Shown: positions 1 through 64,000 of the stretch, piece after piece
How positions within the stretch are numbered: the stretch's first letter is position 1
Layout of the letters: the number at the start of each line of letters is the position of its first letter
NCBI GenBank assembly: GCA_020161245.1
Contig: JAIUOK010000020.1
Location: 4,325 to 68,324 of the forward strand
Origin: Actinomycetota bacterium
GTDB taxonomy: Bacteria > Actinomycetota > Actinomycetes > S36-B12 > CAIYMF01
Length of the DNA: 64,000 nt
Direction of reading: 5' to 3'
Made by a program: the position numbers and the translations under genes
The notes under the pieces: model-generated
What the model was told of the DNA's origin: nothing
Seen by the model: the letters and a program-made list of their open reading frames with translations, nothing else
Database searches by the model: none

Positions 1-24
1 GTCAGAGCTGTGTCAGGACCGGCG

Positions 25-1590
25 TCAGCCGGCCTTGCAGACGGTGCCCTCGGCGGGCGGGGTGCCGTCGAGCAGGTAGGTGTTGATCGCGCGGTCGGTG
101 CACGACGAGCCCATGCCGTAGCCGGTGTGGCCGTCGCCGACGCGGGTGAGCAGCACGCCGCCCTCGAGCTGCTTGGCGAGGCTCTGCGCCCAGGGGTACG
201 GCGTCGCCGGGTCGTAGGTGGTGCCCACGACGAGGATCGGCCCCGTGCCGGGCGCCTTGATGGCGTGCGGCTCGTCGGTCGGCTCGACCGGCCAGTAGTC
301 GAAGACGAGGTTGCCCCAGGCGAGCACCGGTCCGAAGACCGGAGCCTCCTTGCCCCACTCCTGCGCCAGCTTCGCCGACTGCTCCGGGGTCGCGGAGTCG
401 CCGCGGTCTGCGGCGCTGATGGTGAGGAACGAGGAGAACGGGTTGTTCTTGTACTTCCCGTCGTCGCTGCGCTCCATGCGCGCATCGAGCATCGACAGCA
501 GCACCGAGCCGTCGCCCTCGAAGGCCATCTCGAGGCCGAAGCGAAGCTGCTCCCAATCGGTCGGCGGGAAGTACAGGTACGAGAGCACCGACTGGATGCC
601 GAGGGCCTGCGTCAGCGGGCGGGCCGGGTCGCCGGTGCCGATCGGCTTCGTGTCGAGCCCGGCGAAGAACTGCTGGATCCGGGCGACGCCGGCCTGCACG
701 CTGTCGCGGGGCAGCGGGCAGTCGGACTGCTTCTGGCAGTCCTCGACGAACCGGTTGAGCGCGAGCTCGAAGCCCTTGGCCTGGCCGTGGGCGAGCTCCT
801 CGTTGGTCAGCGTCGGGTCCATGGCGCCGTCGAGCACCATGCGCCCGACGTTCTGCGGGAACAGGTCGGCGTAGGTCGCGCCGAGGAACGTGCCGTAGGA
901 GGCGCCCAGCCAGTTGAGCTTCTCGTCGCCGAGCGCCTGGCGCAGGACGTCGATGTCGCGGGCGGCGTCGCGCGTGCCGACGTGGGCGAGCAGCGCCGCG
1001 CTGTTCTTCTGGCAGGCCTCGACGAACTGCTTCGTGGAGTCCTCGAGGGCGGTGACCTCGGCGTCGTCGTCCGGCGTGCCGTCGACGGCGAGGAACGCGT
1101 CGGTCTGCTTGTCGTCGAGGCAGGTGATCTTCTCCGACTCGCCGACGCCGCGAGGGTCGAAGCCGACGATGTCGTAACGCGCCCGGATGGAGTCGTCGAA
1201 GATGAAGCGGGCCGCGCGGGCGTACTCGATCCCGGAGCCGCCGGGGCCGCCCGGGTTGATCACCAGCGAGCCGATGCGGTCGTCGCCGGACGCCGGCAAC
1301 TTGATGACCGCGACCTTGATGGTCTGTCCCGAGGGGTCGCTGTAGTCGAGCGGCACATCGAGGTCGGCGCACTCGAAGCTGCCGCCGCACTTCTTCCACG
1401 CGAGCTTCTGCGCGTAGAAGCCCTCCAGGCCGGCCGCGCCGGTGCTGCCCGAGGTGCTCGGCGACGCGGACGACGTCGTGGTGGGCGATGCCGTGCTGCC
1501 CGGGTCCGGCGAGCTGGAGCAGCCCGCGAGGACGACGGCGGAGAGCAGGGCCGCGGAGCCGGCGATCAGGCGGGTCTTGCGGGTGGGCAC
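25..1590 (-). CDS. Secreted lipoprotein tripeptidyl-peptidase-like alpha/beta hydrolase (TAP-like; SlpD/Hip1 family)
   Basis: GTG start re-called at 1590; signal peptide with lipobox LAGC; NPGGPGGSG, GFDPRGVG, nucleophile GASYGT, C-terminal GDGH. Confidence 0.88.
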   Translation of the reverse strand: MPTRKTRLIAGSAALLSAVVLAGCSSSPDPGSTASPTTTSSASPSTSGSTGAAGLEGFYAQKLAWKKCGGSFECADLDVPLDYSDPSGQTIKVAVIKLPASGDDRIGSLVINPGGPGGSGIEYARAARFIFDDSIRARYDIVGFDPRGVGESEKITCLDDKQTDAFLAVDGTPDDDAEVTALEDSTKQFVEACQKNSAALLAHVGTRDAARDIDVLRQALGDEKLNWLGASYGTFLGATYADLFPQNVGRMVLDGAMDPTLTNEELAHGQAKGFELALNRFVEDCQKQSDCPLPRDSVQAGVARIQQFFAGLDTKPIGTGDPARPLTQALGIQSVLSYLYFPPTDWEQLRFGLEMAFEGDGSVLLSMLDARMERSDDGKYKNNPFSSFLTISAADRGDSATPEQSAKLAQEWGKEAPVFGPVLAWGNLVFDYWPVEPTDEPHAIKAPGTGPILVVGTTYDPATPYPWAQSLAKQLEGGVLLTRVGDGHTGYGMGSSCTDRAINTYLLDGTPPAEGTVCKAG

Positions 1591-1718
1591 GAGCGGGCTC
1601 CGAACGGCAGGCGGGCGTGACAGGGCAACCCTCTCAGGGTCCACGGGTGGGACGCCCCGCGACGTCCGCTAGTTCCGTCCCGCACCGCCGCTCACGCAGC
1701 GTCACCCGCACAGGCGCC

Positions 1719-2579
1719 CTAGCGGAACCCTGCGAGGCCCAGCACGGCGGCCACGACCGCCTCCGGCTCCTCGTCGGGGATCCAGTGGCCGCGGCCGTTG
1801 AGCACCACCAGCGAGTACGGCCCGGTGCACCACTCGCCGCTGCCTCGTGCGGCCTGGGCTCCGATCGCGACGTCGTCGGCGCCCCAGACGAACGTCGTCG
1901 GCACCGCGACGGGACCGACGTCCTTGAAGTGCTCGCCGTCCATCGCGGCGTACCAGCGCAGGGCGGCCTCCATGGCGCCCTCGTCGGCGAACCGCTCGAC
2001 GTAGCGCTGGACGTCGTCGGGGTGGACGGCGTCGCCGTAGACCTCGCGCAGCCGCTTGCCGCCGTCGGCCATGAGCACCTTCGCCGCCTTGCCGGGCGCG
2101 GTGCGGAACAGGGCCATGTAGGCCGACTTCTTCCACTGCACGGGGTCGCTCTTGAGCGCCCTGTTGAACGCCTGCGGGTGCGGCACGGACACCGCGGTGA
2201 GGCTGCGGACCCGCTCGGGGTGCTGCGCGGCGAGCGCCCACGCCACCACCGCGCCCCAGTCGTGGCCGACCACGTGGGCGGACTCCCAGCCCACCGCCTC
2301 GATCATGCCGACGGCGTCGCGCACGACGCCGGGCAGCTCGTAGGCCGCGACGTCGTCGGGCCGCGCCCCGGGCGAGTAGCCGCGCTGGTCGGGCGCCAGG
2401 CAGCGCATCCCCGACTCGGCGAGGGGCGGGATCACCCGCGACCACTCCAGCGACGACTGCGGCCAGCCGTGCAGCAGCAGCACGGGCTCGCCGTCGTCCG
2501 GGCCGGCCACGACGGCGTCGAGCACGATCTCGCCCAGCACGGGGTCGTCGAGGATCAGCTCGGCGCTCTCGGACGGCAT
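1719..2579 (-). CDS. Alpha/beta fold hydrolase (epoxide hydrolase-like)
   Basis: HGWP oxyanion motif, PDQRGY, GHDWG nucleophile, GH..P near C-terminus; -10 TAGGGT 6 nt before ATG. Confidence 0.88.
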   Translation of the reverse strand: MPSESAELILDDPVLGEIVLDAVVAGPDDGEPVLLLHGWPQSSLEWSRVIPPLAESGMRCLAPDQRGYSPGARPDDVAAYELPGVVRDAVGMIEAVGWESAHVVGHDWGAVVAWALAAQHPERVRSLTAVSVPHPQAFNRALKSDPVQWKKSAYMALFRTAPGKAAKVLMADGGKRLREVYGDAVHPDDVQRYVERFADEGAMEAALRWYAAMDGEHFKDVGPVAVPTTFVWGADDVAIGAQAARGSGEWCTGPYSLVVLNGRGHWIPDEEPEAVVAAVLGLAGFR

Positions 2580-2667
2580 GGCGCCACCCTAGGCGGACTC
2601 GTTGGGCCCGGCCCCGGGTCTGGCGCAACGGTTGGATGGCGGAGCGGGAGCGGCTTACCGTGGTGCC

Positions 2668-3495
2668 GTGGGAACCGACGTCGCCAGGCTCGCGGAGCGC
2701 GTGACCGCGCTCGTCGAGCAGGGCCTCGACGTCGCGGAGGCCTACGCCGCCGCCAAGGGCTCCGGCACCAAGGCCACCCGCGAGCACGCCAAGGCCATGG
2801 AGAAGCACGCCAAGGCCGTGCGCCGCCACCAGCAGCGCGTGCAGTCCGCGCGCACCCGCTCGGTGACGCTCGGCGCGGTCTCGGCCAGCACCGGCGCGCT
2901 CGGCCTCGTCGACGCCGCCACGATGGGCCTGGCGCAGGGCGGCGCCCTTCCGATGCCCGCGTGGGCCTGGCTGATCGCGTCTGCGGTCACCGGCGTCATC
3001 GCCGTCAGGTCGCGCTACGACGCGCGCCACGCCGTCGCCCCGGAGCCGCCCGCGCTCACGGCCGTCAGCCGTCCCACCGACCTGCGCCGCGACGCGATCG
3101 GCTACGACGAGTCGCAGGCGCTCTACGCCGTCCGGCGCCAGCTGATCGCGATGGTGCCCGCCGTCGCCGCGCTGCACCCCGATGCGGGCAAGGAGCTGCG
3201 CGCGGCCGACGACGAGGCCGCTCCGGCGTTCACCGCGCAGGTGGCGCGCCTCGCCGTGCTCGACCAGGTGCGCCGCGAGCTGCCCGGATCCACCGCGGCC
3301 ACGGCGGCGACCGACTCGGCCCAGCAGGTGCAGGCCCGGCTCGCCGACGGCGTCGCCGTCTACGACCGCCTGCTCGCAGCAGCGTCGACGATGCTGGCCA
3401 GCCCCGACCTCGGCCGCAAGGCCGACGACGTCCTCGGCCCCGCCGCCGACGCCCTCACCGCCTACGCCGACGGCCTCCGCACCGCCGCCGGCTGA
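2668..3495 (+). CDS. Membrane protein resembling PspM (Rv2743c-like phage-shock envelope protein)
   Basis: Two hydrophobic segments then helical C-terminal domain ending L..GV..Y..L..AA; GTG at 2668 has TACCGT 6 nt upstream; family call from recalled similarity. Confidence 0.5.
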   Translation: MGTDVARLAERVTALVEQGLDVAEAYAAAKGSGTKATREHAKAMEKHAKAVRRHQQRVQSARTRSVTLGAVSASTGALGLVDAATMGLAQGGALPMPAWAWLIASAVTGVIAVRSRYDARHAVAPEPPALTAVSRPTDLRRDAIGYDESQALYAVRRQLIAMVPAVAALHPDAGKELRAADDEAAPAFTAQVARLAVLDQVRRELPGSTAATAATDSAQQVQARLADGVAVYDRLLAAASTMLASPDLGRKADDVLGPAADALTAYADGLRTAAG

Positions 3496-3507
3496 CCCGC
3501 TCCGGAC

Positions 3508-3571
3508 GCGTGTAACAGCCCGACGTGGGGCAAACCGGCGGCGGTCTGGCCCAGTTCGGGCTGTTACATGC
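3508..3571. repeat. 64-bp imperfect palindrome (REP-like or bidirectional terminator)
   Basis: GCGTGTAACAGCCCGA...TCGGGCTGTTACATGC arms between two convergent genes. Confidence 0.7.
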
Positions 3572-3666
3572 GGACCCCTGGGCGCGGGCGGTCGACGGGG
3601 GGAGGCCGGCCGCCCGCGCGCTGGCGGGCCTCGCGTCCGGGGCGTGCCCTGCGGACGCGGCGGCCC

Positions 3667-4842
3667 TCAGGGGTCGAGCCGGTAGAAGCGCCAGCGGCCG
3701 AATCCCTCGACAGGCAGGGGATCGCAGGCCGAGAAGCCCGCACGGGCGGCGTAGGTCTCCAGCGTCGGACGCCGCATCACCGTGCCGGTGGCCTCCGACC
3801 CCGGATGCGCGAGCGCGTCCGGGAGGCTGAGCATCAGGCTGAGGCCGTAGGAGAACCGCTCGACGTCGTCGCCCGGGGCGCTGAAGCGGTCGGCCACGCG
3901 CTCGTCCATGACGACGACGCAGCCGCCGGGCCGCAGCGCGCGACGCGCGGCCGCGAGCACCTCGACCGGGTGCGGCAGGTCGTGCAGCGCCTCGAAGGCC
4001 ATGACGACGTCGAAGCGCCCGGCCGGCAGCTCCGCGGCGTCGGCCACGGTGAAGGTGACGCGCGGCTCGAGCCGGCGGCCGCGGACGAGCTCGCGGGCGC
4101 GCTCGACCGTGCCCGCGTGGATGTCGAAGCCCTGCACCTGCGCCTCGGGGTAGGCGTCGGCGAGCGCGACCGACGACCAGCCGGCGCCGCAGCCGATGTC
4201 GGCGATCATCGCGCCGGGACGCGACAGCAGCGCGTGCAGGCCGGGCAGCCCTTCGAGCGCCTCGGCCAGCCGCTGCTCGTACCAGGGGCGGTTCAGCGAC
4301 GCCTGGCACTCGCGGGCCAGCGCCTGGTGCTCGTCGCGGTCGACGCCGCCGCCGCGACGGCACGCCTCGACGACGTCGGCCATCCGACCGGCGGCCGCCG
4401 CCATCAGCGACGACAGCGGGGCCGAGAAGGCCGTGCCGTCCGGGTCGAGCAGCGCGCGGGCGGTCGACGGCGGCAGCGCGTAGCGGCGGGTCTGCGTGGG
4501 CGTCTCGACGACGTCGAGCAGACCGGTGATCGCCTGCTGCTCGCACCACTCGCGGCACATCCGCGCATCGGTGCCGGTACGACGGGCGAGCATCTCCGAC
4601 GTCGACGGCCCCTGCTCGGCCAGGCACGCGTACCAGCCGAGCTGGTCGCCGAGGTAGACCGCGCACAGGTCGAGCGCGCCGAGCAGGGCCGACTGCAGCC
4701 GCTCGGCGACGGCGTCCGGGCCCGGGCGCGGGTCGGGCACGACGGAGACGGAGTCCCCCACGGCCGCACGGAGATCGACGGTGTCACGGCTGCCGGCCGG
4801 CGCGTCGATGCGCCCGCCGGTCGTCGCCTCGCTGATGGTCAC
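3667..4842 (-). CDS. Class I SAM-dependent methyltransferase with N-terminal winged-helix-like region
   Basis: ADIGCGAGWS SAM motif, GFDI, FDVV..FEALHD, LRPGG; GTG 4842 follows AGGAGG SD. Confidence 0.85.
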   Translation of the reverse strand: MTISEATTGGRIDAPAGSRDTVDLRAAVGDSVSVVPDPRPGPDAVAERLQSALLGALDLCAVYLGDQLGWYACLAEQGPSTSEMLARRTGTDARMCREWCEQQAITGLLDVVETPTQTRRYALPPSTARALLDPDGTAFSAPLSSLMAAAAGRMADVVEACRRGGGVDRDEHQALARECQASLNRPWYEQRLAEALEGLPGLHALLSRPGAMIADIGCGAGWSSVALADAYPEAQVQGFDIHAGTVERARELVRGRRLEPRVTFTVADAAELPAGRFDVVMAFEALHDLPHPVEVLAAARRALRPGGCVVVMDERVADRFSAPGDDVERFSYGLSLMLSLPDALAHPGSEATGTVMRRPTLETYAARAGFSACDPLPVEGFGRWRFYRLDP

Positions 4843-4983
4843 GGCCCCTCCTGGGTAGAGCCGCCCTGGTACCTCGACCTTCCTCCCCCGACGAGCCAGG
4901 GGCAATGGCCACTCCTGGCCAGCCCGTGGGGGTGGTGCACTCAGCGAGCATCGGCGTCCGCTCAGTGCTAGGGCGCGATGCGC

Positions 4984-5652
4984 TCAGCCGTGCGGACCGT
5001 CGAGCGGAGTGGCTCCCCCGGCCCGGAGGATCCAGGCGCCGTCGGTCGTCACCACAGCGACGTCGCCCGGCCCGGGGTTGCGGATCTCGCCGTCGACCAC
5101 CGCGACCCCGCCGTCCTCCGGCAGCCCCAGCACGGTGAGCCCCGTCGTCCCGGCCCGCTCCTGCAGCTCGGGGAGGTCGGCCGGCGAGTAGTGCGGCCGC
5201 AGCACGAGCCCGGGCAGCAGGCGCAGGCCGGTGGTGTCGGTGAGGCCGACGTCGTTGGGGTCGGCGAACCGCGCGACGTCGATGTCGGCGCCGGTGATCA
5301 CCGCCCCCGCGCTGCTGCCGAAGTAGGCCCCGCCGTCACGCACCCACTGCGCGACCGGATCGGCCCAGCCCGTGCGGCGGATGTGGTCGAGCAGCGCGTA
5401 GGTGTTGCCGCCGCCGACCAGCAGCACGTCGGCGGCGTCGAGCTCGCCCGGCGCGTGCTCGGCCAGATCGCGCCAGAGCACGACGTCGACGTCGTCGGGC
5501 AGCGACCGCTGGTACCAGCGCAGCCCCTCGTCGTACGCCGACGGCTCGAGCGCGAACGGCCAGTAGACGCAGCGGATCCCCGGCCGCACCCACTCCTGCC
5601 ACAGCAGCGCCTCGTCGTCGGCGCTGCCGCCCCCGCCCAGGTAGAGCCTCAT
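4984..5652 (-). CDS. Peptidase S51 / dipeptidase E-like (class I glutamine amidotransferase-like)
   Basis: VGGGNT, G.SAGA nucleophile, PHY motif. Confidence 0.8.
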   Translation of the reverse strand: MRLYLGGGGSADDEALLWQEWVRPGIRCVYWPFALEPSAYDEGLRWYQRSLPDDVDVVLWRDLAEHAPGELDAADVLLVGGGNTYALLDHIRRTGWADPVAQWVRDGGAYFGSSAGAVITGADIDVARFADPNDVGLTDTTGLRLLPGLVLRPHYSPADLPELQERAGTTGLTVLGLPEDGGVAVVDGEIRNPGPGDVAVVTTDGAWILRAGGATPLDGPHG

Positions 5653-5758
5653 GGCGACATCCTGCCCGCGATCACGCCGTCCCGGGTCGCCCGGACGGGC
5701 TCGCTTTGGATGGGTGAGCGCCGGCTATGGGCGTCGCTCACGCATCCAGAGCGGGTCC

Positions 5759-6946
5759 TTACTGGGCCAGGGAGGGGTCGCGCAGGGAGACGGTGAGCGA
5801 CTCGACGGCGAGGAGGGGTGCGACGTTGGCCTCGAGGAGGTGGCGGGTGCGCTCGAGGGCGTCGACGCGGCGCAGCGTGTCCTCGGGCGAGGAGTCGGCG
5901 GCGACGCGCTCGACCTGCGGGCGCATCTCGTCGTTGACCAGCGGCGACGCCGCGCCGAGCTGGACGACGAGCACGTCGCGGTAGAACGCGATGAGGTCGA
6001 CGATCGCGCGGTCGAGCTGGTCGCGGACGACCCGGCGTCGACGCCGCTTCTGCCTGTCCTCCAAGGCTTTGAGCGCCCCCTTGGCCCGGCGCTCGACCGT
6101 GCCGATGCCCCTGCCCTCCGAGCCCTCGCCGTACGCCGCCCGCAGCGCGGCCATCTCCTGCTCGTCGAGCGGGTCGCAGATCGACGACGCATCGTCGTTG
6201 ACCGTCGCGACGAGGTCGGCCGCCAGCGCGAGGCACGAGCCGATGTCGCGCAGCTGCGACGGGATGCGCAGCACCTCCTGGCGGCGCAGGCGGGCGTCCT
6301 CGTCCGTGGCGAGCGCGCGGGCGCGGCCGATGTGCCCCTGCGCGGCGCGGGCGGCGAACGACGCCATGGCGGGCTCGACGCCGAGGGCGTCGACGAGCGC
6401 CTGGGCGACCTCGGCCGTGGTCGGCGTCGCGAGCATGAGATGGCGGCAGCGCGAGCGGATCGTCGACAGGACGTCCTCGGTCGACGGCGCGCACAGGATC
6501 CACACCGTGCCCGGGGTGGGCTCCTCGATCGACTTGAGCAAGGTGTTGGCCGACTCGGCGTTGAGCCGGTCGGCGTCCTCGAGGACGAAGACGTGCCAGG
6601 GCGACCGCGACGGCGAGATCGCGGCACGGCGCACGAGCTCACGGGTCTCGTCGACGGCATAGGTGACCGACTCGGGCACGACGTGCTCGACGTCGACATG
6701 CGCGGAATGCCGCACTGCCACGCACTCCTGGCAGACGCCGCACCCGCCCTGCGGGCACACGAGCGCCGCAGCGAACGCGAGCGCGGCGGTGCTGCGGCCC
6801 GATCCGGGCGGGCCGGTGATGAGCCAGGCGTGGGTCATCGCCTGCGCGCGCTGGCCGGCGCGGACGGACGGCGCCTCCGCGGCGGCCGCACGCAGCAGCG
6901 CGACGGCGTGGTCCTGCCCGACGAGCTGGGAGAAGACGTCGCTCAC
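5759..6946 (-). CDS. holB: DNA polymerase III subunit delta'
   Basis: HAWLITGPPGSGRS, CxxxGCGxCxxC zinc motif, EDADRL, LLKSIEEP, TIRSRC; GTGA overlap with tmk. Confidence 0.92.
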   Translation of the reverse strand: MSDVFSQLVGQDHAVALLRAAAAEAPSVRAGQRAQAMTHAWLITGPPGSGRSTAALAFAAALVCPQGGCGVCQECVAVRHSAHVDVEHVVPESVTYAVDETRELVRRAAISPSRSPWHVFVLEDADRLNAESANTLLKSIEEPTPGTVWILCAPSTEDVLSTIRSRCRHLMLATPTTAEVAQALVDALGVEPAMASFAARAAQGHIGRARALATDEDARLRRQEVLRIPSQLRDIGSCLALAADLVATVNDDASSICDPLDEQEMAALRAAYGEGSEGRGIGTVERRAKGALKALEDRQKRRRRRVVRDQLDRAIVDLIAFYRDVLVVQLGAASPLVNDEMRPQVERVAADSSPEDTLRRVDALERTRHLLEANVAPLLAVESLTVSLRDPSLAQ

Positions 6947-7674
6947 GTCGCGGCCCCCGGCTCGGACTGATCGTGCGGGGGTGCAGCAGCGCTGGAGACC
7001 GCCACAGGATCAGTCTGGGCGGTGGGCGCTCTGTCGAGCAGCTGCTCGACCCGCGCGAGGACCTGCGCTGCGATGGCGTCGCGGTCGCCGGACGCCGGGA
7101 TCACCAGGTAGCGCTGCGGGTCGCGCGCGGCGAGGTCGCGGAAGGCCTGCACCACGACGGCGTGGAAGCTCTCGGGCTCGTCCTCGAGCCGGTTGGGGTC
7201 GGTGACGCGCGCGAGCCCGTGGCCGGCGTCGACGTCGAGCACCACGGTGAGATCCGGCAGCAGGTCGCGGGTGGCCCAGAGGTTGAGCTCCTCGACGACC
7301 TCGAGCCCGAGCCCGCGGGCCACGCCCTGGTAGGCGATCGAGGAGTCGAGGTAGCGGTCGGTGATGACGACGGCCCCGCGCTGCAGAGCCGGTCGCACCA
7401 GCCGCGCCACGTGCTCCCCGCGCGACGCCGCGAACAGCAGCGCCTCGGCGCGGGGGTCGAGGCCGGTGTGGGCGGGGTCGAGCACGACGTCGCGGATCGC
7501 CTCGGCCGCCGACGTGCCTCCGGGCTCGCGGGTGAGCACCACCTCGCGCCCGGACGCCCGCAGCGCCTCGGCCAGTGCCCGGGCCTGCGTGGACTTGCCG
7601 GCGCCGTCGCCGCCCTCGAACGCCACGAACACCCCGGGCAGGGGCCCGCCGGCGGCGTCGGGGGTCTCGGTCAC
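6943..7674 (-). CDS. tmk: Thymidylate kinase
   Basis: FEGGDGAGKSTQ P-loop, TREPGG, DRYLDSSIAYQG. Confidence 0.95.
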   Translation of the reverse strand: MTETPDAAGGPLPGVFVAFEGGDGAGKSTQARALAEALRASGREVVLTREPGGTSAAEAIRDVVLDPAHTGLDPRAEALLFAASRGEHVARLVRPALQRGAVVITDRYLDSSIAYQGVARGLGLEVVEELNLWATRDLLPDLTVVLDVDAGHGLARVTDPNRLEDEPESFHAVVVQAFRDLAARDPQRYLVIPASGDRDAIAAQVLARVEQLLDRAPTAQTDPVAVSSAAAPPHDQSEPGAAT

Positions 7675-7743
7675 GCGCCGACCCTACGACGCCGCTCCCA
7701 CGCCGCCGTCCCCGGAGCCCGTCCCGCTCCGCCCCTGCGTGCG

Positions 7744-7805
7744 CGAGTAACTGGCGTTGCTATCGGTCTCGGGGCCCCGGAACCGATAACAACGCCAGTT
7801 ACTCG
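7744..7805. repeat. 62-bp palindromic dispersed repeat, copy 1 (family shared with 41807-41870)
   Basis: CGAGTAACTGGCGTTG-c-TATCGGT...ACCGATA-a-CAACGCCAGTTACTCG; near-perfect 24-bp stem. Confidence 0.85.
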
Positions 7806-7812
7806 AGGGGCC

Positions 7813-8451
7813 TCAGGGGCCGATGCGGCGGGCGGCCGAGGCCGAGCCGAGCCAGGTGTGCGGGTTGCGGTCCCAGCACCAGCCGAGGCGCGGCGCGCCG
7901 TACGACATCCACAGCGCCGGCACGCGCTGATCGGCGCGCCGGCTGGCCAGCAGGCTGAACGCCGTCCGCGCCACGAGCGCATCGGGCACCTGGAGCAGCG
8001 TGCTCACGCCCTCGTCGATCGTGAGCGGGGTGCGCCCGTCGGCGGTGATCGCCACCAGCGCGTCCTCGGGCCGCACGTCGCGGTAGCGCGCGCCGAGGTC
8101 GACGTCGACGAGCAGGTACGCCGGGCCGGGCACGTCCACCAGCGCGATCGGCGCGAAGTCCTCCGGCTGAAGCGGGTTCATGTCGACCCTGCCCGCCTTG
8201 CCCCGGGCGACCACCCGCTCCATCGCGGTGCCGGTCGCGAGGGCGCCCGACGTCACCACGGCCACGACCGGGAGCCGGTCGGCGTCGTGATCGCCGCCCT
8301 CCTCGGCCTCGGCCACGGGCCGGAGCCCCTCGAGGGTGGCGAGAGCGGCGGGGTCGAGCACGCCCTCGGCCGCGAGGGCGGCGAGGTGCTCGAGCTGGAC
8401 GGCGTACGACGGGGCGGGCGAGGCGACGACGGGCGTGCGGGGCACAGGCAT
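7813..8451 (-). CDS. DUF5701-like hypothetical protein
   Basis: RTPLTIDEG, RVPALW, LGWCWDRNPHTWLGSAS C-terminal signature; start re-called at ATG 8451. Confidence 0.65.
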   Translation of the reverse strand: MPVPRTPVVASPAPSYAVQLEHLAALAAEGVLDPAALATLEGLRPVAEAEEGGDHDADRLPVVAVVTSGALATGTAMERVVARGKAGRVDMNPLQPEDFAPIALVDVPGPAYLLVDVDLGARYRDVRPEDALVAITADGRTPLTIDEGVSTLLQVPDALVARTAFSLLASRRADQRVPALWMSYGAPRLGWCWDRNPHTWLGSASAARRIGP

Positions 8452-8528
8452 CTCCGGGGGGTCGGCGGCGGGACCCTCCCAACGCCCGGCCCCCGCCGGA
8501 TGTTCCCGAGCGGCAGGACCCGGGCAGC

Positions 8529-8563
8529 GCCGAGCCCGGACCCGCGCGGGGTCCGGGCTCGGC
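8529..8563 (-). terminator. Hairpin downstream of topA
   Basis: Perfect 15-bp stem GCCGAGCCCGGACCC / GGGTCCGGGCTCGGC with 5-nt loop, 10 nt after the topA stop. Confidence 0.65.
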
Positions 8564-8573
8564 ACCGGGTCGA

Positions 8574-11261
8574 TCAGGCCTCGGGGGAGGCGGCCTTCGC
8601 GGCGGCGGTCTTCTTCGCCGCCGTCCTCTTCGCCGCCGTCTTCTTCGCGGCGGCCTTCTTGGCCGGGGCCTTCTTGGCCGCCGCCTTCTTCTTCGGCGCA
8701 GGGTCCTTGGCGCGGCGCTCGGCGAGCAGGTCGGCCGCGCGCTCGACCGAGATCGTCGACGGGTCGTCGGCCCGGCGCAGCGACGCGTTGGTCTCACCGT
8801 CGGTCACGTACGGGCCGAAGCGGCCCTCCTTGAGCTGGATCTCCTTGTTCGTCGACGGGTCGATGCCGACGATGACGGCGGGCTTGGCCGCAGCCTGGCC
8901 GCGGCGCGTCTTCGGCTGCGCGAGCAGCGCGAGGGCGCCCGGGAGGTCGATGGTGAAGATCGATGCCTCGTCCGGCAGCGACCGGGAGTCCTTCTCCTTG
9001 GTGATGTACGGGCCGTAGCGCCCGTTCTGCGCCGTGATCTCCTTGCCGTCGGCGGGGTCGACGCCGACCACGCGGGGCAGCGAGAGCAGCTTGAGCGCGT
9101 CGTCGAGCGTGACGGTGTCGAGCGCCATGTCCGCGAACAGCGAGCCCGTGCGCGGCTTGGCCGACTTGGGCGCACCCTCCTCCAGCACCTCGGTGACGTA
9201 GGGGCCGTAGCGCCCGGTCTTGGCGACGATCGTGCGGCCGGTCGACGGGTCGATGCCGAGCTCGCGGTCGCCCGAGGGCAGGTCGAGCAGCTCCTGCGCC
9301 TTCTCGGCCGTGAGCTCGTCGGGCGCGATGTCGGTCGGCACGTTGGCGCGCTGCTCGCCCTTCTCGACGTACGGGCCGTAGCGGCCGACGCGCAGCACGA
9401 TGTCGGAGTCGGCGATCGGGAAGGACGAGATCTCGCGCGCGTCGATCTCGCCGAGGTCGCTGGCGAGCGCCTGCAGGCCGGCGTAGCCGTCGTAGCCCTT
9501 GTAGAAGCGGTCGAGCACCGCGATGCGGTCGCTCTCGCCGGTGGCCACGGAGTCGAGGCGCTCCTCGAGCCGCGCGGTGAAGTCGTACTCGACGAGCCGG
9601 GTGAAGTGCTCCTCCATGAGGCGCACGACGGCGAAGGCGAGGAACGAGGGCACCAGCGCCGACCCGCGCTTGGTGACGTACCCGCGGTCGACGATCGTGC
9701 CCATGATCGCGGCGTACGTCGACGGTCGGCCGATGCCGCGCTCCTCGAGCGCCTTCACCAGCGACGCCTCGGTGTAGCGCGGCGGCGGGTTGGTGGTGTG
9801 GCCCTCGGGGTCGAGGCGCACCGCGGTGACGGCGTCGCCGACCGACAGTGGCGGCAGCCGGCGCTCGGCGTCGGCGTCGTCGGTGTCGCGGCTCTCGTCG
9901 ACCGACTCCTCGTAGGCGGCGAGGAAGCCGCGGAAGGTGACGACCGTGCCGCTCGCGGAGAACTCGGCGTCGCGGCCGTCGGACGCCGTCGCGCCGAGGC
10001 GGATCGTGGCGGTCTGGCCGCGGGCGTCGGCCATCTGCGACGCGACCGTGCGCTTCCAGATGAGGTCGTAGAGCAGGAAGTCGTCGCCGCGCAGCTCGCC
10101 CGCGACCTCGGCGGGCGTGCGGAACACGTCGCCGGCGGGGCGCACGGCCTCGTGGGCCTCCTGCGCGTTCTTCACCTTGCGGTCGTAGCGGCGCGGCACC
10201 TCGGCGACGTGGTCGGAGCCGTAGAGCTCGGCAGCCTGCGCGCGGGCGGCGTTCAGCGCCGACTCCGACAGCGTGGTGGAGTCGGTACGCATATAGGTGA
10301 TGTAGCCGCGCTCGTAGAGGCCCTGCGCCACGCGCATCGTGCGCTGCGCTCCCCAGCGCAGCTTGCGGCTGGCCTCCTGCTGCAGCGTGGAGGTCATGAA
10401 CGGCGCGGCGGGCGAGCGCTTGTAGGGCTTGTCCTCGACCGACCGCACGCTGAACGATGCGCCCTGCAGCGCCGCCGCCAGCGACGTCGCCGCCTCCTCC
10501 GACAGGTGCGCGGCGTCGGCGCGGGTGAGCACCGCACGGTCGTCGAAGTCCTTGCCGCTGGCCACGCGGGCGCCGTCGACGGCGACGAGCTTGGCGCTGA
10601 ACGAGCCCGGGTCGAACAGGCCCTCGATGTCCCAGTACGACGCCGAGCGGAACGCGATCCGCTCGCGCTCGCGGTCGACCACCAGGCGGGTAGCCACCGA
10701 CTGCACACGGCCCGCGGAGAGGCCGGTCATGACCTTCTTCCAGAGGACCGGGCTGACCTCGTAGCCGTAGAGGCGGTCGATGATGCGGCGGGTCTCCTGC
10801 GCGTCGACCAGCGCGGTGTCGAGCTCGCGGGTCTCCTGCGCGGCGCGCTGGATCGCGTCGCGGGTGATCTCGTGGAAAACCATCCGGCGAACCGGCACCT
10901 TGGGCTTGAGCACCTCGAGCAGGTGCCACGCGATGGCCTCGCCCTCGCGGTCCTCATCCGTGGCGAGCAGGAGCTCGTCGGCGTCGGCGAGCTTCTTCTT
11001 CAGCTCGGCGACCTTGGTGCGCTTGTCGGCATCGACGACGTAGAGCGCCTGGTAGCCGTTGTCGACGTCGACGCCGAGCCGCGACCACGGCTCCTTCTTC
11101 AGCTTCTCGGGGATCTCCGACGCCCGGGTGGGCAGGTCGCGGATGTGCCCCACGGAGGCCTCGACCTCGTACCCCGGGCCGAGGTAGCCCTGGATGGTCT
11201 TGGCCTTGGCCGGCGACTCGACGATGACGAGCCGACGACCCTCCTTCGCCTTGGGGGGCAC
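8574..11261 (-). CDS. topA: DNA topoisomerase I (type IA) with actinobacterial C-terminal repeats and Lys/Ala-rich tail
   Basis: IVESPAKAKTI, ATDEDREGE, SAGRVQS, ITYMRTDS catalytic Tyr, GRYGPYV repeats, AAKK tail. Confidence 0.97.
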   Translation of the reverse strand: MPPKAKEGRRLVIVESPAKAKTIQGYLGPGYEVEASVGHIRDLPTRASEIPEKLKKEPWSRLGVDVDNGYQALYVVDADKRTKVAELKKKLADADELLLATDEDREGEAIAWHLLEVLKPKVPVRRMVFHEITRDAIQRAAQETRELDTALVDAQETRRIIDRLYGYEVSPVLWKKVMTGLSAGRVQSVATRLVVDRERERIAFRSASYWDIEGLFDPGSFSAKLVAVDGARVASGKDFDDRAVLTRADAAHLSEEAATSLAAALQGASFSVRSVEDKPYKRSPAAPFMTSTLQQEASRKLRWGAQRTMRVAQGLYERGYITYMRTDSTTLSESALNAARAQAAELYGSDHVAEVPRRYDRKVKNAQEAHEAVRPAGDVFRTPAEVAGELRGDDFLLYDLIWKRTVASQMADARGQTATIRLGATASDGRDAEFSASGTVVTFRGFLAAYEESVDESRDTDDADAERRLPPLSVGDAVTAVRLDPEGHTTNPPPRYTEASLVKALEERGIGRPSTYAAIMGTIVDRGYVTKRGSALVPSFLAFAVVRLMEEHFTRLVEYDFTARLEERLDSVATGESDRIAVLDRFYKGYDGYAGLQALASDLGEIDAREISSFPIADSDIVLRVGRYGPYVEKGEQRANVPTDIAPDELTAEKAQELLDLPSGDRELGIDPSTGRTIVAKTGRYGPYVTEVLEEGAPKSAKPRTGSLFADMALDTVTLDDALKLLSLPRVVGVDPADGKEITAQNGRYGPYITKEKDSRSLPDEASIFTIDLPGALALLAQPKTRRGQAAAKPAVIVGIDPSTNKEIQLKEGRFGPYVTDGETNASLRRADDPSTISVERAADLLAERRAKDPAPKKKAAAKKAPAKKAAAKKTAAKRTAAKKTAAAKAASPEA

Positions 11262-11336
11262 CTATCTCCTCCTGCACTCGCTGCCGGGCATCCCGGGCCG
11301 CGGCCGTCCCGCCGCTGCGAAGCCCGGTCGTGGCGG

Positions 11337-11367
11337 AGTGTGACGGCATCCCGGGGGCCTGTGTCAA
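11337..11367 (-). promoter_or_regulatory. Candidate sigmaA-type promoter of topA
   Basis: Minus-strand TTGACA (11367-11362), 19 nt, then CACACT; spacing slightly long. Confidence 0.4.
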
Positions 11368-11520
11368 ACACATCCATCCTCGCCCGGCGTGTCGCCGGCC
11401 GCCCCACCGGGGGTGAAACCCCAGGTCAGACCCCTCCCCGCACCCCCGATCGAGACCCCGCCCACATTGCGCCCCGCAGCCTCGCCAGCCCGAGTTCACA
11501 ACCCGCCGCTCCGGCGGTAA

Positions 11521-11629
11521 CGGGTGAAGTCCCCTACTGGCCGCCGCGTCGTTCCTCCGCGCCGACCAGCGGGGGCCCATCCCCCGCTTGCGATAGAAGC
11601 AAGGAAAGCGCCCCAGGCTGTCCACAGGC
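11521..11629 (+). repeat. 109-bp repeat, left copy (inverted partner at 15491-15599)
   Basis: Hand alignment with the reverse complement of 15491-15599 gives 106/109 identity. Confidence 0.95.
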
Positions 11630-11716
11630 AGGGGCCAGGCACCCGATCCGCCCACAGGGCGGGGCCGTCGTGGACGAGCTCCGACGACGTCCGTGCAGGA
11701 TCCTGCCCCGCCGGCG

Positions 11717-12121
11717 TCAGGGGCGGGCGGAGAGCTGCATCGACTCCGCGAGCAGGTCGTAGGCCTGGGCCCAGGCGTCGCGGGTGGCGGCGTCCCACGC
11801 CGGGTCGTGGGCGGCGAGCGCATCGACCAGCACCGGCCCGAGGGCGGCGTACTGCGACGCCGTGACGCGGTGCGCCACGTGCACGCGGGCCAGCCGCTCA
11901 CTGGTCTCGGCGAAGGCCGGGAAGTCCGGGATCGCCGCCACGATCGCCGCGACGCTGTCGCCGAACTTCTTCTCCTGGGCCTCCATCTGGGCGGGGAAGG
12001 CGTCGCGCAGATCGGGGTAGAGGGCGAACAGGCGCGAGTAGAACGTGTGGGCGACGTCCGGCAGCACCGGTGCGAGCCGCTGCGCGCTCGCCGTCACCAA
12101 GTCGATCTCGTGCGGGTTCAT
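11717..12121 (-). CDS. Single-domain globin (flavohemoglobin-like globin domain, no reductase)
   Basis: FY (B10 Tyr), LF..YP..R..F (CD1 Phe), Q (E7), L..VH (F8 His), AW..AY; AGGAGG SD. Confidence 0.85.
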   Translation of the reverse strand: MNPHEIDLVTASAQRLAPVLPDVAHTFYSRLFALYPDLRDAFPAQMEAQEKKFGDSVAAIVAAIPDFPAFAETSERLARVHVAHRVTASQYAALGPVLVDALAAHDPAWDAATRDAWAQAYDLLAESMQLSARP

Positions 12122-12239
12122 CCGTGCCTCCTGGGCGTGGTCGTGCTGGCGTGCCCCCCGGCACCGACGGCCTGCGCCGTCCTCGCCCGTCCTGCGTGAT
12201 GGCGCCGATCGGCGCCGTGGTCCGTGTACGTCGTCGAGC

Positions 12240-14954
12240 TCATCGGCCGCGCCCCGATCGCGCGGCCGGCACGGAGCCGGAGCCGCCCTCGGACAGCCCG
12301 AGCGCGGCGGCGAGCTGCGCGCGGCCAGCGATCCCGAGCTTGGCGTAGACGTTGGCGAGGTGGTTGTCGACCGTGCGCACCGACAGCACCAGGTCGGCCG
12401 CCACCTCCTTGCTGCTGCGGCCGCGAGCAGCGAGCGACGCGATCTCGCGCTCGCGCGGGGTCAGCAGCGCCGCGCCTGCGGCCGAGCCGAGTCCCTCGAC
12501 CTGCATGCCAGGCGACTGGTCGGCCCAGGCTCGCGCTCTCGCCTCGGCCGCGGCGGCCGCACGCGGGTCTCCCTCGGCACGCAGCACTTGCGCCGCCTGC
12601 GCCGCGAGAGTGGCCGCGGAGTGGACGAACGCGCACGCGGCGAAGCCCTCAGCCGCCGCGAGGAGGTCGGCTGCGGACCCCGACAGCAGTGCCTGCGAGC
12701 GGAGCCGACGTGCGTTCCCGAGCGGCGTCGGAACGTGCGCGACGACGTCGGGCAGCTCCGCCGCGGCCTCGGCGTCGCCCCACATCACCGCCTCGTCGAG
12801 CAGCATCGCCGCCTCGCGGTACTCGCCGCGCGCGGCCAGCTCGCGGCCGTGCTCGACGACGAGCGAGGCAGCCGTGCGCAGATCGCCGTCGACGCTGGCG
12901 ACCCAGGCCCGCGACACCGTCTCCATCGGGGCGAAGGCCGGCGCGGGCGCTGGCAGAGCAGCGGCCCTGCCGAGCCACTCGTGGGCGGCCGCGGCATCGC
13001 CGAGCAGCGAGGTGCTCTCGGCCATGCCCAGGACCGCGAGCCGCTCGACCTGCCCGAAGCCGTGCCGGCCCGCCGTCGCCGCCAGCTCGCGGAACGCCGA
13101 CGACGCGTCCTCGGCGAAGCCGCCGAGCAGGTCGATCTCCGCGACGACCCAGGCGAGCCAGGCGGCCTGGAACAGCACGCCCTGGGCGATCGCGACGTCG
13201 CGCCCCTGGGCCGCGAGAGACCGCGCCTCGCCGGGCCGGCCGAGCTCGAGGCTCGCGAGCGCGGCGACCATGAGGTCGCCGGACGGGTGCAGCAGGCCGG
13301 CCGGCTGGTCCTCGTCGGTGCCCTCCTGCCATGCGGCCAGCGCCACCCTCACGGCGGTCTCGGCGTCGCCTGTCCGGTGCGCGGCCCAGGCGTGCGCCCG
13401 GTGGTGCACAGCCCGCATCGCCGGATCGGCCGGCGCCTCGGCCGGCAGCACGGCGAGCGCCTCGGCGCTGCGGCCGCCCTGGGTCAGCAGCAGCGCCCGC
13501 ATCGAGTCGAGGACGGCCCGGCCCTGCACCACGACGTCGTCAGGCTCCCCCGAGGCGGCGATCGCCTCCGACGCGGCGGCGAGCCCCGCCAGGGCGACGT
13601 CAGGGCGCCCGAGGCCGAAGAAGCGGACGATGCCGTGCGCCAGCGCGATCCGCACGGACGCCGGCGACGCGACGTCGTCGCCGGCAGCGGCCGCGCCCTC
13701 CGACAGCACCGCGTCGGCCTCGTCGAACAGGCCCTGCTCGTAGAGCGCCTCGCCGAGCAGCGCGCTGGCGCGGGCGTCGGGCTCGAGCAGCAGGGCGGCG
13801 CGGGCGAGCCGCTCGACCTGCGGGTAGTCGTGCGACGCGCGCGCGAGCTCGGCGCCGGTCACCAGAGTCTCGGCGTCGGCGGTCCCGGTGGCGTCGAGGC
13901 GCCAGGCGGCCACGCGCAGCACGTCGTCGCGCCGGCGCGCGCCGTGGGCTTCGGTGCGGGCCACCTGGTCGAGCAGCAGCCGGCGCGACTTCAGCCGCGG
14001 CAGGCTGCTGGTGAGCACCTGCGCGTAGACCGGGTGCGCGAGCTGCACCTGCTGACGGCGGCGGTCGACGACCACCCTGATCACGCCCGCGGCCTCGAGC
14101 TGCTCGAGGACGTCCAGCGGCGTGTGCTCGGCCAGCTCGTCGGCGCCGAGCGGCTGGCACAGCGCGAGCAGCTCGACCAGGGTGCGCGCTTGGGCGTCGA
14201 GGACGCCGATCCGCTCGGCCACGAGGCTCTCGAGCCCGCCCGTCACGTCGAGCGCGCCCGAGAGCACCCAGACGCCGTCGGTCTCGTCGAGGCGCCCGGC
14301 GAGCACGGCGCCCGTGACGAGCTCGCGCAGGTAGAGCGGGTTGCCGCGGCTGGCGGTCCACAGGGCATGCTCGGCCTCGGCCGCCACCGGCCCACGGAGA
14401 ACCCGGTGCAGCAACGTGCCCACGGACTGCCGGGGCAGGTCGCCGATCTCGAGTCGCAGCACCCCGCCACGGCGATGCTCGGCCACGAGCACGCCTGGTG
14501 TCGGCGTCCCCGTGCGCTGGGTCGCGATGATCACCGCGAGCCCTTCGCGCCACAGCCTTGACAGCAGGTCGCACGACACGGCGTCGAGCGCGTCGACGTC
14601 GTCGACATGGATCACGACGCGCGCGCCGTCGCCGAGATCGCGGACGTGCTCGACGACGGCGTCGAGCACGACTGACGGGTCGGGACCGGACGGGCCGGCG
14701 CCGTCGGGCAGCAGGGGCGAGAGCGCGGAGAGGGGGACGGCGGCGGCGCTGTCGGTGGCCGCGACCGACACCGTGGGGTAGCCGTCGAGCTCGGCGCTGC
14801 GCAGGCACTCCTGCGCCAGACGGGTCTTGCCGGTCCCGGCGTCGCCCGCGAGGTGCACGACGGCGACGGCGGGGTCGGCCAGCGCCGCCACCACACGCTC
14901 GAGGTCGCTGCCCCGTCCCACCAACGGCCAGTCGAGGCTGGTCGTCGTCCCCAT
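12240..14954 (-). CDS. Large ATP-binding LuxR-family (LAL/MalT-like) regulator
   Basis: WPLVGR start, Walker A GDAGTGKT, VDDVD Walker B, GNPLYL, long helical region, C-terminal LTPRE..I..LAA.G...KE.A..L..S.RTV..H...VY.KLG HTH; start re-called at 14954. Confidence 0.92.
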   Translation of the reverse strand: MGTTTSLDWPLVGRGSDLERVVAALADPAVAVVHLAGDAGTGKTRLAQECLRSAELDGYPTVSVAATDSAAAVPLSALSPLLPDGAGPSGPDPSVVLDAVVEHVRDLGDGARVVIHVDDVDALDAVSCDLLSRLWREGLAVIIATQRTGTPTPGVLVAEHRRGGVLRLEIGDLPRQSVGTLLHRVLRGPVAAEAEHALWTASRGNPLYLRELVTGAVLAGRLDETDGVWVLSGALDVTGGLESLVAERIGVLDAQARTLVELLALCQPLGADELAEHTPLDVLEQLEAAGVIRVVVDRRRQQVQLAHPVYAQVLTSSLPRLKSRRLLLDQVARTEAHGARRRDDVLRVAAWRLDATGTADAETLVTGAELARASHDYPQVERLARAALLLEPDARASALLGEALYEQGLFDEADAVLSEGAAAAGDDVASPASVRIALAHGIVRFFGLGRPDVALAGLAAASEAIAASGEPDDVVVQGRAVLDSMRALLLTQGGRSAEALAVLPAEAPADPAMRAVHHRAHAWAAHRTGDAETAVRVALAAWQEGTDEDQPAGLLHPSGDLMVAALASLELGRPGEARSLAAQGRDVAIAQGVLFQAAWLAWVVAEIDLLGGFAEDASSAFRELAATAGRHGFGQVERLAVLGMAESTSLLGDAAAAHEWLGRAAALPAPAPAFAPMETVSRAWVASVDGDLRTAASLVVEHGRELAARGEYREAAMLLDEAVMWGDAEAAAELPDVVAHVPTPLGNARRLRSQALLSGSAADLLAAAEGFAACAFVHSAATLAAQAAQVLRAEGDPRAAAAAEARARAWADQSPGMQVEGLGSAAGAALLTPREREIASLAARGRSSKEVAADLVLSVRTVDNHLANVYAKLGIAGRAQLAAALGLSEGGSGSVPAARSGRGR

Positions 14955-15165
14955 CCGGCCCCCTCGGTCGGCGGTGTCGGCTCGCGCGTCGTACGGGTCG
15001 ATGCCGCGCTGGCCGGCGTCGTCTCGGGCCCCGCCCCCGTGCGGGCTCGCGCGCCACAGGCTAGGGCCGCGGGGCGCGCGGAGTGGCCGAGTCCGGCGCG
15101 CGTCGCACGACCGGGTCCGGCGTCGGGCTGCGGTGCTGGGCATGGCCGGTGCCAGGTGCGCGGCG

Positions 15166-15318
15166 TCAGCGCCAGGTGAGGGGGCGGGCGACGGCGTAGC
15201 GGCGGGTGAGGGGCAGCGCGGAGGAGCTGCGGCGGCGGGCGTGGCGCGCCTTGACGGCGGCGACGACGGCGATGCGGCGGGGGTCGGTGGCGACCGGCGG
15301 GACGGTGTGCGTGCTCAT
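15166..15318 (-). CDS. 50-aa Arg-rich small protein (MSTHTVPPVATDPRRIAVVAAVKARHARRRSSSALPLTRRYAVARPLTWR)
   Basis: All 50 sense codons end in G/C; CACTGT -10-like element 7 nt before ATG; not called separately in the ORF track. Confidence 0.6.
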   Translation of the reverse strand: MSTHTVPPVATDPRRIAVVAAVKARHARRRSSSALPLTRRYAVARPLTWR

Positions 15319-15353
15319 GACGGGAACAGTGCCGCGGGCCCCTGGGTAGGTAC

Positions 15354-15372
15354 CTGAGTAGTGATTGCTCAG
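15354..15372. promoter_or_regulatory. Candidate operator palindrome CTGAGTA-N5-TGCTCAG
   Basis: Imperfect 7-5-7 palindrome, AT-rich for this genome, centred about 45 nt upstream of the small ORF ATG. Confidence 0.45.
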
Positions 15373-15490
15373 ATCGCATCGCCGCAGGTCAGAGCGGGTG
15401 CGGGGGGGCGGGCGGGCATGGTGCCGCTCCGCCGCCGGGGACGTGCCCGCCCGAGCCGCCGCCTGTGGACGGGGATGCGGACGGCAGGGG

Positions 15491-15599
15491 GCCTGTGGAC
15501 AGCCTGGGGCGCCTTTCTTGCTTCTATCGCAAGCAGGGGATGGGCCCCCGCTGGTCGGCGCGGAGGAACGACGCGGCGGCCAGTAGGGGACTTCACCCG
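15491..15599 (-). repeat. 109-bp repeat, right copy (inverted)
   Basis: 106/109 identical to 11521-11629 on the opposite strand. Confidence 0.95.
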
Positions 15600-15614
15600 G
15601 AAAGCACCAGGGGG

Positions 15615-17114
15615 TCAGAGGTGGAGGAGGGCTTCTTCGATGAGGCCGCGGACGGCGATGAGGGCTCCGGGGAGGACGTCGTCGGGGTCGAGGTCGTGGA
15701 CGGTGGCGGCGCCGTCGATCGCGTCGGAGACCGTCGTCGCGCCATCGAAGCTGCGGACGAGGTGGGCGCCCACGGAGTCGAGCAGGACGTCGGGGCGCCA
15801 GCCGTCGACGAGCGCGAGGCGCGGCGGCACTGCCGAGAGGCGGCCGGCGGCGTCGGCGACGTCCACCTCCGACAGCCGCAGGCCCTCCGCCCGACGGGGA
15901 CGCGAGCCGAGCAGCGCGAAGGCGTCGACGTCGGCCCAGGCGGCACGCGCGGCGACCAGCTGCGCCACCTCGTCGCCGTCGGGCAGGCGCGGCGCGTGCG
16001 CCACGTCCTCGATGCGCGGGCCCTGCGCGCCGTAGGTGCCGCCCTTGTGCAGCACCACCCAGCCGAAGCCCACCCCCTCGGCATCCATCGCGTCGAACGC
16101 GTCGAGCCACTCGGCGTAGCGGCGGTCGAGCTCGTCGCGGTCGTCGGAGCCGCCGGCGTCGCGCAGCCAGAGCCCCACGTACTCGGCGGGGTCCTGCACC
16201 TCGCGCTGGGCGACCCACGCATCGCACCCCGTCGGGGCGCACCAGGAGGCCACCCGCTCGCGCCAGTCCTCGCCTCGGCGGTGCAGCCAGTTGGCGAGCA
16301 CCACGGCGGTGCCGCCGTCGGCCAGGTGCGACGGCGCCTGCTGGAGCAGCAGCCGGCCGAGGTCGTCGGCGGGCAGGCCGGCGTCGCGGTAGGTGTAGCG
16401 GTGGCCGGGCGAGATGACGAACGGCGGGTTGCTCACGACGAGGTCGAACTGCTCGCCGCCGACCGGCTCGAACAGCGAGCCCTCGCGCAGGTCCCACTCC
16501 TGGCCCGACAGCGCCGCGCTGACAGCGGCGAGCCGCAGCGCGCGCCGGTTGCGGTCGGTGGCGACGACGCTGCGCGCGTGCCGGCCGAGGTGCAGGGCCT
16601 GCACGCCGCAGCCGGTGCCGAGGTCGAGCGCGCGGCCCACCGGCGTGCGCGGCGTGATGCGGGCGAGGGTGAGGCTCGCGCCGCCGACGCCGAGCACGTG
16701 GTCGACGGCCACCTCCCCGCCGCCCCAGCCCGCGGAGTCGTGCCCGGCGGAGTCCGGGCCGTGGTCGCTGACGACGTACCAGTCGGTGTCGGGCTCGCCG
16801 TAGGGGCGGACGTCGACCACCGCCCGCAGCTCGGACGCGCCGCCGACGAGACCCGCGGCGAGCAGGTCGTCGAGCGGCAGCTCGCGCTCGGCGTCCTCGC
16901 GGGCGACCGGCTCGCCGAGGACGAACAGCCGGGCCAGGGCGGCGTCGGTGCCGCTGCGGCCCTCGAGAGCGCGCCGGGCGGGCACCGGCTCGCCGCGCGA
17001 GAGGGCGGCGTACGCCGACGGGCCGAGCAGGGCGAGCAGGCCGTCGGCGGTGTAGCCGGCGTCGAGCAGGACGGGACGCAGCCGTCGGGCGGCGGCGAGG
17101 TCGGGATCGCTCAC
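15615..17114 (-). CDS. Class I SAM-dependent methyltransferase (conserved actinobacterial topA-neighbour type)
   Basis: DHVLGVGGAS, ALDLGTGCGVQ, VVSNPPFVI; start GTG 17114 within the long supplied ORF. Confidence 0.85.
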   Translation of the reverse strand: MSDPDLAAARRLRPVLLDAGYTADGLLALLGPSAYAALSRGEPVPARRALEGRSGTDAALARLFVLGEPVAREDAERELPLDDLLAAGLVGGASELRAVVDVRPYGEPDTDWYVVSDHGPDSAGHDSAGWGGGEVAVDHVLGVGGASLTLARITPRTPVGRALDLGTGCGVQALHLGRHARSVVATDRNRRALRLAAVSAALSGQEWDLREGSLFEPVGGEQFDLVVSNPPFVISPGHRYTYRDAGLPADDLGRLLLQQAPSHLADGGTAVVLANWLHRRGEDWRERVASWCAPTGCDAWVAQREVQDPAEYVGLWLRDAGGSDDRDELDRRYAEWLDAFDAMDAEGVGFGWVVLHKGGTYGAQGPRIEDVAHAPRLPDGDEVAQLVAARAAWADVDAFALLGSRPRRAEGLRLSEVDVADAAGRLSAVPPRLALVDGWRPDVLLDSVGAHLVRSFDGATTVSDAIDGAATVHDLDPDDVLPGALIAVRGLIEEALLHL

Positions 17115-17202
17115 GTCCCGATCCTCCCGCACGGGCGACGCCGACTCAGCCCGGCGGACCAACACCCGCGGCTGCCGGTCTCGGCGGCCGGAGCAGCGCC
17201 CT

Positions 17203-17251
17203 GCACGGCGCGAGGCCCCGGGCGGATCGCCCGGGGCCTCGCGTGCCGTGC
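17203..17251 (-). terminator. Hairpin downstream of hppA
   Basis: 15-bp stem GCGAGGCCCCGGGCG / CGCCCGGGGCCTCGC plus 7-bp outer stem. Confidence 0.65.
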
Positions 17252-17284
17252 TGGATGGTGCTGGGTGGTGCTGGTGCCTGACGA

Positions 17285-19639
17285 TCAGGCCGCGGCCGGA
17301 GCCTCGGTCGGCTCCTCCTCGCCCACGGTGATCGCGCGGCGCTTGGACACGATGACCGCGCCGACCACCACGAGCACCGCGACGATCGCGATGCCCCAGC
17401 GGGCGAGGTCGGCGCCGGAGAGGAACAGGCCGACGACGGCGGGGGCGATCAGCAGCGCCACCAGGTTCATCACCTTGATGAGCGGGTTGATCGCGGGGCC
17501 CGCGGTGTCCTTGAACGGGTCGCCGACCGTGTCGCCGATGACCGTCGCGGAGTGCGCCTCGGAGCCCTTGCCGCCGAAGTGGCCGTCCTCGACGAACTTC
17601 TTCGCGTTGTCCCAGGCGCCGCCCGAGTTCGAGAGGAAGACCGCCATGAGGACGCCGGTCGCGATCGTGCCGGCGAGGTACGAGCCGAGCGCGCCGATGC
17701 CGAGGCCGAAGCCGACGGCGATCGGTGTGAGCACGGCCAGCAGGCCCGGGGTGGCGAGCTCGCGCAGCGAGTCGCGCGTGACGATGTCGACGACCTTCGC
17801 GTACTCGGGCTTCTCGGTGCCCTCCATGATCCCGGGGTGCTCGCGGAACTGGCGGCGCACCTCGAAGATCACCGCGCCGGCAGCGCGGGAGACCGCGTTG
17901 ATGGCGAGGCCGGAGAACAGGAACACGACCGAGGCACCGATGATCAGGCCCACGAGGTTGCTCGGGTTGCTGATGTCGAGGATCGCCCGGTACTGGTTCT
18001 GGTCGATCGGAGCCGGCACGTTCTCCGGCAGGATCCCGTTGTTGATCGCGTTCGTCGTCGCCTGCACCACGGTGTCGCGGAACGACCCGAACAGCGCGGT
18101 GGCGGCGAGGACGGCGGTCGCGATCGCGATGCCCTTGGTGATCGCCTTGGTGGTGTTGCCGACGGCGTCGAGCGAGGTGAGCACCTGGGCGCCCTCGCCG
18201 TGCACGTCGCCGGACATCTCGGCGATGCCCTGCGCGTTGTCCGACACCGGGCCGAAGGTGTCCATCGAGACGATGACGCCGACGGTGGTGAGCAGGCCGC
18301 AGCCGGCGAGCGCGATCGCGAACAGCGACAGCACGATCGAGCCGCCGCCGAGCAGGAACGCGCCGTACACGGCGGCACCGATGAGCAGCGCCGAGTAGAC
18401 GGCCGACTCGAGACCCACCGAGATGCCCGCGAGGATGACCGTCGCGGGGCCGGTGAGCGAGCTCTTCGACACGTCGTCGACGGGCTTGCGGTTGGTCTCG
18501 GTGAAGTAGCCGGTCAGCTGCTGGATCGCAGCCGCGAGCACGATGCCGATGATGACGGCGCCGAGCGCGAGCAGACGCGGGTTGAACGTGTCGACGTCCA
18601 CGAGGCCGAGGTTGTCGACGACGACGCCGCGCAGCAGCGTGATCCGGTCCGGCAGGTAGACGAAGGTCACGATCGCGACGAGCACGATCGAGATCGCCGC
18701 GGAGATGAAGAAGCCGCGGTTGATGGCGCTCATGCCCGAGCGGTCGCCGGGGCGCGGGGCCACCGCGAAGATGCCGATGACGGCGGTGATGACGCCGATC
18801 GCCGGGATGATCAGCGGGAACACGAGGCCGGCGTCGCCGAAGGCCGCCTTGCCGAGGATCAGCGCAGCGACGAGCGTGACGGCGTAGGACTCGAAGAGGT
18901 CGGCCGCCATGCCGGCGCAGTCGCCGACGTTGTCGCCCACGTTGTCGGCGATGGTCGCCGCGTTGCGCGGGTCGTCCTCGGGGATGCCCTGCTCGACCTT
19001 GCCGACGAGGTCGGCGCCGACGTCGGCCGCCTTGGTGAAGATGCCGCCGCCGACTCGCATGAACATCGCGAGCAGCGCGGCGCCGAAGCCGAAGCCCTCG
19101 AGCACCGTGGGGGCGTCGCCCTTGTAGACCAGCACGACGACGGCCGCGCCGAACAGGCCGAGGCCGACGGTGAACATGCCCGCGACGCCGCCGGTGCGGA
19201 AGGCGATGCGCATCGCCTGCTGCTCGCCGGACTCGTTGGCGGCGGCCGCGACGCGGACGTTGCCGCGGACGGCGAGCCACATGCCGACGTAGCCGGTGAT
19301 GGCGGAGAACACCGCGCCGACGAGGAAGAAGATCGAGCGACCGATCCTCTCCGACTGCGTGTCGGCGGGCAGGAAGAACAGCAGGACGAAGACCAGCGCC
19401 GCGAAGATCGACAGGGTGCGGAACTGGCGGCTCAGGTACGCCGCTGCACCCTCTTGGACCGCGGCTGCGATCTCCTTCATGCGGTCGGTGCCCTCGCTGG
19501 CAGCGAGGACCTCCCGGACCAGAACCCACGCGACTCCGAGGGCGAGCAGCGCGATGACCGCGACCACTGCGACGAAGGCGTAGTTCGAGCCCGAGACATC
19601 CACGCTGACCGTTGCGGCAGCGAGCGTCGTCGGGGACAT
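17285..19639 (-). CDS. hppA: Membrane-integral ion-translocating pyrophosphatase (predicted K+-independent H+-PPase)
   Basis: GGIFTKAADVGADLVGKVE, IPEDDPRN, DNVGDNVGD, GNTTKAITK, GDTVGDPFKDTAGP; start re-called at ATG 19639 after GAGGAG. Confidence 0.95.
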   Translation of the reverse strand: MSPTTLAAATVSVDVSGSNYAFVAVVAVIALLALGVAWVLVREVLAASEGTDRMKEIAAAVQEGAAAYLSRQFRTLSIFAALVFVLLFFLPADTQSERIGRSIFFLVGAVFSAITGYVGMWLAVRGNVRVAAAANESGEQQAMRIAFRTGGVAGMFTVGLGLFGAAVVVLVYKGDAPTVLEGFGFGAALLAMFMRVGGGIFTKAADVGADLVGKVEQGIPEDDPRNAATIADNVGDNVGDCAGMAADLFESYAVTLVAALILGKAAFGDAGLVFPLIIPAIGVITAVIGIFAVAPRPGDRSGMSAINRGFFISAAISIVLVAIVTFVYLPDRITLLRGVVVDNLGLVDVDTFNPRLLALGAVIIGIVLAAAIQQLTGYFTETNRKPVDDVSKSSLTGPATVILAGISVGLESAVYSALLIGAAVYGAFLLGGGSIVLSLFAIALAGCGLLTTVGVIVSMDTFGPVSDNAQGIAEMSGDVHGEGAQVLTSLDAVGNTTKAITKGIAIATAVLAATALFGSFRDTVVQATTNAINNGILPENVPAPIDQNQYRAILDISNPSNLVGLIIGASVVFLFSGLAINAVSRAAGAVIFEVRRQFREHPGIMEGTEKPEYAKVVDIVTRDSLRELATPGLLAVLTPIAVGFGLGIGALGSYLAGTIATGVLMAVFLSNSGGAWDNAKKFVEDGHFGGKGSEAHSATVIGDTVGDPFKDTAGPAINPLIKVMNLVALLIAPAVVGLFLSGADLARWGIAIVAVLVVVGAVIVSKRRAITVGEEEPTEAPAAA

Positions 19640-19804
19640 GCACGTGCTCCTCAGGCGGAAGTGGGGGTCGCCACCCTCGCCGGAGGAGCGGCTTCGACCC
19701 TCGAACGCGCCGGAGTCTACGCAGGGGTGTGACCTGGGCCACCCGCGCGGGGGTGCGGCATGGGTCACACCTCGGCCGCCCGCGCCGGCCGGCGGCGCCG
19801 GGCG

Positions 19805-20182
19805 TCAGGCGGTGGCGGGCCAGCGCAGGACGACGCGGCCGCCCTGCACCTCGGCGTCCGGCACGACGGCGGTGACCAGCGCGAGGCCCACCTCGTCGTC
19901 GTCCGGGGTGTCCGCGGGCGCGCGGTCGTCGATCTCGACGACGAAGGCGCCCGAGTCGTCGCGCAGCACGACGTCGACGTCGTCGTCGACTCCGGCCGAG
20001 GCGTGGCGGCGCACGGCTCGCGCGACCGCCTCACCCACCGCGAGGCGGACGTCGTCGACGGTCTGCTCGTCGAGCCCGAGGCGGCGCGCCGCGGTGACAG
20101 CCACCAGGCGCGCGGTGCGGACGTGCTCGACGGAGGGCGGCAGCGTCAGCGTCGCCGCGGTCTGCTCCCCCACGACGGTCAC
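19805..20182 (-). CDS. Anti-sigma factor-like HATPase_c protein (SCO3548-like)
   Basis: LPP..EHVRTARL, VRLAVGEA, GL.L; GTGA overlap with the STAS gene. Confidence 0.8.
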   Translation of the reverse strand: MTVVGEQTAATLTLPPSVEHVRTARLVAVTAARRLGLDEQTVDDVRLAVGEAVARAVRRHASAGVDDDVDVVLRDDSGAFVVEIDDRAPADTPDDDEVGLALVTAVVPDAEVQGGRVVLRWPATA

Positions 20183-20517
20183 CCGGCGACCGCGGACTCG
20201 ACGGTCGGGTGCAGCGGGATGAGGGTGTCCAGGCCGGTCAGGCGGAAGACCTTGGCCACGCGGTCGGCGGTGACGACGACAGCCAGCGACCCGCCGTCGT
20301 GCTCCCGGACGCGCTTGAGCGTCTTCACCAGCACGGCCAGGCCCGTGGAGTCGAGGAAGTCGACGCGCGAGAGGTCCACCACCACGCGGTGCTGCCCCCC
20401 GCCGGTCACGGCCGACAGCTCGGAGTCGAGCTGCGGGGCCGTGAAGATGTCGATCTCGCCCGCGGCGGAGACCACCGCGATGCCGTCCTGGTCGTGCGTG
20501 CTCACGTCGAGGTCCAC
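20179..20517 (-). CDS. bldG: Anti-sigma factor antagonist (STAS), BldG-like
   Basis: GEIDIFTAP, VDLS.VDFLDSTGL phospho-Ser motif; divergent from the DUF1998 helicase as at the Streptomyces bldG locus. Confidence 0.8.
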   Translation of the reverse strand: MDLDVSTHDQDGIAVVSAAGEIDIFTAPQLDSELSAVTGGGQHRVVVDLSRVDFLDSTGLAVLVKTLKRVREHDGGSLAVVVTADRVAKVFRLTGLDTLIPLHPTVESAVAG

Positions 20518-20573
20518 CTCTGCACTCTGACACAGGTGCGCGGGCGTCGGGGCGGTCGGGGAGGATCGGTTTC

Positions 20574-22898
20574 GTGCCCGTCCCCACACCCGACCAGCTG
20601 CTCGGCCGGCTCACGGCCGGACGGCCCGACCGCCTGCTGCACGTGCAGCACGTGCCGGCGCGGACGGGCACCGCGGTGGGGTGGCCGGGGTGGGTGCCCG
20701 ACGAGCTGCGCGACGCCCTCACCCGCCGCGGTGTCACGAACCCCTGGGCCCACCAGGCCGACGCCGCCGAGCACGCGCGGGCCGGGCGCCACGTCGTCGT
20801 CGCGACGGGGACGGCGTCGGGCAAATCGCTGGCGTACCTGCTGCCCTCGATCACCGCCGTGCTCGAAGGCACGCGCGCTCCCAACGGCCGCGGCGCCACG
20901 GCCCTGTACCTGTCCCCCACGAAGGCGCTCGCGCACGACCAGTGGCGCTCGATCCAGGAGCTCGGGCTCGACGGCCTGCGGGCCGCCGCCTACGACGGCG
21001 ACACCGCCGACGAGGAGCGCGCCTGGATCCGCCAGCACGCCGGCTACGTGCTGTCCAACCCCGACCTGCTGCACCGCTCGATGCTCCCTGGGCACGAGCG
21101 GTGGGCGTCCTTCCTGCGCGCGCTGCAGTTCGTGATCGTCGACGAGTGCCACGTGTACCGCGGCCTGTTCGGCTCGCACGTCGCCAACGTCCTTCGCCGG
21201 CTCCAGCGGGTGTGCGAGCGGTACGGGTCCTCGCCCACGTTCGTCCTCGCCTCCGCCACGGCCGGCGACCCCGCGGGCTCGGCGTCGCGGCTCGTCGGGC
21301 TCGACGTCGTCGCCGTCGCCGACGACGCGTCGCCGCGGGGCGCCACGCACTTCGCGCTGTGGGAGCCGCCGCTGCAGGAGCACGGGGGCGAGAACGACGC
21401 GCCCACTCGCCGCACCGCGACCGCCGAGACGGCGTCGCTCATGACCGACCTCGTCGTGGAGGGCGTGCGCACGCTGGCCTTCATCCGGTCGCGGCGCGGG
21501 GCGGAGGCCGTGGCCATGACCGCGCGCGACTCGCTGCTGGAGGTGGAGCCCGACCTCGCCCACCGGGTGGCGGCCTACCGCGCCGGCTACCTGCCCGAGG
21601 AGCGTCGCGAGCTCGAGGACCAGCTGCGCGACGGCCGGCTGCTCGGCGTCGCGGCCACCAGCGCCCTCGAGCTCGGCGTCGACGTGACCGGCCTCGACGC
21701 CGTGCTCCTGTGCGGCTGGCCCGGCACCCGCGCCTCGCTGTGGCAGCAGGCCGGGCGCGCGGGGCGGTCCGGCCGCGACGCCCTCGCCGTCCTCGTGGCG
21801 CGCGACGACCCGCTCGACACCTATCTCGTGCACCACCCGGCCTCGCTGTTCGGCTCGCCCGTCGAGGCGACGGTGTGCGACCCGACCAACCCCTACGTGC
21901 TCGGTCCGCACCTGTGCGCTGCCGCCGCCGAGCTGCCGCTGACCGACGACGACCTGCCTCGCTTCGGCCCGACGGCCCCCGACGTGGTCGAGGCCCTCGT
22001 CGTCCGCGGCCTGCTGCGCAAGCGGCCCGGCGGCTGGTTCTGGACCCGCCAGGAGCGGGCCAGCGACCTCGCCGACCTGCGCGGCATCGGCGGCGGCATG
22101 GTGCGCGTCGTCGAGGACGAGACCGGCCGGCTGCTCGGCACCGTCGACCCCGGCGCAGCGCACTCGACCGTGCACGACGGCGCGGTCTACGTGCACCAGG
22201 GCCAGACCTACGTCGTCGACCGCCTCGACCTCGACGACGCCGTGGCCGTCGCCCATCGCGAGGCCGTCGACTACACGACGTCGGCGCGCGACACCACCGA
22301 CATCCGCGTCGTCGGCGAGATCGAGCGCACGTCGTGGGGCGACGCCGAGCTCGTCCACGGGCACGTCGAGGTGACCAACCAGGTCGTCGCCTATCTCAAG
22401 CGGCGCTACCTCACCGGCACGGTCCTCGGCGAGGAGCCGCTCTCCCTGCCCCCGCGCCAGCTGCGCACGCAGGCCGTGTGGTGGACCGTCACGCCCGAGC
22501 AGCTGCAGGCCGCGCAGCTGCTCGACGTCGACGTGCCGGGCGCGGCCCATGCCGCCGAGCACGCCTCGATCGGTCTGCTGCCCCTGGTGGCGACCTGCGA
22601 CCGCTGGGACATCGGCGGGGTGTCGACGGCGATGCACCCCGACACCGGCCGCATGACGGTGTTCGTCTACGACGGCCACCCCGGCGGTGCCGGGTTCGCA
22701 GCCCGGGGGTACGCCGCCGCGCGCACGTGGCTCGCCGCCACGCGCGAGGCGATCGCCTCGTGCGAGTGCGCCGACGGCTGCCCCTCGTGCGTGCAGAGCC
22801 CCAAGTGCGGCAACGGCAACGACCCGCTCGACAAGGCCGGCGCCGTGCGCCTGCTCGACGTCCTGCTCGCGGGCGCCCCGGGCGGCCCCGCGGCGTAG
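20574..22898 (+). CDS. DEAD/DEAH helicase with C-terminal Zn-binding DUF1998 domain (Rv3649/SftH-like)
   Basis: TGTASGKS, DECH, SAT, ALELGVD, QQAGRAGR, C-terminal CxC..GCPSC...PKC. Confidence 0.92.
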   Translation: MPVPTPDQLLGRLTAGRPDRLLHVQHVPARTGTAVGWPGWVPDELRDALTRRGVTNPWAHQADAAEHARAGRHVVVATGTASGKSLAYLLPSITAVLEGTRAPNGRGATALYLSPTKALAHDQWRSIQELGLDGLRAAAYDGDTADEERAWIRQHAGYVLSNPDLLHRSMLPGHERWASFLRALQFVIVDECHVYRGLFGSHVANVLRRLQRVCERYGSSPTFVLASATAGDPAGSASRLVGLDVVAVADDASPRGATHFALWEPPLQEHGGENDAPTRRTATAETASLMTDLVVEGVRTLAFIRSRRGAEAVAMTARDSLLEVEPDLAHRVAAYRAGYLPEERRELEDQLRDGRLLGVAATSALELGVDVTGLDAVLLCGWPGTRASLWQQAGRAGRSGRDALAVLVARDDPLDTYLVHHPASLFGSPVEATVCDPTNPYVLGPHLCAAAAELPLTDDDLPRFGPTAPDVVEALVVRGLLRKRPGGWFWTRQERASDLADLRGIGGGMVRVVEDETGRLLGTVDPGAAHSTVHDGAVYVHQGQTYVVDRLDLDDAVAVAHREAVDYTTSARDTTDIRVVGEIERTSWGDAELVHGHVEVTNQVVAYLKRRYLTGTVLGEEPLSLPPRQLRTQAVWWTVTPEQLQAAQLLDVDVPGAAHAAEHASIGLLPLVATCDRWDIGGVSTAMHPDTGRMTVFVYDGHPGGAGFAARGYAAARTWLAATREAIASCECADGCPSCVQSPKCGNGNDPLDKAGAVRLLDVLLAGAPGGPAA

Positions 22899-22901
22899 GG
22901 C

Positions 22902-23288
22902 TCAGCGCAGCCCGGCGCGCGACGCCGCCTCGGGCGCCGCAGCCCCGGCCAGCAGCGCGAGCGGCGAGACATGCGGCAGCCGCACCCTCGCCACGACGAC
23001 GACGTCGCCATCGACCACGGTGCACGAGGCGAGCTCGGCGCCGTTGGCACGGACGACGCCGTCTGCCCGAGAGCACGCGGTCGCGGGCGAGAGCTGCGCG
23101 TCGGGCGCCGCGGCGAGCGCCGCGAGGTCGGCCGCGGCGGAGGCCCGCGACCGGGCGGCGAGCACCGCGGCCACGGCGCCGAGCGCGAGCGCGACCACCA
23201 CGAGCACCGCCACCAGTGCCAGGGCGGCCACGACCGCGGCGCCCTCATCGCCGGCAGCACGTCCGCTGCCGCGCCGTCGGCGCCTCAC
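22902..23288 (-). CDS. TadE-like protein (Rv3654c family)
   Basis: DEG + hydrophobic helix + AAADLAALAAA + two Cys; GTGA overlap with tadE. Confidence 0.8.
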   Translation of the reverse strand: MRRRRRGSGRAAGDEGAAVVAALALVAVLVVVALALGAVAAVLAARSRASAAADLAALAAAPDAQLSPATACSRADGVVRANGAELASCTVVDGDVVVVARVRLPHVSPLALLAGAAAPEAASRAGLR

Positions 23289-23695
23289 GGCAGCGACCCC
23301 GGCTCGCGCGCGGCGGTGGAGGTCGAGCTCAGCCGGAAGGAGCCGAGGCCGCCGAGCAGCCCGGGCGGGGCGGCGACGGCGGACACCTCCACCTGCACGC
23401 GGGCGGCGTCGCGCGCGATGCGCACCTCGGCCGCGGCGACGGTGCTCCGCGCCTCGGCGGCGACGTCGGTGTCGGACGCGCCGCGGGCGGCGGCACGGGC
23501 GGCCGCCCGCGACGCCTCGCCGACGGCGAGCTGCGCACCCACGAGGCTCATGCCCCACACCAGAGCCACCACGGCCACGACGAGGGCGAGCAGCGAGACC
23601 GCGGCCTCGACGGTGACAGCGCCGTCGTCGCCGGCGTCGGGCCCGAAGGGGCCGTGGCCCGGGCGGCTGCCCGGGCCACGGCGCGGCTCGGTCAT
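23285..23695 (-). CDS. tadE: TadE family minor pilin
   Basis: DDGAVTVEAA prepilin motif, ARAAARG. Confidence 0.8.
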   Translation of the reverse strand: MTEPRRGPGSRPGHGPFGPDAGDDGAVTVEAAVSLLALVVAVVALVWGMSLVGAQLAVGEASRAAARAAARGASDTDVAAEARSTVAAAEVRIARDAARVQVEVSAVAAPPGLLGGLGSFRLSSTSTAAREPGSLP

Positions 23696-23696
23696 C

Positions 23697-23951
23697 TCAG
23701 CCGATCCCGAAGAACGAGAGGGCGGCGCGGATGATCGTCTCGAGGATGGTCCGCAGGATCTGCTGGAACCAGTCGCTTGTGAGCAGCTTGATGAGGATGC
23801 CGCCGAGGCCGGCCGCGGCGACGGTGACCACCGCGTACTCGGCGGTGGCAGCACCGGTGTCGTCGCCGAGTGCGCGGGCGCGCAGCGACTGGGCGCGCAG
23901 CGCGCGGGCGGTCGGTCGGGCCAGCAGCAGGGCGGAACGACGTCGGGTCAT
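23697..23951 (-). CDS. Flp-like major pilin (DUF4244 family)
   Basis: DTG/AATAEYA Flp motif followed by a hydrophobic helix; GAGGAG SD. Confidence 0.85.
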   Translation of the reverse strand: MTRRRSALLLARPTARALRAQSLRARALGDDTGAATAEYAVVTVAAAGLGGILIKLLTSDWFQQILRTILETIIRAALSFFGIG

Positions 23952-24044
23952 GGGATCTCCTCGCGGTCGGGTGCCGGCGACCGTCGCCGGCTGCCCGGAC
24001 CCTGCGCCGCACCGGCCGGGCGCGGCCCGAGCCGGACGCCGTTC

Positions 24045-24079
24045 CTGGGGACAGCCGCGCGTCTGCAGCGGCTGTGGAC
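24045..24079 (-). promoter_or_regulatory. Paired GTCC(A/C)CAG motifs upstream of the pilin gene
   Basis: CTGGGGAC 24045-52 and CTGTGGAC 24072-79 on +, 27 bp apart. Confidence 0.4.
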
Positions 24080-24249
24080 AGCCCGCGGGGCCGACCGGGT
24101 GACGCCGCGCGGCGCAGCCCGACCGGCCGGTCGCGCGAGGCTCCACGTTCGTTCTTCCGCGCACCGCCGGCGGCGCCGCGGCCGATAGGACAGGTCGACG
24201 ACTGGCAGCACGGCGGCCCGCGGGGCCGGCGACGAGCAAGGGACCGACG

Positions 24250-24687
24250 ATGGACGGCGCGGCCCGGCTGCGCGACCTGCTGGAGCAGGCCGGACTGCAC
24301 GCCGACCGCGTCGAGGAGGCTGTGGCGGCGAGCCGCGTGCTGCTTGAGCAGATCCGCGCGATCGGCAGCGTCACTGCCGCGGCCGACCTCGTCGCCCTGC
24401 TCGACGCGCAGTCGGAGGTGGCTGTCGGCGCCGCGATGCGTGCGGGCCGTGCCGCCGCGGAGTCGGTCGAGATGCTCGATGCGGTGGCCGACCACGAGCT
24501 GGCGCCGCTGGTGGCGCGCTACGGCCGCGAGCGCGGCGACGCCGGGCCCTGGTCGGCCGAGGCTGTGCGTGCCGCCGTCCACGAGGACGCCGCCACGACG
24601 TCGTCGCGGGCCAGGTCAGGGGTCGACGAGCAGCGGCGGATCGTCGAGGAGGGCCGCGCGCTCGCGGTACGCGGCTCGCGCCCCTAG
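24250..24687 (+). CDS. Hypothetical 145-aa helical protein inside the Tad locus, opposite strand
   Basis: Typical GC3-biased codons, fills the pilin-tadC gap, AAGGGA upstream; no family recognised. Confidence 0.55.
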   Translation: MDGAARLRDLLEQAGLHADRVEEAVAASRVLLEQIRAIGSVTAAADLVALLDAQSEVAVGAAMRAGRAAAESVEMLDAVADHELAPLVARYGRERGDAGPWSAEAVRAAVHEDAATTSSRARSGVDEQRRIVEEGRALAVRGSRP

Positions 24688-24697
24688 CCGCAGCTGC

Positions 24698-25408
24698 TCA
24701 GAGCAGCGCCCCGATCCAGCTCGCGACCACGGGCACCACGCCCAGCGCCACGAAGGCCGGCAGGAAGGCCAGGCCCAGCGGCGCTGTGAGCCGGACGGCG
24801 GCGGTGCGCACGCGCGCCTCGGCGTCGGCGCGGCGGGACGCGCGCAGGTCGTCGGCGACCCGTGGCAGCAGCGCCGCCAGAGGCGCCCCCGTACCGGCCG
24901 AGCGCGAGGCCGCGCGGGCCAGGCCGGCCAGCTCCGGCAGCTCGCCGACGGTGCGCCACACATCCGACGGGTCGGCGCCCAGGCGCAGCGCCGCTGTCGC
25001 CGTCGCCAGCACGTCCCCGGCGGCGCCCGGCACCGCCCGAGACGTGGCGGCCAGCGACGCCTCGACCGAGGCGCCGGACGCCAGGCACGCGGCGAGCAGG
25101 TCGACGGCCACGGGAGCCTGGCGCGCCAGCTCCGAGCGGCGGCTGCGCTCGGCGTCGGTCTGCAGCCTCGGGATCCCCCACCACGCGCCGGCCGCCACCG
25201 CCGCACCCACGAGAGCGCCCACGGGACCGCCGACGAGCAGCGCGGTCGCGATCCCACCGACCACGGCGGCACTGCGCACCCCGGGCCTCGGCAGCCGCGG
25301 CGGCCCGACGGTCCGGGACACCGCCCCACGGGGAAGACGGACGGACGGCAGCAGCAGGGCGAGGCCGGCGGCGGCAAGCACCGCGAGCAGCGGGGCCGCG
25401 GGCGTCAC
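24698..25408 (-). CDS. tadC: Tad inner-membrane platform protein TadC (T2SS F family)
   Basis: DLLAACL.SG, TG.PLA, PLGL.FLPAF..LGVVP; GTGA overlap with tadB. Confidence 0.85.
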   Translation of the reverse strand: MTPAAPLLAVLAAAGLALLLPSVRLPRGAVSRTVGPPRLPRPGVRSAAVVGGIATALLVGGPVGALVGAAVAAGAWWGIPRLQTDAERSRRSELARQAPVAVDLLAACLASGASVEASLAATSRAVPGAAGDVLATATAALRLGADPSDVWRTVGELPELAGLARAASRSAGTGAPLAALLPRVADDLRASRRADAEARVRTAAVRLTAPLGLAFLPAFVALGVVPVVASWIGALL

Positions 25409-26055
25409 AGCGCGGCCTCGAGCGACCGCACGATCCGCCACGACCACAGCGCCCCCAGGGCCTCGAGCACGATGCCCGACGCCAGCACGACGGCGCCGGG
25501 AGGCGACCCCAGCAGCCAGGCGAGCGGGTCGGCGCCGAGCGCGGCACCGAGCAGCAGGCCCACGGCCGGGAGCGCGGCGAGCACGAGCGCGGTGGCGCGC
25601 GGCTCGGCCAGGCCCGTGCGCAGCTCGCGCCGCACCCGCTCGTCCTCGCGCGCGGCGTCGGCCAGGGCGGTCAACGAGGCCGCCAGCCCGGCACCCGACC
25701 CGGACGCGACCTCCCAGCAGGCGGCGGCTGCCAGGAGCAGGTCGCCCGCGCCGGGTGCCCGCAGCGCCGCTGCCACGTCGCCGCCTGCTGCTGCGGCGGC
25801 AGCAGCCACCACCGGGTCGGGGGCCCTGTCGAGCTGCGCCGCCGCGGCCACGACGGCCGACAGCGGATCGCGGCCGGCGCGCGTCTCGGCGGCCAGCGCC
25901 TCGACCCACTCGAGTGCCGCACGGCGGTGCACCTCCGCGCCGACGGGCCGGGCCGGAAGACGCAGCGCCGGGGCCTGCGGCAGCGCGCGTCCCGGCAGCA
26001 TCACCAGCACGAGCACGGCAGCAGCGACGCCGGCCAGCCACATCGCGCCGGTCAT
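25405..26055 (-). CDS. tadB: Tad inner-membrane platform protein TadB
   Basis: SG.GLA..L..L, L...RATA.VL..LP, GA.PL..L; ATGA overlap with tadA. Confidence 0.82.
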   Translation of the reverse strand: MTGAMWLAGVAAAVLVLVMLPGRALPQAPALRLPARPVGAEVHRRAALEWVEALAAETRAGRDPLSAVVAAAAQLDRAPDPVVAAAAAAAGGDVAAALRAPGAGDLLLAAAACWEVASGSGAGLAASLTALADAAREDERVRRELRTGLAEPRATALVLAALPAVGLLLGAALGADPLAWLLGSPPGAVVLASGIVLEALGALWSWRIVRSLEAAL

Positions 26056-27203
26056 GGCGCCGCGTCGCCGAGCCGCTCGCGCAGCCGCGCGAGGCCGGGT
26101 CCCTCGACGACGCCGGCCCCGGAGCGCACCAGCGCGTCGTCGAGCACCGTCAGTCCGTCGGCCCGGCGGGCCACCGACAGCGAGCGCCAGCGGCGCACCC
26201 CGTCGCGGCCGCGGTCGAGATGCACGACCACGTCGAGGCCGGACGCCAGCTGGGCATGGGCGGCGGCCCGGTCGAGCCCTCCGGCGAGGGCCAGCGCCTC
26301 GATGCGCGCCGGCACGTCGGCCGCGCTGTTGGCGTGCACGGTGGTCATCCCGCCCTCGTGGCCGGTGTTGAACGCGGCCAGCATGTCGACGACCTCGGCG
26401 CCTCTCACCTCGCCGACGACGACGCGGTCCGGCCGCATCCGCAGCGACTGGCGCACCAGGTCGCGCAGGGTGATCGCCCCTGCCCCCTCGATGTTGGGCG
26501 GCCGGGCCTCCAGCCGGACGACGTGCGGATGGTCCGGCACGAGCTCGGCCGAGTCCTCCACCACGACGATGCGGTCGCGGGGGTCGCAGCGCGCCAGGAG
26601 CGCAGACGTCCAGGTCGTCTTGCCGGTGCCGGTGCCTCCGCTGACGACCAGCGTGAGCCGCTCTGCCACGACGGCGTCGAGCCACGGGAGCACCGGCCCC
26701 GGCACGGCCCCCGCAGCCACGAGGCCCTCGAGGTCGAAGCTGCGCCGGCGGGGCACGCGCAGCGACAGCGCCGTGCCGCTGAGCGCGACCGGCGCCAGGA
26801 CCGCATGCAGGCGGACGCCGGACGGGAGGCGGCCGTCGACGTAGGGGACGGCGTCGTCGAGGCGCCGGCCGCACGCCGAGGCCAGGCGCTGCGCGAGCCG
26901 GCGCACAGCGGCGTCGTCGGCGAACCGGACGTCGACGCGCTCGGCGCCGCTGCCACGGTCGACCCACACCTCGTCCGGTGCGGTGACGAGGACGTCGGTG
27001 ACCTCGGGGTCGGCCACCAGGGGCTCGAGCGGGCCCGCGCCGGCCATCTCGGCGCGCAGCCGCTCGGCCTCGGCGAGCAGCGCATCCGGGGCCAGGAGCG
27101 CGCCGTCGTCGCGGAGCGCCCGGGCGACATCGGCCGCGGTGGGCGCGAGCCCGCCGGCCAGCAGCCTCGAGCGCACCCGGTCGACGACGTCGGGGCCGCT
27201 CAT
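26052..27203 (-). CDS. tadA: Tad pilus assembly ATPase TadA/CpaF
   Basis: SGGTGTGKTT Walker A, VVEDSAEL, LRMRPDRVVVGEVRG, NTGHEG..T.HAN. Confidence 0.93.
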   Translation of the reverse strand: MSGPDVVDRVRSRLLAGGLAPTAADVARALRDDGALLAPDALLAEAERLRAEMAGAGPLEPLVADPEVTDVLVTAPDEVWVDRGSGAERVDVRFADDAAVRRLAQRLASACGRRLDDAVPYVDGRLPSGVRLHAVLAPVALSGTALSLRVPRRRSFDLEGLVAAGAVPGPVLPWLDAVVAERLTLVVSGGTGTGKTTWTSALLARCDPRDRIVVVEDSAELVPDHPHVVRLEARPPNIEGAGAITLRDLVRQSLRMRPDRVVVGEVRGAEVVDMLAAFNTGHEGGMTTVHANSAADVPARIEALALAGGLDRAAAHAQLASGLDVVVHLDRGRDGVRRWRSLSVARRADGLTVLDDALVRSGAGVVEGPGLARLRERLGDAAP

Positions 27204-28228
27204 CCCACGACCAGGCGGGCGGCCAGCCGGTCGCACACCCTGGCCAGGCGGGTCCGCGAGAGGCCGGGAGGGTCGCCGCGGTCGAGTGCGGCGACCAGGC
27301 GGGAGTCGTGCGGCAGCTCGGCCGCGACCGGCAGGCCGAGCCACTGCTCGAGCGCCTCGCCGTCGAGCGAGGCCCCTGGCAGGCGCCGCACCACCAGTTC
27401 GAGCGGCGCTCCGTCGAGGCGCGAGGCGAGGCGGCGCGCCGACGTCGCGCCGCGCACGTCGCCGACCGCCACCAGCAGCACCACGTCGCAGACGGGGACG
27501 GCGGCGTCGAGGATCTCTGCCCGGCCGCGCGGGAGGTCGACCACGACGAGCCCGAAGCCGCTGCGCGCGGCGCCGGCCACGGCGCCGACCGCCGCCGGGC
27601 CGGGTCCGGCGAGGTCGGCGCGCGACGACGCCAGCACGTGCACGCCGGAGGCGAGCGGCAGCGCCTGCCGTAGCGTGGCGGGGTCGACCCCCGCCCCTGA
27701 GGCGCCGAGCTCGGGCCAGCGGGCGCCCGGCTCCTCCTCCGCGCCGAGGACGAGGTCGGCGCCGGGGCCGTCGGGGTCGGCGTCCACGAGCAGCACCGGG
27801 CCGCGTCGGGCCGCGGCTACGCTGAGGCCGGCCGCGAGCACGCTGGCGCCCGCTCCCCCGCTGCCGCCGACGACCCCGACGACCGGAGCCGCCGTCGCGC
27901 CGGGCGCGGGCCGCGACAGCCGGGCGAGGAGCAGGCCCTCCTCGTCGGGCAGCCGCACCACGGCCTCGGCGCCGAGCGCGAGCACCTGCGACCACGGCAC
28001 GTCGTCGGTGCCGGTGGTCACCACCACCACGTCGGGCCGGCGTCCGAGCCCGGCGTCCAGGCAGGCATGGACGGCGGAGTCGCACACGAGCACGTCGTCG
28101 GCTCCGCGCCAGCGCGAGCGCGCCTCGCGCGCGGTGCCCACCACCTCCACCTCGCGGCCCGCTGCCGCTGCCGCACGCAGCACGAGAGGTGTCGTCTCGG
28201 GGTCGTCGCCCACCAGCACGGTCGTCAC
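27200..28228 (-). CDS. ssd: Septum site-determining protein Ssd (CpaE/TadZ-like)
   Basis: VGGSGGAGAS deviant Walker A, LVDADP.G, VVVDLPR; first gene of the tad operon. Confidence 0.85.
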   Translation of the reverse strand: MTTVLVGDDPETTPLVLRAAAAAGREVEVVGTAREARSRWRGADDVLVCDSAVHACLDAGLGRRPDVVVVTTGTDDVPWSQVLALGAEAVVRLPDEEGLLLARLSRPAPGATAAPVVGVVGGSGGAGASVLAAGLSVAAARRGPVLLVDADPDGPGADLVLGAEEEPGARWPELGASGAGVDPATLRQALPLASGVHVLASSRADLAGPGPAAVGAVAGAARSGFGLVVVDLPRGRAEILDAAVPVCDVVLLVAVGDVRGATSARRLASRLDGAPLELVVRRLPGASLDGEALEQWLGLPVAAELPHDSRLVAALDRGDPPGLSRTRLARVCDRLAARLVVG

Positions 28229-28281
28229 GCCGCCGACCGTCGGCCCCGGCACCCACCGCGGGGACGGCCGGGAGCGCGGCC

Positions 28282-28316
28282 CTGTGGACGACGCGCGAGG
28301 ACGGGCGGCTGTGGAC
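28282..28316 (-). promoter_or_regulatory. Paired GTCCACAG motifs upstream of ssd-tadABC
   Basis: CTGTGGAC at 28282-89 and 28309-16 on +, 27 bp apart. Confidence 0.45.
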
Positions 28317-28360
28317 GGAGCCCGGCGGTCGGCGTCGCGGGCGCCGCCTACGATCGGGGC

Positions 28361-29170
28361 ATGACGCGCAGTGCCGCCTTCTTCGACCTCGACAAGACGA
28401 TCCTCGCGAAGTCGAGCTCGCTGGCGTTCGCGCGGCCGTTCTACAAGGGCGGGCTGCTCGGGCGGGCCGACGTCCTCAAGAGCGCCTACGCGCAGTTCAC
28501 CTACGTGGCCTCCGGCGCCGACCACGACCAGCTCGAGTACATGCGCAAGTACATGTCGGCGCTGGTCACGGGCTGGGACGTCGAGAGCGTGAAGCGCATC
28601 GTGTCCGAGACCCTCGACGACATCGTCGACCCGATGGTCTACGAGGAGGCGGTCGACCTCATCGCGCACCACAAGGAGGAGGGCCGCGACGTCATCATCA
28701 TCAGCTCGTCGGGCACCGAGGTGGTCGAGCCGATCGGCGAGCGCCTCGGCGTCGACCGCGCGATCGGCACGCAGATCGCGATCGACGACGAGGGCCGCTA
28801 CACCGGCGAGATCGTGTTCTACGCCTACGGGCAGGGCAAGGCCGACGCGATGGTCGCCCTCGCCGAGGAGAACGGCTACGACCTCGCCGAGTGCTACGCC
28901 TACAGCGACTCGATGACCGACCTGCCCATGCTCGACGTCGTCGGCCACCCGGTCGCGGTCAACCCCGACGCGCCACTGCGCAAGGTGGCGGTCGAGCGCG
29001 AGTGGCCGATCCTCGACTTCGCCCGGCCCGTGGCGATGCCGACCATGCGCCAGCGGCTCACCGAGCTCAACAACGAGCGCAACCGCCGCACGGCGCTGCG
29101 CGTCGGCGCCGCGACCGTGGCGCTCGGTATCGCCTGGTACGCGGCCCGGCGCCGCGGCTCGTCGCTCTAG
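28361..29170 (+). CDS. HAD-IB family hydrolase (Rv3661-like)
   Basis: FFDLDKT, SSS, GKA, AYSDS.TD.PML..VG.P..VNPD; TACGAT 6 nt before ATG. Confidence 0.92.
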   Translation: MTRSAAFFDLDKTILAKSSSLAFARPFYKGGLLGRADVLKSAYAQFTYVASGADHDQLEYMRKYMSALVTGWDVESVKRIVSETLDDIVDPMVYEEAVDLIAHHKEEGRDVIIISSSGTEVVEPIGERLGVDRAIGTQIAIDDEGRYTGEIVFYAYGQGKADAMVALAEENGYDLAECYAYSDSMTDLPMLDVVGHPVAVNPDAPLRKVAVEREWPILDFARPVAMPTMRQRLTELNNERNRRTALRVGAATVALGIAWYAARRRGSSL

Positions 29171-29308
29171 CGCCGGGCAGCCGCCCAGACGCCCAGACGC
29201 ACCACCGCCCGGCGACTCGCGGGCGCAAACCCCTGGCGCGGGCGGGCCTCCGGGCGGACCATCGGGTCCCAGCAGGCACCCCGCCTGCGGCGATCCCAGG
29301 AGCCAGCC

Positions 29309-30802
29309 GTGGCCGAGCCGTCCGACGTGCGCGCGCGCCGCCGCGCGGCGGACGCCCACGGCGCCTGGCACGGCGACCCGCTCGACGGCCGGCTCGACCT
29401 CGACCGCCTCGACGACCCGCTCGACCCCTACGGCAGCGAGCCCCTCGACCTCGACGTCGTCGGCGACGACAGCCCGCTCCTCGCCGAGCGCCTGCGCACC
29501 TGGATGGAGGGACGCGGGGTCCTCGTGTGGCTGCGGACCCACCGGCCGGTGGTGGCGGTCGTCGTCGCACTGGCGGCGCTCGGCCTCGTGGCGGCGGGAG
29601 GCTGGTGGCTGGCCCGGCCCGCCTACCTCGCCGACGAGGCGCGCGTCGAGGTGACGACCAGCGGCCAGGAGCCGGCCCGCCTCATCGTCGATCCGGCCAC
29701 CGGCCACATCACCGGCATCACCCAGCTCGTCCTGCTGTCGTCGGCGGAGACGCCGACGGTCACGGTCGATGCGCTCGGCGTCGTCGGCCCCGGACTGTCG
29801 CGGCCCACCGCGCGCATCCCGTCGTCGGTCGCGGGCGCGCCGACCACCGGCGCAGTGGCCGCCGACGTCTCGTGCGACCGGCCCGAGGAGACCGACGCCG
29901 TCGTGACGTCGCGCGCGGCGGACTACCGCGTGCGCGTGCAGCGCACCGACTCGGCCACCGGCGAGCAGCGGATCGACACCGTGCCGCTCGAGGGGGCCGA
30001 GGAGTGGCTGCGCGACGTGCGACGCGCGTGCGTGCAGATCGCCGCCGACCGCGACCTCGAGGTGCGGGCCGTCGACGCCGCGCAGGTCGAGGGCTCGGTG
30101 GCCGCCGACATCCGGATGCTGGTGCGCAACAGCGCCGACCGGCCCTGGCGCTCGGTACGCGTGTCGACGCTGGGCGCGCCCACCGTCGTCGCCGCGACTC
30201 CGGACATCGATATCCCCGCCGGCTCCGAGGAGTGGGTGACCGTACGGCTGTGGCCCGACGACTGCAGCGACCCCGTGCGCCCGCTCGCGCAGGGAGTGCC
30301 GCTGCGCGCCGCGCTGGAGGACGGCATCGCCGTCACCGAGTCGCGCGCCCCCACGTTCTACCTGCCGCTGACCAACGGGCTCGACACGGTGGCGGATGCC
30401 CTGCGCACCACCTGCACCGCCGAGCCGCCGACGGCGACGATCACCAAGGCCCGTGTCTCGGGGTCGTCGATCCAGGACGGCTCCGGCACCATCGACATCT
30501 GGATCGACCTGGCGGTGCCGTCGGGCGGGGTGGTCGAGGTGCAGCAGCCGCTGGCCGACAGGGCAGGCGTGGTGACGCCGTTCGAGGACGTCGTGCCGGT
30601 CGGCGCCGACGGCATCGCGCAGGTGCGCGTGCAGTGGGAGGTGCCGGGCTGCTTCGCGATGCTGCAGGCCGGCCCGCCGGTGCTCAGCGTGCGGGTCGCG
30701 TCGGACCTGCGCCGCCCCTACCGCCTGCCGCTCACGGGCGAGTCGATGCGCACCAACCTGGCCCGGCTGTGCGGGACCACCGCCGGCAGCGTCGTCGCCT
30801 GA
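29309..30802 (+). CDS. Array paralog 1: single-pass membrane protein with 6-Cys ectodomain
   Basis: DGRLDLD, TM near aa 80-100, GVVGPGL, six Cys; AGGAG SD. Confidence 0.85.
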   Translation: MAEPSDVRARRRAADAHGAWHGDPLDGRLDLDRLDDPLDPYGSEPLDLDVVGDDSPLLAERLRTWMEGRGVLVWLRTHRPVVAVVVALAALGLVAAGGWWLARPAYLADEARVEVTTSGQEPARLIVDPATGHITGITQLVLLSSAETPTVTVDALGVVGPGLSRPTARIPSSVAGAPTTGAVAADVSCDRPEETDAVVTSRAADYRVRVQRTDSATGEQRIDTVPLEGAEEWLRDVRRACVQIAADRDLEVRAVDAAQVEGSVAADIRMLVRNSADRPWRSVRVSTLGAPTVVAATPDIDIPAGSEEWVTVRLWPDDCSDPVRPLAQGVPLRAALEDGIAVTESRAPTFYLPLTNGLDTVADALRTTCTAEPPTATITKARVSGSSIQDGSGTIDIWIDLAVPSGGVVEVQQPLADRAGVVTPFEDVVPVGADGIAQVRVQWEVPGCFAMLQAGPPVLSVRVASDLRRPYRLPLTGESMRTNLARLCGTTAGSVVA

Positions 30803-30852
30803 CCGGTCCGCCTCCCCTCGCGCTCGGACCCGGGTCGGCCTACCGTCGGCGC

Positions 30853-30888
30853 ATGGCGGTTCCGGAGGTCGCGGGGCCGAGCCGATGA
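30853..30888 (+). CDS. 11-codon upstream ORF (MAVPEVAGPSR) overlapping the paralog 2 start
   Basis: TACCGT 6 nt before ATG 30853; stop overlaps the next ATG (ATGA). Confidence 0.35.
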   Translation: MAVPEVAGPSR

Positions 30889-32321
30889 CGCCGGACGACG
30901 GGCGCCTCGAGCTCGACGACGACGGCCGCGTCCTCGACGCGGCCGGACCCGTGCGCGCTCTCGATCTGCACGACCCCGATGCTGCCGACGATCTGGCGAC
31001 CAGCGGAGTGCAGCGCTGGGTCGACTCCACCGCACGCCCCTTCCTGCAGCGCCGCCGGCGCCCGCTGGCCGTCGCGGCGGCCGTCGCCGTCGCAGCGGCG
31101 GGGGCCGGTCTCTGGGCCGCGACCCGCCCTCCCTACGTGCCACCCCCGCTGCCCGTCTCCCTCGCATCGGCGTCGAGCCCGGTCGTCGACGACGCAGGGA
31201 GGCTGACCTGGTCGCTCGCCGTGCAGCCGCTCACCTCGCCGGATCCCGCCGTCCTCAGCGGCCTCGTCGGGCCCGGGCTGTTCGACGGCGCCGTGACGCA
31301 GAGCGGTGCGACGGCGGTCGCCGCTGCGACGGTCGACTGCACGGATCCGGCCCTGCCGTCCGCCGCTGCTGGCGCCTACTCCGTGACGGGCCGTGCGGGC
31401 GAGGTGGAAGGGGCGCTCCCCACCCCGCCGGCGGCATGGCCGCGCACCGGGCTGGCCCGGGTGCTGGCCGACTGGTGCATGTCGCAGTCGGCCACAACGG
31501 CTGTCGAGGTGGCGCTCAGCAGCGTGACACCTCTGCCCGGGACGACGCTGGCCGATGTGGGGCTCGATGTGCGCAACGCGTCCCCGCTCCCGCTCATCAT
31601 CGCGACCCGGCGCACGGCCTCCGGCTCCATCGCGGTCGACCGGTCCCCGGCTCTCGCACTCGCGCCGGGAGGGACGGGCCGGCTGACCACCCGGCTCGAC
31701 GTGCACGACTGCTCGGTCGCCCCGGCGCTGACCCCGCTCGGCGCCCTGCCCAACCCCTCGGCGGAGGACTCCGGCGCCCCTGGCGTCGCGCTGGCGCTCA
31801 GCTTCCGCGACGCCGCGCGCACGGCGTCGTTCCCCGTGCTCGGGGGCGAGCGCATCGCGTCGTCCCTGGGCCCGGCCGTCTGCGACGGCACGGCGCCGCC
31901 CGAGGTGTCTGTGTCCGATGTGAGGGCTGCCCGCGCCGGCAGCGGCTGGACGGCCGAGGCCATCCTGCGCGTCCGCACGACGGGTATCGGCATCGGGATC
32001 GCGGAGGTGGGGTTCGCCGGGCCGCCGGCGGGAGAGGGCTCCCGGGTCGAGGTCAGCACCGGCCTCGACCGGGGCTGGGCGGCCGAGCCCACCTCGCTGG
32101 AAGGCGGTGCCGGCCTCCTCCCGAGCCTGTATGTGTCGCCGAGCTGCGACGAGGTGGCGGGCATGTCGCCGGCGCCGCTGCCCGTGCGCGTGACGATGCC
32201 CGACCGCACGGTCGTCCCGTTCCGTGTTCTCGTCGACGATGTGCGGGTTCTGCGCGCGGCGGCCCAGGCATGCGGCACCGACGTCGACCCCGCCCGGGCG
32301 CAGGCCCTCGGCTGGCGCTGA
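30885..32321 (+). CDS. Array paralog 2
   Basis: DDGRLELD, TM, GLVGPGL, six Cys. Confidence 0.85.
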   Translation: MTPDDGRLELDDDGRVLDAAGPVRALDLHDPDAADDLATSGVQRWVDSTARPFLQRRRRPLAVAAAVAVAAAGAGLWAATRPPYVPPPLPVSLASASSPVVDDAGRLTWSLAVQPLTSPDPAVLSGLVGPGLFDGAVTQSGATAVAAATVDCTDPALPSAAAGAYSVTGRAGEVEGALPTPPAAWPRTGLARVLADWCMSQSATTAVEVALSSVTPLPGTTLADVGLDVRNASPLPLIIATRRTASGSIAVDRSPALALAPGGTGRLTTRLDVHDCSVAPALTPLGALPNPSAEDSGAPGVALALSFRDAARTASFPVLGGERIASSLGPAVCDGTAPPEVSVSDVRAARAGSGWTAEAILRVRTTGIGIGIAEVGFAGPPAGEGSRVEVSTGLDRGWAAEPTSLEGGAGLLPSLYVSPSCDEVAGMSPAPLPVRVTMPDRTVVPFRVLVDDVRVLRAAAQACGTDVDPARAQALGWR

Positions 32322-32337
32322 GCCGGGGACGGCCGGC

Positions 32338-33711
32338 ATGGGCGGCAGCGGCGACGGACGGCTCGAGCTCGACGAGCTCGGGCAGGCGGTGGAGTCGGCG
32401 ACCGAGCTCGACGTCGTCGGCGAGGACCATCCCGACGATCCGACGTGGGGCGAGCGGTTCGCCGGGTCGCGGGCCGGGCGCTGGTGGGCGGCCCACCCGT
32501 GGGTGCGCCGGTCGGCCCTCGGCATCGCCGTGGCGGCCGTGATCGGCCTCGCGCTGTCGTGGACGGGCCAGGCGCCGCCGGACGACCTCGAGGTGGTGGC
32601 GACCGTCGAGTCCGACGGTCGCCAGGTGGGCACGGACCTCGTCGGCGGCACGGTGCAGGCAGGCTTCGTCGTGACCGGCGTCCGCCCCGGCGACGACGTC
32701 ACCGTGAAGGCCGTGGTGGGGCCGGGCCTGCGCTCGGCGACGTCGCGCGATCTCGGTGGCGGCCGTGTGCTGGTGCAGGCCGCGCTCGACTGCTCGGAGG
32801 CCGACGCCCTCGATGCCCCGGCCGACAGGTACGGCCTGCGGGTGTCGCGCACCGACCAGTGGGGCCGCACCGTCGTGGAGTCGCGGCCGCTGCCCGAGGG
32901 CGCGGACTGGTCGGGTGCGGTGCACGAGGCCTGCTGGGCCACCACCGGCGAGCAGGCGCTGTCGGTCGACGAGGTCGAGGTCGTGGTGGGCCCGGCGTAC
33001 GCGATGGTGCGGCTGTCGATCGCCATCACCAGCACTCTGCCGGCCGACGCGCTCGTGCAGGCGCTGCCCGTCGACGACGGGGAGGTCGCCGTCGTCCTCG
33101 TCGACTCCGCCAGCCTCGCGGCGGGCGGCAGCGTCGTTCTCGACGTGCCTCTGCGCGTGCGGTCGTGCGACAGCCCGCAGGTGCCGCGCTGGGCATCCAC
33201 GGACGATGTCAGCGGCGGCTACTCCGCGCTCGAGCCCGGGCTGCAGCTCGATGTCACGCTGCCCGGCAGCGGGGAGAGCCGCCTCACCGCCATCCGCTTC
33301 GACGACGCCCAGGCGCGGGCGATCCAGGAGGGCCTCGACCAGGTGTGCGACGGCGTCCCGCGCACGACGATCTCGCTGGTCGACGTCGGCCGCGCGCAGC
33401 TGTCGGGCGCCGTGGTGCTCATGCCCGTCGTGCTCGATGTGCGCTCCGACGGCCTGGCGCGACGCCTCCTCGTCGAGTCCGAGGACCTGTTCGGCGAGGC
33501 GATCCCGAAGCCCGTCGGCCGCGGCGGCAGGGTCGAGGGCACCTGGGCGTTCTTCTGCCAGGAGTCGGTGTCGCCGATGACGGTGTCGCTGCAGGTGAAC
33601 GCCGACGGCCGCGACTACCCGTGGCGGTGGGCCTCGCAGGATCCTCGCCTCGTGCGCGAGGTGCAGCGGGTGTGCCCGGGCGCGCAGGCCCCGACCACGT
33701 TCGTGTCCTGA
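32338..33711 (+). CDS. Array paralog 3
   Basis: Start re-called at ATG 32338; DGRLELDELG, PTWGER, TM, AVVGPGL, TDQWGR, six Cys. Confidence 0.85.
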   Translation: MGGSGDGRLELDELGQAVESATELDVVGEDHPDDPTWGERFAGSRAGRWWAAHPWVRRSALGIAVAAVIGLALSWTGQAPPDDLEVVATVESDGRQVGTDLVGGTVQAGFVVTGVRPGDDVTVKAVVGPGLRSATSRDLGGGRVLVQAALDCSEADALDAPADRYGLRVSRTDQWGRTVVESRPLPEGADWSGAVHEACWATTGEQALSVDEVEVVVGPAYAMVRLSIAITSTLPADALVQALPVDDGEVAVVLVDSASLAAGGSVVLDVPLRVRSCDSPQVPRWASTDDVSGGYSALEPGLQLDVTLPGSGESRLTAIRFDDAQARAIQEGLDQVCDGVPRTTISLVDVGRAQLSGAVVLMPVVLDVRSDGLARRLLVESEDLFGEAIPKPVGRGGRVEGTWAFFCQESVSPMTVSLQVNADGRDYPWRWASQDPRLVREVQRVCPGAQAPTTFVS

Positions 33712-33753
33712 TCGTGCTCGGACGCGTACCCGCCGGCTCGTACGCTGCCAGGC

Positions 33754-35232
33754 ATGGGGGACCGCGACGGCCGGCTCGAGCTCGATGAGCTCGGCGGCGT
33801 CATCGACACGGCGGAGCGGCTCGACGCCGTCCCGGCCCCGGACCTGCTCGAGGGCGGCGAGGACCACCCGACGTGGGGCGAGCGCGCTCGCGGATCGCGC
33901 GCGTTCGCCTGGGCCGCAGCGCATCGCGGCTGGATGACGGCGGGCGCCGTCGCGGCCGTGGCGGCGGTGGTCGTCCCCGCCGTCGTCGTGGCCAACCGGC
34001 CGCCCGACCCCGACCCCACCATCGACGTCAGTGTCATGTCGCTCACCGACGAGGCCAACGGCAACCCCGGGGTCACCGGCTACGGCGGCGGCCTGTTCGG
34101 GTCGGTCTACCAGGTCACGTCGCTGGAGGAGGGCTGGAGCGGCCTGCGCATCGACGGGATCAGCGGTCCGGGGATCCGCACCTCGCGCTCGGAGCAGGTC
34201 CCGTCGCCCACGTCGGACCTGCCGCGGTTCCGGGTGGCGGCGGCTGCCGGCTGCGACTCCCCGGCGTACGACGGCTTCTTCCGCGGCGACTACGTGCTCC
34301 ACCTGAGCGCGACCGACGCCTACGGACGACCGGCGACCGCGACGGTCGACGCACCACTGCCGGCGTACGGGGGATGGAGCGAGACGGTCGGCCAGTGGTG
34401 CTGGGAGAAGGTGCCGGCGAGCCTGGGGATCGACGTGCAGTCCGTTCGCGGCGACCGCGCCCTGGCGGAGATCGAGGTCGCCGTCGAGGTCGCGAACCCG
34501 AACCCGTTCTCGCTGTGGGTGTCCAACGCCTACGCCGACAGCGCCTGGCTCGCGCAGAGCCCCGCCGACGTGCCGCGGCCCGTCGAAGCCCGCTCCACCG
34601 CCGTGCTGCCGATTCGCCTGGCTGTGACCGACTGCCGCGCCGGCGACGACGGCGTCTGGGTCGAGGTGCTGCAGGGCGACGCGTCGACCGTGCGCCGGCC
34701 CGGCATCGGCAGCTACATCACGACGTCGGAGCAGCGCTTCGGCGCCCAGCTGCCGGTGCTCTTCGAGCCGGGTGCGGTGGCAGAGCTCGACGCTGCGCGT
34801 CGGACGGTCTGCCGGGGCGTGCCGGCGATCGGCCTCCAGTCGCTCGACGCCGTCCCGGCGACAGCGCCCGACCCGGCCACCGGCCTCTACCCCCTTGCGC
34901 TGAGGATCCGGCTGGGCTCGGTCACCGGCACCGAGCGGCTCACCGCGGACGTCGTCGACGACACGCTGGGCTGGCGCGGCACGACGCCGACGACCACCGA
35001 GGTCGTGGCCGACGGCTCCGTGCAGGACGTGGTCTGGGACGTCGACTGCGGCTACGTGCCGTCGCCGCCCGTGCTGCGCCTGCGCTCCGAGTCCGGCGCC
35101 CCGCGGCCGCAGCTGCTCGACCTCGGCATCGAGCCGCTGCGCTCGGCCCTCGTGCAGACCTGCCCCGGCTTCCTGGACGGCGACCTCGTGACCATGGGCT
35201 GGGGATCTGCGGCCGACCGCGCGAGCGGCTGA
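33754..35232 (+). CDS. Array paralog 4
   Basis: DGRLELDELGGVI, PTWGER, TM, GISGPGI, TDAYGR, six Cys. Confidence 0.87.
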   Translation: MGDRDGRLELDELGGVIDTAERLDAVPAPDLLEGGEDHPTWGERARGSRAFAWAAAHRGWMTAGAVAAVAAVVVPAVVVANRPPDPDPTIDVSVMSLTDEANGNPGVTGYGGGLFGSVYQVTSLEEGWSGLRIDGISGPGIRTSRSEQVPSPTSDLPRFRVAAAAGCDSPAYDGFFRGDYVLHLSATDAYGRPATATVDAPLPAYGGWSETVGQWCWEKVPASLGIDVQSVRGDRALAEIEVAVEVANPNPFSLWVSNAYADSAWLAQSPADVPRPVEARSTAVLPIRLAVTDCRAGDDGVWVEVLQGDASTVRRPGIGSYITTSEQRFGAQLPVLFEPGAVAELDAARRTVCRGVPAIGLQSLDAVPATAPDPATGLYPLALRIRLGSVTGTERLTADVVDDTLGWRGTTPTTTEVVADGSVQDVVWDVDCGYVPSPPVLRLRSESGAPRPQLLDLGIEPLRSALVQTCPGFLDGDLVTMGWGSAADRASG

Positions 35233-35296
35233 CCAGAGCACGCGGTCGCCCCGGATCGGCGCGTCAGGATCGGAGCCTCCGCCTACGCTGCGGGGC

Positions 35297-36745
35297 ATGG
35301 GGGACGACGGACGGCTCGAGCTCGACGAGCTCGGCGGCGTGATCGAGACGGCGCAGCGCCTCGACGCCGCAGCGCCTGACGGCGACCTGCTCGCCGGCGG
35401 CGACGACGCACCGTCCTGGGCCGAGCGCATCCGGGCCAGCGGCGTGTACTTCTGGGCCGAGCGCCACCGCCGGTGGCTCATGGCCGGTGCCGCGGTGGTG
35501 GCTGTCGGCGTCGCCGTGCCAGGCGTCGCCGCCCACAACCGGCTGCCCGACGTCGACCCGACCACCGGCATCGTGGCGCTCGCGGTCGCCAACGATCTCG
35601 ACGGTGCTCCCGCTCCTGCGGTCGACGGCGGCCTGGCGACGGCGGTGTACCAGCTCGAGCAGCACGAGCGCGGGTGGACCGATCCGCAGGTCATCGGCGT
35701 CAGCGGGCCGGGCATCCGGAGCACCGAGGTCGCCGCGGTCCCGGTGGGCAGCGGCATCTTCCCGAAGTTCCGGGTGACCGCCGCGGTCGGCTGCGACCTT
35801 CCGTTCGGCCGCCCGGCCGCTGCACAGTACGTCCTGCACATCAGCGCCACCGACGCCTACGGCCGGGTGGTGCGCGAGGACGTGCCTGCGCCGTCGATGG
35901 AGTACTCCGGGTGGTACGACGCGCTGGGCCAGGCCTGCTGGCAGCGCGTGCCCGACGAGCTCGACGTCGAGATCGGGCGCATCAGCGCGGACCGCGACCG
36001 CGGGCGCATCACCGTCGAGGCGGCCGTGACGACCCCGGCAGCGTACGACGTGTCGGTCACGAGCGCGTGGGCCGACGCCCCGTGGCTGGTGCCGGACATC
36101 GGCGCCGCGGCGCGGGTGCCGGCCGGCGGCACCGCCGACGTCGCGCTGCCGTTCCAGGTGAGCGACTGCCGCACCCCGTTCACCGCGCCGAGGGCCCAGC
36201 AGATCCGCGGCGACGAGGTCGCCATGATCACCGGGCTGTCGGCCTACGTGACGACGGCCGACCAGCGCTTCGGCACGCAGCTCGCCCTGCCGCTCGACAG
36301 CGCGCAGACCGACGCGCTGCAGCGGGCCCACGACGAGGTGTGCCAGGGCATGCCGGCGCTGCGCATCGCCGACGTCGTGGCGAGCACGGGCGAGCCGACC
36401 CCGGACGGCTCCGGTGCCTGGGACATCCCGGTGACCCTGCGGCTCGGCACCTCGACGCCCCGACCGCTGCGCGTGTCGATCGGCGACTCTGGCCTCGATC
36501 CGATCGTCGGCATGGAGAACGCCGCGGTCGTCGGTGCCGACGGGACGGTCACCGCGCGATGGCGCGTCGAGTGCGGCTATGCGCCGTCGCCGCCGGCGCT
36601 GTGGGTGCAGTCGATGTCGAGCGCCCCCACGCCTCAGCGGCTCCGGCTGCCGCTCGGGCCGCTGCGCAGGGCGCTCGTCGCGACGTGCCCGGGCATCCCC
36701 GCGAACGACCTCGGCCTCAACGGCTGGAGCGGCGGCGGGGCCTGA
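35297..36745 (+). CDS. Array paralog 5 (closest to paralog 4)
   Basis: DGRLELDELGGVI, PSWAER, TM, GVSGPGI, TDAYGR, QRFG.QL, CGY.PSPP, TCPG. Confidence 0.87.
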   Translation: MGDDGRLELDELGGVIETAQRLDAAAPDGDLLAGGDDAPSWAERIRASGVYFWAERHRRWLMAGAAVVAVGVAVPGVAAHNRLPDVDPTTGIVALAVANDLDGAPAPAVDGGLATAVYQLEQHERGWTDPQVIGVSGPGIRSTEVAAVPVGSGIFPKFRVTAAVGCDLPFGRPAAAQYVLHISATDAYGRVVREDVPAPSMEYSGWYDALGQACWQRVPDELDVEIGRISADRDRGRITVEAAVTTPAAYDVSVTSAWADAPWLVPDIGAAARVPAGGTADVALPFQVSDCRTPFTAPRAQQIRGDEVAMITGLSAYVTTADQRFGTQLALPLDSAQTDALQRAHDEVCQGMPALRIADVVASTGEPTPDGSGAWDIPVTLRLGTSTPRPLRVSIGDSGLDPIVGMENAAVVGADGTVTARWRVECGYAPSPPALWVQSMSSAPTPQRLRLPLGPLRRALVATCPGIPANDLGLNGWSGGGA

Positions 36746-36799
36746 GGGGATCCGCCGGACCGACGCATCCGCGCGAGTCCAAGATCACCGGAAAGTCAA

Positions 36800-37097
36800 G
36801 GGGCACAGGGGCTTCCGGTTGCCTGCGGATCGGAGTACACAAGAACCACGGGAGCCGGCCGAAGGGGCCGACCACTGCACGGAAGGCGACCGGAGAAGTC
36901 CGGGCCCGACGAGCGACGGGCCCACACGAGTACTGAGCACGGCACCACCTCGGGATACCCACGCTGCGGTCACCCTCGTAACGGGCGTCACGGCCGGGAG
37001 AGCTCGCAGAAGCACCCGACCGGACGGAACTCACAGCGCACTGATCGCCCGGGAGCCGTGCCCGCGACGGCGCCCCTGCTAGCGGGGCGCCGTTCGC
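36800..37097 (+). ncRNA. Probable Ms1/MTS2823/scr3559-type RNA (boundaries approximate)
   Basis: About 300-nt A-enriched non-coding stretch ending in a strong hairpin, directly convergent on the Fic-like gene and downstream of the HAD gene; this is the known Ms1 syntenic position. Confidence 0.6.
37064..37097. terminator. Hairpin shared by the ncRNA and the convergent Fic-like gene
   Basis: ACGGCGCCCC / GGGGCGCCGT stem with 7-nt loop. Confidence 0.7.
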
Positions 37098-37127
37098 TGT
37101 GCGGGCCGCTCCGGCACGGCACCGGCG

Positions 37128-37928
37128 TCAGGCCAGATCCGCGACGATCCGCTGCGACTCCTGCGCCCCCACCCGCACCGTCTCCGCGTGCAGCACGATC
37201 CACTGCGCCACGCCCTCCGGCGTGCCCGTCGCGTAGGCCTTGAGCGCATCGGCGTAGCGCGAGCGGCCCGCGGCGTAGAGACCGGCCTCGGGGACGGTCA
37301 GCCCGTCGGGGTCGACCCCGCGCGCGGCCAGTACGAGCCGCGTGGTGGCACGGGCCACCAGTCCGCTCCCCCAGGCGAACGGGCGCAGCACCGCCACCTC
37401 GGCGTGGGCGATGGCCGCGACCACCAGGGCCGGCGCGGCCGACTGCGCCGTGAGGACGCCGGCGAGCGCAGCCATCCGGCGCGACGCCTCGGCGTGGTCC
37501 GGGACAGGTCCGAGGCGCAGCGGGTCGTCGGCCCGCTCGTCCGCGCGGGGCCGCCCGCGCTGGTCGTCGTCGACGAAGCCCGTGGAGGCCACGGCATGCA
37601 GCGTCGAGAGCGCCTGCAGCGGGGCCCGTCCCAGCACGTCGACCTGCCGCGGGATCTCCGCCTGGACCGCGAGAGCCGACGCGACCACGCGGCCCATCGG
37701 CGACCCGTCCAGCGCGTCGCCGGACACCAGCGCGTCGGGCCGCACCTCGGCGCCGTCGATGGCTGCCGACGCCCAGCCCCCGCGCAGCCGCGAGGCCGCG
37801 ACCACCTCCCCCGCGCGGGCCCGCACGCCGCGGTCCCACAGCACGGCGTCGACGGCCGACCGTGCGGCGTCGACGGCCTCCTGGACGCCGGGCAGGCCGG
37901 CGAGCGGCTCGAGCACGTCCTGGGGCAT
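37128..37928 (-). CDS. Fic-like protein (Rv3662c/SCO3559-like)
   Basis: Degenerate Fic motif HAE....RPF..GSGLVAR; TAGCGT 6 nt before ATG. Confidence 0.75.
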   Translation of the reverse strand: MPQDVLEPLAGLPGVQEAVDAARSAVDAVLWDRGVRARAGEVVAASRLRGGWASAAIDGAEVRPDALVSGDALDGSPMGRVVASALAVQAEIPRQVDVLGRAPLQALSTLHAVASTGFVDDDQRGRPRADERADDPLRLGPVPDHAEASRRMAALAGVLTAQSAAPALVVAAIAHAEVAVLRPFAWGSGLVARATTRLVLAARGVDPDGLTVPEAGLYAAGRSRYADALKAYATGTPEGVAQWIVLHAETVRVGAQESQRIVADLA

Positions 37929-37995
37929 GCCGCCACGCTACGGCGCGCGGCTCCGCCGGGCCGCGCCAGGGCGGGGCGCGGGCTAGCGTGCGCGC

Positions 37996-39141
37996 ATGAC
38001 CCCCGCGCTCGTCGCCGCGCTCGTGGTCGCGGTCGTGGCCGTGGCGCTCGTCGCCGTGCGCCTGCTGCGCCGCCGCGACCTCGGCACCGAGGCCGACCGG
38101 GCCACGTTCGAGACGCTGCACCGAGCGTCGCTCGCGGCGCCCGCGCTGCGCGAGGGCCTCACCGAGGACGCCGTCGGCCGGGCGGCCAAGCACGTGCGCG
38201 CCCTGCTCGGGTCGGCGGGCGTCGTGCTCACGAGCACCGAACGCGTGCTGGGCGGCGACGGCGCCGGCACCGACGTCCTCGTGCTCGACGACGTCGCCGA
38301 GGTCCTCGAGAACGGTCACGCGGTCGTGGTGCCGCAGGTCGGCCCACTGGGCCACCAGGCCATCGTGGCGCCGCTGGTGGTCGACGACCTCGTCGTCGGC
38401 ACGCTCGTGTGCGTCGCCGACCACGCGACCGCCAACCTCGTGCGGGCCACCACCGAGGTCGCGCGCTGGGTGTCGAGCCAGCTCGAGCTCGCCGAGCTCG
38501 ACGCCTCGCGCACGCGGCTCGCCGAGGCCGAGGTGCGGGCCCTGCGGGCGCAGATCTCGCCCCACTTCATCTACAACGCGCTCAACGCCATCGCGTCCTA
38601 CGTGCGCACCGACCCGGAGCACGCGCGCGAGCTGCTGCTCGAGTTCGCCGACTTCACCCGCTACTCCTTCCGGCGGCACGGCGAGTTCACGACGCTCGCC
38701 GAGGAGCTGCGCTCGATCGACCGCTACCTCACCCTCGAGCGCGCCCGGTTCGGCGAGCGGCTGCAGGTCACCGTCCGCGTGGCGCCCGAGGTGCTGCCCG
38801 TGACAGTCCCGTACCTGTGCCTTCAGCCGCTGGTGGAGAACGCCGTGCGCCACGGGCTCGAGCGCAAGGCCGGCCCCGGACGCATCACGATCCTGGCCGA
38901 GGACGACGGCGCCGAGTGCGCCATCTCGGTCGAGGACGACGGCGTCGGCGCCGACCCTGAGCAGATCCGCCGCGCGATGACCGGTGAGGGCGACGCCGAC
39001 TCCATCGGCGTGGGCAACGTCGACGAGCGCCTCCGCCAGGTGTTCGGCGACGAGTACGGTCTGGTCGTCGAGACCGCCCCCGGCCTGGGCACCAAGGTGT
39101 CCATGCGCGTCCCGAAGTACGCCCCAGGAGTCCACGTATGA
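37996..39141 (+). CDS. LytS/YehU-family sensor histidine kinase
   Basis: LRAQISPHFIYNALN, LQPLVENAVRHG, DDGVG, G.G..NV..RL. Confidence 0.92.
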   Translation: MTPALVAALVVAVVAVALVAVRLLRRRDLGTEADRATFETLHRASLAAPALREGLTEDAVGRAAKHVRALLGSAGVVLTSTERVLGGDGAGTDVLVLDDVAEVLENGHAVVVPQVGPLGHQAIVAPLVVDDLVVGTLVCVADHATANLVRATTEVARWVSSQLELAELDASRTRLAEAEVRALRAQISPHFIYNALNAIASYVRTDPEHARELLLEFADFTRYSFRRHGEFTTLAEELRSIDRYLTLERARFGERLQVTVRVAPEVLPVTVPYLCLQPLVENAVRHGLERKAGPGRITILAEDDGAECAISVEDDGVGADPEQIRRAMTGEGDADSIGVGNVDERLRQVFGDEYGLVVETAPGLGTKVSMRVPKYAPGVHV

Positions 39142-39905
39142 GCGAGCCCGCGGCCACCGCCGGCCTGCGCGTGCTGGCCGTCGACGACGAGGCGCCGGCC
39201 CGCGCAGAGCTGTCGTACCTGCTCGGCCGCGACGAGCGCGTCGGCCACGTCGACACGGCGGGCGACGGCGCGGAGGCCCTGCGCCTCATCGAGTCCGGCG
39301 TCTACGACGCCCTGTTCGTCGACATCCGCATGCCCGGCCTCGACGGGCTCGACCTCGCCCGCATCCTGCGCCGCTTCACCGAGCCGCCCGCGGTCGTGTT
39401 CGTCTCGGCGTACGACCAGCACGCGGTCGAGGCGTTCGACCTGCGCGCGGTCGACTACGTGATGAAGCCCGTCCGCGAGGAGCGGCTGGCCGAGGCCGTC
39501 GGCCGCGTGATCGAGGGCCGCGCGCGCTCCGCCCCGGCGGCAGCGCCGCCGGCCCCGGCCGACGACGACGAGACGATCGCCGTCGAGCTCGGCGGCGTGA
39601 CGCGCTTCGTGAAGCGCTCGGACGTCCGGTACGTCGAGGCGCACGGCGACTACGCGCGCCTCGTCACCGACGACGGGCGGCACCTCGTGCGGGTGTCGCT
39701 GGCGCTGCTCGAGGAGCAGTGGTCGTCGGCCGGGTTCGTGAGGATCCACCGCCGCTGGCTGGTGCCGCTGCGGGCCATCGACGAGGTGCGCAACGACGGC
39801 GGGCGGATGAGCGTGCGCGTGGGCGACGCCGTCCTCCAGGTGTCGCGCCGCCACACCCGCGAGCTGCGCGACACCCTCGTGCGCAGCGCGCGCCCGGGGC
39901 GCTGA
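39138..39905 (+). CDS. LytTR-family response regulator
   Basis: AVDDE, FVDIRMP, KP; C-terminal FVRIHR..LV, VSRR. Confidence 0.93.
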   Translation: MSEPAATAGLRVLAVDDEAPARAELSYLLGRDERVGHVDTAGDGAEALRLIESGVYDALFVDIRMPGLDGLDLARILRRFTEPPAVVFVSAYDQHAVEAFDLRAVDYVMKPVREERLAEAVGRVIEGRARSAPAAAPPAPADDDETIAVELGGVTRFVKRSDVRYVEAHGDYARLVTDDGRHLVRVSLALLEEQWSSAGFVRIHRRWLVPLRAIDEVRNDGGRMSVRVGDAVLQVSRRHTRELRDTLVRSARPGR

Positions 39906-39908
39906 GGC

Positions 39909-40286
39909 GTGGACGAGAAGCCGCAGCGCCGGGTCGCGATCACGCATCCGCGCACCGCTGCGGCCCGCTCGGCGGCCAAGCGCGGCGTCCGCCGCGACGT
40001 CAACGACAGCACGGCGCTGGGCGTGACGATGATCCGCTCGCTGCGGCGCGCGCAGCTGCGGCTCGCGGTGATCGTCGGCGTCGGGCTGCTCGTCGTCCTC
40101 GGCGGGATCCCCCTGCTGTTCCTGCTCGACCCTCCGCTGCGCGAGGCGCGCGTGGGCGGGCTCGCCGTCGGCTGGATCCTGCTCGGCGTGCTGGTCTTCC
40201 CGGCCATCTGGCTCACCGCGTGGTGGTACGTACGGGCGGCGGAGCGCAACGAGACGCAGTTCGTCGACCTGGTCGAGAGGTCGTGA
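39909..40286 (+). CDS. Small membrane protein (DUF485-like symporter partner)
   Basis: Two TM segments, YVR.AERNE motif, abuts the symporter gene. Confidence 0.7.
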   Translation: MDEKPQRRVAITHPRTAAARSAAKRGVRRDVNDSTALGVTMIRSLRRAQLRLAVIVGVGLLVVLGGIPLLFLLDPPLREARVGGLAVGWILLGVLVFPAIWLTAWWYVRAAERNETQFVDLVERS

Positions 40287-40287
40287 C

Positions 40288-41793
40288 GTGACGTCGTGGT
40301 GGCCGCTGCTGGCCATCCTCGGCGTGGTCGGGGCGACGTTCGCGATCGGCCTGTTCGGCGTCCGGGTGTCGCGCACGACGTCGGACTTCCTCGTCGCGTC
40401 CCGGTCGGTCAGCCCCACGCTCAACGCGTCCGCCATCGGCGGCGAGTACCTGTCGGCGGCGTCGTTCCTCGGCATCGCCGGCCTGGTGCTCTCCTACGGC
40501 GTCGACATGCTCTGGTTCCCCGTCGGGTACACCGTCGGCTACCTCGTGCTGCTCATCCTGGTCGCGGCCCCGCTGCGGCGGAGCGGGGCGTACACGCTGC
40601 CCGACTTCGCCGAGATGCGGACGCGCTCGCGCAGGGTGCGGTACGCCTCGTCGATCCTCGTCGTGCTCATCGGCTGGCTCTACCTGCTCCCGCAGCTGCA
40701 GGGTGCCGGCATCACGTTGCGCGCGCTCACCGGCGCCCCCGTCTGGGCCGGCGCCGTCGTGGTGGCCGTCGTCGTCGGGATCACGGTGGCCACTGGCGGG
40801 ATGCGCTCCATCACCGTCGTGCAGGCGTTCCAGTACTGGCTCAAGCTGTTCGCGATCGCGCTGCCCGCCGTGCTGCTGGTGGCGGCGTGGTACCGCGACG
40901 GCACGCCGGTGTTCACCGAGGGTGGCTGGGGCGATCCGCTCTCGGGCTACGGCGAGCGCGAGTACCCGCTCTACACGACGTACTCGATCGTGCTCGCGAC
41001 GTTCCTCGGCACGATGGGCCTGCCGCACGTGCTGGTGCGCTTCTACACCAACCCCGACGGCCGGGCAGCCCGCCGCACCGTCCTCGCGGTGCTCGCTCTG
41101 CTGAGCGTGTTCTACCTGTTCCCGCCGGTGTTCGGCGCTCTCGGCCGCATCTACACGCCCGAGCTCGCGGGCACCGACGCCGCCGACACGGTGGTGCTCG
41201 TGCTGCCCTCCGTGGTGTTCGACGGGTGGCTCGGCGACGCGCTGTCGGCGCTCGTCGCGGCCGGCGCGTTCGCCGCGTTCCTGTCGACCGCGAGCGGGCT
41301 GTGCGTGTCCGTGGCCGGCGTGCTCTCGCAGGACCTGCTGCGCCACGAGGGCCGTCTCGGCGACGGCGTCAGCCGGTTCCGGCTCGGCACGGCCATCGCC
41401 ATCGCCGTGCCCTTCCTGCTCGCTCTGGTGGCCGGTCGCGCCAACCTCGCGCAGACCGTCACGCTCGCGTTCGCGGTGGCGGCGTCGACGTTCTGCCCGC
41501 TGCTCGTGCTGGGCATCTGGTGGCCGCGCCTGACCGAGAAGGGCGCGCTCGCGGGCCTGCTCGTCGGCGGCGGCGCCGCTCTCGCGGCCGTCGTCGCGGT
41601 GCTCGCCGCCGGCCCGTTCACCGGCGTCGTCGGCGCCCTGCTCGGCCAGCCCGCGGCCTGGACCGTCCCGCTCGCCTTCGCCACCAGCGTGCTGGTCTCG
41701 CTGCGCACGGGCGACCGGTCGCAGCGCCTCGTCAGCGACGCCGCCATGGCGCGCCTGCACGGCCCCGAGGAGATCCAGGCCCGTCGCGCCTGA
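40288..41793 (+). CDS. Sodium:solute symporter (cation/acetate symporter family), copy 1
   Basis: GEYLSAASFLG, GTMGLPHVLVRFYT, AASTF.P. Confidence 0.9.
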   Translation: MTSWWPLLAILGVVGATFAIGLFGVRVSRTTSDFLVASRSVSPTLNASAIGGEYLSAASFLGIAGLVLSYGVDMLWFPVGYTVGYLVLLILVAAPLRRSGAYTLPDFAEMRTRSRRVRYASSILVVLIGWLYLLPQLQGAGITLRALTGAPVWAGAVVVAVVVGITVATGGMRSITVVQAFQYWLKLFAIALPAVLLVAAWYRDGTPVFTEGGWGDPLSGYGEREYPLYTTYSIVLATFLGTMGLPHVLVRFYTNPDGRAARRTVLAVLALLSVFYLFPPVFGALGRIYTPELAGTDAADTVVLVLPSVVFDGWLGDALSALVAAGAFAAFLSTASGLCVSVAGVLSQDLLRHEGRLGDGVSRFRLGTAIAIAVPFLLALVAGRANLAQTVTLAFAVAASTFCPLLVLGIWWPRLTEKGALAGLLVGGGAALAAVVAVLAAGPFTGVVGALLGQPAAWTVPLAFATSVLVSLRTGDRSQRLVSDAAMARLHGPEEIQARRA

Positions 41794-41806
41794 GCACCTC
41801 CCGGCG

Positions 41807-41870
41807 GCGAGTAACTGGCGTTGTCATCGGTTTCGGGCCCGCAGAACCGATAACGACACCAGTTACTCGC
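41807..41870. repeat. 64-bp palindromic dispersed repeat, copy 2
   Basis: GCGAGTAACTGGCGTTGTCATCGGT...ACCGATAACGACACCAGTTACTCGC; same family as 7744-7805. Confidence 0.85.
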
Positions 41871-42010
41871 GGCATCGGGTCGCGGACGGGGTCGACCGGT
41901 GGGCGTACGTGGCGGACCGTTCGGCGCACGGCGAGCGGCGGGCCGGGGCCTCTCGGCTCCCCCTCGCGACCGCCCGTCGCGCCGGGCGGCCGACCCCCTC
42001 GCGCCGCGGT

Positions 42011-42054
42011 TGTGACCGCGCCCACACTCCTCCCCGCCGGGTGACTCAGGTCAC
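42011..42054. promoter_or_regulatory. Two CRP/GlxR-like boxes upstream of DUF485-actP-acs
   Basis: TGTGA-N6-CCACA (42011-26) and GTGA-N6-TCAC (42041-54). Confidence 0.6.
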
Positions 42055-42090
42055 AGCGGCACTCCGAGACCCGACCCGAGGAGTACCACC

Positions 42091-42492
42091 GTGAGTACTG
42101 CGGACACCTCCCACGACGACCCCTACCTGGTGGTCGAGCGGAGCCCGAAGTTCCGTGACCTGCGCAGCCGCTACCGCCGTTTCATCTTCCCGATGGGCGC
42201 CCTGTTCCTGGGCTGGTACCTGCTGTTCATCTACTGCGCCGGCTGGCAGCGCGAGTGGATGGGGACCCAGGTCTGGGGCTCCATCACCATCGGCTACGTC
42301 TTCGCGCTGCTCCAGTTCGTGACGACGTTCCTCATCGCGTGGGCCTACACGCGCTACGCCGACAACAACATCGACCCCGAGGCCATCGAGCTCAAGGAGG
42401 AGGTCGAGCGTCTGGACGCCGCCCGCGGCGCGCACCCGACGCACACCTCCGACGAGGAGCTCGAGCAGGCCGACCTCAGCACGGGAGCCTGA
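42091..42492 (+). CDS. DUF485 family membrane protein
   Basis: F..LR...RRF..P, G...GS.TIG, Y..YAD...DP. Confidence 0.85.
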
Positions 42493-42493
42493 C

Positions 42494-44092
42494 GTGACGA
42501 CTCTTGCCGCCATCACCAGCGACTCGCAGCGCATCCTCGCGATCGTGCTGTTCCTCGCCTTCGTCGGCCTGACCCTGGGCATCACGGTCTACATGGGCCG
42601 CCGCACGAAGAGCGCGGAGGACTTCTACGCTGCCGGCCGCTCCATCGGCGGCATCCAGAACGGCATCGCGATCTCCGGCGACTACATGTCGGCGGCGTCG
42701 TTCCTCGGCATCGCCGGGCTGATCGCCCTGTTCGGCTACGACGGCTTCGTCTACTCCGTCGGCTTCCTCGTGGCCTACCTCGTGGTGCTGCTGTTCGTGG
42801 CCGAGCCGCTGCGCAACTCGGGCAAGTTCACGATGGCCGACGTGCTGGCCTACCGCCTGCGCCAGCGCCCGGTGCGCATCGCCGCGAGCATCAGCACCCT
42901 GACGATCTCGCTGTTCTACCTGCTGGCCCAGATGGCCGGCGCCGGCGGGCTCGTGTCGCTGCTGCTCGGCATCACCTCCGACGTCGGCAAGAGCCTCACG
43001 ATCGCTGCGGTCGGCGCGCTCATGATCCTCTACGTGATCATCGGCGGCATGAAGGCCACCACGTGGGTGCAGATCATCAAGGCGCTGCTGCTCATGGGCG
43101 GCACGATCCTGATCTCGGTCCTGGTCCTGCTGCACTTCAACTTCAACGTCTCGAACATGCTCTCGGCGGCCCAGGAGGCCAGCGGCAACCCGAACTTCCT
43201 GGCCCCCGGCAACAAGTACAAGGACCCGGTCGACCTGCTCTCGCTGGGCCTGGCCCTCGTGCTCGGCACCGCCGGCCTGCCGCACATCCTGACCCGCTTC
43301 TACACGGTCCCGACCGCCCGCGCCGCGCGCACCTCGGTCAACTGGGCCATCGGCATCATCGGCGCCTTCTACATCATGACCACGTTCCTCGGCTTCGGCG
43401 CCGCGGCCCTGGTCGGCAGCAAGGCGATCACCGAGGCCGACAAGGGCGGCAACTCCGCGGCCCCGCTGCTGGCTCAGTTCCTCGGCGGCGGCGCGGGCTC
43501 GATCGGCGGCGTCGTGCTGATGTCGGTCATCTCCGCGGTCGCGTTCGCCACGATCCTCGCGGTCGTCGCCGGCCTCACGCTGGCCTCGAGCTCGTCGTTC
43601 GCCCACGACTTCTACGGCAACGTCGTGAAGAAGGGGAAGGCGACGGGCGCGGAGGAGGTCAAGGTGGCGCGGTTCGCGACCATCGCCATCGGCATCCTCG
43701 CGATCGTGCTCGGCATCCTGGCGCAGAAGCAGAACATCGCGTTCCTCGTGGGCCTGGCCTTCGCGGTGGCGGCGTCGGCGAACCTCCCGACGATCATGTT
43801 CTCGCTGTTCTGGAAGCGCTTCACCACCCGCGGCGCGGTCTGGGGCATCTACGGCGGCCTGGCGATGAGCCTGTTCCTCGTCGTGATCTCCCCGGTCGGC
43901 TGGGGCACCCCGACGTCGCTGTTCTCGACGACGACGCCGGCGCTGTTCCCGCTGTCGAACCCCGGCCTGATCTCCATCCCGTTCGGCTTCTTCTGCGCCT
44001 GGCTCGGCACGATGACCGGCCGTGAGGAGACCAGCGAGGAGAAGTACCCGGAGCTCGAGGTCCGCGCCCTCACCGGCGCCGGCGCCCACTAG
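42494..44092 (+). CDS. actP: Cation/acetate symporter ActP
   Basis: [58 protein letters not shown]; upstream of acs. Confidence 0.88.
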
Positions 44093-44104
44093 CAGGCGCC
44101 GCAC

Positions 44105-44138
44105 GGAGGCGCCCCGGCACCACCGCCGGGGCGCCTCC
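44105..44138 (+). terminator. Hairpin between actP and acs
   Basis: 14-bp perfect stem GGAGGCGCCCCGGC / GCCGGGGCGCCTCC. Confidence 0.6.
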
Positions 44139-44256
44139 CCCGTGAGGGGGCGCCGGATCCCCCACTGCAACCCCGGGGCAACCCTGCTTCCGGTAGACAT
44201 GCTTGTCCCGACACCTCACCGGGCCCGCCGGCCCGTACCCCACCCCGAGGAGCGAC

Positions 44257-46215
44257 GTGAGCCACGAGGCGCTCGAGAACCTGCTGCACGAGGACCGTGC
44301 CTTCCCGCCGTCCCCCGAGTTCGCCGCCCAGGCCAACGCGACCGAGGCGATGTACGCCGAGGCCGACGCCGACCGGCTCGCCTTCTGGGCGAAGCAGGCC
44401 GGCGAGCTGCAGTGGGCGCAGCCGTGGGACACCGTCCTGGACTGGTCGGACGCGCCGTTCGCGCGCTGGTTCGACGGCGGGAAGATCAACGTCGCCGTCA
44501 ACTGCGTCGACCGGCACGTCGAGGCCGGGCACGGCGACCAGGTCGCCTTCCACTTCGAGGGCGAGCCGGGCGACACCCGCGACATCACCTACGCCGACCT
44601 GCTCGCCGAGGTGTCGCAGGCCGCCAACGCGCTGGAGTCGCTGGGCGTGAAGGCCGGCGACCGCGTCGCCATCTACCTGCCGATGATCCCCGAGGCCGCC
44701 GTCGCGATGCTCGCGTGCGCCCGCATCGGCGCCGTGCACTCGGTCGTGTTCGGCGGCTTCTCCGCCGAGGCGCTGCGCTCGCGCATCGAGGACGCCGAGG
44801 CGGTGCTGGTCATCACCTCCGACGGCGGCAACCGCCGCGGCAAGCCGATGGCGCTCAAGCCCGCCGTCGACGAGGCCGTGGCGGCGTCGCCGTCGGTGAA
44901 GAACGTCCTGGTGGTCAAGCGCACGGGCCAGGACGACATCGAGTGGACCGACAAGGACATCTGGTGGCACGAGCTGGTCGGCGCGCAGCCCACCACGCAC
45001 GAGGCCCAGGCCTTCGACGCCGAGCACCCGCTGTTCATCCTCTACACGTCGGGGACCACGGGTAAGCCCAAGGGCATCCTGCACACCACCGGCGGCTACC
45101 TCACCCAGGCGTCGTTCACCCACCGCAACGTCTTCGACCTCAAGCCCGACACGGACGTCTACTGGTGCACCGCCGACATCGGCTGGATCACCGGCCACTC
45201 CTACGTCGTGTACGGCCCGCTGGCCAACCGCGCCACGAGCCTCATGTACGAGGGGACGCCGGACACCCCCCACAACGGCCGCTGGTGGGAGCTGGTCGAG
45301 AAGTACCGCGTCTCGATCCTCTACACCGCGCCCACCGCGATCCGCACCTTCATGAAGTGGGGCGAGGACATCCCCGCCCGCTTCGACATGGCCAGCCTGC
45401 GTGTGCTCGGGTCGGTGGGCGAGCCCATCAACCCCGAGGCGTGGATGTGGTACCGCCGCGTCATCGGCGGTGACCGCTGCCCGATCGTCGACACGTGGTG
45501 GCAGACCGAGACCGGCGCGATGATGATCAGCCCGCTGCCGGGCGTCACCGCCTGCAAGCCGGGCTCGGCCATGCACACGCTGCCCGGCATCTCCGGCGAG
45601 GTCGTCGACGACGAGGCCAAGCCGGTCGGCAACGGCGGGGGCGGCTACCTGGTGCTCACCGAGCCGTGGCCGTCGATGCTGCGCGGCATCTGGGGCGACC
45701 CCGAGCGCTACAAGGAGACGTACTGGTCGCGCTGGCCCGGCCTGTACTTCGCCGGCGACGGCGCCAAGCTCGACGAGGACGGCGCGGTCTGGCTGCTCGG
45801 CCGCGTCGACGACGTCATGAACGTCTCCGGGCACCGCATCTCGACCACCGAGGTCGAGTCGGCGCTCGTCAGCCACGACACCGTCGCCGAGGCCGCCGTG
45901 GTCGGTGCCGCCGACGAGACCACCGGCCAGGGCATCGTGGCGTTCGTCATCCTGCGCGAGGGCGTCGAGCCGGGCGACCACATCGTGGCCGACCTGCGCA
46001 ACCACGTCGCCCACGAGATCGGCCCGATCGCCAAGCCGCGCCAGATCCTCGTCGTGCCCGAGCTGCCCAAGACGCGGTCGGGCAAGATCATGCGCCGCCT
46101 GCTCCGCGACGTCGCCGAGGGCCGCGCCACCGGCGACACCACCACCCTCGCCGACGCCAACGTGATGACCCTCATCGGGCAGGGGCTCGCCTCGGGCGCC
46201 GCCAACGAGGACTGA
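44257..46215 (+). CDS. acs: Acetyl-CoA synthetase
   Basis: [34 protein letters not shown]; GTG 44257 after GAGGAG. Confidence 0.96.
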
Positions 46216-46236
46216 GCCGGCAGGCCAGCAGCACCG

Positions 46237-46278
46237 CGGCGAGGGGGCGCCGTCCGGAGGGACGGCGCCCCCTCGCCG
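46237..46278 (+). terminator. Hairpin after acs
   Basis: 19-bp perfect stem with GGAG loop. Confidence 0.7.
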
Positions 46279-46394
46279 TGCCCGGGTGTGGCAGGGTGGG
46301 CGCAGGTGCGCCGGGAAGCCTGGTCGGCCGCCGGCCGCGACCGCGGGCGGTGTCGACGAAGGCCCGTGCGCGGGCGGGGATCACGAGGAGTCGC

Positions 46395-47696
46395 GTGTCG
46401 GAGTCCCGGGTCGTCTTCGACCGGCTGCCGCTCTCGGAGCGGTCCTACGTCCTACGGGCGCTGCGCGAGGAGACCGTGGGCGGCGCGCTGCTGCTCGGCG
46501 CCGCCGTGCTCGCCCTGGTGTGGGCCAACTCGCCGTGGCGGGAGTCCTACCACGAGCTCACGCGGATCACGGTGGGCCCGGAGGCTCTGCATCTCAACCT
46601 GTCGCTGGCGACCTGGGCGGCCGACGGGCTGCTCGCGGTGTTCTTCTTCGTGGCGGGGCTCGAGCTCAAGCACGAGCTCGTCCTGGGATCGCTGTCGGAC
46701 CGCAAGAAGGCCGTCGTCCCGGTGGTCGCCGCGCTCGGCGGCATGGCCGTGCCGGCGCTGCTCTACGTCGCCGTCACCAGCCAGACCGACACCGAGGCGG
46801 TGGGCGGCTGGGGCATCCCCATGGCCACCGACATCGCGTTCGCGCTCGCGGTGCTCGCCGTGGTCGGCAAGAAGCTCCCGGTGGCGCTGCGCGCGTTCCT
46901 GCTCACCCTCGCCGTCGTCGACGACCTCGGCGCGATCCTCGTCATCGCCGTCTTCTACTCGGACAAGTTCGCGCTGGTGCCGTTCCTGGGGGCGATCGCC
47001 GGCATGGCGCTGTGGTGGGTGCTGCAGCGCCAGCGCGTGGAGGGCTGGTACGTCTACGTCCCGCTCGCCCTCGTGGTGTGGGGGCTCATGCATGCGAGCG
47101 GCATCCACGCGACGGTCGCCGGCGTGGCGCTCGGCCTGCTCACCCGGGTGCGCCAGGACCCGGGCGAGGAGGAGGCTCCCGCCGACCGCTGGGAGCACGC
47201 CATCCGCCCGCTGTCCGCCGGCGTCTGCGTCCCGCTGTTCGCCTTCTTCTCCGCCGGCGTCACGTTCGTCGGCAACGACGACGGCGCTGCGATCCTCACC
47301 CAGCCGGTCGTCCTCGCCATCGCCCTGGGCCTCGTCGTCGGCAAGCCGGTCGGCGTGCTCGGCGGCGCCTGGCTGGTCGCCCGCTTCACCCGCGCATCGC
47401 TGTCCTCGAGCCTGCGCTGGGCCGACGTGGCCGCGGTGGGCGTCCTGGCCGGCATCGGGTTCACCGTGTCGCTGCTGATCAGCGAGCTGGCCTTCGAGAC
47501 CGACCAGCTGCGCCTCGGCGAGGCCAAGGTCGGCGTGCTCTCGGCGTCCGTGCTCGCGGCGGTGCTGGCGACCATCGCGCTGCGCATGCGGGCCCGGTCG
47601 TACGCCGCCGTGTACGACGCCGAGGAGGCCGACTCCGACGGCGACGGCGTCCCCGACGTGTACCAGGCGGGCGACGCGGGCCGCGACAGTCGATAG
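46395..47696 (+). CDS. nhaA: Na+/H+ antiporter NhaA
   Basis: DGL...FF...GLELK.E, IPMATDIAF, LAVVDDLGAI, SGIHATVAG, GIGFTVS; C-terminal DSDGDGVPD. Confidence 0.94.
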   Translation: MSESRVVFDRLPLSERSYVLRALREETVGGALLLGAAVLALVWANSPWRESYHELTRITVGPEALHLNLSLATWAADGLLAVFFFVAGLELKHELVLGSLSDRKKAVVPVVAALGGMAVPALLYVAVTSQTDTEAVGGWGIPMATDIAFALAVLAVVGKKLPVALRAFLLTLAVVDDLGAILVIAVFYSDKFALVPFLGAIAGMALWWVLQRQRVEGWYVYVPLALVVWGLMHASGIHATVAGVALGLLTRVRQDPGEEEAPADRWEHAIRPLSAGVCVPLFAFFSAGVTFVGNDDGAAILTQPVVLAIALGLVVGKPVGVLGGAWLVARFTRASLSSSLRWADVAAVGVLAGIGFTVSLLISELAFETDQLRLGEAKVGVLSASVLAAVLATIALRMRARSYAAVYDAEEADSDGDGVPDVYQAGDAGRDSR

Positions 47697-47743
47697 CCTC
47701 GGACCCGTGCCCCTGCCAGGGGCGACGAGGAGGATCCGGCACC

Positions 47744-48223
47744 GTGAGCGACAAGCAGTCCCTCGGGACGATGATCTCGGGGGTCACGCAGGACCTCTCC
47801 ACGCTCCTGCGCGGCGAGATCGAGCTCGCGAAGGCCGAGCTCCGCGACTCCGCCCGCAACGCGGGCAAGGGCGGCGGCCTGCTGGCCGGCGCGGCGGTGT
47901 TCGGATTCGTGTCGCTGCTGTTCCTGTTCGCCACCCTGGCCTGGACCCTCAACATCTGGCTGCCCACGTGGGCGGCCTGGCTCATCGTGACGGTCCTCCT
48001 GCTCATCATCACGGCCGTGCTGGCGCTGGTCGGCAAGAAGCAGCTCGACTCGATCAAGGCGCCGGTCGCGCTGCAGGAGGACATCGAGAAGACGAAGGCG
48101 ACGCTGCAGCGCAAGCCCGGCAGCCCGCTCCCCTCGGCGATGCCCGCGCCGAGCACGTCCGGATCCGCGGCCGCCCCGGCCGCCCCCGCGGCGCCCACGC
48201 CGCCGAAGGCCGGCGCGGCCTGA
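47744..48223 (+). CDS. Phage holin family / DUF1469 membrane protein
   Basis: LSTLLRGEIELAKAEL followed by two TM segments; Pro/Ala tail. Confidence 0.8.
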   Translation: MSDKQSLGTMISGVTQDLSTLLRGEIELAKAELRDSARNAGKGGGLLAGAAVFGFVSLLFLFATLAWTLNIWLPTWAAWLIVTVLLLIITAVLALVGKKQLDSIKAPVALQEDIEKTKATLQRKPGSPLPSAMPAPSTSGSAAAPAAPAAPTPPKAGAA

Positions 48224-48261
48224 CCGCGCGCCTGCTCACCCACGACCCCTCCCAGGACCCC

Positions 48262-49182
48262 GTGCTCCCCGATCCGGTCGAGGTCGTCCGCGCCGACGGC
48301 CCCTGGACCCACCGCGACGTCACGGCCAACGCCTGCCGCTTCCACGTGGTCGAGGCCGGCGACGGCCCGCTGGTCCTGCTCATGCACGGCTTCCCGACGT
48401 TCTGGTGGTCGTGGCGCCACCAGCTCGAGTCGCTGCCGGCGGCCGGTTTCCGCACGGTCGCCGTCGACATGCGCGGCTACGGCGGCAGCGACCACACGCC
48501 GCACGGCTACGACCCGATCACCCTGGCCGCGGACATGGCCGGCCTCATCCGCGCCCTCGGCGAGCCCGACGCGCTGCTGGTCGGCAACGGCTTCAGCGCG
48601 TTCGTCGCCTGGACCCTCGCGGCGCAGCACACCGACGTCACGCGAGGCATCGCGGCCGTCGGCATGGCCCACCCGGCCCGCATGCGCAAGGCGTTCATGG
48701 CCGACCGCGAGCAGCGCCGCCTGCAGCGCTACGCCGTCGGCTTCCAGCGGCCGTTCGTGCCCGAGCGCCAGCTCACCCGCGACGACGCCGCGATGGTCGG
48801 GCACATCCTGCGGCGCTGGGGCGGCGACGGCTGGCCGGACGAGCGCACCTCCGACGTCTACCGAGCCGCGATGCTCGTGCCCAACACCGCCCACTGCTCC
48901 GTGGAGTTCCACCGCTGGGCGATCCGGTCGATCCCCCGCCGCGACGGCCGCCGCTTCGTCGACGCCGTGGCCGAGCCGGTGGGCGTGCCCGTGCTGCAGA
49001 TCCACGGCCAGCAGGACGGCGCCGTGCTCCCGCGCAGCGTCGACGGCTCGGAGGAGTACGCCGGCGCCGGCTACGACCGCGTCGACCTGCCCGGCGTCGG
49101 GCACTTCCCCCACGAGGAGGACCCGGGCGCCTTCGACTCGGTGCTCCTGCCGTGGCTCGACAAGCACCGCACGGCCGGCTGA
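48262..49182 (+). CDS. Alpha/beta hydrolase (EphE/Rv3670-like)
   Basis: HGFP.FWW.WRHQ, DMRGYG.SD, GHFPHEE; start uncertain (GTG 48262). Confidence 0.85.
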   Translation: MLPDPVEVVRADGPWTHRDVTANACRFHVVEAGDGPLVLLMHGFPTFWWSWRHQLESLPAAGFRTVAVDMRGYGGSDHTPHGYDPITLAADMAGLIRALGEPDALLVGNGFSAFVAWTLAAQHTDVTRGIAAVGMAHPARMRKAFMADREQRRLQRYAVGFQRPFVPERQLTRDDAAMVGHILRRWGGDGWPDERTSDVYRAAMLVPNTAHCSVEFHRWAIRSIPRRDGRRFVDAVAEPVGVPVLQIHGQQDGAVLPRSVDGSEEYAGAGYDRVDLPGVGHFPHEEDPGAFDSVLLPWLDKHRTAG

Positions 49183-49189
49183 GCGCGGC

Positions 49190-50377
49190 TCAGCGCGTGG
49201 CGCACGACCCCGTGGGCACGGCCGCCGTCGCCGAGCGGCCCGCCTTGGCCGCCGGGGCCACCGTCGCCGCAGTGAGCGCGTAGCCGGTGCTGGGGTCGTC
49301 GACCGACGCCGCGAAGATCACGCCGTACACGTCGCCGTCGGGCGAGAGCAGCGGGCCGCCGCTGTTGCCGCCGCGCACGTCGGCGCGCAGCGAGTAGATC
49401 TCGCGCACCACGGAGCCGCGGCCGTAGATGTCGGTGCCCCGGGCGTCGACGACGCCGCGCACGCGGGCCGCGCCCGCCGTGAGCGGCCCGCCGCCGGGGA
49501 AGCCCGCGACGACCGCCGGGTCGCCGCGGCGGGCCTGCCGGGACGCGAAGTCGACCGTCGGCGTCGACAGGCCGGGCACGTAGATCACCGCGACGTCGAC
49601 CTCGGGGTCGAGGTAGACGACCACGCCCGGGTAGCGGCGGCCGGTGCCGCGCACCTGCACGGTGGGACGGTCGACGCCGGCCACGACGTGGGCGTTGGTC
49701 ATCACGCGGTCGGCGGCGTAGACGAAGCCGGAGCCGTCGACCTGGGTGCCGCACCGCTGCGCGATCCCCTCGACCTTCACCAGCGAGCCCCACGCCCGGC
49801 GGACGGCGGGGTCCTCGAGCAGCGCGGGGTCGGGCTCGCGGACGGGCAGCAGCGGGTCGAGGCTGAAGCCGGCGAAGGCCTGCGGCAGTCCGGTCGCGTC
49901 GAGGGAGTCGGCGAGGCCCGAGACCCACGACCGGGCCTGCTCGGGCAGCGCGGCGTCGATGCGGGAGAGCACCTGCGAGCTGCGCACCTGCGTGGAGATC
50001 GGGCCCAGCGGCACGGCGAGCGCCGCCCACGCCACGATCCACGCGACGACGATCACCGACAGCACGCCGAACACCGACCCGCCCACGGAGTCCACGAACC
50101 GCACTGGCTTCCAGCTCAGCGTCTCGCGCACCCAGGTGCCGACGAACGTCGCGAGCGCGTTGCCGATGCCGGCGCCCGCCAGCACGATCAGCACCGTCAG
50201 GCCGAACCGCAGGATCCCGTCGAGGTCGCCGAGCACGATCGGGGCGGCGTACGCGCCGACGATGGCACCGGCGATGAAGCCGGCGAACGACAGCACTCCC
50301 GCCACCAGGCCCTGACGCCAGCCCGACACGGCGGCCGCGACAGCGATGAGCACGAGGATCCAGTCGAGGACGTTCAC
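49190..50377 (-). CDS. marP: MarP family serine protease (CvpA-like TM domain + trypsin-like domain)
   Basis: GSGF, TNAHVVAG, D.AV, GNSGGPL. Confidence 0.9.
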   Translation of the reverse strand: MNVLDWILVLIAVAAAVSGWRQGLVAGVLSFAGFIAGAIVGAYAAPIVLGDLDGILRFGLTVLIVLAGAGIGNALATFVGTWVRETLSWKPVRFVDSVGGSVFGVLSVIVVAWIVAWAALAVPLGPISTQVRSSQVLSRIDAALPEQARSWVSGLADSLDATGLPQAFAGFSLDPLLPVREPDPALLEDPAVRRAWGSLVKVEGIAQRCGTQVDGSGFVYAADRVMTNAHVVAGVDRPTVQVRGTGRRYPGVVVYLDPEVDVAVIYVPGLSTPTVDFASRQARRGDPAVVAGFPGGGPLTAGAARVRGVVDARGTDIYGRGSVVREIYSLRADVRGGNSGGPLLSPDGDVYGVIFAASVDDPSTGYALTAATVAPAAKAGRSATAAVPTGSCATR

Positions 50378-50381
50378 GCAG

Positions 50382-51020
50382 TCACCAGTGCCCGAGGTCG
50401 CGCACGTCGGCGGAGTCCCACGGGCGCTCCCAGCCGACGAGTGCGAACAGCCGCGAGAGCAGGCCCGCGGTGAAGCCCCAGACCACCAGGCCGCGGACGC
50501 CGAACGCCGGCCCGACGAACCCGGACGGGTGCTTCACGCTGTAGCGGTTCGCCGGGTCGAGCAGCTCCTCGAGGGGTACACGCACCACGCGGGCCACCTC
50601 GCCGGGGTCGACGACGCCCACGGGGCTCGGCGCGGCCCACCACCCGATGACGGGAGTGACCACGAACCCGCTCGGCGGCAGGTAGAGCGCGGGCAGGGTG
50701 CCGATGACGTCCACGCCGGACGGGTCGAGCCCGGTCTCCTCCTCGGCCTCGCGCAGCGCGGCCGCGACGACGTCGGCGTCGGTGTCGTCGACCGCGCCGC
50801 CCGGGAAGGCCGGCTGCCCGGCGTGCGAGGTCATGGTCGACGAGCGCTGGATCAGCAGGAGGTCGGGCCCCTCCTCGCCGTCGCCGAACAGCACGAGGAT
50901 CGCCGACTCCCGCCCGCCCTCGGGCGGGGGCAGGAACCGCGAGAGCTGCTCGGGCCCCACCAGCGGCACGGCGTCGACGACGGGGGCGAGCCACTCGGGG
51001 CGCGGCGCGCCGGCGGTCAC
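50382..51020 (-). CDS. CoA pyrophosphatase (Nudix)
   Basis: HAGQPAFPGG, AALREAEEETGL, VWGFTAG. Confidence 0.9.
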   Translation of the reverse strand: MTAGAPRPEWLAPVVDAVPLVGPEQLSRFLPPPEGGRESAILVLFGDGEEGPDLLLIQRSSTMTSHAGQPAFPGGAVDDTDADVVAAALREAEEETGLDPSGVDVIGTLPALYLPPSGFVVTPVIGWWAAPSPVGVVDPGEVARVVRVPLEELLDPANRYSVKHPSGFVGPAFGVRGLVVWGFTAGLLSRLFALVGWERPWDSADVRDLGHW

Positions 51021-51652
51021 GGGGACGCGTCCACGCCGAGGTGCTGCTGCACGAGCGAGTCGAGCTGCGCGGCATCGGTGATCTGGCCGCGCTCGACGTG
51101 CGTCACCCGGCCGTCGGCGTCGACGAAGAGGGTCATCGGCAGGCCGGTCCAGCGCAGCAGCGGCTTGGTGGCGCTGTCGGCGTCGACGACCGAGGGGTAG
51201 TGGACATCGGCGTCGACGAGCAGGGACAGCCCGCTCGACGGGTCGTCCTCGACCGAGATGCCGACGACCCGGACGTCACCCGTGCCGGCGAGGTCGGCGA
51301 ACAGCGGGAGCTCGTCGCGGCAGGGCGCGCACCACGACGCCCACAGGTTGATCACCGTGGGCTCCCCGCGCAGGCCCGCGAGCCGCACGTCGGGCCCGTC
51401 GCCGAGGCAGGTCAGGGTGATGTCGGGCAGGCCGTCGTCGCGCGCGGGGACCGACGGGTCGGTCTCGGGGCACTCGACGAGGTCGGCCTGGGCGATCAGC
51501 GTCGGCGAGGCCGGCTCGAACGACGACGCGCCCCTGCCGTCCGACGGGGTCGGCGTGACCCGACCGCCCGCGGTCTCGGGCACCGACGAGCAGGCCGTGA
51601 CCAGGAGCGCGGCGGCGGCCGCGGCGGCCAGCAGGGCCGGGGCGCGCCTCAT
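51017..51652 (-). CDS. TlpA-family thiol-disulfide oxidoreductase lipoprotein
   Basis: Lipobox VTAC; [15 protein letters not shown]; start re-called at ATG 51652. Confidence 0.9.
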
Positions 51653-52398
51653 GCGCGTCCCTCGGTGGTGAGCAGCTTCCTGGCGGCCTCGGGGTCGGTG
51701 GGCCCCTCGCCGTAGGCGGGGCACAGGCGCGCGAGGGGGCAGGCGCCGCAGGCCGGCTTGCGGGCGTGGCAGCAGCGGCGGCCGTGGAAGATCACGCGGT
51801 GGCTCATCATCGTCCAGTCGCGGCGCGGGATGAGCGCGGCGAGCTCGGCCTCGACCTTGTCGGGGTCGGTCTGGACGGTCCACCCGAACCGGCGGGCGAG
51901 CCTGCCGAGGTGGGTGTCGACCGTGATGCCGGGGACCCCGAAGGCGTTGCCCAGCACGACGTTCGCGGTCTTGCGGCCCACGCCCGGGAGGGTGACGAGA
52001 TCCTTGAGGCGGCCCGGCACCTCGCCGTCGTAGCGCTCGCACAGCGCCTGGCCCAGGCCGATGAGCGAGCTCGTCTTGGCCCGGAAGAAGCCGGTGGGAC
52101 GGATGAGCTCCTCGAGCTCGTCGCGGTCGGCGGCGGCGTAGGCCGCGGCGTCGGGGTAGCGGGCGAACAGGCGCGGTGTCACCGCGTTGACCCGGCGGTC
52201 GGTCGATTGCGCCGACAGGATCGTGGCCACGAGCAGCTCGAGCGGGGTGGTGAAGTCGAGCTCGCAGTGGGCGTCGGGGTAGGTCTCGGCCAGCACGCGG
52301 TCCATCCGCCGGGCGCGCCGGACCAGCGCCGTGCGGGTCTCCCCCGTGGGCGTGCTGGACGCGTCGGCGTCGGCGGCGGTCGTCGCGGTGCTGGGCAT
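51649..52398 (-). CDS. nth: Endonuclease III
   Basis: [26 protein letters not shown] HhH, VDTH, C-x6-C-x2-C-x5-C Fe-S motif. Confidence 0.95.
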
Positions 52399-52646
52399 GG
52401 CCAGTAGAGCGTACGTGCAGCAGCGGACGGAGCCGTCCTCGAGCGCCCGGGCGGCCCTGCGCCACGGCCCGGGAGGGCGTCCGCAGAGCGGCAACCGCTC
52501 CCACGGCGGCCGGGGAGCGGGGCTGCGGGCGCCCGGCGGTCCGCGATCTGGTCACGGCCGTGCTTCCCGCGCCCCGGTGGCCTACATTCGCGCGTGGGGA
52601 GGACGACCTTGGGGGGTCCATCTGCCCACGGGGGAACGACGAGGAC

Positions 52647-53243
52647 GTGAGCCGCATGACCGACGAGCTGCTCGCCCTGGACGACGCCGCACGCAAGGCG
52701 GCCGAGGCCAAGGCGCGCCGCGCGGCCCGCAAGGCCGCCCGCGCCGCCATCCCCCCGCCCGAGCGCGACCACGCCTACGACCATCTCGGCCTCGACGAGC
52801 TGCGCACCCTGCGCGGGGCCCTGGGCGACGAGGAGACGCGGGTCGCCTACTGGACCCGCATCATCCGCCAGCGCCTCGACGCCGTCCGCAGCGGCGGCGC
52901 CGGCCGCGAGCCCGTGGCCGACCTGACCGGGGTCCTGCACGAGGCCGACCGCACGATCGACCGGCTCGGCGCGATCGACGTCCCGCCGGTCGACGACCTG
53001 TCGCCGCTGCCCGACCTCGCCGAGCTGTGGGCACGCCCGGTCGACGCCGCGGACGACGCCGCCGTGGCCGCCCTCGAGGCCGACCTCGCCGAGGCCGTCG
53101 AGGAGCTCGACGACTACCGCGCCGAGATCCAGCGCCGCACGGAGACCGTCACCCGCGAGCTCATCGCGCGGTACCGCGAGGAGCCGCTGCTGGCCCTCCA
53201 GACGCTCCCGACCGACCCGCTGCACCGCACCTCGATCGCCTGA
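52647..53243 (+). CDS. RsiG/AmfC-like coiled-coil protein
   Basis: L.L.ELR.LR....DEE..V.Y..R.....LD and C-terminal ELIARYRE resemble the RsiG pattern; start uncertain (52647 or 52656). Confidence 0.55.
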   Translation: MSRMTDELLALDDAARKAAEAKARRAARKAARAAIPPPERDHAYDHLGLDELRTLRGALGDEETRVAYWTRIIRQRLDAVRSGGAGREPVADLTGVLHEADRTIDRLGAIDVPPVDDLSPLPDLAELWARPVDAADDAAVAALEADLAEAVEELDDYRAEIQRRTETVTRELIARYREEPLLALQTLPTDPLHRTSIA

Positions 53244-53423
53244 GCCCGCCGGCAGCCGCCGGCCACCGCCCCCTCCCTCCCGCGACTCGCCCTGCGCCGA
53301 GTCGGGGGAGCAGTACGCACGCGGCCCCGGATGCGACAGACTGTGCGTGCCCGACCGGCGGCCTGCCGCCAACGGGCGACGACGACCCAGCGGGCCGCGA
53401 CCGCGGCGCACAAGGAGGACCAC

Positions 53424-54098
53424 GTGGACGACGTGCTCATGAGCGCGCCGCTGTTCGCTGCACTCGACATCGAGGCCGCCGCAGCGCTCAAGGCGTCCAT
53501 GGACGAGCGGCGCATGCTCAAGGGCGACGTCCTGTTCAACGAGGGCGACCCCGGCGACCGCCTCTACGTCGTGACCGAGGGCAAGATCAAGCTCGGCCAC
53601 GCCTCCACCGACGGCCGCGAGACCCTGCTCGCCGTCATGGGCGAGGGCGAGATGTTCGGCGAGCTGTCGCTGTTCGACCCCGGCCCCCGCACCGCCACGG
53701 CCACGGCCCTCACCGACGCCACCGTGCTCGGCCTCGGCCACGCCGCCCTGCGCCCCTGGCTGACCGGGCGTCCCGAGGTCGCCGAGGCCCTGCTGCAGGC
53801 CCTGGCCCAGCGCCTGCGCCGCACCAACGAGGCGCTGTCCGACCTTGTGTTCTCCGACGTCCCGGGCCGTGTCGCGAAGGCGCTGCTCGACCTCGGCGAG
53901 CGCTTCGGCCAGTCGATGCCCGACGGCCTGCACGTCACGCACGACATGACCCAGGAGGAGCTCGCGCAGCTCGTGGGCGCCTCGCGCGAGACGGTGAACA
54001 AGGCCCTGGCCGATTTCGCGTCGCGCGGATGGCTGCGCCTCGAGTCGCGCTCGGTCGTCCTCCTCGACGTCGAGCGGCTCCAGCGCCGGGCGAGGTAG
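53424..54098 (+). CDS. crp: cAMP receptor protein (Crp/GlxR, Rv3676-like)
   Basis: [49 protein letters not shown]; AAGGAGG SD. Confidence 0.95.
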
Positions 54099-54105
54099 TC
54101 CGCCG

Positions 54106-56313
<2,208 letters not shown>

Positions 56314-56428
56314 GCCCCTCGGGGCGGCGTCCGGATTGCGGGATGCCCCCTCGGGAGCCTCAAGTCCCCGGCCCCGCGCGCCGACGCACCGTCAGGCGAC
56401 GGAACTCGAGCGCGTAGGGCAGGCACGC

Positions 56429-57895
56429 ATGGACGAGCGGGGACTTCCCGCCCCCGGGTGGTACACCGACCCCACCGGCGAGGTGCGGTGGTGGGACGGC
56501 GCTGCCTGGACGGCGCACACAGCTCCTCATCCGGCGGGCTCGACCGCCTCGCTGCCCCCAAAGCCGGCCGCGCCGGCACCTGCTGCGCCCGCTGCCCCGA
56601 TGCCGCCGCAGGCACCCCTCGCGCCCCAGGCCCCCACTGCCCCGATGCCGCCGCAGGCGCCGATGGCTCCCCTGGCGCCGGGCGGGCCGGCGCCGCTCAC
56701 GCCGGGCGCACCGATGCCGCCGATGGCCCCGCTCTCCCCGGCCGCCGCAGCACCCCTGGCCCCAGGCATGGCCCCCGGCGGACCCGTGCCGCTGACCCCC
56801 GGCGCGCCGATGCCGCCGCAGGCCCCGCTCGCAGCCGTGGCGCCCGCAGCAACGGCGGGCGGCGCGGCCTACCTGCCCGCCGAGCCCGTCGCACCGTCGT
56901 ACGCCGCCACCGCCTACCCGCCCGGCCACCCGCTGGCCGCCCCGGCTGCCGCCGCCCCGGTCGCTCCCGCGGGCGGGGTGCTCACGCTCGAGGCGCCGGT
57001 GGAGGCTCCCCCGGAGCTGCCGCCGCTCGGGCCCCACGCCGACTTCCTGCCCCCCGAGCCGTCACGGCTGGGGTCCAGGGGGAACAAGCAGGGCCGCCGC
57101 ATCTCCCCGTGGCTGGTCGTCGTGGCGCTCGTGGCACTGCTCGGCCTCGCCGCCTACCTCGTCCTGCCGGGCCTGCTCGGCGGCGACGAGGAGCCTGCTT
57201 CTGCGGCGTCGTCGACGTCGTACAAGGAGCTCTCGGTCCCCAAGGGCGGGGTGTCGGGCTTCACCGGCGTCGTGAGCGCGGAGGGCACGGGCAGCTTCAC
57301 CTCGCCGCCGTTCACGCTGCTCGGGGGCAAGGTCGCGGCGACCCTCACCCAGCAGGGCCAGGGCGTCGCCGTTCAGATCTTCCCCGCCACGCCGAGCAAG
57401 GACCCGAAGACCACGCAGGCCTTCCAGTGCGGCGCCTCGTGCGGCGACAGCGCCTGGGGCAGCCCGGTGATGCCGGCCGGCACCTACCGCGCGCAGGTCA
57501 CCGCTGCGCCGGGCACCACGTGGACCCTGCAGGTCAAGCAGCTGGTGTCCAAGGCCCCGTCGGTGGTGCTCACCCGCACCGCCAACGGCACCACGCAGGT
57601 GACCGCCCGCGGCACCGGCGACTCGCGCACCACGACCTTCCGGATGAAGCTGGGCTCGCAGGCCGAGGGCCCGCTCGTCACCGGCCGCATGGTCGTGCAG
57701 GGCCGGGCGACGGCCTACCTCGTGCCCGTCGGCTCGAGCATCGACCCCAAGCGCGACCTGCTCCATGTCCAGAAGTCCGGCAGCGGCGCGGCCTTCGAGG
57801 CGCGCGTGCGCGCCAAGGCCGGCGCGAGCAGCGGGTCGTACTACCTCGTCGTGCGCGCCGCCGGCGGCTGGAGCATCCGCTTCACGTCGGGCTGA
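56429..57895 (+). CDS. DUF2510-domain Pro-rich single-pass membrane protein
   Basis: PGWY.DP..E.RWWDG.AWT, Pro-rich repeats, TM, two beta-rich C-terminal modules. Confidence 0.8.
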   Translation: MDERGLPAPGWYTDPTGEVRWWDGAAWTAHTAPHPAGSTASLPPKPAAPAPAAPAAPMPPQAPLAPQAPTAPMPPQAPMAPLAPGGPAPLTPGAPMPPMAPLSPAAAAPLAPGMAPGGPVPLTPGAPMPPQAPLAAVAPAATAGGAAYLPAEPVAPSYAATAYPPGHPLAAPAAAAPVAPAGGVLTLEAPVEAPPELPPLGPHADFLPPEPSRLGSRGNKQGRRISPWLVVVALVALLGLAAYLVLPGLLGGDEEPASAASSTSYKELSVPKGGVSGFTGVVSAEGTGSFTSPPFTLLGGKVAATLTQQGQGVAVQIFPATPSKDPKTTQAFQCGASCGDSAWGSPVMPAGTYRAQVTAAPGTTWTLQVKQLVSKAPSVVLTRTANGTTQVTARGTGDSRTTTFRMKLGSQAEGPLVTGRMVVQGRATAYLVPVGSSIDPKRDLLHVQKSGSGAAFEARVRAKAGASSGSYYLVVRAAGGWSIRFTSG

Positions 57896-57907
57896 GCCGC
57901 CGGGCCG

Positions 57908-58723
57908 TCAGTCGCGGTCGAGGTAGGCGAGCTGGGCGAGGACGCTGAGCCGGGCCGCCGGCCACACCTCGCGCGGCACATCGGCGTAGACCGTCGCGAC
58001 GACGTCGTCGGCCGTCACCGCGCCGGCGTCGAGCGCCGCCCGCACCTGCTCGAGCCGGTCGTGGCGGTGGGCCTCGTACGCCGTCACCGCGGCGACGGGG
58101 TCGGCCAGGGCAGGGCCGTGCCCGGGCAGGACGACGCCGGCGCCCGTCTCCTCCGCGAGCAGGCGCAGCCGGTGCAGCGAGTGCAGGTAGTCGGCGAGCC
58201 GGCCGTCGGGGTGGGCCACCACGGTGGTGCCCCGGCCGAGCACCGTGTCGCCGGTGAGCAGCGCGCCGTCGCCGAGCAGGTGGAACGACAGCGAGTCGGC
58301 GGTGTGGCCGGGCGTGCACACGACCGCGATCTCGAGCGAGCCGACCACCACGACGTCGCCGTCGACAACGCCCTCGTCGCCGAGCCGGTGGGCGGGGTCG
58401 AGCGCGGCGACCGGCGCCGAGACGCGGAGGGCGAACGACGCCGCGGCCTCGGCGTGGTCCGGATGGCCGTGGGTCAGCAGCACCCGGACGACGCGGGCGC
58501 CCTGCAGCGCCGCCTCGACGGCGTCGAGGTGGGCAGGCAGGTCCGGGCCCGGGTCGACGACGACGGCGACGTCGTCGCCCGGTGCGCGCAGCACCCAGGT
58601 GTTGGTGCCGTCGAGCGTCATGGGGCCGGGGTTGCCGGCCAGGACGCAGGTGGCGGATGCGGTGATCGGCCCGCCAGACCACGGCTCGTGCGATCCGAGC
58701 AGCGGCAGCACGGCCCCGCTCAC
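57908..58723 (-). CDS. Metallo-beta-lactamase fold hydrolase (Rv3677c-like)
   Basis: NPGPMTLDGTNT, THGHPDH, TPGHT.D, TGD, PGHG. Confidence 0.9.
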   Translation of the reverse strand: MSGAVLPLLGSHEPWSGGPITASATCVLAGNPGPMTLDGTNTWVLRAPGDDVAVVVDPGPDLPAHLDAVEAALQGARVVRVLLTHGHPDHAEAAASFALRVSAPVAALDPAHRLGDEGVVDGDVVVVGSLEIAVVCTPGHTADSLSFHLLGDGALLTGDTVLGRGTTVVAHPDGRLADYLHSLHRLRLLAEETGAGVVLPGHGPALADPVAAVTAYEAHRHDRLEQVRAALDAGAVTADDVVATVYADVPREVWPAARLSVLAQLAYLDRD

Positions 58724-59607
58724 CGATGCACCCCGTCGGACTCGCTCGCGTGCGGCTCGCCCACGCTGCCCACCGGCTCGCCCGTGCGCTCGTCGATGAG
58801 CCGCCACGCCAGTGAGCCGTCCTCCGCGCGGTACGGGGCGGGCATGAGCGGCACGACGTCGAGGCGCCGCAGCGCCGGCAGGGCGTCGTCGACCGTGGCA
58901 TGGCGGCCGAGCTCGAGCAGGGTGGCCACGGTGGGCGGCAGCATCGCCGTGGTGCCCGCGTGGAAGGCCGCGACGGCGTCGGCCGGCCGCACCCAGGCGA
59001 CGCGGTCGGCCTCGCCGCCGCGCTCGGCGGCCTCCTGCCCCGCGGGCAGGCGGGCGGCGAGGAACCGGGTGTCGTAGCGGCGGTCCTCGACCTCGGGCGT
59101 GACCCAGTGCGCGAAGGGCACGAGCGCCTCGCCGTCGACCAGCAGGCCGCGGTCGCGCAGCAGGTCGCCGAACTCGAGCCGGCCGGCGGCCAGGAGCGCG
59201 CGCTGCGTCTCGAAGGAGTCGTCGAGCTCGACCGGGCGCCCGTCGGCGTCGACGGCGAGCAGGACGCCCGACTCCTCGAACGTCTCGCGCGCCGCAGCGG
59301 CGACGATCGAGGCGGGCTGGTCGGTAGAGAGCCGGCGCGCGACGTCGTCGAGGTCGGTGCTCGACGTCAGCGGCACCTGCGAGTCCGATGCCTCGACGGC
59401 GCCCCCCGGGTAGACGTGCATGCCCGCGGCGAAGGCCATCGAGCGCTGGCGGCGCATGAGGAAGACCTCGAGGCCGTCGACGCCGTCGCGCAGGAGCGCG
59501 ATCGTGGCGGCGTGCCTGAGCGGCACCGGGACGTACTCCTCCTCGCCGTGGGCGATCCGCTCGGCCCGCTCGCGCATGCGCTGCGGCAGGCCGGCGACGT
59601 CGTCCAT
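58720..59607 (-). CDS. Nudix hydrolase (NUDT19-like)
   Basis: R.AAT..L.RD, M.FA.G..VYPGG, AAARETFEESG, WVTP...RRYDTRF. Confidence 0.88.
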   Translation of the reverse strand: MDDVAGLPQRMRERAERIAHGEEEYVPVPLRHAATIALLRDGVDGLEVFLMRRQRSMAFAAGMHVYPGGAVEASDSQVPLTSSTDLDDVARRLSTDQPASIVAAAARETFEESGVLLAVDADGRPVELDDSFETQRALLAAGRLEFGDLLRDRGLLVDGEALVPFAHWVTPEVEDRRYDTRFLAARLPAGQEAAERGGEADRVAWVRPADAVAAFHAGTTAMLPPTVATLLELGRHATVDDALPALRRLDVVPLMPAPYRAEDGSLAWRLIDERTGEPVGSVGEPHASESDGVHR

Positions 59608-59617
59608 GGCGGGCGGG

Positions 59618-60082
59618 TCAGCCCTCGATCTCGAAGACGGCCTCGACCTCGACGGCGGCGTCGAGCGGCAGCGACGCGACGCCGACGGCCGACCGGGCGT
59701 GGACGCCCTTCTCGCCGAACGCGGCGCCGAACAGCTCGCTCGCCCCGTTGACGACCGCCGGGGCGCCGGTGAAGTCCGGGATGCAGGCCACGAAGCCGAC
59801 CACCTTGACCACGCGGGCAACCGTGTCGAGGTCGCCGACCACCGACTTCAGCGCGGCGATGGCGTTGAGCGCCGAGGCCTGGGCGAGCGCCTTGGCCTGC
59901 TCGGGCGTGACGTCCTGGCCGACCTTGCCGGTGTGGGCCATGGCGCCGTTGACCATGGGCAGCTGGCCGGAGACGTAGACGTAGTTCCCGGTGCGCACGG
60001 CTGGTGTGTAGGCCGCGACCGGCGGGACGACCTCGGGGACGACCAGGCCGATCTCGGCCAGGCGCTGCTCGACGACGGACAT
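59618..60082 (-). CDS. RidA/YjgF family protein (Rv3678c-like)
   Basis: YVSGQLP, G.HARSAVGV..LP. Confidence 0.9.
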   Translation of the reverse strand: MSVVEQRLAEIGLVVPEVVPPVAAYTPAVRTGNYVYVSGQLPMVNGAMAHTGKVGQDVTPEQAKALAQASALNAIAALKSVVGDLDTVARVVKVVGFVACIPDFTGAPAVVNGASELFGAAFGEKGVHARSAVGVASLPLDAAVEVEAVFEIEG

Positions 60083-60085
60083 GGG

Positions 60086-60241
60086 TCAGCCCTTCGGACG
60101 CTTGAGGTAGGCGACGAGGTTGTCGGCGTTCGGCCCCGGCACGACGGTCACGAGCTCCCAGCCGTCCTGGCCCCACGTGTCCAGGATCTGCTTGGTGGCG
60201 TGCACGAGGAGGGGGACGGTCGCGTACTCCCACTGAGTCAT
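60086..60241 (-). CDS. DUF4177 small protein (Rv3678A-like)
   Basis: MTQWEYATVPLLVHATKQILDTWGQDGWELV...YLKRP; below the ORF-track cutoff. Confidence 0.85.
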   Translation of the reverse strand: MTQWEYATVPLLVHATKQILDTWGQDGWELVTVVPGPNADNLVAYLKRPKG

Positions 60242-60325
60242 GCCCCGACCTTAGGACCTGCCGGGGTCTCGCGCGCCACCCCCGCTCGGGCGGCACCGGG
60301 GCCCCCGTCCCCGTAGGCTCGTTCC

Positions 60326-61372
60326 GTGGCTGCCGCGAAGGACGACGACGTCCGCGACGTCGACTGGGACGGCGTCCGCCTCCACGTCGTGTCGGGCAAG
60401 GGCGGCACCGGCAAGACCACCGTCGCCGCCGCGCTCGCCCTCGCGCTGGCCACCGGCGGCAAGAAGGTGCTCGTCGTCGAGGTCGAGGGCCGGCAGGGCC
60501 TCGCGCAGATCTTCGACGTCCCGCCGCTCCCCTACGCCGACCGCAAGGTGGCCGTGGCGCCCGGCGGCGGCGAGGTCTACGCCCTCGCGATCGATCCCGA
60601 GGAGGCCCTGCTCGAGTACCTCGAGATGTTCTACAACCTCCGGGTCGCGGGCTCCGCGCTGCGCAAGATGGGCGCCATCGACTTCGCCACGACGATCGCG
60701 CCGGGCGTCCGCGACGTCCTGCTCACCGGCAAGGCCAAGGAGGCCGTGCGCCGCAAGGGCAAGGACGGCAAGCACGTCTACGACGCCGTCGTGATGGACG
60801 CCCCGCCCACCGGGCGCATCGCCCGCTTCCTCAACGTCAACTCCGAGGTGGCCGGCCTCGCCCGCACCGGCCCGATCCGGTCGCAGGCGGATGCCGTCAT
60901 GGAGGTCATCGGCTCGCGGCTCACGGCCGTGCACCTGGTGACGCTGCTCGAGGAGATGCCGGTCCAGGAGACCGCCGACGGCGTCGCCGAGCTGCAGGCC
61001 GCGAAGCTGCCGGTAGGCGGCGTCGTCGTCAACCAGATGCGCCGGCCGCTGCTGTCGGCTGCCGACCAGACCAAGGCGCGCAAGGGCCACCTCGACACCG
61101 AGGCGCTGGCGCACGACCTGGCCGCGGCCGGGCTGGTCAAGGGCGGCGCGCTCGTCGGGTCGCACGGCGCCGTGACCGTCGACGACGTCGTGCGGGCCCT
61201 CGTCGTCGAGGGCGCCGAGCATGCCGAGCGCGTGGCGCTCGAGCAGCGCGAGCGCGACAACCTCGAGGGCCTGCACCGCCCGACCTACGAGCTGCCGTTC
61301 CTGCCCGACGGCGTCGACCTCTCGTCGCTCTACGAGCTCGCCGAGCTCCTGCACCGGCAGGGGATGGCATGA
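60326..61372 (+). CDS. ArsA/Get3-like ATPase (Rv3679/BagA-like)
   Basis: SGKGGTGKTT, DAPPTGR, VTLLEEMP..ET. Confidence 0.9.
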   Translation: MAAAKDDDVRDVDWDGVRLHVVSGKGGTGKTTVAAALALALATGGKKVLVVEVEGRQGLAQIFDVPPLPYADRKVAVAPGGGEVYALAIDPEEALLEYLEMFYNLRVAGSALRKMGAIDFATTIAPGVRDVLLTGKAKEAVRRKGKDGKHVYDAVVMDAPPTGRIARFLNVNSEVAGLARTGPIRSQADAVMEVIGSRLTAVHLVTLLEEMPVQETADGVAELQAAKLPVGGVVVNQMRRPLLSAADQTKARKGHLDTEALAHDLAAAGLVKGGALVGSHGAVTVDDVVRALVVEGAEHAERVALEQRERDNLEGLHRPTYELPFLPDGVDLSSLYELAELLHRQGMA

Positions 61373-62535
61373 GCTTCGCCCGCGAGGTCGTGCCCCGCGC
61401 CCTCTCGCTCGACATCGACGCGCTCCTCGACGACCGAGGCGTGCGAGTGGTCGTGTGCTGCGGCAGCGGCGGCGTCGGCAAGACCACCACCGCGGCGGCG
61501 CTCGCCCTGCGCGCCGCCGAGCGCGGCCGCCGCGTCGTCGTGCTCACGATCGACCCGGCCCGCCGCCTGGCTCAGAGCCTCGGCCTCACCGAGCTCGACA
61601 ACGAGCCGCGGCCCGTCGCCGGCGTCGACGGCACCGGCTCGCTCGACGCGATGATGCTCGACATGAAGCGGACCTTCGACGAGTTCGTCGAGGCCAACGC
61701 CGACGCCGAGCGCGCGGCCACGATCATCGCCAACCCCTTCTACCAGTCGCTGTCGAGCTCCTTCGCGGGCACGCAGGAGTACATGGCGATGGAGAAGCTC
61801 GGCCAGCTGCGCAACCGGTCCGAGGCCGAGGACCTCTGGGACCTCGTCGTCGTCGACACCCCGCCGTCGCGCTCGGCGCTGGACTTCCTCGACGCGCCCC
61901 GGCGGCTCGGGTCGTTCCTCGACGGCCGGTTCCTGCGCATCCTCGCCGCACCCGCCAAGGCCGGCGGCCGCGGCCTCGCGCGCATGATGAGCGCCGGCTT
62001 CGGCATGTTCACCGGAGTGCTCAACCGGCTGCTGGGCGCCCAGGTGCTCACCGACATCCAGATCTTCGTCGCGTCGGTCGACACCCTCTTCGGCGGCTTC
62101 CGCCAGCGCGCCGACGAGACCTACCAGATGCTGCAGGCGCCCGACACGCGCTTCGTCGTCATCGCCGCGCCCGAGCGGGACGCGCTGCGGGAGGCGTCGT
62201 ACTTCGTCGACCGGCTCGAGGCCGACTCGATGCCGCTGGCGGGGCTGGTCCTCAACCGCGTGCAGCAGACCACCGTGCCCGAGCTCGCGTCGTCGGCAGC
62301 GGCTGCCGCCGCCGAGCGGCTCGAGCAGGACGCGTCCGGCCACTCGACCACCGCCGCCCTGCTGCGCATCCACGCCGACCGCGCTGCGACCCTCGACCGG
62401 CAGCGCCGTCTCGCCGACCGGTTCACCTCCGTGCACAAGACCATCGAGGTGGCGACCGTGCCGGCCATGGCGTCGGACGTCGTCGACCTCGACGGCCTGC
62501 GCGCCGTCGGCACCGCGCTCGCCGACCACGTCTGA
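61369..62535 (+). CDS. ArsA/Get3-like ATPase (Rv3680/BagB-like)
   Basis: CGSGGVGKTT, TIDPARRLAQSLG, GTQEYMAMEKL, VDTPP; ATGA coupling. Confidence 0.9.
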   Translation: MSFAREVVPRALSLDIDALLDDRGVRVVVCCGSGGVGKTTTAAALALRAAERGRRVVVLTIDPARRLAQSLGLTELDNEPRPVAGVDGTGSLDAMMLDMKRTFDEFVEANADAERAATIIANPFYQSLSSSFAGTQEYMAMEKLGQLRNRSEAEDLWDLVVVDTPPSRSALDFLDAPRRLGSFLDGRFLRILAAPAKAGGRGLARMMSAGFGMFTGVLNRLLGAQVLTDIQIFVASVDTLFGGFRQRADETYQMLQAPDTRFVVIAAPERDALREASYFVDRLEADSMPLAGLVLNRVQQTTVPELASSAAAAAAERLEQDASGHSTTAALLRIHADRAATLDRQRRLADRFTSVHKTIEVATVPAMASDVVDLDGLRAVGTALADHV

Positions 62536-62598
62536 CCCGGTCGTCGATCCGCGCGCTCTGCCGCGCGATCCGACTACCAGTTCACCCCGGGCAGCACG

Positions 62599-62622
62599 AC
62601 GGCCCCTCCGAGGAGGGGCCGT
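62599..62622. terminator. Hairpin between the convergent ArsA pair and whiB4
   Basis: ACGGCCCCTC / GAGGGGCCGT stem. Confidence 0.5.
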
Positions 62623-62657
62623 GGCGGTGGAGCGGGGGCTCGGGAGAGCCGGGACGA

Positions 62658-62981
62658 TCAGCCGGCGCGCGAGTGGGCCTCGGTGAGGTCGACGAGCGAC
62701 GCGGTGGTGCCGTACTCCTCGCGGGCGGTCTCGAGCAGGCGGCGCCAGCTCGTCACCTGCGGACGGCGGCGCAGCAGCGCCCGGCGCTCGCGCTCGGTCA
62801 TACCGCCCCAGACACCGAACTCGATCCGGTTGTCGAGGGCGTCGGCCAGGCACTCCGTGCGCACGGGGCAGGCCAGGCAGATGGTCTTGGCGCGGTTCTG
62901 AGCGGCGCCCTGCACGAAAAGGGCGTCCGGGTCGCTCGCGCGACAGGCCGCCGACGTGGTCCAGTCCGTGGTCCAGGTCAT
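62658..62981 (-). CDS. whiB4: WhiB-family Fe-S regulator WhiB4/WblA
   Basis: Four Cys, DPD.LFV.GAAQ, GVWGGMTERERR; divergent from ponA2. Confidence 0.92.
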   Translation of the reverse strand: MTWTTDWTTSAACRASDPDALFVQGAAQNRAKTICLACPVRTECLADALDNRIEFGVWGGMTERERRALLRRRPQVTSWRRLLETAREEYGTTASLVDLTEAHSRAG

Positions 62982-63288
62982 CTGGTGGACTCAACCTCCC
63001 CCTGTGTCGTCGGGGCGGCTCCGTCCGCTCGGCCCACGTCCGCCAGACGGCGGCGCGAAGGCTTCCCGGGCCGGGGCCCTGCCGGCGCAAGGCTTGCGCC
63101 GACAGACGTGAACCTACGCAGAGCATTGACCGGCGAGACAGGCCAGGACGGGTGATCTGCGATAGTCCTATCGTGCCATAGACCTGGGCCCTGGGTACCA
63201 CCCCCGTCTCATCGTTCCGGGCGGGCAGGGGAACCCGGGCGAGCCAGAGGACGTCTCACGGGCGTCCGCACCGTACTCTCGATGGGCC

Positions 63289-64000
63289 ATGTCCAGGACC
63301 TCCTCCGCCGCCTCGTCGCTCAGCCGGCTCCTCCTGTTCGTGCTGGTGAGCGTCGTTGCCGGCGTGCTCGTGGCCGGGGCCGCGCTGCCCTTCGTCGGCG
63401 GTGCCGGCGTCGCGGCGCGCACCGCGGTGGAGAGCTACGAGTCGCTGCCCTCGCAGCTGACCGCGCCCCCGCTGCCGCTGCGCACCCGGATCCTGGCCTC
63501 CGACGGCACGGTCATCGCGGTGATCTACGAGCAGAACCGCGTCGAGGTCCCGCTGGCCCAGGTGTCGCCGGTGATGCGCCAGGCGATCGTGGCGGTCGAG
63601 GACGGCCGGTTCTACGAGCACCGCGGCGTCGACCCCCGCGGCGTCATCCGCGCCTTCGTCGGCAACACCACCGACGGCGCTGCCGCAGCGGGCGGCGGCG
63701 GCTCGACGCTCACGCAGCAGTACGTGAAGAACGTGTTCCTCAACATGGCCACGACGCCGGAGGAGCAGCGCGCGGCCGTGGCACGCAGCTACACGCGCAA
63801 GCTCAAGGAGATGCGCTACGCGCTCTCGCTCGAGCGGCAGTACACCAAGGACGAGATCCTCGAGAAGTACCTCAACATCGCCTACTTCGGCGCCGGCGCC
63901 TATGGCATCGAGGCCGCGGCCCGCCGGTACTTCTCCAAGCCCGCCAGCAAGCTCACCCTCGTCGAGGCCGCCACCCTCGCCGGCGCGGTTCAGCGCCCGG
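63289..64000 (+). CDS. ponA2: Class A penicillin-binding protein PonA2, 5' part (truncated by the window edge)
   Basis: TM anchor, AIVAVEDGRFYEH.GVD, GGSTLTQQYVKN, RK..E, YLNI.YFG; not in the ORF track. Confidence 0.9.
   Translation, partial: MSRTSSAASSLSRLLLFVLVSVVAGVLVAGAALPFVGGAGVAARTAVESYESLPSQLTAPPLPLRTRILASDGTVIAVIYEQNRVEVPLAQVSPVMRQAIVAVEDGRFYEHRGVDPRGVIRAFVGNTTDGAAAAGGGGSTLTQQYVKNVFLNMATTPEEQRAAVARSYTRKLKEMRYALSLERQYTKDEILEKYLNIAYFGAGAYGIEAAARRYFSKPASKLTLVEAATLAGAVQRP

Follow-up and report, generated by a model that had tools for sequence, protein, structure and literature searches.

Within a 64,000-nucleotide window from an Actinomycetota bacterium, three genes adjacent to topA are enclosed by two inverted copies of a 109-nt repeat, which raises the question of whether they form a mobile cassette, an invertible segment or a resident module with repeats at its borders. 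The initial annotation favored the first two possibilities, namely a non-autonomous composite element captured between two MITE/REP-like repeats, or an invertible segment. The main features of the locus are as follows.

8574..11261, minus strand: topA, flanking gene (Pfam)
11521..11629, plus strand: left arm, a long-variant copy of a dispersed repeat (repeat search, alignment of copies)
11717..12121, minus strand: single-domain globin of 134 aa (PF00042; GC3 frame analysis and Pfam)
12240..14954, minus strand: LuxR-family regulator with an N-terminal AAA_16 ATPase domain, LAL/MalT-like (Pfam; 904 aa as called in metagenome contigs)
15166..15318, minus strand: gene of a 50-aa basic peptide, MSTHTVPPVATD..., with high GC3
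15491..15599, minus strand: right arm, a long-variant copy of the dispersed repeat, co-oriented with the three genes
15615..17114, minus strand: DUF7059/MTS methyltransferase, flanking gene (Pfam)
17285-19768: H+-PPase gene on the methyltransferase-side flank (Pfam)
20179-20589: STAS (BldG-like) gene on the methyltransferase-side flank (Pfam)

Repeat search of the window revealed that the two arms, each of 109 nt, are 97% complementary and separated by 3861 nt. Pairwise alignment confirmed the inverted copies described initially, with 106 of the 109 positions identical and a sharp drop in similarity beyond both outer ends. Each strand of the window has exactly one copy of the 22-mer CGGGTGAAGTCCCCTACTGGCC, which was never found in 100 shuffles. 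The left arm consists of an outer segment of 9 nt, CGGGTGAAG, a 51-nt subfamily-specific insert (11530-11580) and a 49-nt core (11581-11629) that terminates with CTGTCCACAGGC. The imperfect hairpin proposed for the first ~60 nt is indeed present as a stem in the outer half of the arm, CTGGCCGCCGCG...CGCGCCGACCAG, but RNA folding of the whole single arm on both strands was not better than that of shuffled sequence (z = -0.8 and -1.1). No direct repeat is common to the outer flanks, ...GCGGTAA and GAAAGCA..., and the reported lack of a visible target-site duplication was thereby borne out. The left arm is antisense to local transcription and sits between the globin stop codon and the topA promoter, whereas the outer end of the right arm is 15 nt past the methyltransferase stop codon, in the 3' flank of that gene. 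The left arm and the topA start codon are separated by the conserved promoter region of this gene (TTTGACA...GTCACACT, with CTGACCTG upstream).

The gene content agrees with the initial description of three co-oriented genes, located between the topA promoter and a methyltransferase-H+-PPase-BldG-like block. None of the three minus-strand genes encodes a transposase, and the selected ORFs scanned with Pfam in the window from 1 to 40 kb (~25 kb around) contain no transposase, recombinase or integrase domains. Scans for promoter and terminator consensus sequences from 11100 to 15800 yielded nothing. The 50-aa peptide has no Pfam match, and a homologue search with it retrieved its own cluster only; recognisable homologues are present in Longivirga and in two further relatives (L039 and L040), and the DNA of its gene is 95% identical to the copy of the sister species (L035).

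Alignment of copies defined a core unit of ~65 nt, GGTGAAGG...GCTTGCGATAGAAGCAAG...CCCCAGGCTGTCCACAG, which starts with (T-N-N-C)-N-GGTGAAGG. At least 19 other loci have the repeat; a 24-nt core pattern retrieved 17 loci from metagenomes, 13 of them on different contigs of one metagenome. In four metagenomes the core reaches 24-40x the single-copy depth, compared to 2-5x for the long insert, with the step located at 11582, the boundary between insert and core. The copy number and depth support the earlier assignment of the arms as MITE/REP-like repeats, and the two arms of the window represent a rare long variant with the 51-nt insert.

Further analysis of the copies revealed a highly regular arrangement. 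At all nine of the loci that possess two units, the units face inward, with gaps from 5 to 3861 nt. Among the 20 units with a callable neighbor, 16 are directly downstream of a co-oriented gene, mostly 2-75 nt past its stop codon. A frequent form is the inverted doublet of ~145 bp, as in L014, L026, L028 and L019, in which inverted halves of ~60 nt give hairpins of ~65 bp. Upon folding, the doublets of L014, L026 and L028 gave -108 to -122 kcal/mol (z = -12 to -15), and a 5x5 internal loop is conserved in L014 and L026. The doublet flanks have no direct duplication, and a consensus fold of 22 units showed no covariation. Joints in Logan contigs that skip 3863 nt, considered as excision products, turned out to be doublets elsewhere, with a spacer, CGGAAGC, identical to that of L026.

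Rfam at gathering thresholds gave no match over the whole window; with permissive settings only Corio-PBP RNA (RF02945) came up, and it scored 29.3 and 24.9 bits against a threshold of 63.5, and only over the long insert on the strand opposite to the unit. A scan of 185,579 representative GTDB genomes, which do not include the source species, with GGGTGAAGTCCCCTACTGG produced no true match; two matches, in Verrucomicrobiota and Ktedonobacterales, are due to chance as they have no extended similarity. In addition, blastn against plasmid and phage collections gave no match, two matches in low-GC viral contigs being due to chance. No parent IS of the repeat was found, nor any transposase or RAYT gene in the window or in the scanned unit-bearing loci. 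The repeat is probably specific to an uncultured Sporichthyaceae-related genus. It represents a previously uncatalogued, REP/REPIN-like family, and its host belongs to a lineage of uncultured Actinobacteria with very high GC content that is common in wastewater and freshwater.

Could two such MITE copies have picked up the peptide, LuxR and globin genes, so that 4.08 kb entered the interval between the methyltransferase and topA as a single unit? Known MITE-bracketed composites include integron mobilisation units and, in Acinetobacter, class 1 integrons with a 439-bp MITE on either side, and they resemble the present locus in that two inverted copies of a small non-autonomous repeat surround a few genes without a transposase. 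The family 'tips' of the inverted arms point outward, as a transposase would require, and both arms belong to the same rare subfamily. Moreover, some relatives lack the module here: the methyltransferase adjoins topA without the module in L031, and a NUDIX gene lies between them in L033. However, three other relatives have the module at this very site without repeats. In L039 the methyltransferase, peptide, LuxR, globin and topA promoter are all in place and neither side has a unit, and L040 and L041 share the same site and gene order, again unit-free. The Longivirga loci L037 and L038 also have LuxR-globin-topA, with the module adjoining topA and no unit. The module predates the repeats, and several relatives have it at this site in repeat-free form.

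Evidence from the other split pairs points in the same direction. They bracket unrelated genes, including a luciferase-like monooxygenase and a GNAT acetyltransferase, and the checkable one, the monooxygenase of L016, is resident: the FAH-monooxygenase adjacency is also found in L030, without a unit there. Among 23 contigs with an identical globin, there is no second genomic location of the module. Compared to known MITE-bracketed composites, which have a target duplication and cargo at differing sites, the present locus has no duplication, and its cargo is at the ancestral site, also in repeat-free form. In comparisons of L016 with L030, and of the window with L039, the intergenic DNA is too diverged to give precise insertion boundaries. 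The composite-transposon reading is already largely refuted, and we regard capture as extremely improbable.

A conspecific strain (runs X2 and X4) also argues against a composite, as it has the module with one arm only. One further feature describes the difference.

11475..11708: 234-nt segment containing the entire left arm, replaced by ACCGGG in the X2/X4 strain

The X2 contig has a depth of 40, whereas the 2249-nt X4 contig has a depth of 7.5, with zero depth over 11486-11509. The right arm is retained in this strain, which has either lost the left arm or never had one. The exchange of 234 nt for 6 nt is not a precise 109-nt excision, and it represents a presence/absence polymorphism within the species.

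In the sister species (L035 and L036), the locus is colinear over 8.7 kb, with both arms present and their orientation unchanged. The arms are 91.7% and 91.8% identical between the species, compared to 35-78% for the adjacent non-coding DNA, and a compensatory change from C-G to G-C maintains a hairpin in both arms. Some substitutions are species-specific and common to both arms, whereas some core differences are arm-specific and common to both species.

These patterns bear on the proposal that recombination between the arms flips the module and thereby alters its expression or that of topA. An inverted repeat of 109 bp with 97% identity is a possible substrate for homologous recombination, and the species-specific substitutions common to both arms suggest that exchange between the arms took place. 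However, the arm-specific core differences shared between the species indicate that the inner halves were not exchanged. All six arm-crossing assemblies from the two species (L001, L002, L003, L008, L035 and L036; assembled contigs) have a single orientation, no site-specific recombinase was found nearby among the selected ORFs of the window from 1 to 40 kb, and we found no promoter-like element that flipping would reposition. Moreover, many family pairs elsewhere, only 5-63 nt apart, cannot invert. An invertible segment is therefore not supported, and we consider it very unlikely.

Two known systems provide a comparison in this respect. Invertons under a master invertase, such as the Mpi/fin sites of Bacteroides fragilis, also have one inverted-repeat sequence at many loci, flanking segments of variable length. 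Unlike those systems, our family has no invertase that we could find, no second orientation was observed in the assembled contigs, and its segments are complete genes rather than promoters. Acinetobacter plasmids contain pdif modules, in which groups of genes are bounded by Xer sites that alternate in orientation. Similarly, short inverted repeats that look like recombination sites delimit small modules with unrelated cargo in our family, but they have no sequence resemblance to dif and no sign of module exchange, and the same cargo occurs with and without repeats at one chromosomal site.

A further explanation is that the unit is not a selfish repeat but is maintained by the host as a protein-binding site and/or an RNA stem. 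The binding site would consist of two phased TCCACAG boxes similar to the actinobacterial DnaA box, the second of which is located outside each arm as follows.

11651..11659, plus strand: second TCCACAG-like box on the left, CCCACAGGG, with an offset of exactly 30 nt from the first box, which is at the inner end of the arm
15461..15469, minus strand: second box on the right, TCCACAGGC, likewise with an offset of 30 nt from the first box, here that of the right arm

The 21-nt spacer between the first and second boxes on the left is not conserved, and on the right the second box is kept in L035, whereas its spacer is not. Among 16 units outside the tight doublets (gaps of 5-17 nt), the second box is at +30 in seven and at +19 in two, with only two matches at other offsets from 9 to 60. 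The similarity of the arms between species against the divergence of adjacent DNA, the compensatory pair change, the conserved internal loop of the two doublets, the uniform inward pairing and the preference for positions right after a co-oriented stop codon all favor a role for the host. By contrast, the units are dispensable: close relatives lack them at these sites, and a conspecific strain lacks one arm. The single units lack covariation, no consensus promoter or terminator was detected, and in metatranscriptomes the three genes are weakly expressed, with too little coverage over the arms for processing to be recognised. Selection could also be mimicked by gene conversion between the copies. 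The resemblance of CTGTCCACA to the DnaA box, with eight of nine positions identical to TTGTCCACA, is statistically unremarkable, since the window has 4 matches at this level (at least 8/9) compared to 3.0 expected, and is only a weak lead.

We consider host selection for such a binding site or stem rather unlikely. It is similarly doubtful that inward pairs delimit small gene modules, either by insulating transcription or topology or by pairing over a long range into duplexes that RNase III would cut, and we would give the same modest chance to the idea that, at the window locus, a haem-sensor module is isolated from topA. The full combination appears still less probable, namely a host-maintained 'gene-bracketing' element whose inward 65-nt pairs, each unit with two helically phased TCCACAG boxes, delimit modules of one to three genes as protein-bound insulators or long-range RNA stems and isolate the haem-sensor module from a supercoiling-sensitive topA.

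The arms are probably sister copies of a non-autonomous repeat of the REP/REPIN or MITE type that is dispersed in intergenic DNA and forms hairpins, and they flank an old resident module. Their common origin is suggested by the shared rare subfamily and the shared species-specific substitutions; one arm might have been copied from the other, or both from one doublet. We propose that the units spread by means of a trans-acting enzyme encoded elsewhere in the genome. As no transposase or RAYT gene was found, we infer the mobility of the family only from its copy number and the presence/absence polymorphism, and we obtained no clean pair of an empty and a filled site with a target duplication. 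At this locus the arms would neither move nor flip genes. At most they may resemble REP/BIME elements in binding proteins, or in ending transcripts or insulating the methyltransferase, the module and topA from one another. The conservation of the arms, the fixed +30 box despite a drifting spacer and the compensatory change point to selection or homogenisation rather than passive selfish insertion.

The initial annotation had reasoned that the bracketing would be coincidental if the repeat were very abundant and randomly oriented and relatives kept the cassette without it. The repeat is indeed abundant and the cassette repeat-free in relatives, but the orientation is not random. This polarity, together with the origin of both arms from the same rare long subfamily, suggests that bracketing is a habit of the repeat family rather than pure coincidence. 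Independent insertions do not account for the fact that pairs flanking resident genes strictly face inward.

REP/BIME elements and REPINs are mobilised by RAYT transposases (Bertels & Rainey 2011, PMC3116915). Like them, our family consists of short extragenic units of high conservation that number in the tens and mostly lie 3' of genes; inverted doublets that form long hairpins, additional singletons and orthologous copies that persist between species are also common to both. It differs in several aspects: the unit is ~65 nt rather than 20-40 nt, it lacks the 5' GTAG and starts with GGTGAAGG preceded by T-N-N-C, and copies are in tens rather than hundreds. In addition, no RAYT gene was seen in the unit-bearing loci, split inward-facing pairs enclose whole genes, and units have another TCCACAG box, in direct orientation, at a fixed offset. 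To our knowledge, REPIN/RAYT systems have been described mainly in Proteobacteria, whereas the present host is an actinobacterium, and we know of few studies on REP-like elements in Actinobacteria. The inward pairing, cross-species conservation and fixed-offset box make the family a reasonable system for REP-like function in this phylum.

The finding as first posed is largely ordinary. A composite element, had that reading held, would have revealed a novel route by which regulatory genes are moved; with a mobile cassette ruled out, a conserved chromosomal module will not be mislabeled as mobile in annotations. The peptide, LuxR and globin genes beside topA are in their own right a candidate sensor of gas or redox state; among solved structures, the globin is closest to one with a fused Roadblock/LC7 domain (3wfw).

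The inverted repeat described by the initial annotation was confirmed, with two arms (11521-11629 and 15491-15599) of 109 nt each, 106/109 identical and 3861 nt apart. The outer 22-mer of the arms occurs twice in the 64-kb window (G+C content of 74.7%), once per strand, and in none of 100 shuffled sequences; the inverted repeat is real and non-random. Analysis of third-position GC and Pfam domains revealed that minus-strand genes run without a break around the arms.

Features around the two arms, with the evidence for each gene
17285-19768, minus strand, H+-pyrophosphatase (third-position GC, Pfam)
15615-17114, minus strand, DUF7059/MTS methyltransferase (third-position GC, Pfam)
15491-15599, right arm, between the methyltransferase and the peptide gene
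15166-15318, minus strand, gene of a basic 50-aa peptide (third-position GC; no Pfam match)
12240-14954, minus strand, LuxR regulator with an AAA_16 ATPase domain (Pfam)
11717-12121, minus strand, globin (Pfam)
11521-11629, left arm, between the globin gene and topA
8574-11261, minus strand, topA (Pfam)

As originally stated, no transposase gene is enclosed by the arms, and the outer flanks of the arms share no direct repeat that could represent a target-site duplication.

Searching JGI metagenomes with a 24-nt pattern taken from the arm's inner half retrieved 17 loci, 13 of which are on separate contigs of one metagenome. Alignment of the copies revealed a common unit of ~65 nt, shorter than the arm, that reads (T-N-N-C)-N-GGTGAAGGTGCCCCCGCTTGCGATAGAAGCAAGGAAAGCGCCCCAGGCTGTCCACAG. 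The arms of the window represent a long variant with 51 nt in place of GTG after GGTGAAG, which is also present at locus L025 and in the sister species (L035/L036). The depth of Logan contigs from four metagenomes, read at 24-nt resolution, is 7-16x in the flanks of the left arm, rises to 2-5 times the flank depth over the long insert (11534-11581), and reaches 24-40 times over the core (11582-11629). This step in all four metagenomes confirmed the boundary between insert and core, and the core depth indicates tens of core copies per genome-equivalent, including contributions from related species in the same samples. Both the metagenome loci and the contig depth place the arms in a dispersed family. 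Among 185,579 representative genomes, the exact 19-mer of the long variant gave two chance matches and no others, and nothing similar to the repeat was found in plasmid, phage and viral collections. The family is newly found and REP/REPIN-like.

Rfam has no family for the arm sequence; the sole match, to the Corio-PBP RNA, is below threshold (29.3 and 24.9 bits against 63.5). It spans 11553-11611 (minus strand) and 15509-15567 (plus strand), where the long insert has its GCGGGGGAUGGGCCCCCGC hairpin, and reads antisense to the unit. A single arm folded alone is not better than shuffled sequence.

The nearest relatives, located via the methyltransferase and the LuxR protein, differ in the content of the site between the methyltransferase gene and topA.

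Gene content and repeat units at the equivalent site in relatives
L035/L036, sister species: 88.5% DNA identity, colinear over 8.7 kb; three genes in unchanged orientation, with both long-variant arms
L039: methyltransferase 84% identical; methyltransferase, peptide, LuxR, globin and topA promoter in the order and orientation of the window; no unit on either side
L040: as L039, with the peptide gene inverted; no unit
L041: methyltransferase followed directly by LuxR; no unit
L037 (Longivirga aurantiaca) and L038 (related MAG): TopA 86% identical; LuxR-globin-topA; no unit
L031: module absent; methyltransferase-topA
L033: module absent; methyltransferase-NUDIX-topA

Five relatives (L037~L041) hold module genes at this site without any unit, indicating that the module predates the repeats, which entered the lineage of the window and L035 later. 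The initial annotation had proposed a composite element captured between the repeats; the module is instead resident, with its genes present but no repeats in L039, L040 and Longivirga. The alternative in that annotation, an invertible segment, could not be demonstrated. All six assembled contigs crossing one or both arms (L001, L002, L003, L008, L035 and L036) are in the reference orientation, although inversion at low frequency may go unseen in such assemblies. We favor the view that the arms are sister copies of one REP/REPIN-like intergenic repeat, now flanking a chromosomal regulatory module that was there before them. Joints in Logan contigs that appear to skip 3863 nt were considered as excision products and rejected, for they are doublets of closely spaced units at other loci, one with the exact spacer of L026. 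Selected open reading frames in the first 40 kb of the window (1-40 kb) gave no transposase, integrase or invertase in Pfam; those scanned are housekeeping and regulatory genes, in addition to several without a match.

Using an HMM of the unit, we found a second unit in nine independent loci, and in all nine the two units are convergent, their TCCACAG ends pointing inward, at gaps of 5, ~6, 17, 63, 612, 722, 980, 1447 and 3861 nt. Four close pairs form doublets of roughly 145-200 bp, and the doublets folded (L014, L026 and L028) give hairpins of ~65 bp at -108 to -122 kcal/mol (z = -12 to -15), with a 5x5 internal loop conserved in L014 and L026. The five split pairs surround one to three ordinary genes of functions unrelated between pairs, including a luciferase-like monooxygenase, a GNAT acetyltransferase, two uncharacterised ORFs and the peptide-LuxR-globin module. 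Among 20 units with a callable neighbor, 16 sit 2-75 nt past the stop codon of a co-oriented gene, and each of the other four is the second member of a pair. This obligate inward-facing pairing is not explained by independent selfish insertion. For the arms themselves, independent insertion is unlikely because both belong to a subfamily of 2-5 copies.

In many units, the first box is followed, across an unconserved spacer, by another TCCACAG-like box. The offset of this second box is exactly 30 nt in seven and 19 nt in two of 16 units, tight doublets (gaps of 5-17 nt) excluded; the remaining offsets from 9 to 60 together account for just two second-box matches. At 8/9 positions, CTGTCCACA agrees with the DnaA box consensus of actinobacteria, TTGTCCACA; as matches of this quality are not enriched in the window, the resemblance is a lead only.

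Comparison of the window with L035 gives 91.7% and 91.8% identity for the two arms, similar to the coding DNA (84.5-95.4%); the non-coding DNA beside the arms is 35-78% identical. By our own calculation, nine differences per 109 nt are ~5 standard deviations too few at a neutral rate near 0.3. The +30 box is retained while the 21-nt spacer drifts. This cross-species conservation, together with the phased second box, is likewise not explained by independent selfish insertion. A host function for the repeat is rated as rather unlikely. One predicted pair of the long insert is C-G in the window and G-C in L035 and L025; the change is found in both arms of each species, which suggests selection for the hairpin and exchange of sequence between the outer arm halves. 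In the core, by contrast, the differences between arms are kept across species (CCCCCGC versus CCCCTGC; GGAAAG versus GAAAGG or GAAAAG).

In the conspecific strain dominating metagenome runs X2 and X4, a contig connects 11474 with 11709 via ACCGGG. The 234 nt that comprise the left arm and adjacent sequence are therefore missing, with the junction of right arm and methyltransferase present. Loss is the simplest account, as the left arm is present in L035. Another locus repeats the pattern: L016 and L030 are colinear at 89% identity, and a unit lies between the hydrolase and monooxygenase genes in L016 only. At that position L030 has an unrelated hairpin (18655-18720), its 13-bp stem being GAGTTACTGCCCA...TGGGCAGTAACTC. 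In this genus, intergenic “slots” appear to hold differing palindromic elements. In L033, the sequence right behind the methyltransferase stop codon (GCTGAAGGTGCCCCAGGCTGCCTAAGACGCAGCC, 7894-7960) looks like the ends of the unit (GAAGGTGCCCC...AGGCTG), but its small hairpin (GGCTGC/GCAGCC) is another one. This sequence may be distantly related to the family, or a remnant of it, in an equivalent position.

The globin is full-length and of the 3/3 type; among solved structures, the closest is a globin fused to a Roadblock/LC7 signalling domain. The globin gene adjoins the LuxR-ATPase in all relatives that have both, and AAA_16/AAA_22 ATPase and globin domains occur together in a 1021-aa database protein (P0239), a fusion that supports functional coupling of the two separate genes in the window. 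The module would be consistent with a haem-based sensor of gas or redox state, paired with a large regulator of LuxR type. Its best conserved DNA is the peptide gene (95.4% between the window and L035), whose product starts with MS[ST]HT[IV]PP and which is also found in L037 (7036-7200, minus strand), L040 (4384-4548, minus strand) and L039 (1997-2131, plus strand). Just 5' of it, the near-palindrome GATCTGAGCAATCACTACTCAGG (15353-15375, minus strand), kept in L035, L039, L040 and Longivirga, is a candidate operator, perhaps of the adjacent LuxR regulator. In the window, L035 and L039 the peptide gene points the same way as LuxR; in L040 and Longivirga it is inverted and divergent. As the orientations differ, a ~350-bp segment of peptide gene and candidate operator has been inverted from one lineage to another, independently of the 109-bp arms. 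Upstream of the peptide gene (15385-15392, minus strand) and again upstream of the topA promoter (11421-11429 in plus-strand coordinates, motif on the minus strand) lies the motif CTGACCTG(C/G)G; the arm-free relatives L031, L033, L037 and L039 have a single CTGACCTGCGACGA upstream of topA.

Elsewhere in the window, coding frames are ambiguous in the very GC-rich stretches at 22.9-24.2 kb and 24.7-27.3 kb. Four plus-strand ORFs of ~480-500 aa with strong coding signal (29309-30802, 32224-33711, 33754-35232 and 35297-36745) lie within ~7.5 kb, the last three back to back; the two scanned gave no Pfam match. A box pair at 24045-24091 (minus strand; CTGTCCACAGCC, 18 nt, TCCCCAGG) lies in the intergenic region between divergent genes, the minus-strand one of which starts at 23951 downstream of the pair. 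The C-rich sequence ahead of the pair looks like a unit from which the central hairpin has gone, and this may be a decayed member of the family.

What the first reader, a model, noticed from the sequence alone, without database searches (positions are those of the whole stretch)
15166..15372. Unannotated 50-aa peptide with an operator-like palindrome at about -45, upstream of the LAL regulator
All 50 codons end in G/C, which supports real coding. The peptide is Arg-rich with an internal PLTRR/PLTWR echo. A CACTGT -10-like box 7 nt before ATG suggests a leaderless mRNA. CTGAGTA-N5-TGCTCAG is centred about 45 nt upstream, where LuxR-type activators typically bind. Inference: the peptide is the regulator's target and possibly its feedback ligand or inhibitor.
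Basis: partly seen in the sequence, partly recalled or inferred. Interest (0 to 1): 0.6.

Follow-up and report, generated by a model that had tools for sequence, protein, structure and literature searches.

The report
Small gene under a LuxR-regulator operator
The 50-codon reading frame is a real small-protein gene, and the palindrome before it is one of four copies of an operator that always occurs together with the neighbouring large LuxR-type (LAL) regulator, so regulator, binding site and targets can now be tested directly.

Summary
ORF 15318->15166 (minus strand) has G/C at all 50 third positions, and only that frame has gene-like codon usage. It has relatives of 50-56 aa in exactly the three other Longivirga genomes that carry the 74%-identical LAL orthologue, always beside it.

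The palindrome (15354-15372) is conserved with the ORF. It is one of four genome copies of (GATC)TGAGTAG-N3-CTACTCA(GG). All four are intergenic, and each lies 22-23 nt before a -10-like hexamer. The other three precede two secreted paralogues and a 131-aa protein.

Operator, targets and LAL share one distribution: 5-6 of 28 genus genomes. In one of these genomes the LAL was deleted secondarily.

A LAL only 31-32% identical, in another actinobacterial family, is flanked by the same palindrome with the same spacing. There the hexamer sits 6-7 nt before the ATG of a different small ORF and of two secreted proteins. This matches CACTGT-7 nt-ATG here, so a leaderless, LAL-dependent promoter is the best reading.

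Not shown: transcription, translation, LAL binding, and what the peptide does. A feedback partner of the LAL, like AfsS for AfsR, is inference only. In this genome the cassette is inverted relative to its closest relatives, and the peptide's C-terminal half has diverged.

The parts
15166..15318 (-). Small ORF, 50 aa plus stop. It is a divergent member of a Longivirga-restricted family of small basic helical proteins.
   Evidence: GC3 is 50/50. Codon score is +0.49 bits/codon in this frame only. The family profile matches at E 5.4e-15. Relatives are aligned. AlphaFold2 predicts a helix at residues 13-33 and a low-confidence tail.
15326..15331 (-). -10-like hexamer CACTGT, 7 nt before the ATG. 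It predicts a leaderless transcript.
   Evidence: The hexamer lies 23 nt from the palindrome edge. This matches 16 of 19 related sites, where an nAnnnT hexamer lies at 22-23 nt. In the distant lineage the equivalent hexamer sits 6-7 nt before the start codons. The transcription start was not mapped.
15354..15375 (.). Operator. On the ORF strand it reads GATC-TGAGCAA-TCA-CTACTCA-G(G). The core 17-mer spans 15355-15371. The distal half-site has 2 mismatches to the consensus TGAGTAG.
   Evidence: It is conserved in the same orientation before every family member. It is one of 4 copies in the genome.
12240..14954 (-). LAL regulator, 904 aa: AAA_16 ATPase domain with GDAGTGKT, a weak TPR match, and a C-terminal GerE/LuxR HTH. 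It is the candidate binder of the operator.
   Evidence: Pfam matches and NCBIfam matches. The start at 14954 is fixed by the orthologues. Co-occurrence with the palindrome is shown.
14988..14993 (-). TACGAC, at the position where LAL orthologues carry a -10-like TACCCT, TACGCT or TACTGT. Here the final T is missing.
   Evidence: Read from the upstream sequences printed. This is inference only.
11717..12121 (-). Single-domain globin gene downstream of the LAL. It belongs to the conserved block sORF / LAL / globin upstream of topA.
   Evidence: NCBIfam matches a flavohaemoprotein globin domain. The gene follows the LAL in G021, G022, G018 and G010, and a truncated remnant survives in G007.
15491..15600 (+). 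Copy of a dispersed repeat (modules A and B) between the methyltransferase gene and the operator. An inverted copy, 97% identical, lies at 11521-11630.
   Evidence: The two copies are aligned. Module A has 41 copies on 22 contigs and module B has 10 copies.

Best explanation
The ORF is a genuine small-protein gene. Its promoter is one of four in this genome built the same way: a palindromic operator, consensus (GATC)TGAGTAG-N3-CTACTCA(GG), then 22-23 nt, then a -10-like hexamer, with no recognisable -35 element. This places the operator centre at about -42 to -45. That is the geometry of promoters that depend on an activator bound next to RNA polymerase.

The adjacent LAL has a LuxR-type HTH at its C-terminus and is the most likely protein to bind the operator. 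It would then drive four targets: the small gene, two paralogous secreted proteins, and a 131-aa protein.

Here the hexamer CACTGT sits 7 nt before the ATG and there is no Shine-Dalgarno sequence, so the mRNA is probably leaderless. The small gene and the LAL now point the same way, 211 nt apart, with no evident terminator between them. Transcription from the operator-controlled promoter could therefore read into the LAL-globin genes.

Shown: coding character, family membership, conservation of the operator and its geometry, and co-distribution with the LAL in two lineages.

Inferred: LAL binding, activation rather than repression, the leaderless start, and read-through into the LAL.

The role of the peptide is speculative. 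The most likely role is a feedback partner of the LAL, by analogy with AfsS, which binds AfsR.
For: Coding:
- GC3, codon score and in-frame length variation of the family (50-56 aa) support coding.
- The family profile finds the gene only in G000, G021, G022 and G018 among 28 genus genomes and about 150 order genomes. These are exactly the genomes with the 74%-identical LAL.

Operator:
- The same motif in the same orientation precedes every family member.
- Other copies lie before fn3, pspDiv and c77 at orthologous positions in up to 6 genomes.
- 16 of 19 sites have an nAnnnT hexamer at 22-23 nt.

LAL link:
- Copies at <=2 mismatches occur in all 5 LAL-bearing genomes and in G007. One further <=2-mismatch match, in LAL-lacking G002, looks like chance; the other 21 genus genomes have none.
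- G007 lost the LAL by a deletion that left a globin stub.
- The LAL is the only regulator gene next to any copy.
- LALs only 31-32% identical, in another family, carry the palindrome about 300 nt upstream and at their stop codon. The exact core occurs 3 times in each of the 3 LAL-bearing genomes there, and 0 times in the 11 that lack it.
- The HTH is the best-conserved block between the two LAL lineages, 31/58 identical.

Leaderless start:
- In the distant lineage the hexamer lies 6-7 nt before the ATG of a small ORF and of two signal-peptide proteins.

Precedents:
- A LAL that binds palindromes, including in its own promoter: PMC9628970.
- AfsR activates afsS, and AfsS binds AfsR: PMC10832544.
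Against: - There is no expression or binding data of any kind.
- LAL-bearing genomes form subclades, so co-occurrence may partly reflect shared descent of an island.
- G007 keeps one operator without the LAL.
- G010 keeps the LAL and two operators but has no small ORF. The peptide is therefore dispensable for the rest of the system.
- This genome's copy is the most degenerate operator, with 2 mismatches in the distal half.
- The peptide has lost the near-invariant GTIA motif. Against its relatives dN is 0.6-0.8, above dS at 0.23-0.45.
- Several hexamers lack the canonical A at position 2 (TTGACT, TGRAGT).
- The geometry also fits a repressor that occludes the -35 region.
- The two small-protein families are not demonstrably homologous (hhalign probability 1.7%).
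Confidence: 0.6

Rival explanations
1. The palindrome is bound by a regulator other than the LAL. HspR is one candidate, because the core TGAGT-N7-ACTCA is also the core of the HspR inverted repeat (HAIR). The LAL would then be only a neighbour.
For: The c77 copy reads CTTGAGT-N7-ACTCATG, close to HAIR as I recall it from the literature. The dnaK upstream region carries CTTGAGT-N7-ACGCAAC. G007 keeps a copy without the LAL. The site overlaps the -35 position, where repressors also act.
Against: None of the four targets is a chaperone or protease gene. The invariant inner AG/CT and the C before TGAGT differ from the dnaK site. HspR and dnaK are universal in the genus, whereas the copies occur only where the LAL is or was present, in two separate families, and cluster around the LAL gene.
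Confidence: 0.15
2. In this genome the small ORF is a decaying remnant. After the inversion it lost its 5'UTR, Shine-Dalgarno sequence and C-terminal helix, and no longer makes a functional protein.
For: dN exceeds dS against all relatives. The GTIA motif is lost and the tail is disordered. The operator half-site is degenerate. G010 lost the gene entirely. In 75-80% GC DNA a 50-codon open frame is not rare.
Against: All 50 third positions are still G/C and codon usage is gene-like despite the heavy amino-acid change. The N-terminal motif and basic helix are retained. A 96%-identical variant exists in another sample (P0015). The promoter spacing is kept at 23 nt. The co-directional leaderless layout matches the distant lineage.
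Confidence: 0.12
3. The small protein itself, with its arginine-rich helix, binds the palindrome and is the regulator of the set.
For: One source names a family member 'transcriptional regulator'. The protein is a strongly basic predicted helix.
Against: G010 and G007 keep operator copies without the gene. There is no HTH or other DNA-binding family match. The distant lineage has the same palindrome but an unrelated small protein.
Confidence: 0.06
4. The ORF is a leader peptide whose translation controls LAL expression by attenuation.
For: It lies upstream of and co-directional with the LAL in this genome and in the distant lineage.
Against: In the three closest relatives it is on the opposite strand from the LAL. 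The spacer is 211 nt and folds no better than shuffled sequence, z +1.9, with no terminator-like site. The protein sequence is conserved as a family.
Confidence: 0.04

Closest known systems
AfsR-AfsS of Streptomyces (PMC10832544)
   Same: A large STAND-type ATPase transcription factor lies next to a small gene without a DNA-binding domain. The regulator activates that small gene directly, and the small protein feeds back by binding the regulator.
   Different: AfsR has an N-terminal SARP DNA-binding domain, not a C-terminal LuxR HTH. AfsS has conserved internal repeats, whereas the repeat-like echo here is not conserved. There is no sequence similarity. Binding and interaction are untested here.
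LAL regulators such as SCO6993 (PMC9628970) and MalT
   Same: The domain order is AAA-type ATPase, helical repeats, then a GerE/LuxR HTH. SCO6993 binds short palindromes, including in its own promoter region.
   Different: Most studied LALs sit in antibiotic gene clusters. This one sits in the core chromosome between a methyltransferase gene and topA, with a globin gene. It has a defined 17-bp palindrome at four promoters. No consensus site could be derived for SCO6993.
Activator sites centred near -42 (lux-box type, class II promoters; from general knowledge)
   Same: A dyad-symmetric site abuts the -35 position, there is no -35 hexamer, and the spacing to the -10 is fixed.
   Different: The position relative to the transcription start is inferred from the sequence only. 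Several -10-like hexamers are non-canonical.
HspR-associated inverted repeat, HAIR (from memory; the dnaK site was seen)
   Same: The core is TGAGT-N7-ACTCA.
   Different: The flanks and inner bases differ, the targets are not heat-shock genes, and the distribution follows the LAL.

Membership tests
Longivirga small basic protein family (P0003-P0014; no Pfam or NCBIfam model) | Match to the family profile | tested here: met
   E 5.4e-15, 57.6 bits, over the full length. Identity to members is 33-44%.
Longivirga small basic protein family (P0003-P0014; no Pfam or NCBIfam model) | N-terminal motif MS[ST][HA]T[IV]PP | tested here: met
   The window protein begins MSTHTVPP.
Longivirga small basic protein family (P0003-P0014; no Pfam or NCBIfam model) | Near-invariant GTIA motif within one continuous long helix | tested here: not met
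   The motif is replaced by SALPLT. The predicted helix ends at residue 33 and the tail has pLDDT below 50.
Longivirga small basic protein family (P0003-P0014; no Pfam or NCBIfam model) | Located beside the orthologous LAL, with the operator upstream | tested here: met
   True in G000, G021, G022 and G018. The orientation relative to the LAL is reversed in G000.
LAL regulators (the neighbouring gene) | N-terminal ATPase with Walker A, plus a C-terminal LuxR/GerE HTH, in a protein of about 900 aa | tested here: met
   AAA_16 at E 1.3e-9, GerE at E 1.5e-14, 904 aa, GDAGTGKT present.
Leaderless gene | -10 element 6-8 nt before an ATG/GTG start, with no Shine-Dalgarno sequence | tested here: met
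   The sequence reads CACTGT-TCCCGTC-ATG with no purine-rich stretch.
Leaderless gene | Mapped transcription start at the start codon | not testable with these tools
AfsR/AfsS-like regulator and small-partner pair | The regulator binds the small gene's promoter, and the small protein binds the regulator | not testable with these tools
   No binding data were available and no complex model could be built.
AfsR/AfsS-like regulator and small-partner pair | Conserved internal repeats in the small protein | tested here: not met
   PLTRR/PLTWR occurs only in the G000-type sequences.
HspR operator (HAIR) | CTTGAGT-N7-ACTCAAG upstream of chaperone or protease genes | tested here: not met
   The core matches 9/10, but the flanks differ and the targets are not chaperones. 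The genuine dnaK site differs.
Leader peptide / attenuator | Fixed co-directional position before the regulated gene, with alternative hairpins | tested here: not met
   The ORF is on the opposite strand in three relatives. The spacer is not structured.

The most novel reading that the evidence does not exclude
The LAL and its operator-controlled small protein form a self-contained feedback switch. The LAL turns on a short, fast-evolving helical peptide, which then docks on the LAL sensor repeats and sets its activity. This layout is old enough to be shared by two actinobacterial families, although the peptide has been replaced or has diverged beyond recognition. That would make it a peptide-gated STAND transcription factor controlling a small set of secreted proteins.
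Probability: 0.22. Interest if true: 0.7.

Novelty: new variant of a known kind. Interest (0 to 1): 0.5.

Why it matters
For most LAL regulators the signal, the DNA site and the regulon are all unknown, especially outside antibiotic gene clusters.

This analysis supplies several testable pieces from sequence alone:
- a precise 17-bp operator;
- a fixed promoter geometry;
- a complete short target list: one small protein, two secreted paralogues and a 131-aa protein;
- a second, distant lineage with the same logic.

It also adds an unannotated small-protein family. It gives a natural pair of layouts for comparing how expression of the pair is wired: divergent and leadered in three species, tandem and apparently leaderless here.

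Tried and rejected
- **tblastn with the window peptide alone:** only chance hits in 40 relatives. The relatives appeared only after I looked upstream of the LAL orthologues.
- **Family and structure libraries:** Pfam, NCBIfam and the ESM Atlas gave nothing for either small-protein family. Rfam gave no match in the window.
- **Whole-library profile search:** only two real clusters, plus low-complexity Arg-rich false hits.
- **Weak profile hits in G019 and G001:** both lie inside other genes and were rejected.
- **+ strand ORF 15206-15349 sharing the GC3 phase:** rejected on codon usage.
- **dN/dS by Nei-Gojobori:** inflated in this GC3-saturated genome and unstable for 50 codons, so used only qualitatively.
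- **Inverted repeats as inversion break-points:** none found around the cassette. The 110-nt inverted repeat flanking the whole block is a dispersed repeat.
- **pspA as a target:** rejected. It has its own genus-wide promoter, and the palindrome belongs to the divergent secreted-protein gene, which is absent elsewhere.
- **HspR/HAIR:** examined and ranked as a rival.
- **Homology between the two small-protein families:** not supported.
- **Metagenome scan:** the first attempt failed because the divergent window peptide was used for confirmation. The second gave one extra locus.
- **Tools unavailable:** I therefore have no DNA for the 96%-identical variant P0015 and no read evidence.

Full report
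**Context**

The window is 74.7% GC and comes from a 4.29-Mb actinobacterial genome. A protein identical to one relative's small ORF is recorded as 'hypothetical protein [Longivirga aurantiaca]'. This places the genus in Sporichthyaceae.

The locus is core chromosome, not a biosynthetic cluster. The gene order is:
- MrfA-like helicase, 20445-22898, + strand;
- H+-pyrophosphatase, 17285-19768, - strand;
- DUF7059/MTS methyltransferase, about 15615-17300, - strand;
- the small ORF;
- the LAL, 12240-14954, - strand;
- a globin, 11717-12121, - strand;
- topA, 8574-11261, - strand.

The LAL begins at ATG 14954. Every orthologue aligns from that Met.

**Is the ORF coding?**

All 50 third positions are G/C, and the run of G/C at that phase (15169-15322) coincides with the ORF. 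A + strand ORF shares that phase, so I scored codon usage against genes of the window. The minus frame scores +0.49 bits/codon, against 0.44 for the LAL. The other five frames score negative. None of 315 open wrong-frame 50-codon windows reaches this value.

**Relatives**

A tblastn search with the peptide alone found nothing. The LAL, however, has 74%-identical orthologues in G021, G022 and G018, and a 53-58% one in the poorly assembled G010.

Upstream of the first three lies a 54-56-aa ORF with GC3 of 0.95-1.0. It begins MS[ST][HA]TIPP, continues with RRQ.V.RA.R.RRRRA..GTIA, and ends in W.

The protein database holds 13 such proteins, all 50-75 aa as called and 50-56 aa from the conserved Met. 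One of them is 96% identical to the window peptide.

A profile search of 1.84 billion representatives found only these two clusters. The same profile, run over 28 genus genomes and about 150 order genomes, hits only G000, G021, G022 and G018. Two weak hits lie inside other genes.

Length differences within the family are all in frame.

AlphaFold2 gives one long helix (residues 11-53, pLDDT 77) for a typical member. For the window peptide it gives a helix at 13-33 and then a low-confidence tail. The window peptide has lost the GTIA motif. Its dN against relatives is 0.6-0.8, with dS at 0.23-0.45 (LAL and topA calibration). It is therefore a fast-diverging member that still has gene-like composition.

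**The palindrome**

Oriented by the small ORF, all loci share GATCTG[GA]G[TC]A[GA]T..CTACTCAGG upstream, while the flanks do not align.

In G021, G022 and G018 the ORF is on the opposite strand from the LAL. It has a GGAGGA Shine-Dalgarno sequence and a 5'UTR hairpin. In the window the whole cassette, operator plus ORF, is inverted, and both the UTR and the Shine-Dalgarno sequence are missing.

**A regulon**

Searching the four genomes for the palindrome turned up further copies. In G000 these are C50:13485, C50:93861 and C77:88452. They sit before three genes:
- a 654-aa secreted fn3 protein;
- its 283-aa secreted paralogue ('pspDiv'), divergent from pspA;
- a 131-aa protein ('c77').

The same sites occur at the orthologous genes of the other genomes. 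pspA itself keeps a genus-wide promoter of its own. The palindrome and pspDiv are absent from five LAL-lacking genomes.

G000 has 4 copies at <=2 mismatches. Permuted-half-site palindromes give a mean of 0.67.

With the target gene placed to the right, 16 of 19 sites have an nAnnnT hexamer starting 22-23 nt after the palindrome. The three exceptions read TGRAGT. Many sites have GATC on the far side, GG on the near side, and a third half-site 21 nt upstream.

The window site fits this pattern: 23 nt, then CACTGT, then 7 nt, then ATG. In the LAL direction of the relatives there is no hexamer at that spacing. The LAL's own -10-like TACCCT, TACGCT or TACTGT lies about 49 nt from the palindrome. 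The corresponding window sequence is TACGAC.

**Who binds it?**

Four observations point to the LAL.
1. No other regulator gene lies next to any copy.
2. Copies at <=2 mismatches occur in G000, G021, G022, G018 and G010, all of which carry the LAL, and in G007. One further match, in LAL-lacking G002, looks like chance. The remaining 21 genus genomes have none. G007 has the methyltransferase gene next to topA, with only codons 66-133 of the globin left between them. Its LAL was therefore deleted secondarily. The targets c77 and pspDiv have the same narrow distribution.
3. An order-wide search found LALs only 31-32% identical in three MAGs of another family. Each has a perfect or near-perfect TGAGTAG-N3-CTACTCA about 300 nt upstream, another copy overlapping its stop codon, and a third 2-3.5 kb away.
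   - Every one of these copies is followed by 22 nt, a hexamer ending in T, and 6-7 nt before an ATG.
   - The three ATGs open a 66-67-aa small ORF co-directional with the LAL, a secreted 140-aa protein, and a secreted 525-aa protein.
   - In that genus the exact core occurs three times in each LAL-bearing genome and never in the 11 others.
4. The HTH is the best-conserved block between the two LAL lineages, 31/58 identical.

The two small-protein families are not demonstrably homologous.

LAL-bearing genomes may be subclades, so the counts are not independent. Even so, the same association in two families, with copies clustered on the LAL gene, is hard to explain unless the LAL uses the site.

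A published LAL binds short palindromes, including in its own promoter (PMC9628970).

**Rivals**

The HAIR core of HspR is TGAGT-N7-ACTCA. The true dnaK site here (CTTGAGT-N7-ACGCAAC) differs in its flanks and inner bases, and none of the targets is a chaperone gene.

A decaying remnant is possible for this genome's copy, but it fits poorly with the intact GC3 and the preserved spacing.

Attenuation is excluded by the opposite orientation in relatives and by an unstructured spacer.

**What the peptide does**

This is unknown. The system tolerates its loss in G010. It is the promoter-proximal target beside the LAL in both lineages. It has a conserved N-terminal motif and a basic helix.

The closest precedent is AfsS. 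AfsR activates afsS, and AfsS binds AfsR and raises its DNA affinity (PMC10832544). I rate a comparable partnership here at roughly one in four.

**Limits**

Noticed in passing
window 15491-15600 (+) and 11521-11630 (-): A 110-nt inverted repeat, 97% identical, brackets the sORF-LAL-globin block. It is a modular dispersed repeat. Module A is about 50 nt, runs GCCTGTGGAC...CTTGCTTCTATCGCAAG, and has 41 copies on 22 contigs, sometimes in opposed pairs. Module B is about 60 nt and has 10 copies.
   Followed up: partly
window 11717-12121 (-): A single-domain globin gene follows the LAL in every LAL-bearing genome. In G021 its start overlaps the LAL stop. G007 keeps only codons 66-133, which marks a deletion that removed the sORF, the LAL and the globin 5' end.
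   Followed up: partly
L033 3150-3260 (G000 C50) and orthologues: pspA has a genus-wide promoter-like element, GGACAG-N17/18-GATAGGTT, and is followed by an M48 (HtpX-like) peptidase gene. The palindrome next to it serves the divergent secreted-protein gene, which is an insertion specific to the LAL-bearing subclade.
   Followed up: partly
L014/L015/L016 and L058, 5'UTR of the small ORF: The relatives carry a conserved hairpin, GGGGCACG-AAGAACGGA-CGTGCCCC, directly before the Shine-Dalgarno sequence of the small ORF. In the metagenome copy the 3' arm differs, leaving 5 bp. Its function is unknown, and it is absent from the window.
   Followed up: no
L065 6465-6481 (G109) and L067 3995-4011 (G176): In the distant lineage the stop codon TGA of the LAL is the first three bases of an operator copy that serves the next gene, a secreted 140-aa protein.
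   Followed up: partly
L031 2585-2974 (G000 C77:87984-88373): The 131-aa target protein (MGLFQQMKDLKG...) matches no family. It occurs only in LAL-bearing genomes. Its N-terminus resembles the amphipathic start of PspA.
   Followed up: no
L060 about 1950-1990 (G000 C94:57833-57853): A HAIR-like site, CTTGAGT-N7-ACGCAAC, lies next to a TTGACA-type promoter about 230 nt before dnaK.
   Followed up: no
window 14955-15143 (-): The longest-ORF start of the LAL (ATG 15143) adds 63 Arg/Pro-rich residues that no orthologue has. The real start is 14954, preceded by GAGGGGG.
   Followed up: yes

Follow-up and report, generated by a model that had tools for sequence, protein, structure and literature searches.

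A lineage-restricted tandem array of predicted single-pass envelope proteins between a HAD-IB hydrolase gene and a candidate Ms1-like RNA in actinobacteria

The stretch of DNA analysed here (64,000 nucleotides, hereafter the window) stems from a wastewater actinobacterium and harbors five consecutive open reading frames on the + strand at 29309-36745. Copy 1 (29309..30802, 497 aa) has a longer N-terminal tail and is preceded by an aggag Shine-Dalgarno-like sequence. It is followed by copy 2 (30885..32321, 478 aa), which combines a conserved tail with a fast-evolving ectodomain, by the conserved copy 3 (32338..33711, 457 aa) and by the fast-evolving copies 4 (33754..35232, 492 aa) and 5 (35297..36745, 482 aa). 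The start of copy 3 is an ATG inside a longer ORF opening at 32224 and matches the public gene call. Four copies passed the coding filter with a GC3 of 0.93-0.96 in the coding frame, and copy 2 failed it. In a repeat analysis, the DNA box encoding the tail motif DGRLELDELG of copy 4 (33765..33829, + strand) was found to be 91% identical to 35305-35369. Recognisable repeats of this box mark the 5' end of copies 2, 3 and 5, copy 1 has a related one, and a repeat termed D14 extends over the promoter and start regions in copies 4 and 5.

A -10-like hexamer, TACGCT, is located 7 nt upstream of the ATG of both copy 4 (33741..33746, + strand) and copy 5 (35284..35289, + strand), which is a leaderless-promoter signature. 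The pattern TANNNT was found 6-7 nt before the start codon of about 27 of the 62 family genes in other loci; the chance of each such placement at the G+C content of the array is, as a rough estimate, well under 1%. Short exact contigs inside the array genes occur in true metatranscriptomes. These contigs are of low depth and could be DNA carry-over, and they are too sparse and noisy for defining operons.

Upstream of the array, the gene of a HAD-IB type hydrolase with a hydrophobic C-terminal stretch was identified (28361..29170, + strand; Pfam PF12710, E 9e-35). It is preceded by a gene for a CpaE/TadZ-type ATPase, with T2SSE, T2SSF and DUF4244 genes beyond. On the other side, a conserved intergenic RNA gene (approximately 36790..37110, + strand), Ms1-like by position, bounds the array without being part of it, and is followed by a gene for a Fic-like protein of 266 aa (37128..37928, - strand; Pfam Fic E 3e-4, under the curated cut-off; PADLOC SoFic E 3.5e-9). 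It was described that the HAD gene is the 5' flank of Ms1 RNA and that the order tad/CpaE - HAD - Ms1 - Fic/oxidoreductase represents an ancestral synteny of actinobacteria, which occurs without the array (PMC9130861). The intergenic region is strongly conserved in an alignment of 18 loci and the RNA ends in a GC-rich hairpin (about 37076-37105). A metatranscriptome contig covering 36858-37070 reached a depth of 193, compared to 3-4 for the array genes. No Ms1 or 6S-like match was obtained from Rfam, neither with gathering thresholds for the whole window nor with E-value thresholds for the intergenic region, and the single-sequence fold is not distinctive (z-score only -1.46). Synteny, conservation and abundance nevertheless back the intergenic RNA as a candidate Ms1-like RNA, and the placement of the array between the HAD gene and such an RNA, as proposed in the first-pass annotation, is borne out.

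The same arrangement recurs in relatives. Each of the 15 GTDB species loci carries a tandem array of 2-5 copies at this single site, flanked by the HAD-IB hydrolase gene on one side and by the Ms1-like RNA/Fic-like gene on the other, and four metagenome loci have it at the same position. HAD-IB orthologs (81-97% identical) are found directly upstream of the array wherever the contig extends that far, and the Fic-like gene forms the downstream boundary in every relative in which that side is present. At the array site, two relatives have an insertion of an AT3-SGNH acyltransferase or a methyltransferase gene.

Common features of the five proteins are DGRL(E/D)LD, one hydrophobic helix, the GPG motif and six invariant cysteines. 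In pairwise BLASTP comparisons, copies 4 and 5 are 40% identical (E 1e-98), copy 3 matches both of them with E 1e-19 to 1e-22, and more distant matches link copy 1 to copy 5 (E 2e-9) and copy 2 to copy 3 (E 3e-7); that between copies 1 and 2 is weak (E about 0.01-0.03). A family profile built without any sequence from the window scored copies 1-5 at E 2e-67 to 1e-98, and the paralogy is thus far beyond chance, in agreement with the first-pass annotation, which had also described the shared layout. Word-indexed protein searches with copy 4 or with a nine-sequence profile yielded the same five close relatives only, and an exhaustive HMM search was required to reveal the whole family. In clusters defined at 50% identity, 242 representatives were recovered at E <= 1e-3 and 88 at E <= 1e-30, mostly full length; the named members are all annotated as 'hypothetical protein'. 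All located members belong to one lineage, comprising Longivirga (Sporichthyaceae) and MAGs mostly labelled 'Candidatus Nanopelagicales', and homologs were always found as arrays at the same locus and not as scattered single-copy genes. A profile of the tail only, used to search for other architectures with this N-terminal motif, retrieved short fragments only. Since IMG/VR, INPHARED and PLSDB contain no relatives, a phage or plasmid origin of the array was rejected.

As had been supposed, no known family was recognised. None of the five proteins scored above any curated threshold in Pfam-A, NCBIfam or PADLOC, three isolated matches (E 0.003-0.009) were all that 45 diverse members yielded, and the best match of the family profile among PDB sequences was T-cadherin (E 0.07). 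These results confirm that the five genes represent a real, new, uncharacterised and lineage-restricted family.

A tree of 63 members from 19 loci resolved three old classes that follow the gene order: A (copy 1), B (copy 2), then C, which is present in one to four copies (copies 3 to 5 in the window). Recent duplication was found in class C only, and close relatives carry 5 or 6 copies. Serial duplication, as proposed earlier, does not by itself explain the array: A, B and C are ancient classes of fixed order, and expansion is confined to class C. Two loci lack class A and one lacks class B; these three loci weaken the idea of an obligate A+B+C complex.

The architecture was analysed in AlphaFold2 models of the whole copy 4 (pLDDT 87.4, pTM 0.77) and of its D1 module alone (pLDDT 90.6). 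The model of copy 4 consists of a disordered acidic tail (aa 1-57, 33754-33924), one transmembrane (TM) helix (aa 58-80, 33925-33993) and three tandem beta-sandwich-plus-helix modules, D1 (34027-34419), D2 (34420-34824) and D3 (34825-35181), and thereby agrees with the single TM segment and large beta-rich ectodomain that had been read from the sequence. The modules D2 and D3 were aligned by hhalign with E 1e-5. Each module harbors one invariant Cys pair, at equivalent strand-end and helix positions in all three; the six cysteines, as well as Gly and Pro residues, are invariant in 45 diverse members. The motif RRHR precedes the TM helix, and cysteines are absent from the tail while six are present in the ectodomain. 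Judged from these sequence features, the proteins are probably type II (N-in/C-out), single-pass envelope proteins, and the Cys pairs would be extracytoplasmic disulfides, by which the three modules may form a rod.

The best-conserved region of the family is the tail of about 55 aa, in which DGRL-E/D-LD-x-LG is followed by an amphipathic W.ER...PW.RRHR helix. Its mean pairwise identity is 45%, compared to 21-28% in the ectodomain modules; conservation is poor in the TM helix as well (26%). For the tail of copy 2, omega was 0.15 with normal dS, so that the constraint acts on the protein and not on the DNA; the ectodomain omega of this copy is 0.47. A function of the tail box as a DNA operator was considered, as LELDEL is encoded by the palindromic CTCGAGCTCGACGAGCTC. 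Against this, Glu/Asp swaps disrupt the palindrome although the peptide is kept, and the dS of the tail is normal, so that the idea was rejected.

Structural comparisons place the ectodomain in a fold class only. The strand pattern assigned by DSSP, with two-sheet modules in tandem, is that of an Ig-like beta-sandwich. Foldseek returned generic Ig-like matches for the whole model (TM-score at most 0.2), a best E-value of 4.6e-3 for the D1 module (TM-score at most 0.37) and, from BFVD, generic FN3/Ig-like phage proteins only; all significant matches were tandem Ig/FN3/beta-barrel proteins, and a characterised family was not among them. The Ig-like assignment, which is based on the models, would thus denote a fold class and not family membership. 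With the family profile, 22 repeat matches were found within one repeat protein of 7223 aa.

We tentatively favor, at slightly below even chances, that the array encodes an undescribed, lineage-restricted family of type II single-pass envelope proteins with binding or scaffold ectodomains and tails docked to a shared partner. The disulfide-paired modules would build a rod of some 12-15 nm, situated at the surface or within the wall zone, and the near-identical tails would dock all paralogs onto one shared cytoplasmic partner. For species-specific ligands, either in the envelope or external, the ectodomains could then provide binding or scaffold elements. The three classes may act jointly, and the additional C copies, of which several have predicted leaderless promoters of their own, might contribute separately expressed variants. 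A role as receptor, adhesin or in signalling, as raised earlier from the sequence, is possible.

A variable repertoire was the core of the first-pass annotation; in an arms-race reading of it, receptors or decoys at the surface would be under diversifying selection from phages or competitors. Copies 2, 4 and 5 do diverge fast between species, with an omega of 0.5-0.8: their dN is 0.39-0.42, compared to 0.016-0.055 in flanking genes, and for their ectodomains it is about 20 times the flanking value, at an omega of 0.5-0.6. In addition, the dS of copy 4 is 4- to about 20-fold above that of neighbouring genes between close genomes, which suggests imported alleles, and both the varying copy number and the acyltransferase or methyltransferase insertions in two relatives would be in line with such an arms race. 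However, copy 1 (81% identity to its ortholog in locus L004) and copy 3 (89% identity, ectodomain omega 0.08-0.18) are well conserved, in contrast to the 53-56% identity of copy 2 to its ortholog. Omega was below 1 in all domain-sized windows (Nei-Gojobori; 0.2-0.8), and positive selection was accordingly not demonstrated among the few close orthologs. Moreover, the array was collinear across four independent metagenomes of this species, with differences of 0.1-1.3% that did not exceed those of the flanks, which rules out hypervariability within the population. In the repeat analysis no signatures of DGR, inversion or cassettes were detected, as only the 5' tail-coding boxes repeat; phage and plasmid homologs are missing from the databases named above, and PADLOC assigned none of the five proteins to a defence family. 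The notion of a hypervariable repertoire thus did not hold, and with omega below 1 and no within-species excess, the fast divergence may reflect weak constraint instead of ligand-driven selection. We consider diversification by an arms race unlikely.

Multi-input transmembrane signalling, in which the tail sequesters or activates one cytoplasmic regulator in an RsgI-like manner and each ectodomain senses a different cue, would account for a tail that is best conserved and nearly identical between paralogs with differing ectodomains. RsgI-like sensors consist of a short N-terminal tail, one TM helix and a variable ectodomain, a topology that the array proteins match, and some copies have their own putative promoters. 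Nevertheless, neither an RsgI_N nor an anti-sigma domain was found in Pfam/NCBIfam searches including 45 members, the tail is predicted to be disordered, and the copies have no sigma factor or regulator gene as partner, the downstream LytS/LytTR pair being part of a conserved DUF485-SSF-Acs block. This makes such signalling distinctly unlikely.

A more speculative proposal, which we regard as improbable, is a new multi-receptor system. The almost invariant acidic tail DGRLELDxLG...W.ER...RRHR would be a docking motif for a single cytoplasmic factor, either contested among all paralogs or under their joint control. This factor might be the co-oriented membrane-bound HAD-IB phosphatase or an Ms1-linked transcription partner. 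The three classes might thereby couple envelope or external cues to cell shape or transcriptional state.

In the window and in most relatives, about 1 kb separates the array from the CpaE/TadZ-TadA-TadB-TadC cluster. This proximity had led to the suggestion of a link to Tad pili, under which the paralogs would supply additional envelope components, anchors or adhesins for the neighbouring Tad/Flp machinery. However, the order tad/CpaE - HAD - Ms1 - Fic is ancestral in Actinobacteria that lack the family (PMC9130861), and adjacency follows this synteny. In locus L009, an MrfA-type helicase gene is followed directly by the HAD gene and the array, without intervening tad genes, and tad linkage is thus not obligate; in L011 and L022, unrelated genes (ArsR-type regulator, MFS transporter) lie between tad and HAD. 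Furthermore, the array is on the strand opposite to tad, with the HAD gene separating the two, no TadE, Flp, pilin or CpaB-SAF Pfam domain was present in the five proteins or in 45 members, and the TM consensus of 45 sequences has no conserved Glu or Gly-x4-EY prepilin site and is preceded by the conserved cytoplasmic tail. A Tad-accessory function is therefore very improbable and was rejected on synteny grounds.

That the genes are decaying or spurious ORFs, as could be suspected from the abundance of six-frame ORFs at 75% G+C and the weak expression evidence, is effectively refuted by the GC3 values of four copies, ORFs intact in 15 species, omega below 1, invariant Cys, Gly and Pro residues in 45 members and confident AlphaFold models.

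The array represents neither a new defence system nor a new pilus system, and without an assigned function it is of moderate wider significance. Its useful properties are an ancient three-class paralog set in fixed order and a cytoplasmic peptide that outlasts the ectodomain in conservation. About 240 unannotated clusters gain an architecture, based on confident models, and a precise conserved genomic address. The hosts are actinobacteria common in activated sludge, sediments and soils, and genetics is feasible in a cultured member, Longivirga aurantiaca CGMCC 4.7317, whose locus contains A, B and two C copies. In the lineage of the array the well-known HAD-Ms1 synteny is split by a gene-insertion hotspot, which is relevant to synteny-based Ms1 searches.

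Among known systems, bacterial Ig-like and cadherin-like adhesins (Big, cadherin-like, DUF11, FN3-type) are likewise built from strung beta-sandwich modules, and the Foldseek matches of the ectodomain include tandem Ig/FN3/transglutaminase-barrel proteins as well as the SrpA adhesin. In addition, the strand motif Y.L.V.RTD..GR of D1 is weakly similar to that of cadherin repeats, as reflected by the T-cadherin match and by the repeat matches in the 7223-aa protein. The array proteins differ in that they give no Pfam Ig-like or cadherin match, reach only the low TM-score per module given above, comprise three modules only, each adding a C-terminal helix tied by the Cys pair, and are anchored by an N-terminal TM helix with a conserved tail and not by LPXTG, lipobox or autotransporter. 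An Ig-like domain followed by a connecting alpha-helix, in tandem, is also found in the Ig-helix repeats of myomesin (PDB 2y25, Foldseek rank 14); as this is a eukaryotic muscle protein of unrelated sequence with a TM-score of about 0.2, the likeness is an architectural analogy only. Anti-sigma sensors of the RsgI type share the topology and the combination of a conserved tail with diversified ectodomains across paralogs, but their tail is a folded domain, whereas that of the array is a disordered acidic peptide, and the array has neither an RsgI_N domain nor a sigma gene in or beside it. MceA-F are, like the array proteins, diverged single-pass paralogs that are anchored N-terminally and whose genes follow a fixed order within one operon. 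The array proteins have no MCE (MlaD) domain (no PF02470 match) and a different fold, YrbE permease or MkB ATPase genes are missing from the vicinity, and class content is not strictly fixed; with these differences, the Mce proteins of Actinobacteria offer an analogy for a possible assembly of classes A, B and C into a single envelope structure.

The array at 29309-36745 consists of five genes on the + strand: copy 1 (29309-30802, 497 aa), copy 2 (30885-32321, 478 aa), copy 3 (32338-33711, 457 aa), copy 4 (33754-35232, 492 aa) and copy 5 (35297-36745, 482 aa). Invariant across their alignment are an N-terminal DGRL.LD and six cysteines, and each protein also has a GPG motif and a single hydrophobic helix. 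Copies 4 and 5 share 40% identity (pairwise E 1e-98) and the remaining pairs 21-30%, some being scarcely detectable by pairwise comparison (copy 1 with copy 2, E about 0.01-0.03). When a profile of the family was made without the window sequences, copies 1-5 scored E 2e-67 to 1e-98, demonstrating that the similarity arises neither from chance nor from composition; as judged from sequence, the five genes are genuine paralogs. The tandem array of five single-pass proteins with one layout, as proposed in the first-pass annotation, was thus confirmed, and its failure to recognise a known family was upheld: the five proteins gave no match above noise in Pfam and NCBIfam and none in PADLOC, 0 of 45 family members had a convincing Pfam match, and no PDB sequence was found with a 45-sequence profile (best E 0.07).

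Copy 4 was modelled with AlphaFold2 on the 45-sequence alignment (pLDDT 87.4, pTM 0.77). In the model a disordered segment (residues 1-36) is followed by two short helices (W.ER...PW.RRHR stretch, 41-56), a TM helix (58-80) and three beta-sandwiches, each closed by an alpha-helix, namely D1 (92-222), D2 (223-357) and D3 (358-476). Each module holds one pair of the invariant cysteines, one directly past a strand and its partner at the end of the next helix. In profile-profile alignment of the modules these pairs were in register (D2-D3 E 1e-5, D1 weaker), which suggests an internal triplication with one putative disulfide per module. As the tail lacks cysteines, the ectodomain has six and RRHR is positioned before the TM helix, a type II topology (N-in/C-out) is predicted. 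Foldseek against PDB and BFVD returned only generic tandem Ig/FN3/transglutaminase-barrel/myomesin-type matches (TM-score <=0.2). For D1 modelled separately (pLDDT 90.6) no significant neighbour was found in PDB (best E 4.6e-3, TM <=0.37), and the module is therefore predicted to be an Ig-like sandwich belonging to no recognised family. The family is new to curated databases and without structural neighbour. A weak lead is the D1 strand motif Y.L.V.RTD..GR (34291-34328 in copy 4, 35828-35865 in copy 5), which resembles a cadherin-repeat motif. Written as Y.L.V.(R/A)TD..GR, it matches the repeat motif of P0147, a cadherin-like repeat protein of 7223 aa, 22 times, and T-cadherin EC1 weakly, which hints at motif level that D1 may derive from a cadherin-like Ig domain.

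Searched exhaustively with an HMM, 1.84 billion cluster representatives contained 242 proteins with E <= 1e-3, of which 88 reached E <= 1e-30. The majority are full-length proteins of 450-530 aa, and all named members are annotated as 'hypothetical protein'. With each GTDB species represented by one genome, fifteen loci were found, one in cultured Longivirga aurantiaca (Sporichthyaceae) and the others in MAGs labelled Candidatus Nanopelagicales, Actinomycetes, Actinomycetota or Micrococcales. IMG/VR, the INPHARED phages and the PLSDB plasmids yielded no relatives. The window's species is frequent in activated-sludge, wastewater, landfill, sediment and freshwater metagenomes. At every locus two to six copies stand in tandem on the same strand, with constant flanks wherever the contig extends that far, and thus homologs occur as arrays, not as scattered single-copy genes.

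The HAD-IB type hydrolase gene (28361-29170) lies directly 5' of the array at all loci reached, and the array is followed by a conserved intergenic region and a convergent Fic-like 266-aa gene. Across Actinobacteria, Ms1 RNA genes have on one side the gene of a HAD-IB hydrolase carrying a TM helix at its C-terminus and on the other an 'oxidoreductase/Fic' gene, frequently with CpaE nearby (PMC9130861). On the basis of this synteny, the array is best read as an insertion within an ancestral tad/CpaE-HAD-Ms1-Fic block. Between array and Ms1-like region, locus L010 additionally carries an envelope-modifying type gene (AT3+SGNH, OafA/OatA-type acyltransferase, 11692-14136) and locus L008 a class I methyltransferase gene (11998-12684), so that the site behaves as an insertion hotspot.

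The intergenic region (36746-37127, core about 36838-37110, + strand) could be aligned across 18 loci and is strongly conserved; its features are a conserved box on the upstream side, GGAAAGTCAAG...GGAGTACAC, and a GC-rich hairpin at its end. One activated-sludge metatranscriptome contig spans 36858-37070 at depth 193, versus 3-4 for the contigs that fall inside array genes. No Rfam model matched the region, and the single-sequence fold z-score was only -1.46; position, conservation and metatranscriptome depth support its assignment as a candidate Ms1-like RNA. Since the Fic-like gene (37128-37928, - strand; Pfam Fic E 3e-4, below cut-off; PADLOC SoFic E 3.5e-9) is kept at 73-92% in all relatives, a housekeeping function next to Ms1 is more probable for it than one in defence. 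The conserved block beyond it (37996-46215, + strand), encoding a LytS-type histidine kinase, a LytTR regulator, two DUF485 + SSF (ActP-like) transporter pairs and acetyl-CoA synthetase (Acs), looks like an acetate/monocarboxylate uptake regulon not related to the array.

Neighbour joining of 63 family members, drawn from 19 loci, gave three deep clades that track array position: class A leads (copy 1), class B comes next (copy 2), and class C occupies the third and any later position (copies 3-5). Class C underwent lineage-specific expansion (1-4 copies), and close relatives of the window organism have five or six array genes in total. The serial duplication proposed earlier therefore fits class C only. 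The order A-B-C(n) was found in 13 of 16 complete loci, A being missing in two and B in one. The three classes are of old origin and non-redundant or, at the least, have been kept for a long time. In L010, class B and class C copies are joined in one ORF (8387-11494; protein P0168, 1014 aa); the locus stems from a long-read MAG and contains a frameshifted piece at 9793-9933, and the fusion is either a sequencing error or genuine. In L011 the place expected for class B, flanked by the class A and class C genes, is taken by about 900 bp (7549-8446); with no family match and with stop codons in the frame tried, this stretch may be a degenerate class B gene.

TANNNT at 6-7 nt from the start codon is a signature of leaderless transcripts in Actinobacteria. 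TACGCT or TACGAT precedes the ATG by 6-7 nt in the HAD gene (upstream of 28361), copy 4 (33741-33746) and copy 5 (35284-35289). Elsewhere (loci L004-L022), about 27 of the 62 family genes have TANNNT at this spacing, mostly of class C and some of class B. This suggests that several copies are transcribed from their own predicted promoters as leaderless mRNAs. Copy 1 and class A genes carry a Shine-Dalgarno-like aggag instead. In metatranscriptomes, short exact contigs of low depth within array genes are weak evidence of their transcription.

Divergence was measured against the nearest sister genome, L004, in which flanking genes are 91-97% identical (dN 0.016-0.055, omega 0.04-0.11). Identity and omega were 89% and 0.17 for copy 3, 81% and 0.30 for copy 1, 56% and 0.47 for copy 2, 56% and 0.59 for copy 4, and 52% and 0.62 for copy 5, with dN of 0.39-0.42 for copies 2, 4 and 5. 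When ectodomain and tail were compared, the tail was most conserved (family-wide mean pairwise identity 45%; D1 28%, D3 23%, D2 21%). In the copy 2 tail omega was 0.15 with normal dS, which places the constraint on the protein. Omega above 1 was found in no domain-sized window. Between very close genomes dS of copy 4 was 0.29, compared with 0.015-0.09 for its neighbours, suggesting that the distal copies have imported alleles or recombined. The internal DNA repeats of the array are confined to 5' tail-coding boxes. The ectodomain diversification suspected at first holds between species, where some ectodomains diverge fast, but not within them: in same-species contigs from four unrelated metagenomes the array was collinear and differed by 0.1-1.3% (flanks 0.9-1.8%), and population-level hypervariation was not seen. 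An arms-race surface repertoire is accordingly rather unlikely.

Tentatively, and with somewhat less than even confidence, we favour a model in which the array products are membrane-anchored envelope proteins whose three disulfide-stapled Ig-like modules would be arranged as a rod, placed in the wall zone or at the surface of the cell. Classes A, B and C would function jointly; the shared tail peptide would dock every paralog on one cytoplasmic partner, ectodomain surfaces would bind species-specific envelope or external ligands, and extra class C copies would be separately transcribed variants. A signalling system with RsgI-like logic, as another reading of these proteins, appears unlikely.

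That the array proteins are Tad accessories is very improbable. In L009 the order is H+-PPase, STAS, MrfA-type helicase, HAD and array, with no tad genes between the MrfA-type DEAD/MZB helicase and HAD (L009 1-6900); in the window (17285-28361) the same genes flank a tad/Flp cluster of roughly 5.5 kb that is missing from L009. In L011 and L022 unrelated genes separate tadZ from HAD, and neither tad-type domains nor a prepilin-like motif was found in the array proteins. The link to Tad pili raised by the first-pass annotation was therefore abandoned; adjacency to tad reflects inherited synteny and gives no evidence for function. The chance that the ORFs are non-functional is close to nil: although six-frame ORFs are plentiful at the window's G+C of 72-80% and copy 2 failed the coding filter, the four copies that passed have GC3 of 0.93-0.96, and all five ORFs match public gene calls (99%-identical MAG contig).

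The array family makes a well-defined study target: one host is in culture, and a conserved tail is unusually combined with a diverging ectodomain. Its kind is a familiar one, namely tandem paralogous genes coding for single-pass proteins whose Ig-like modules are arranged in tandem.
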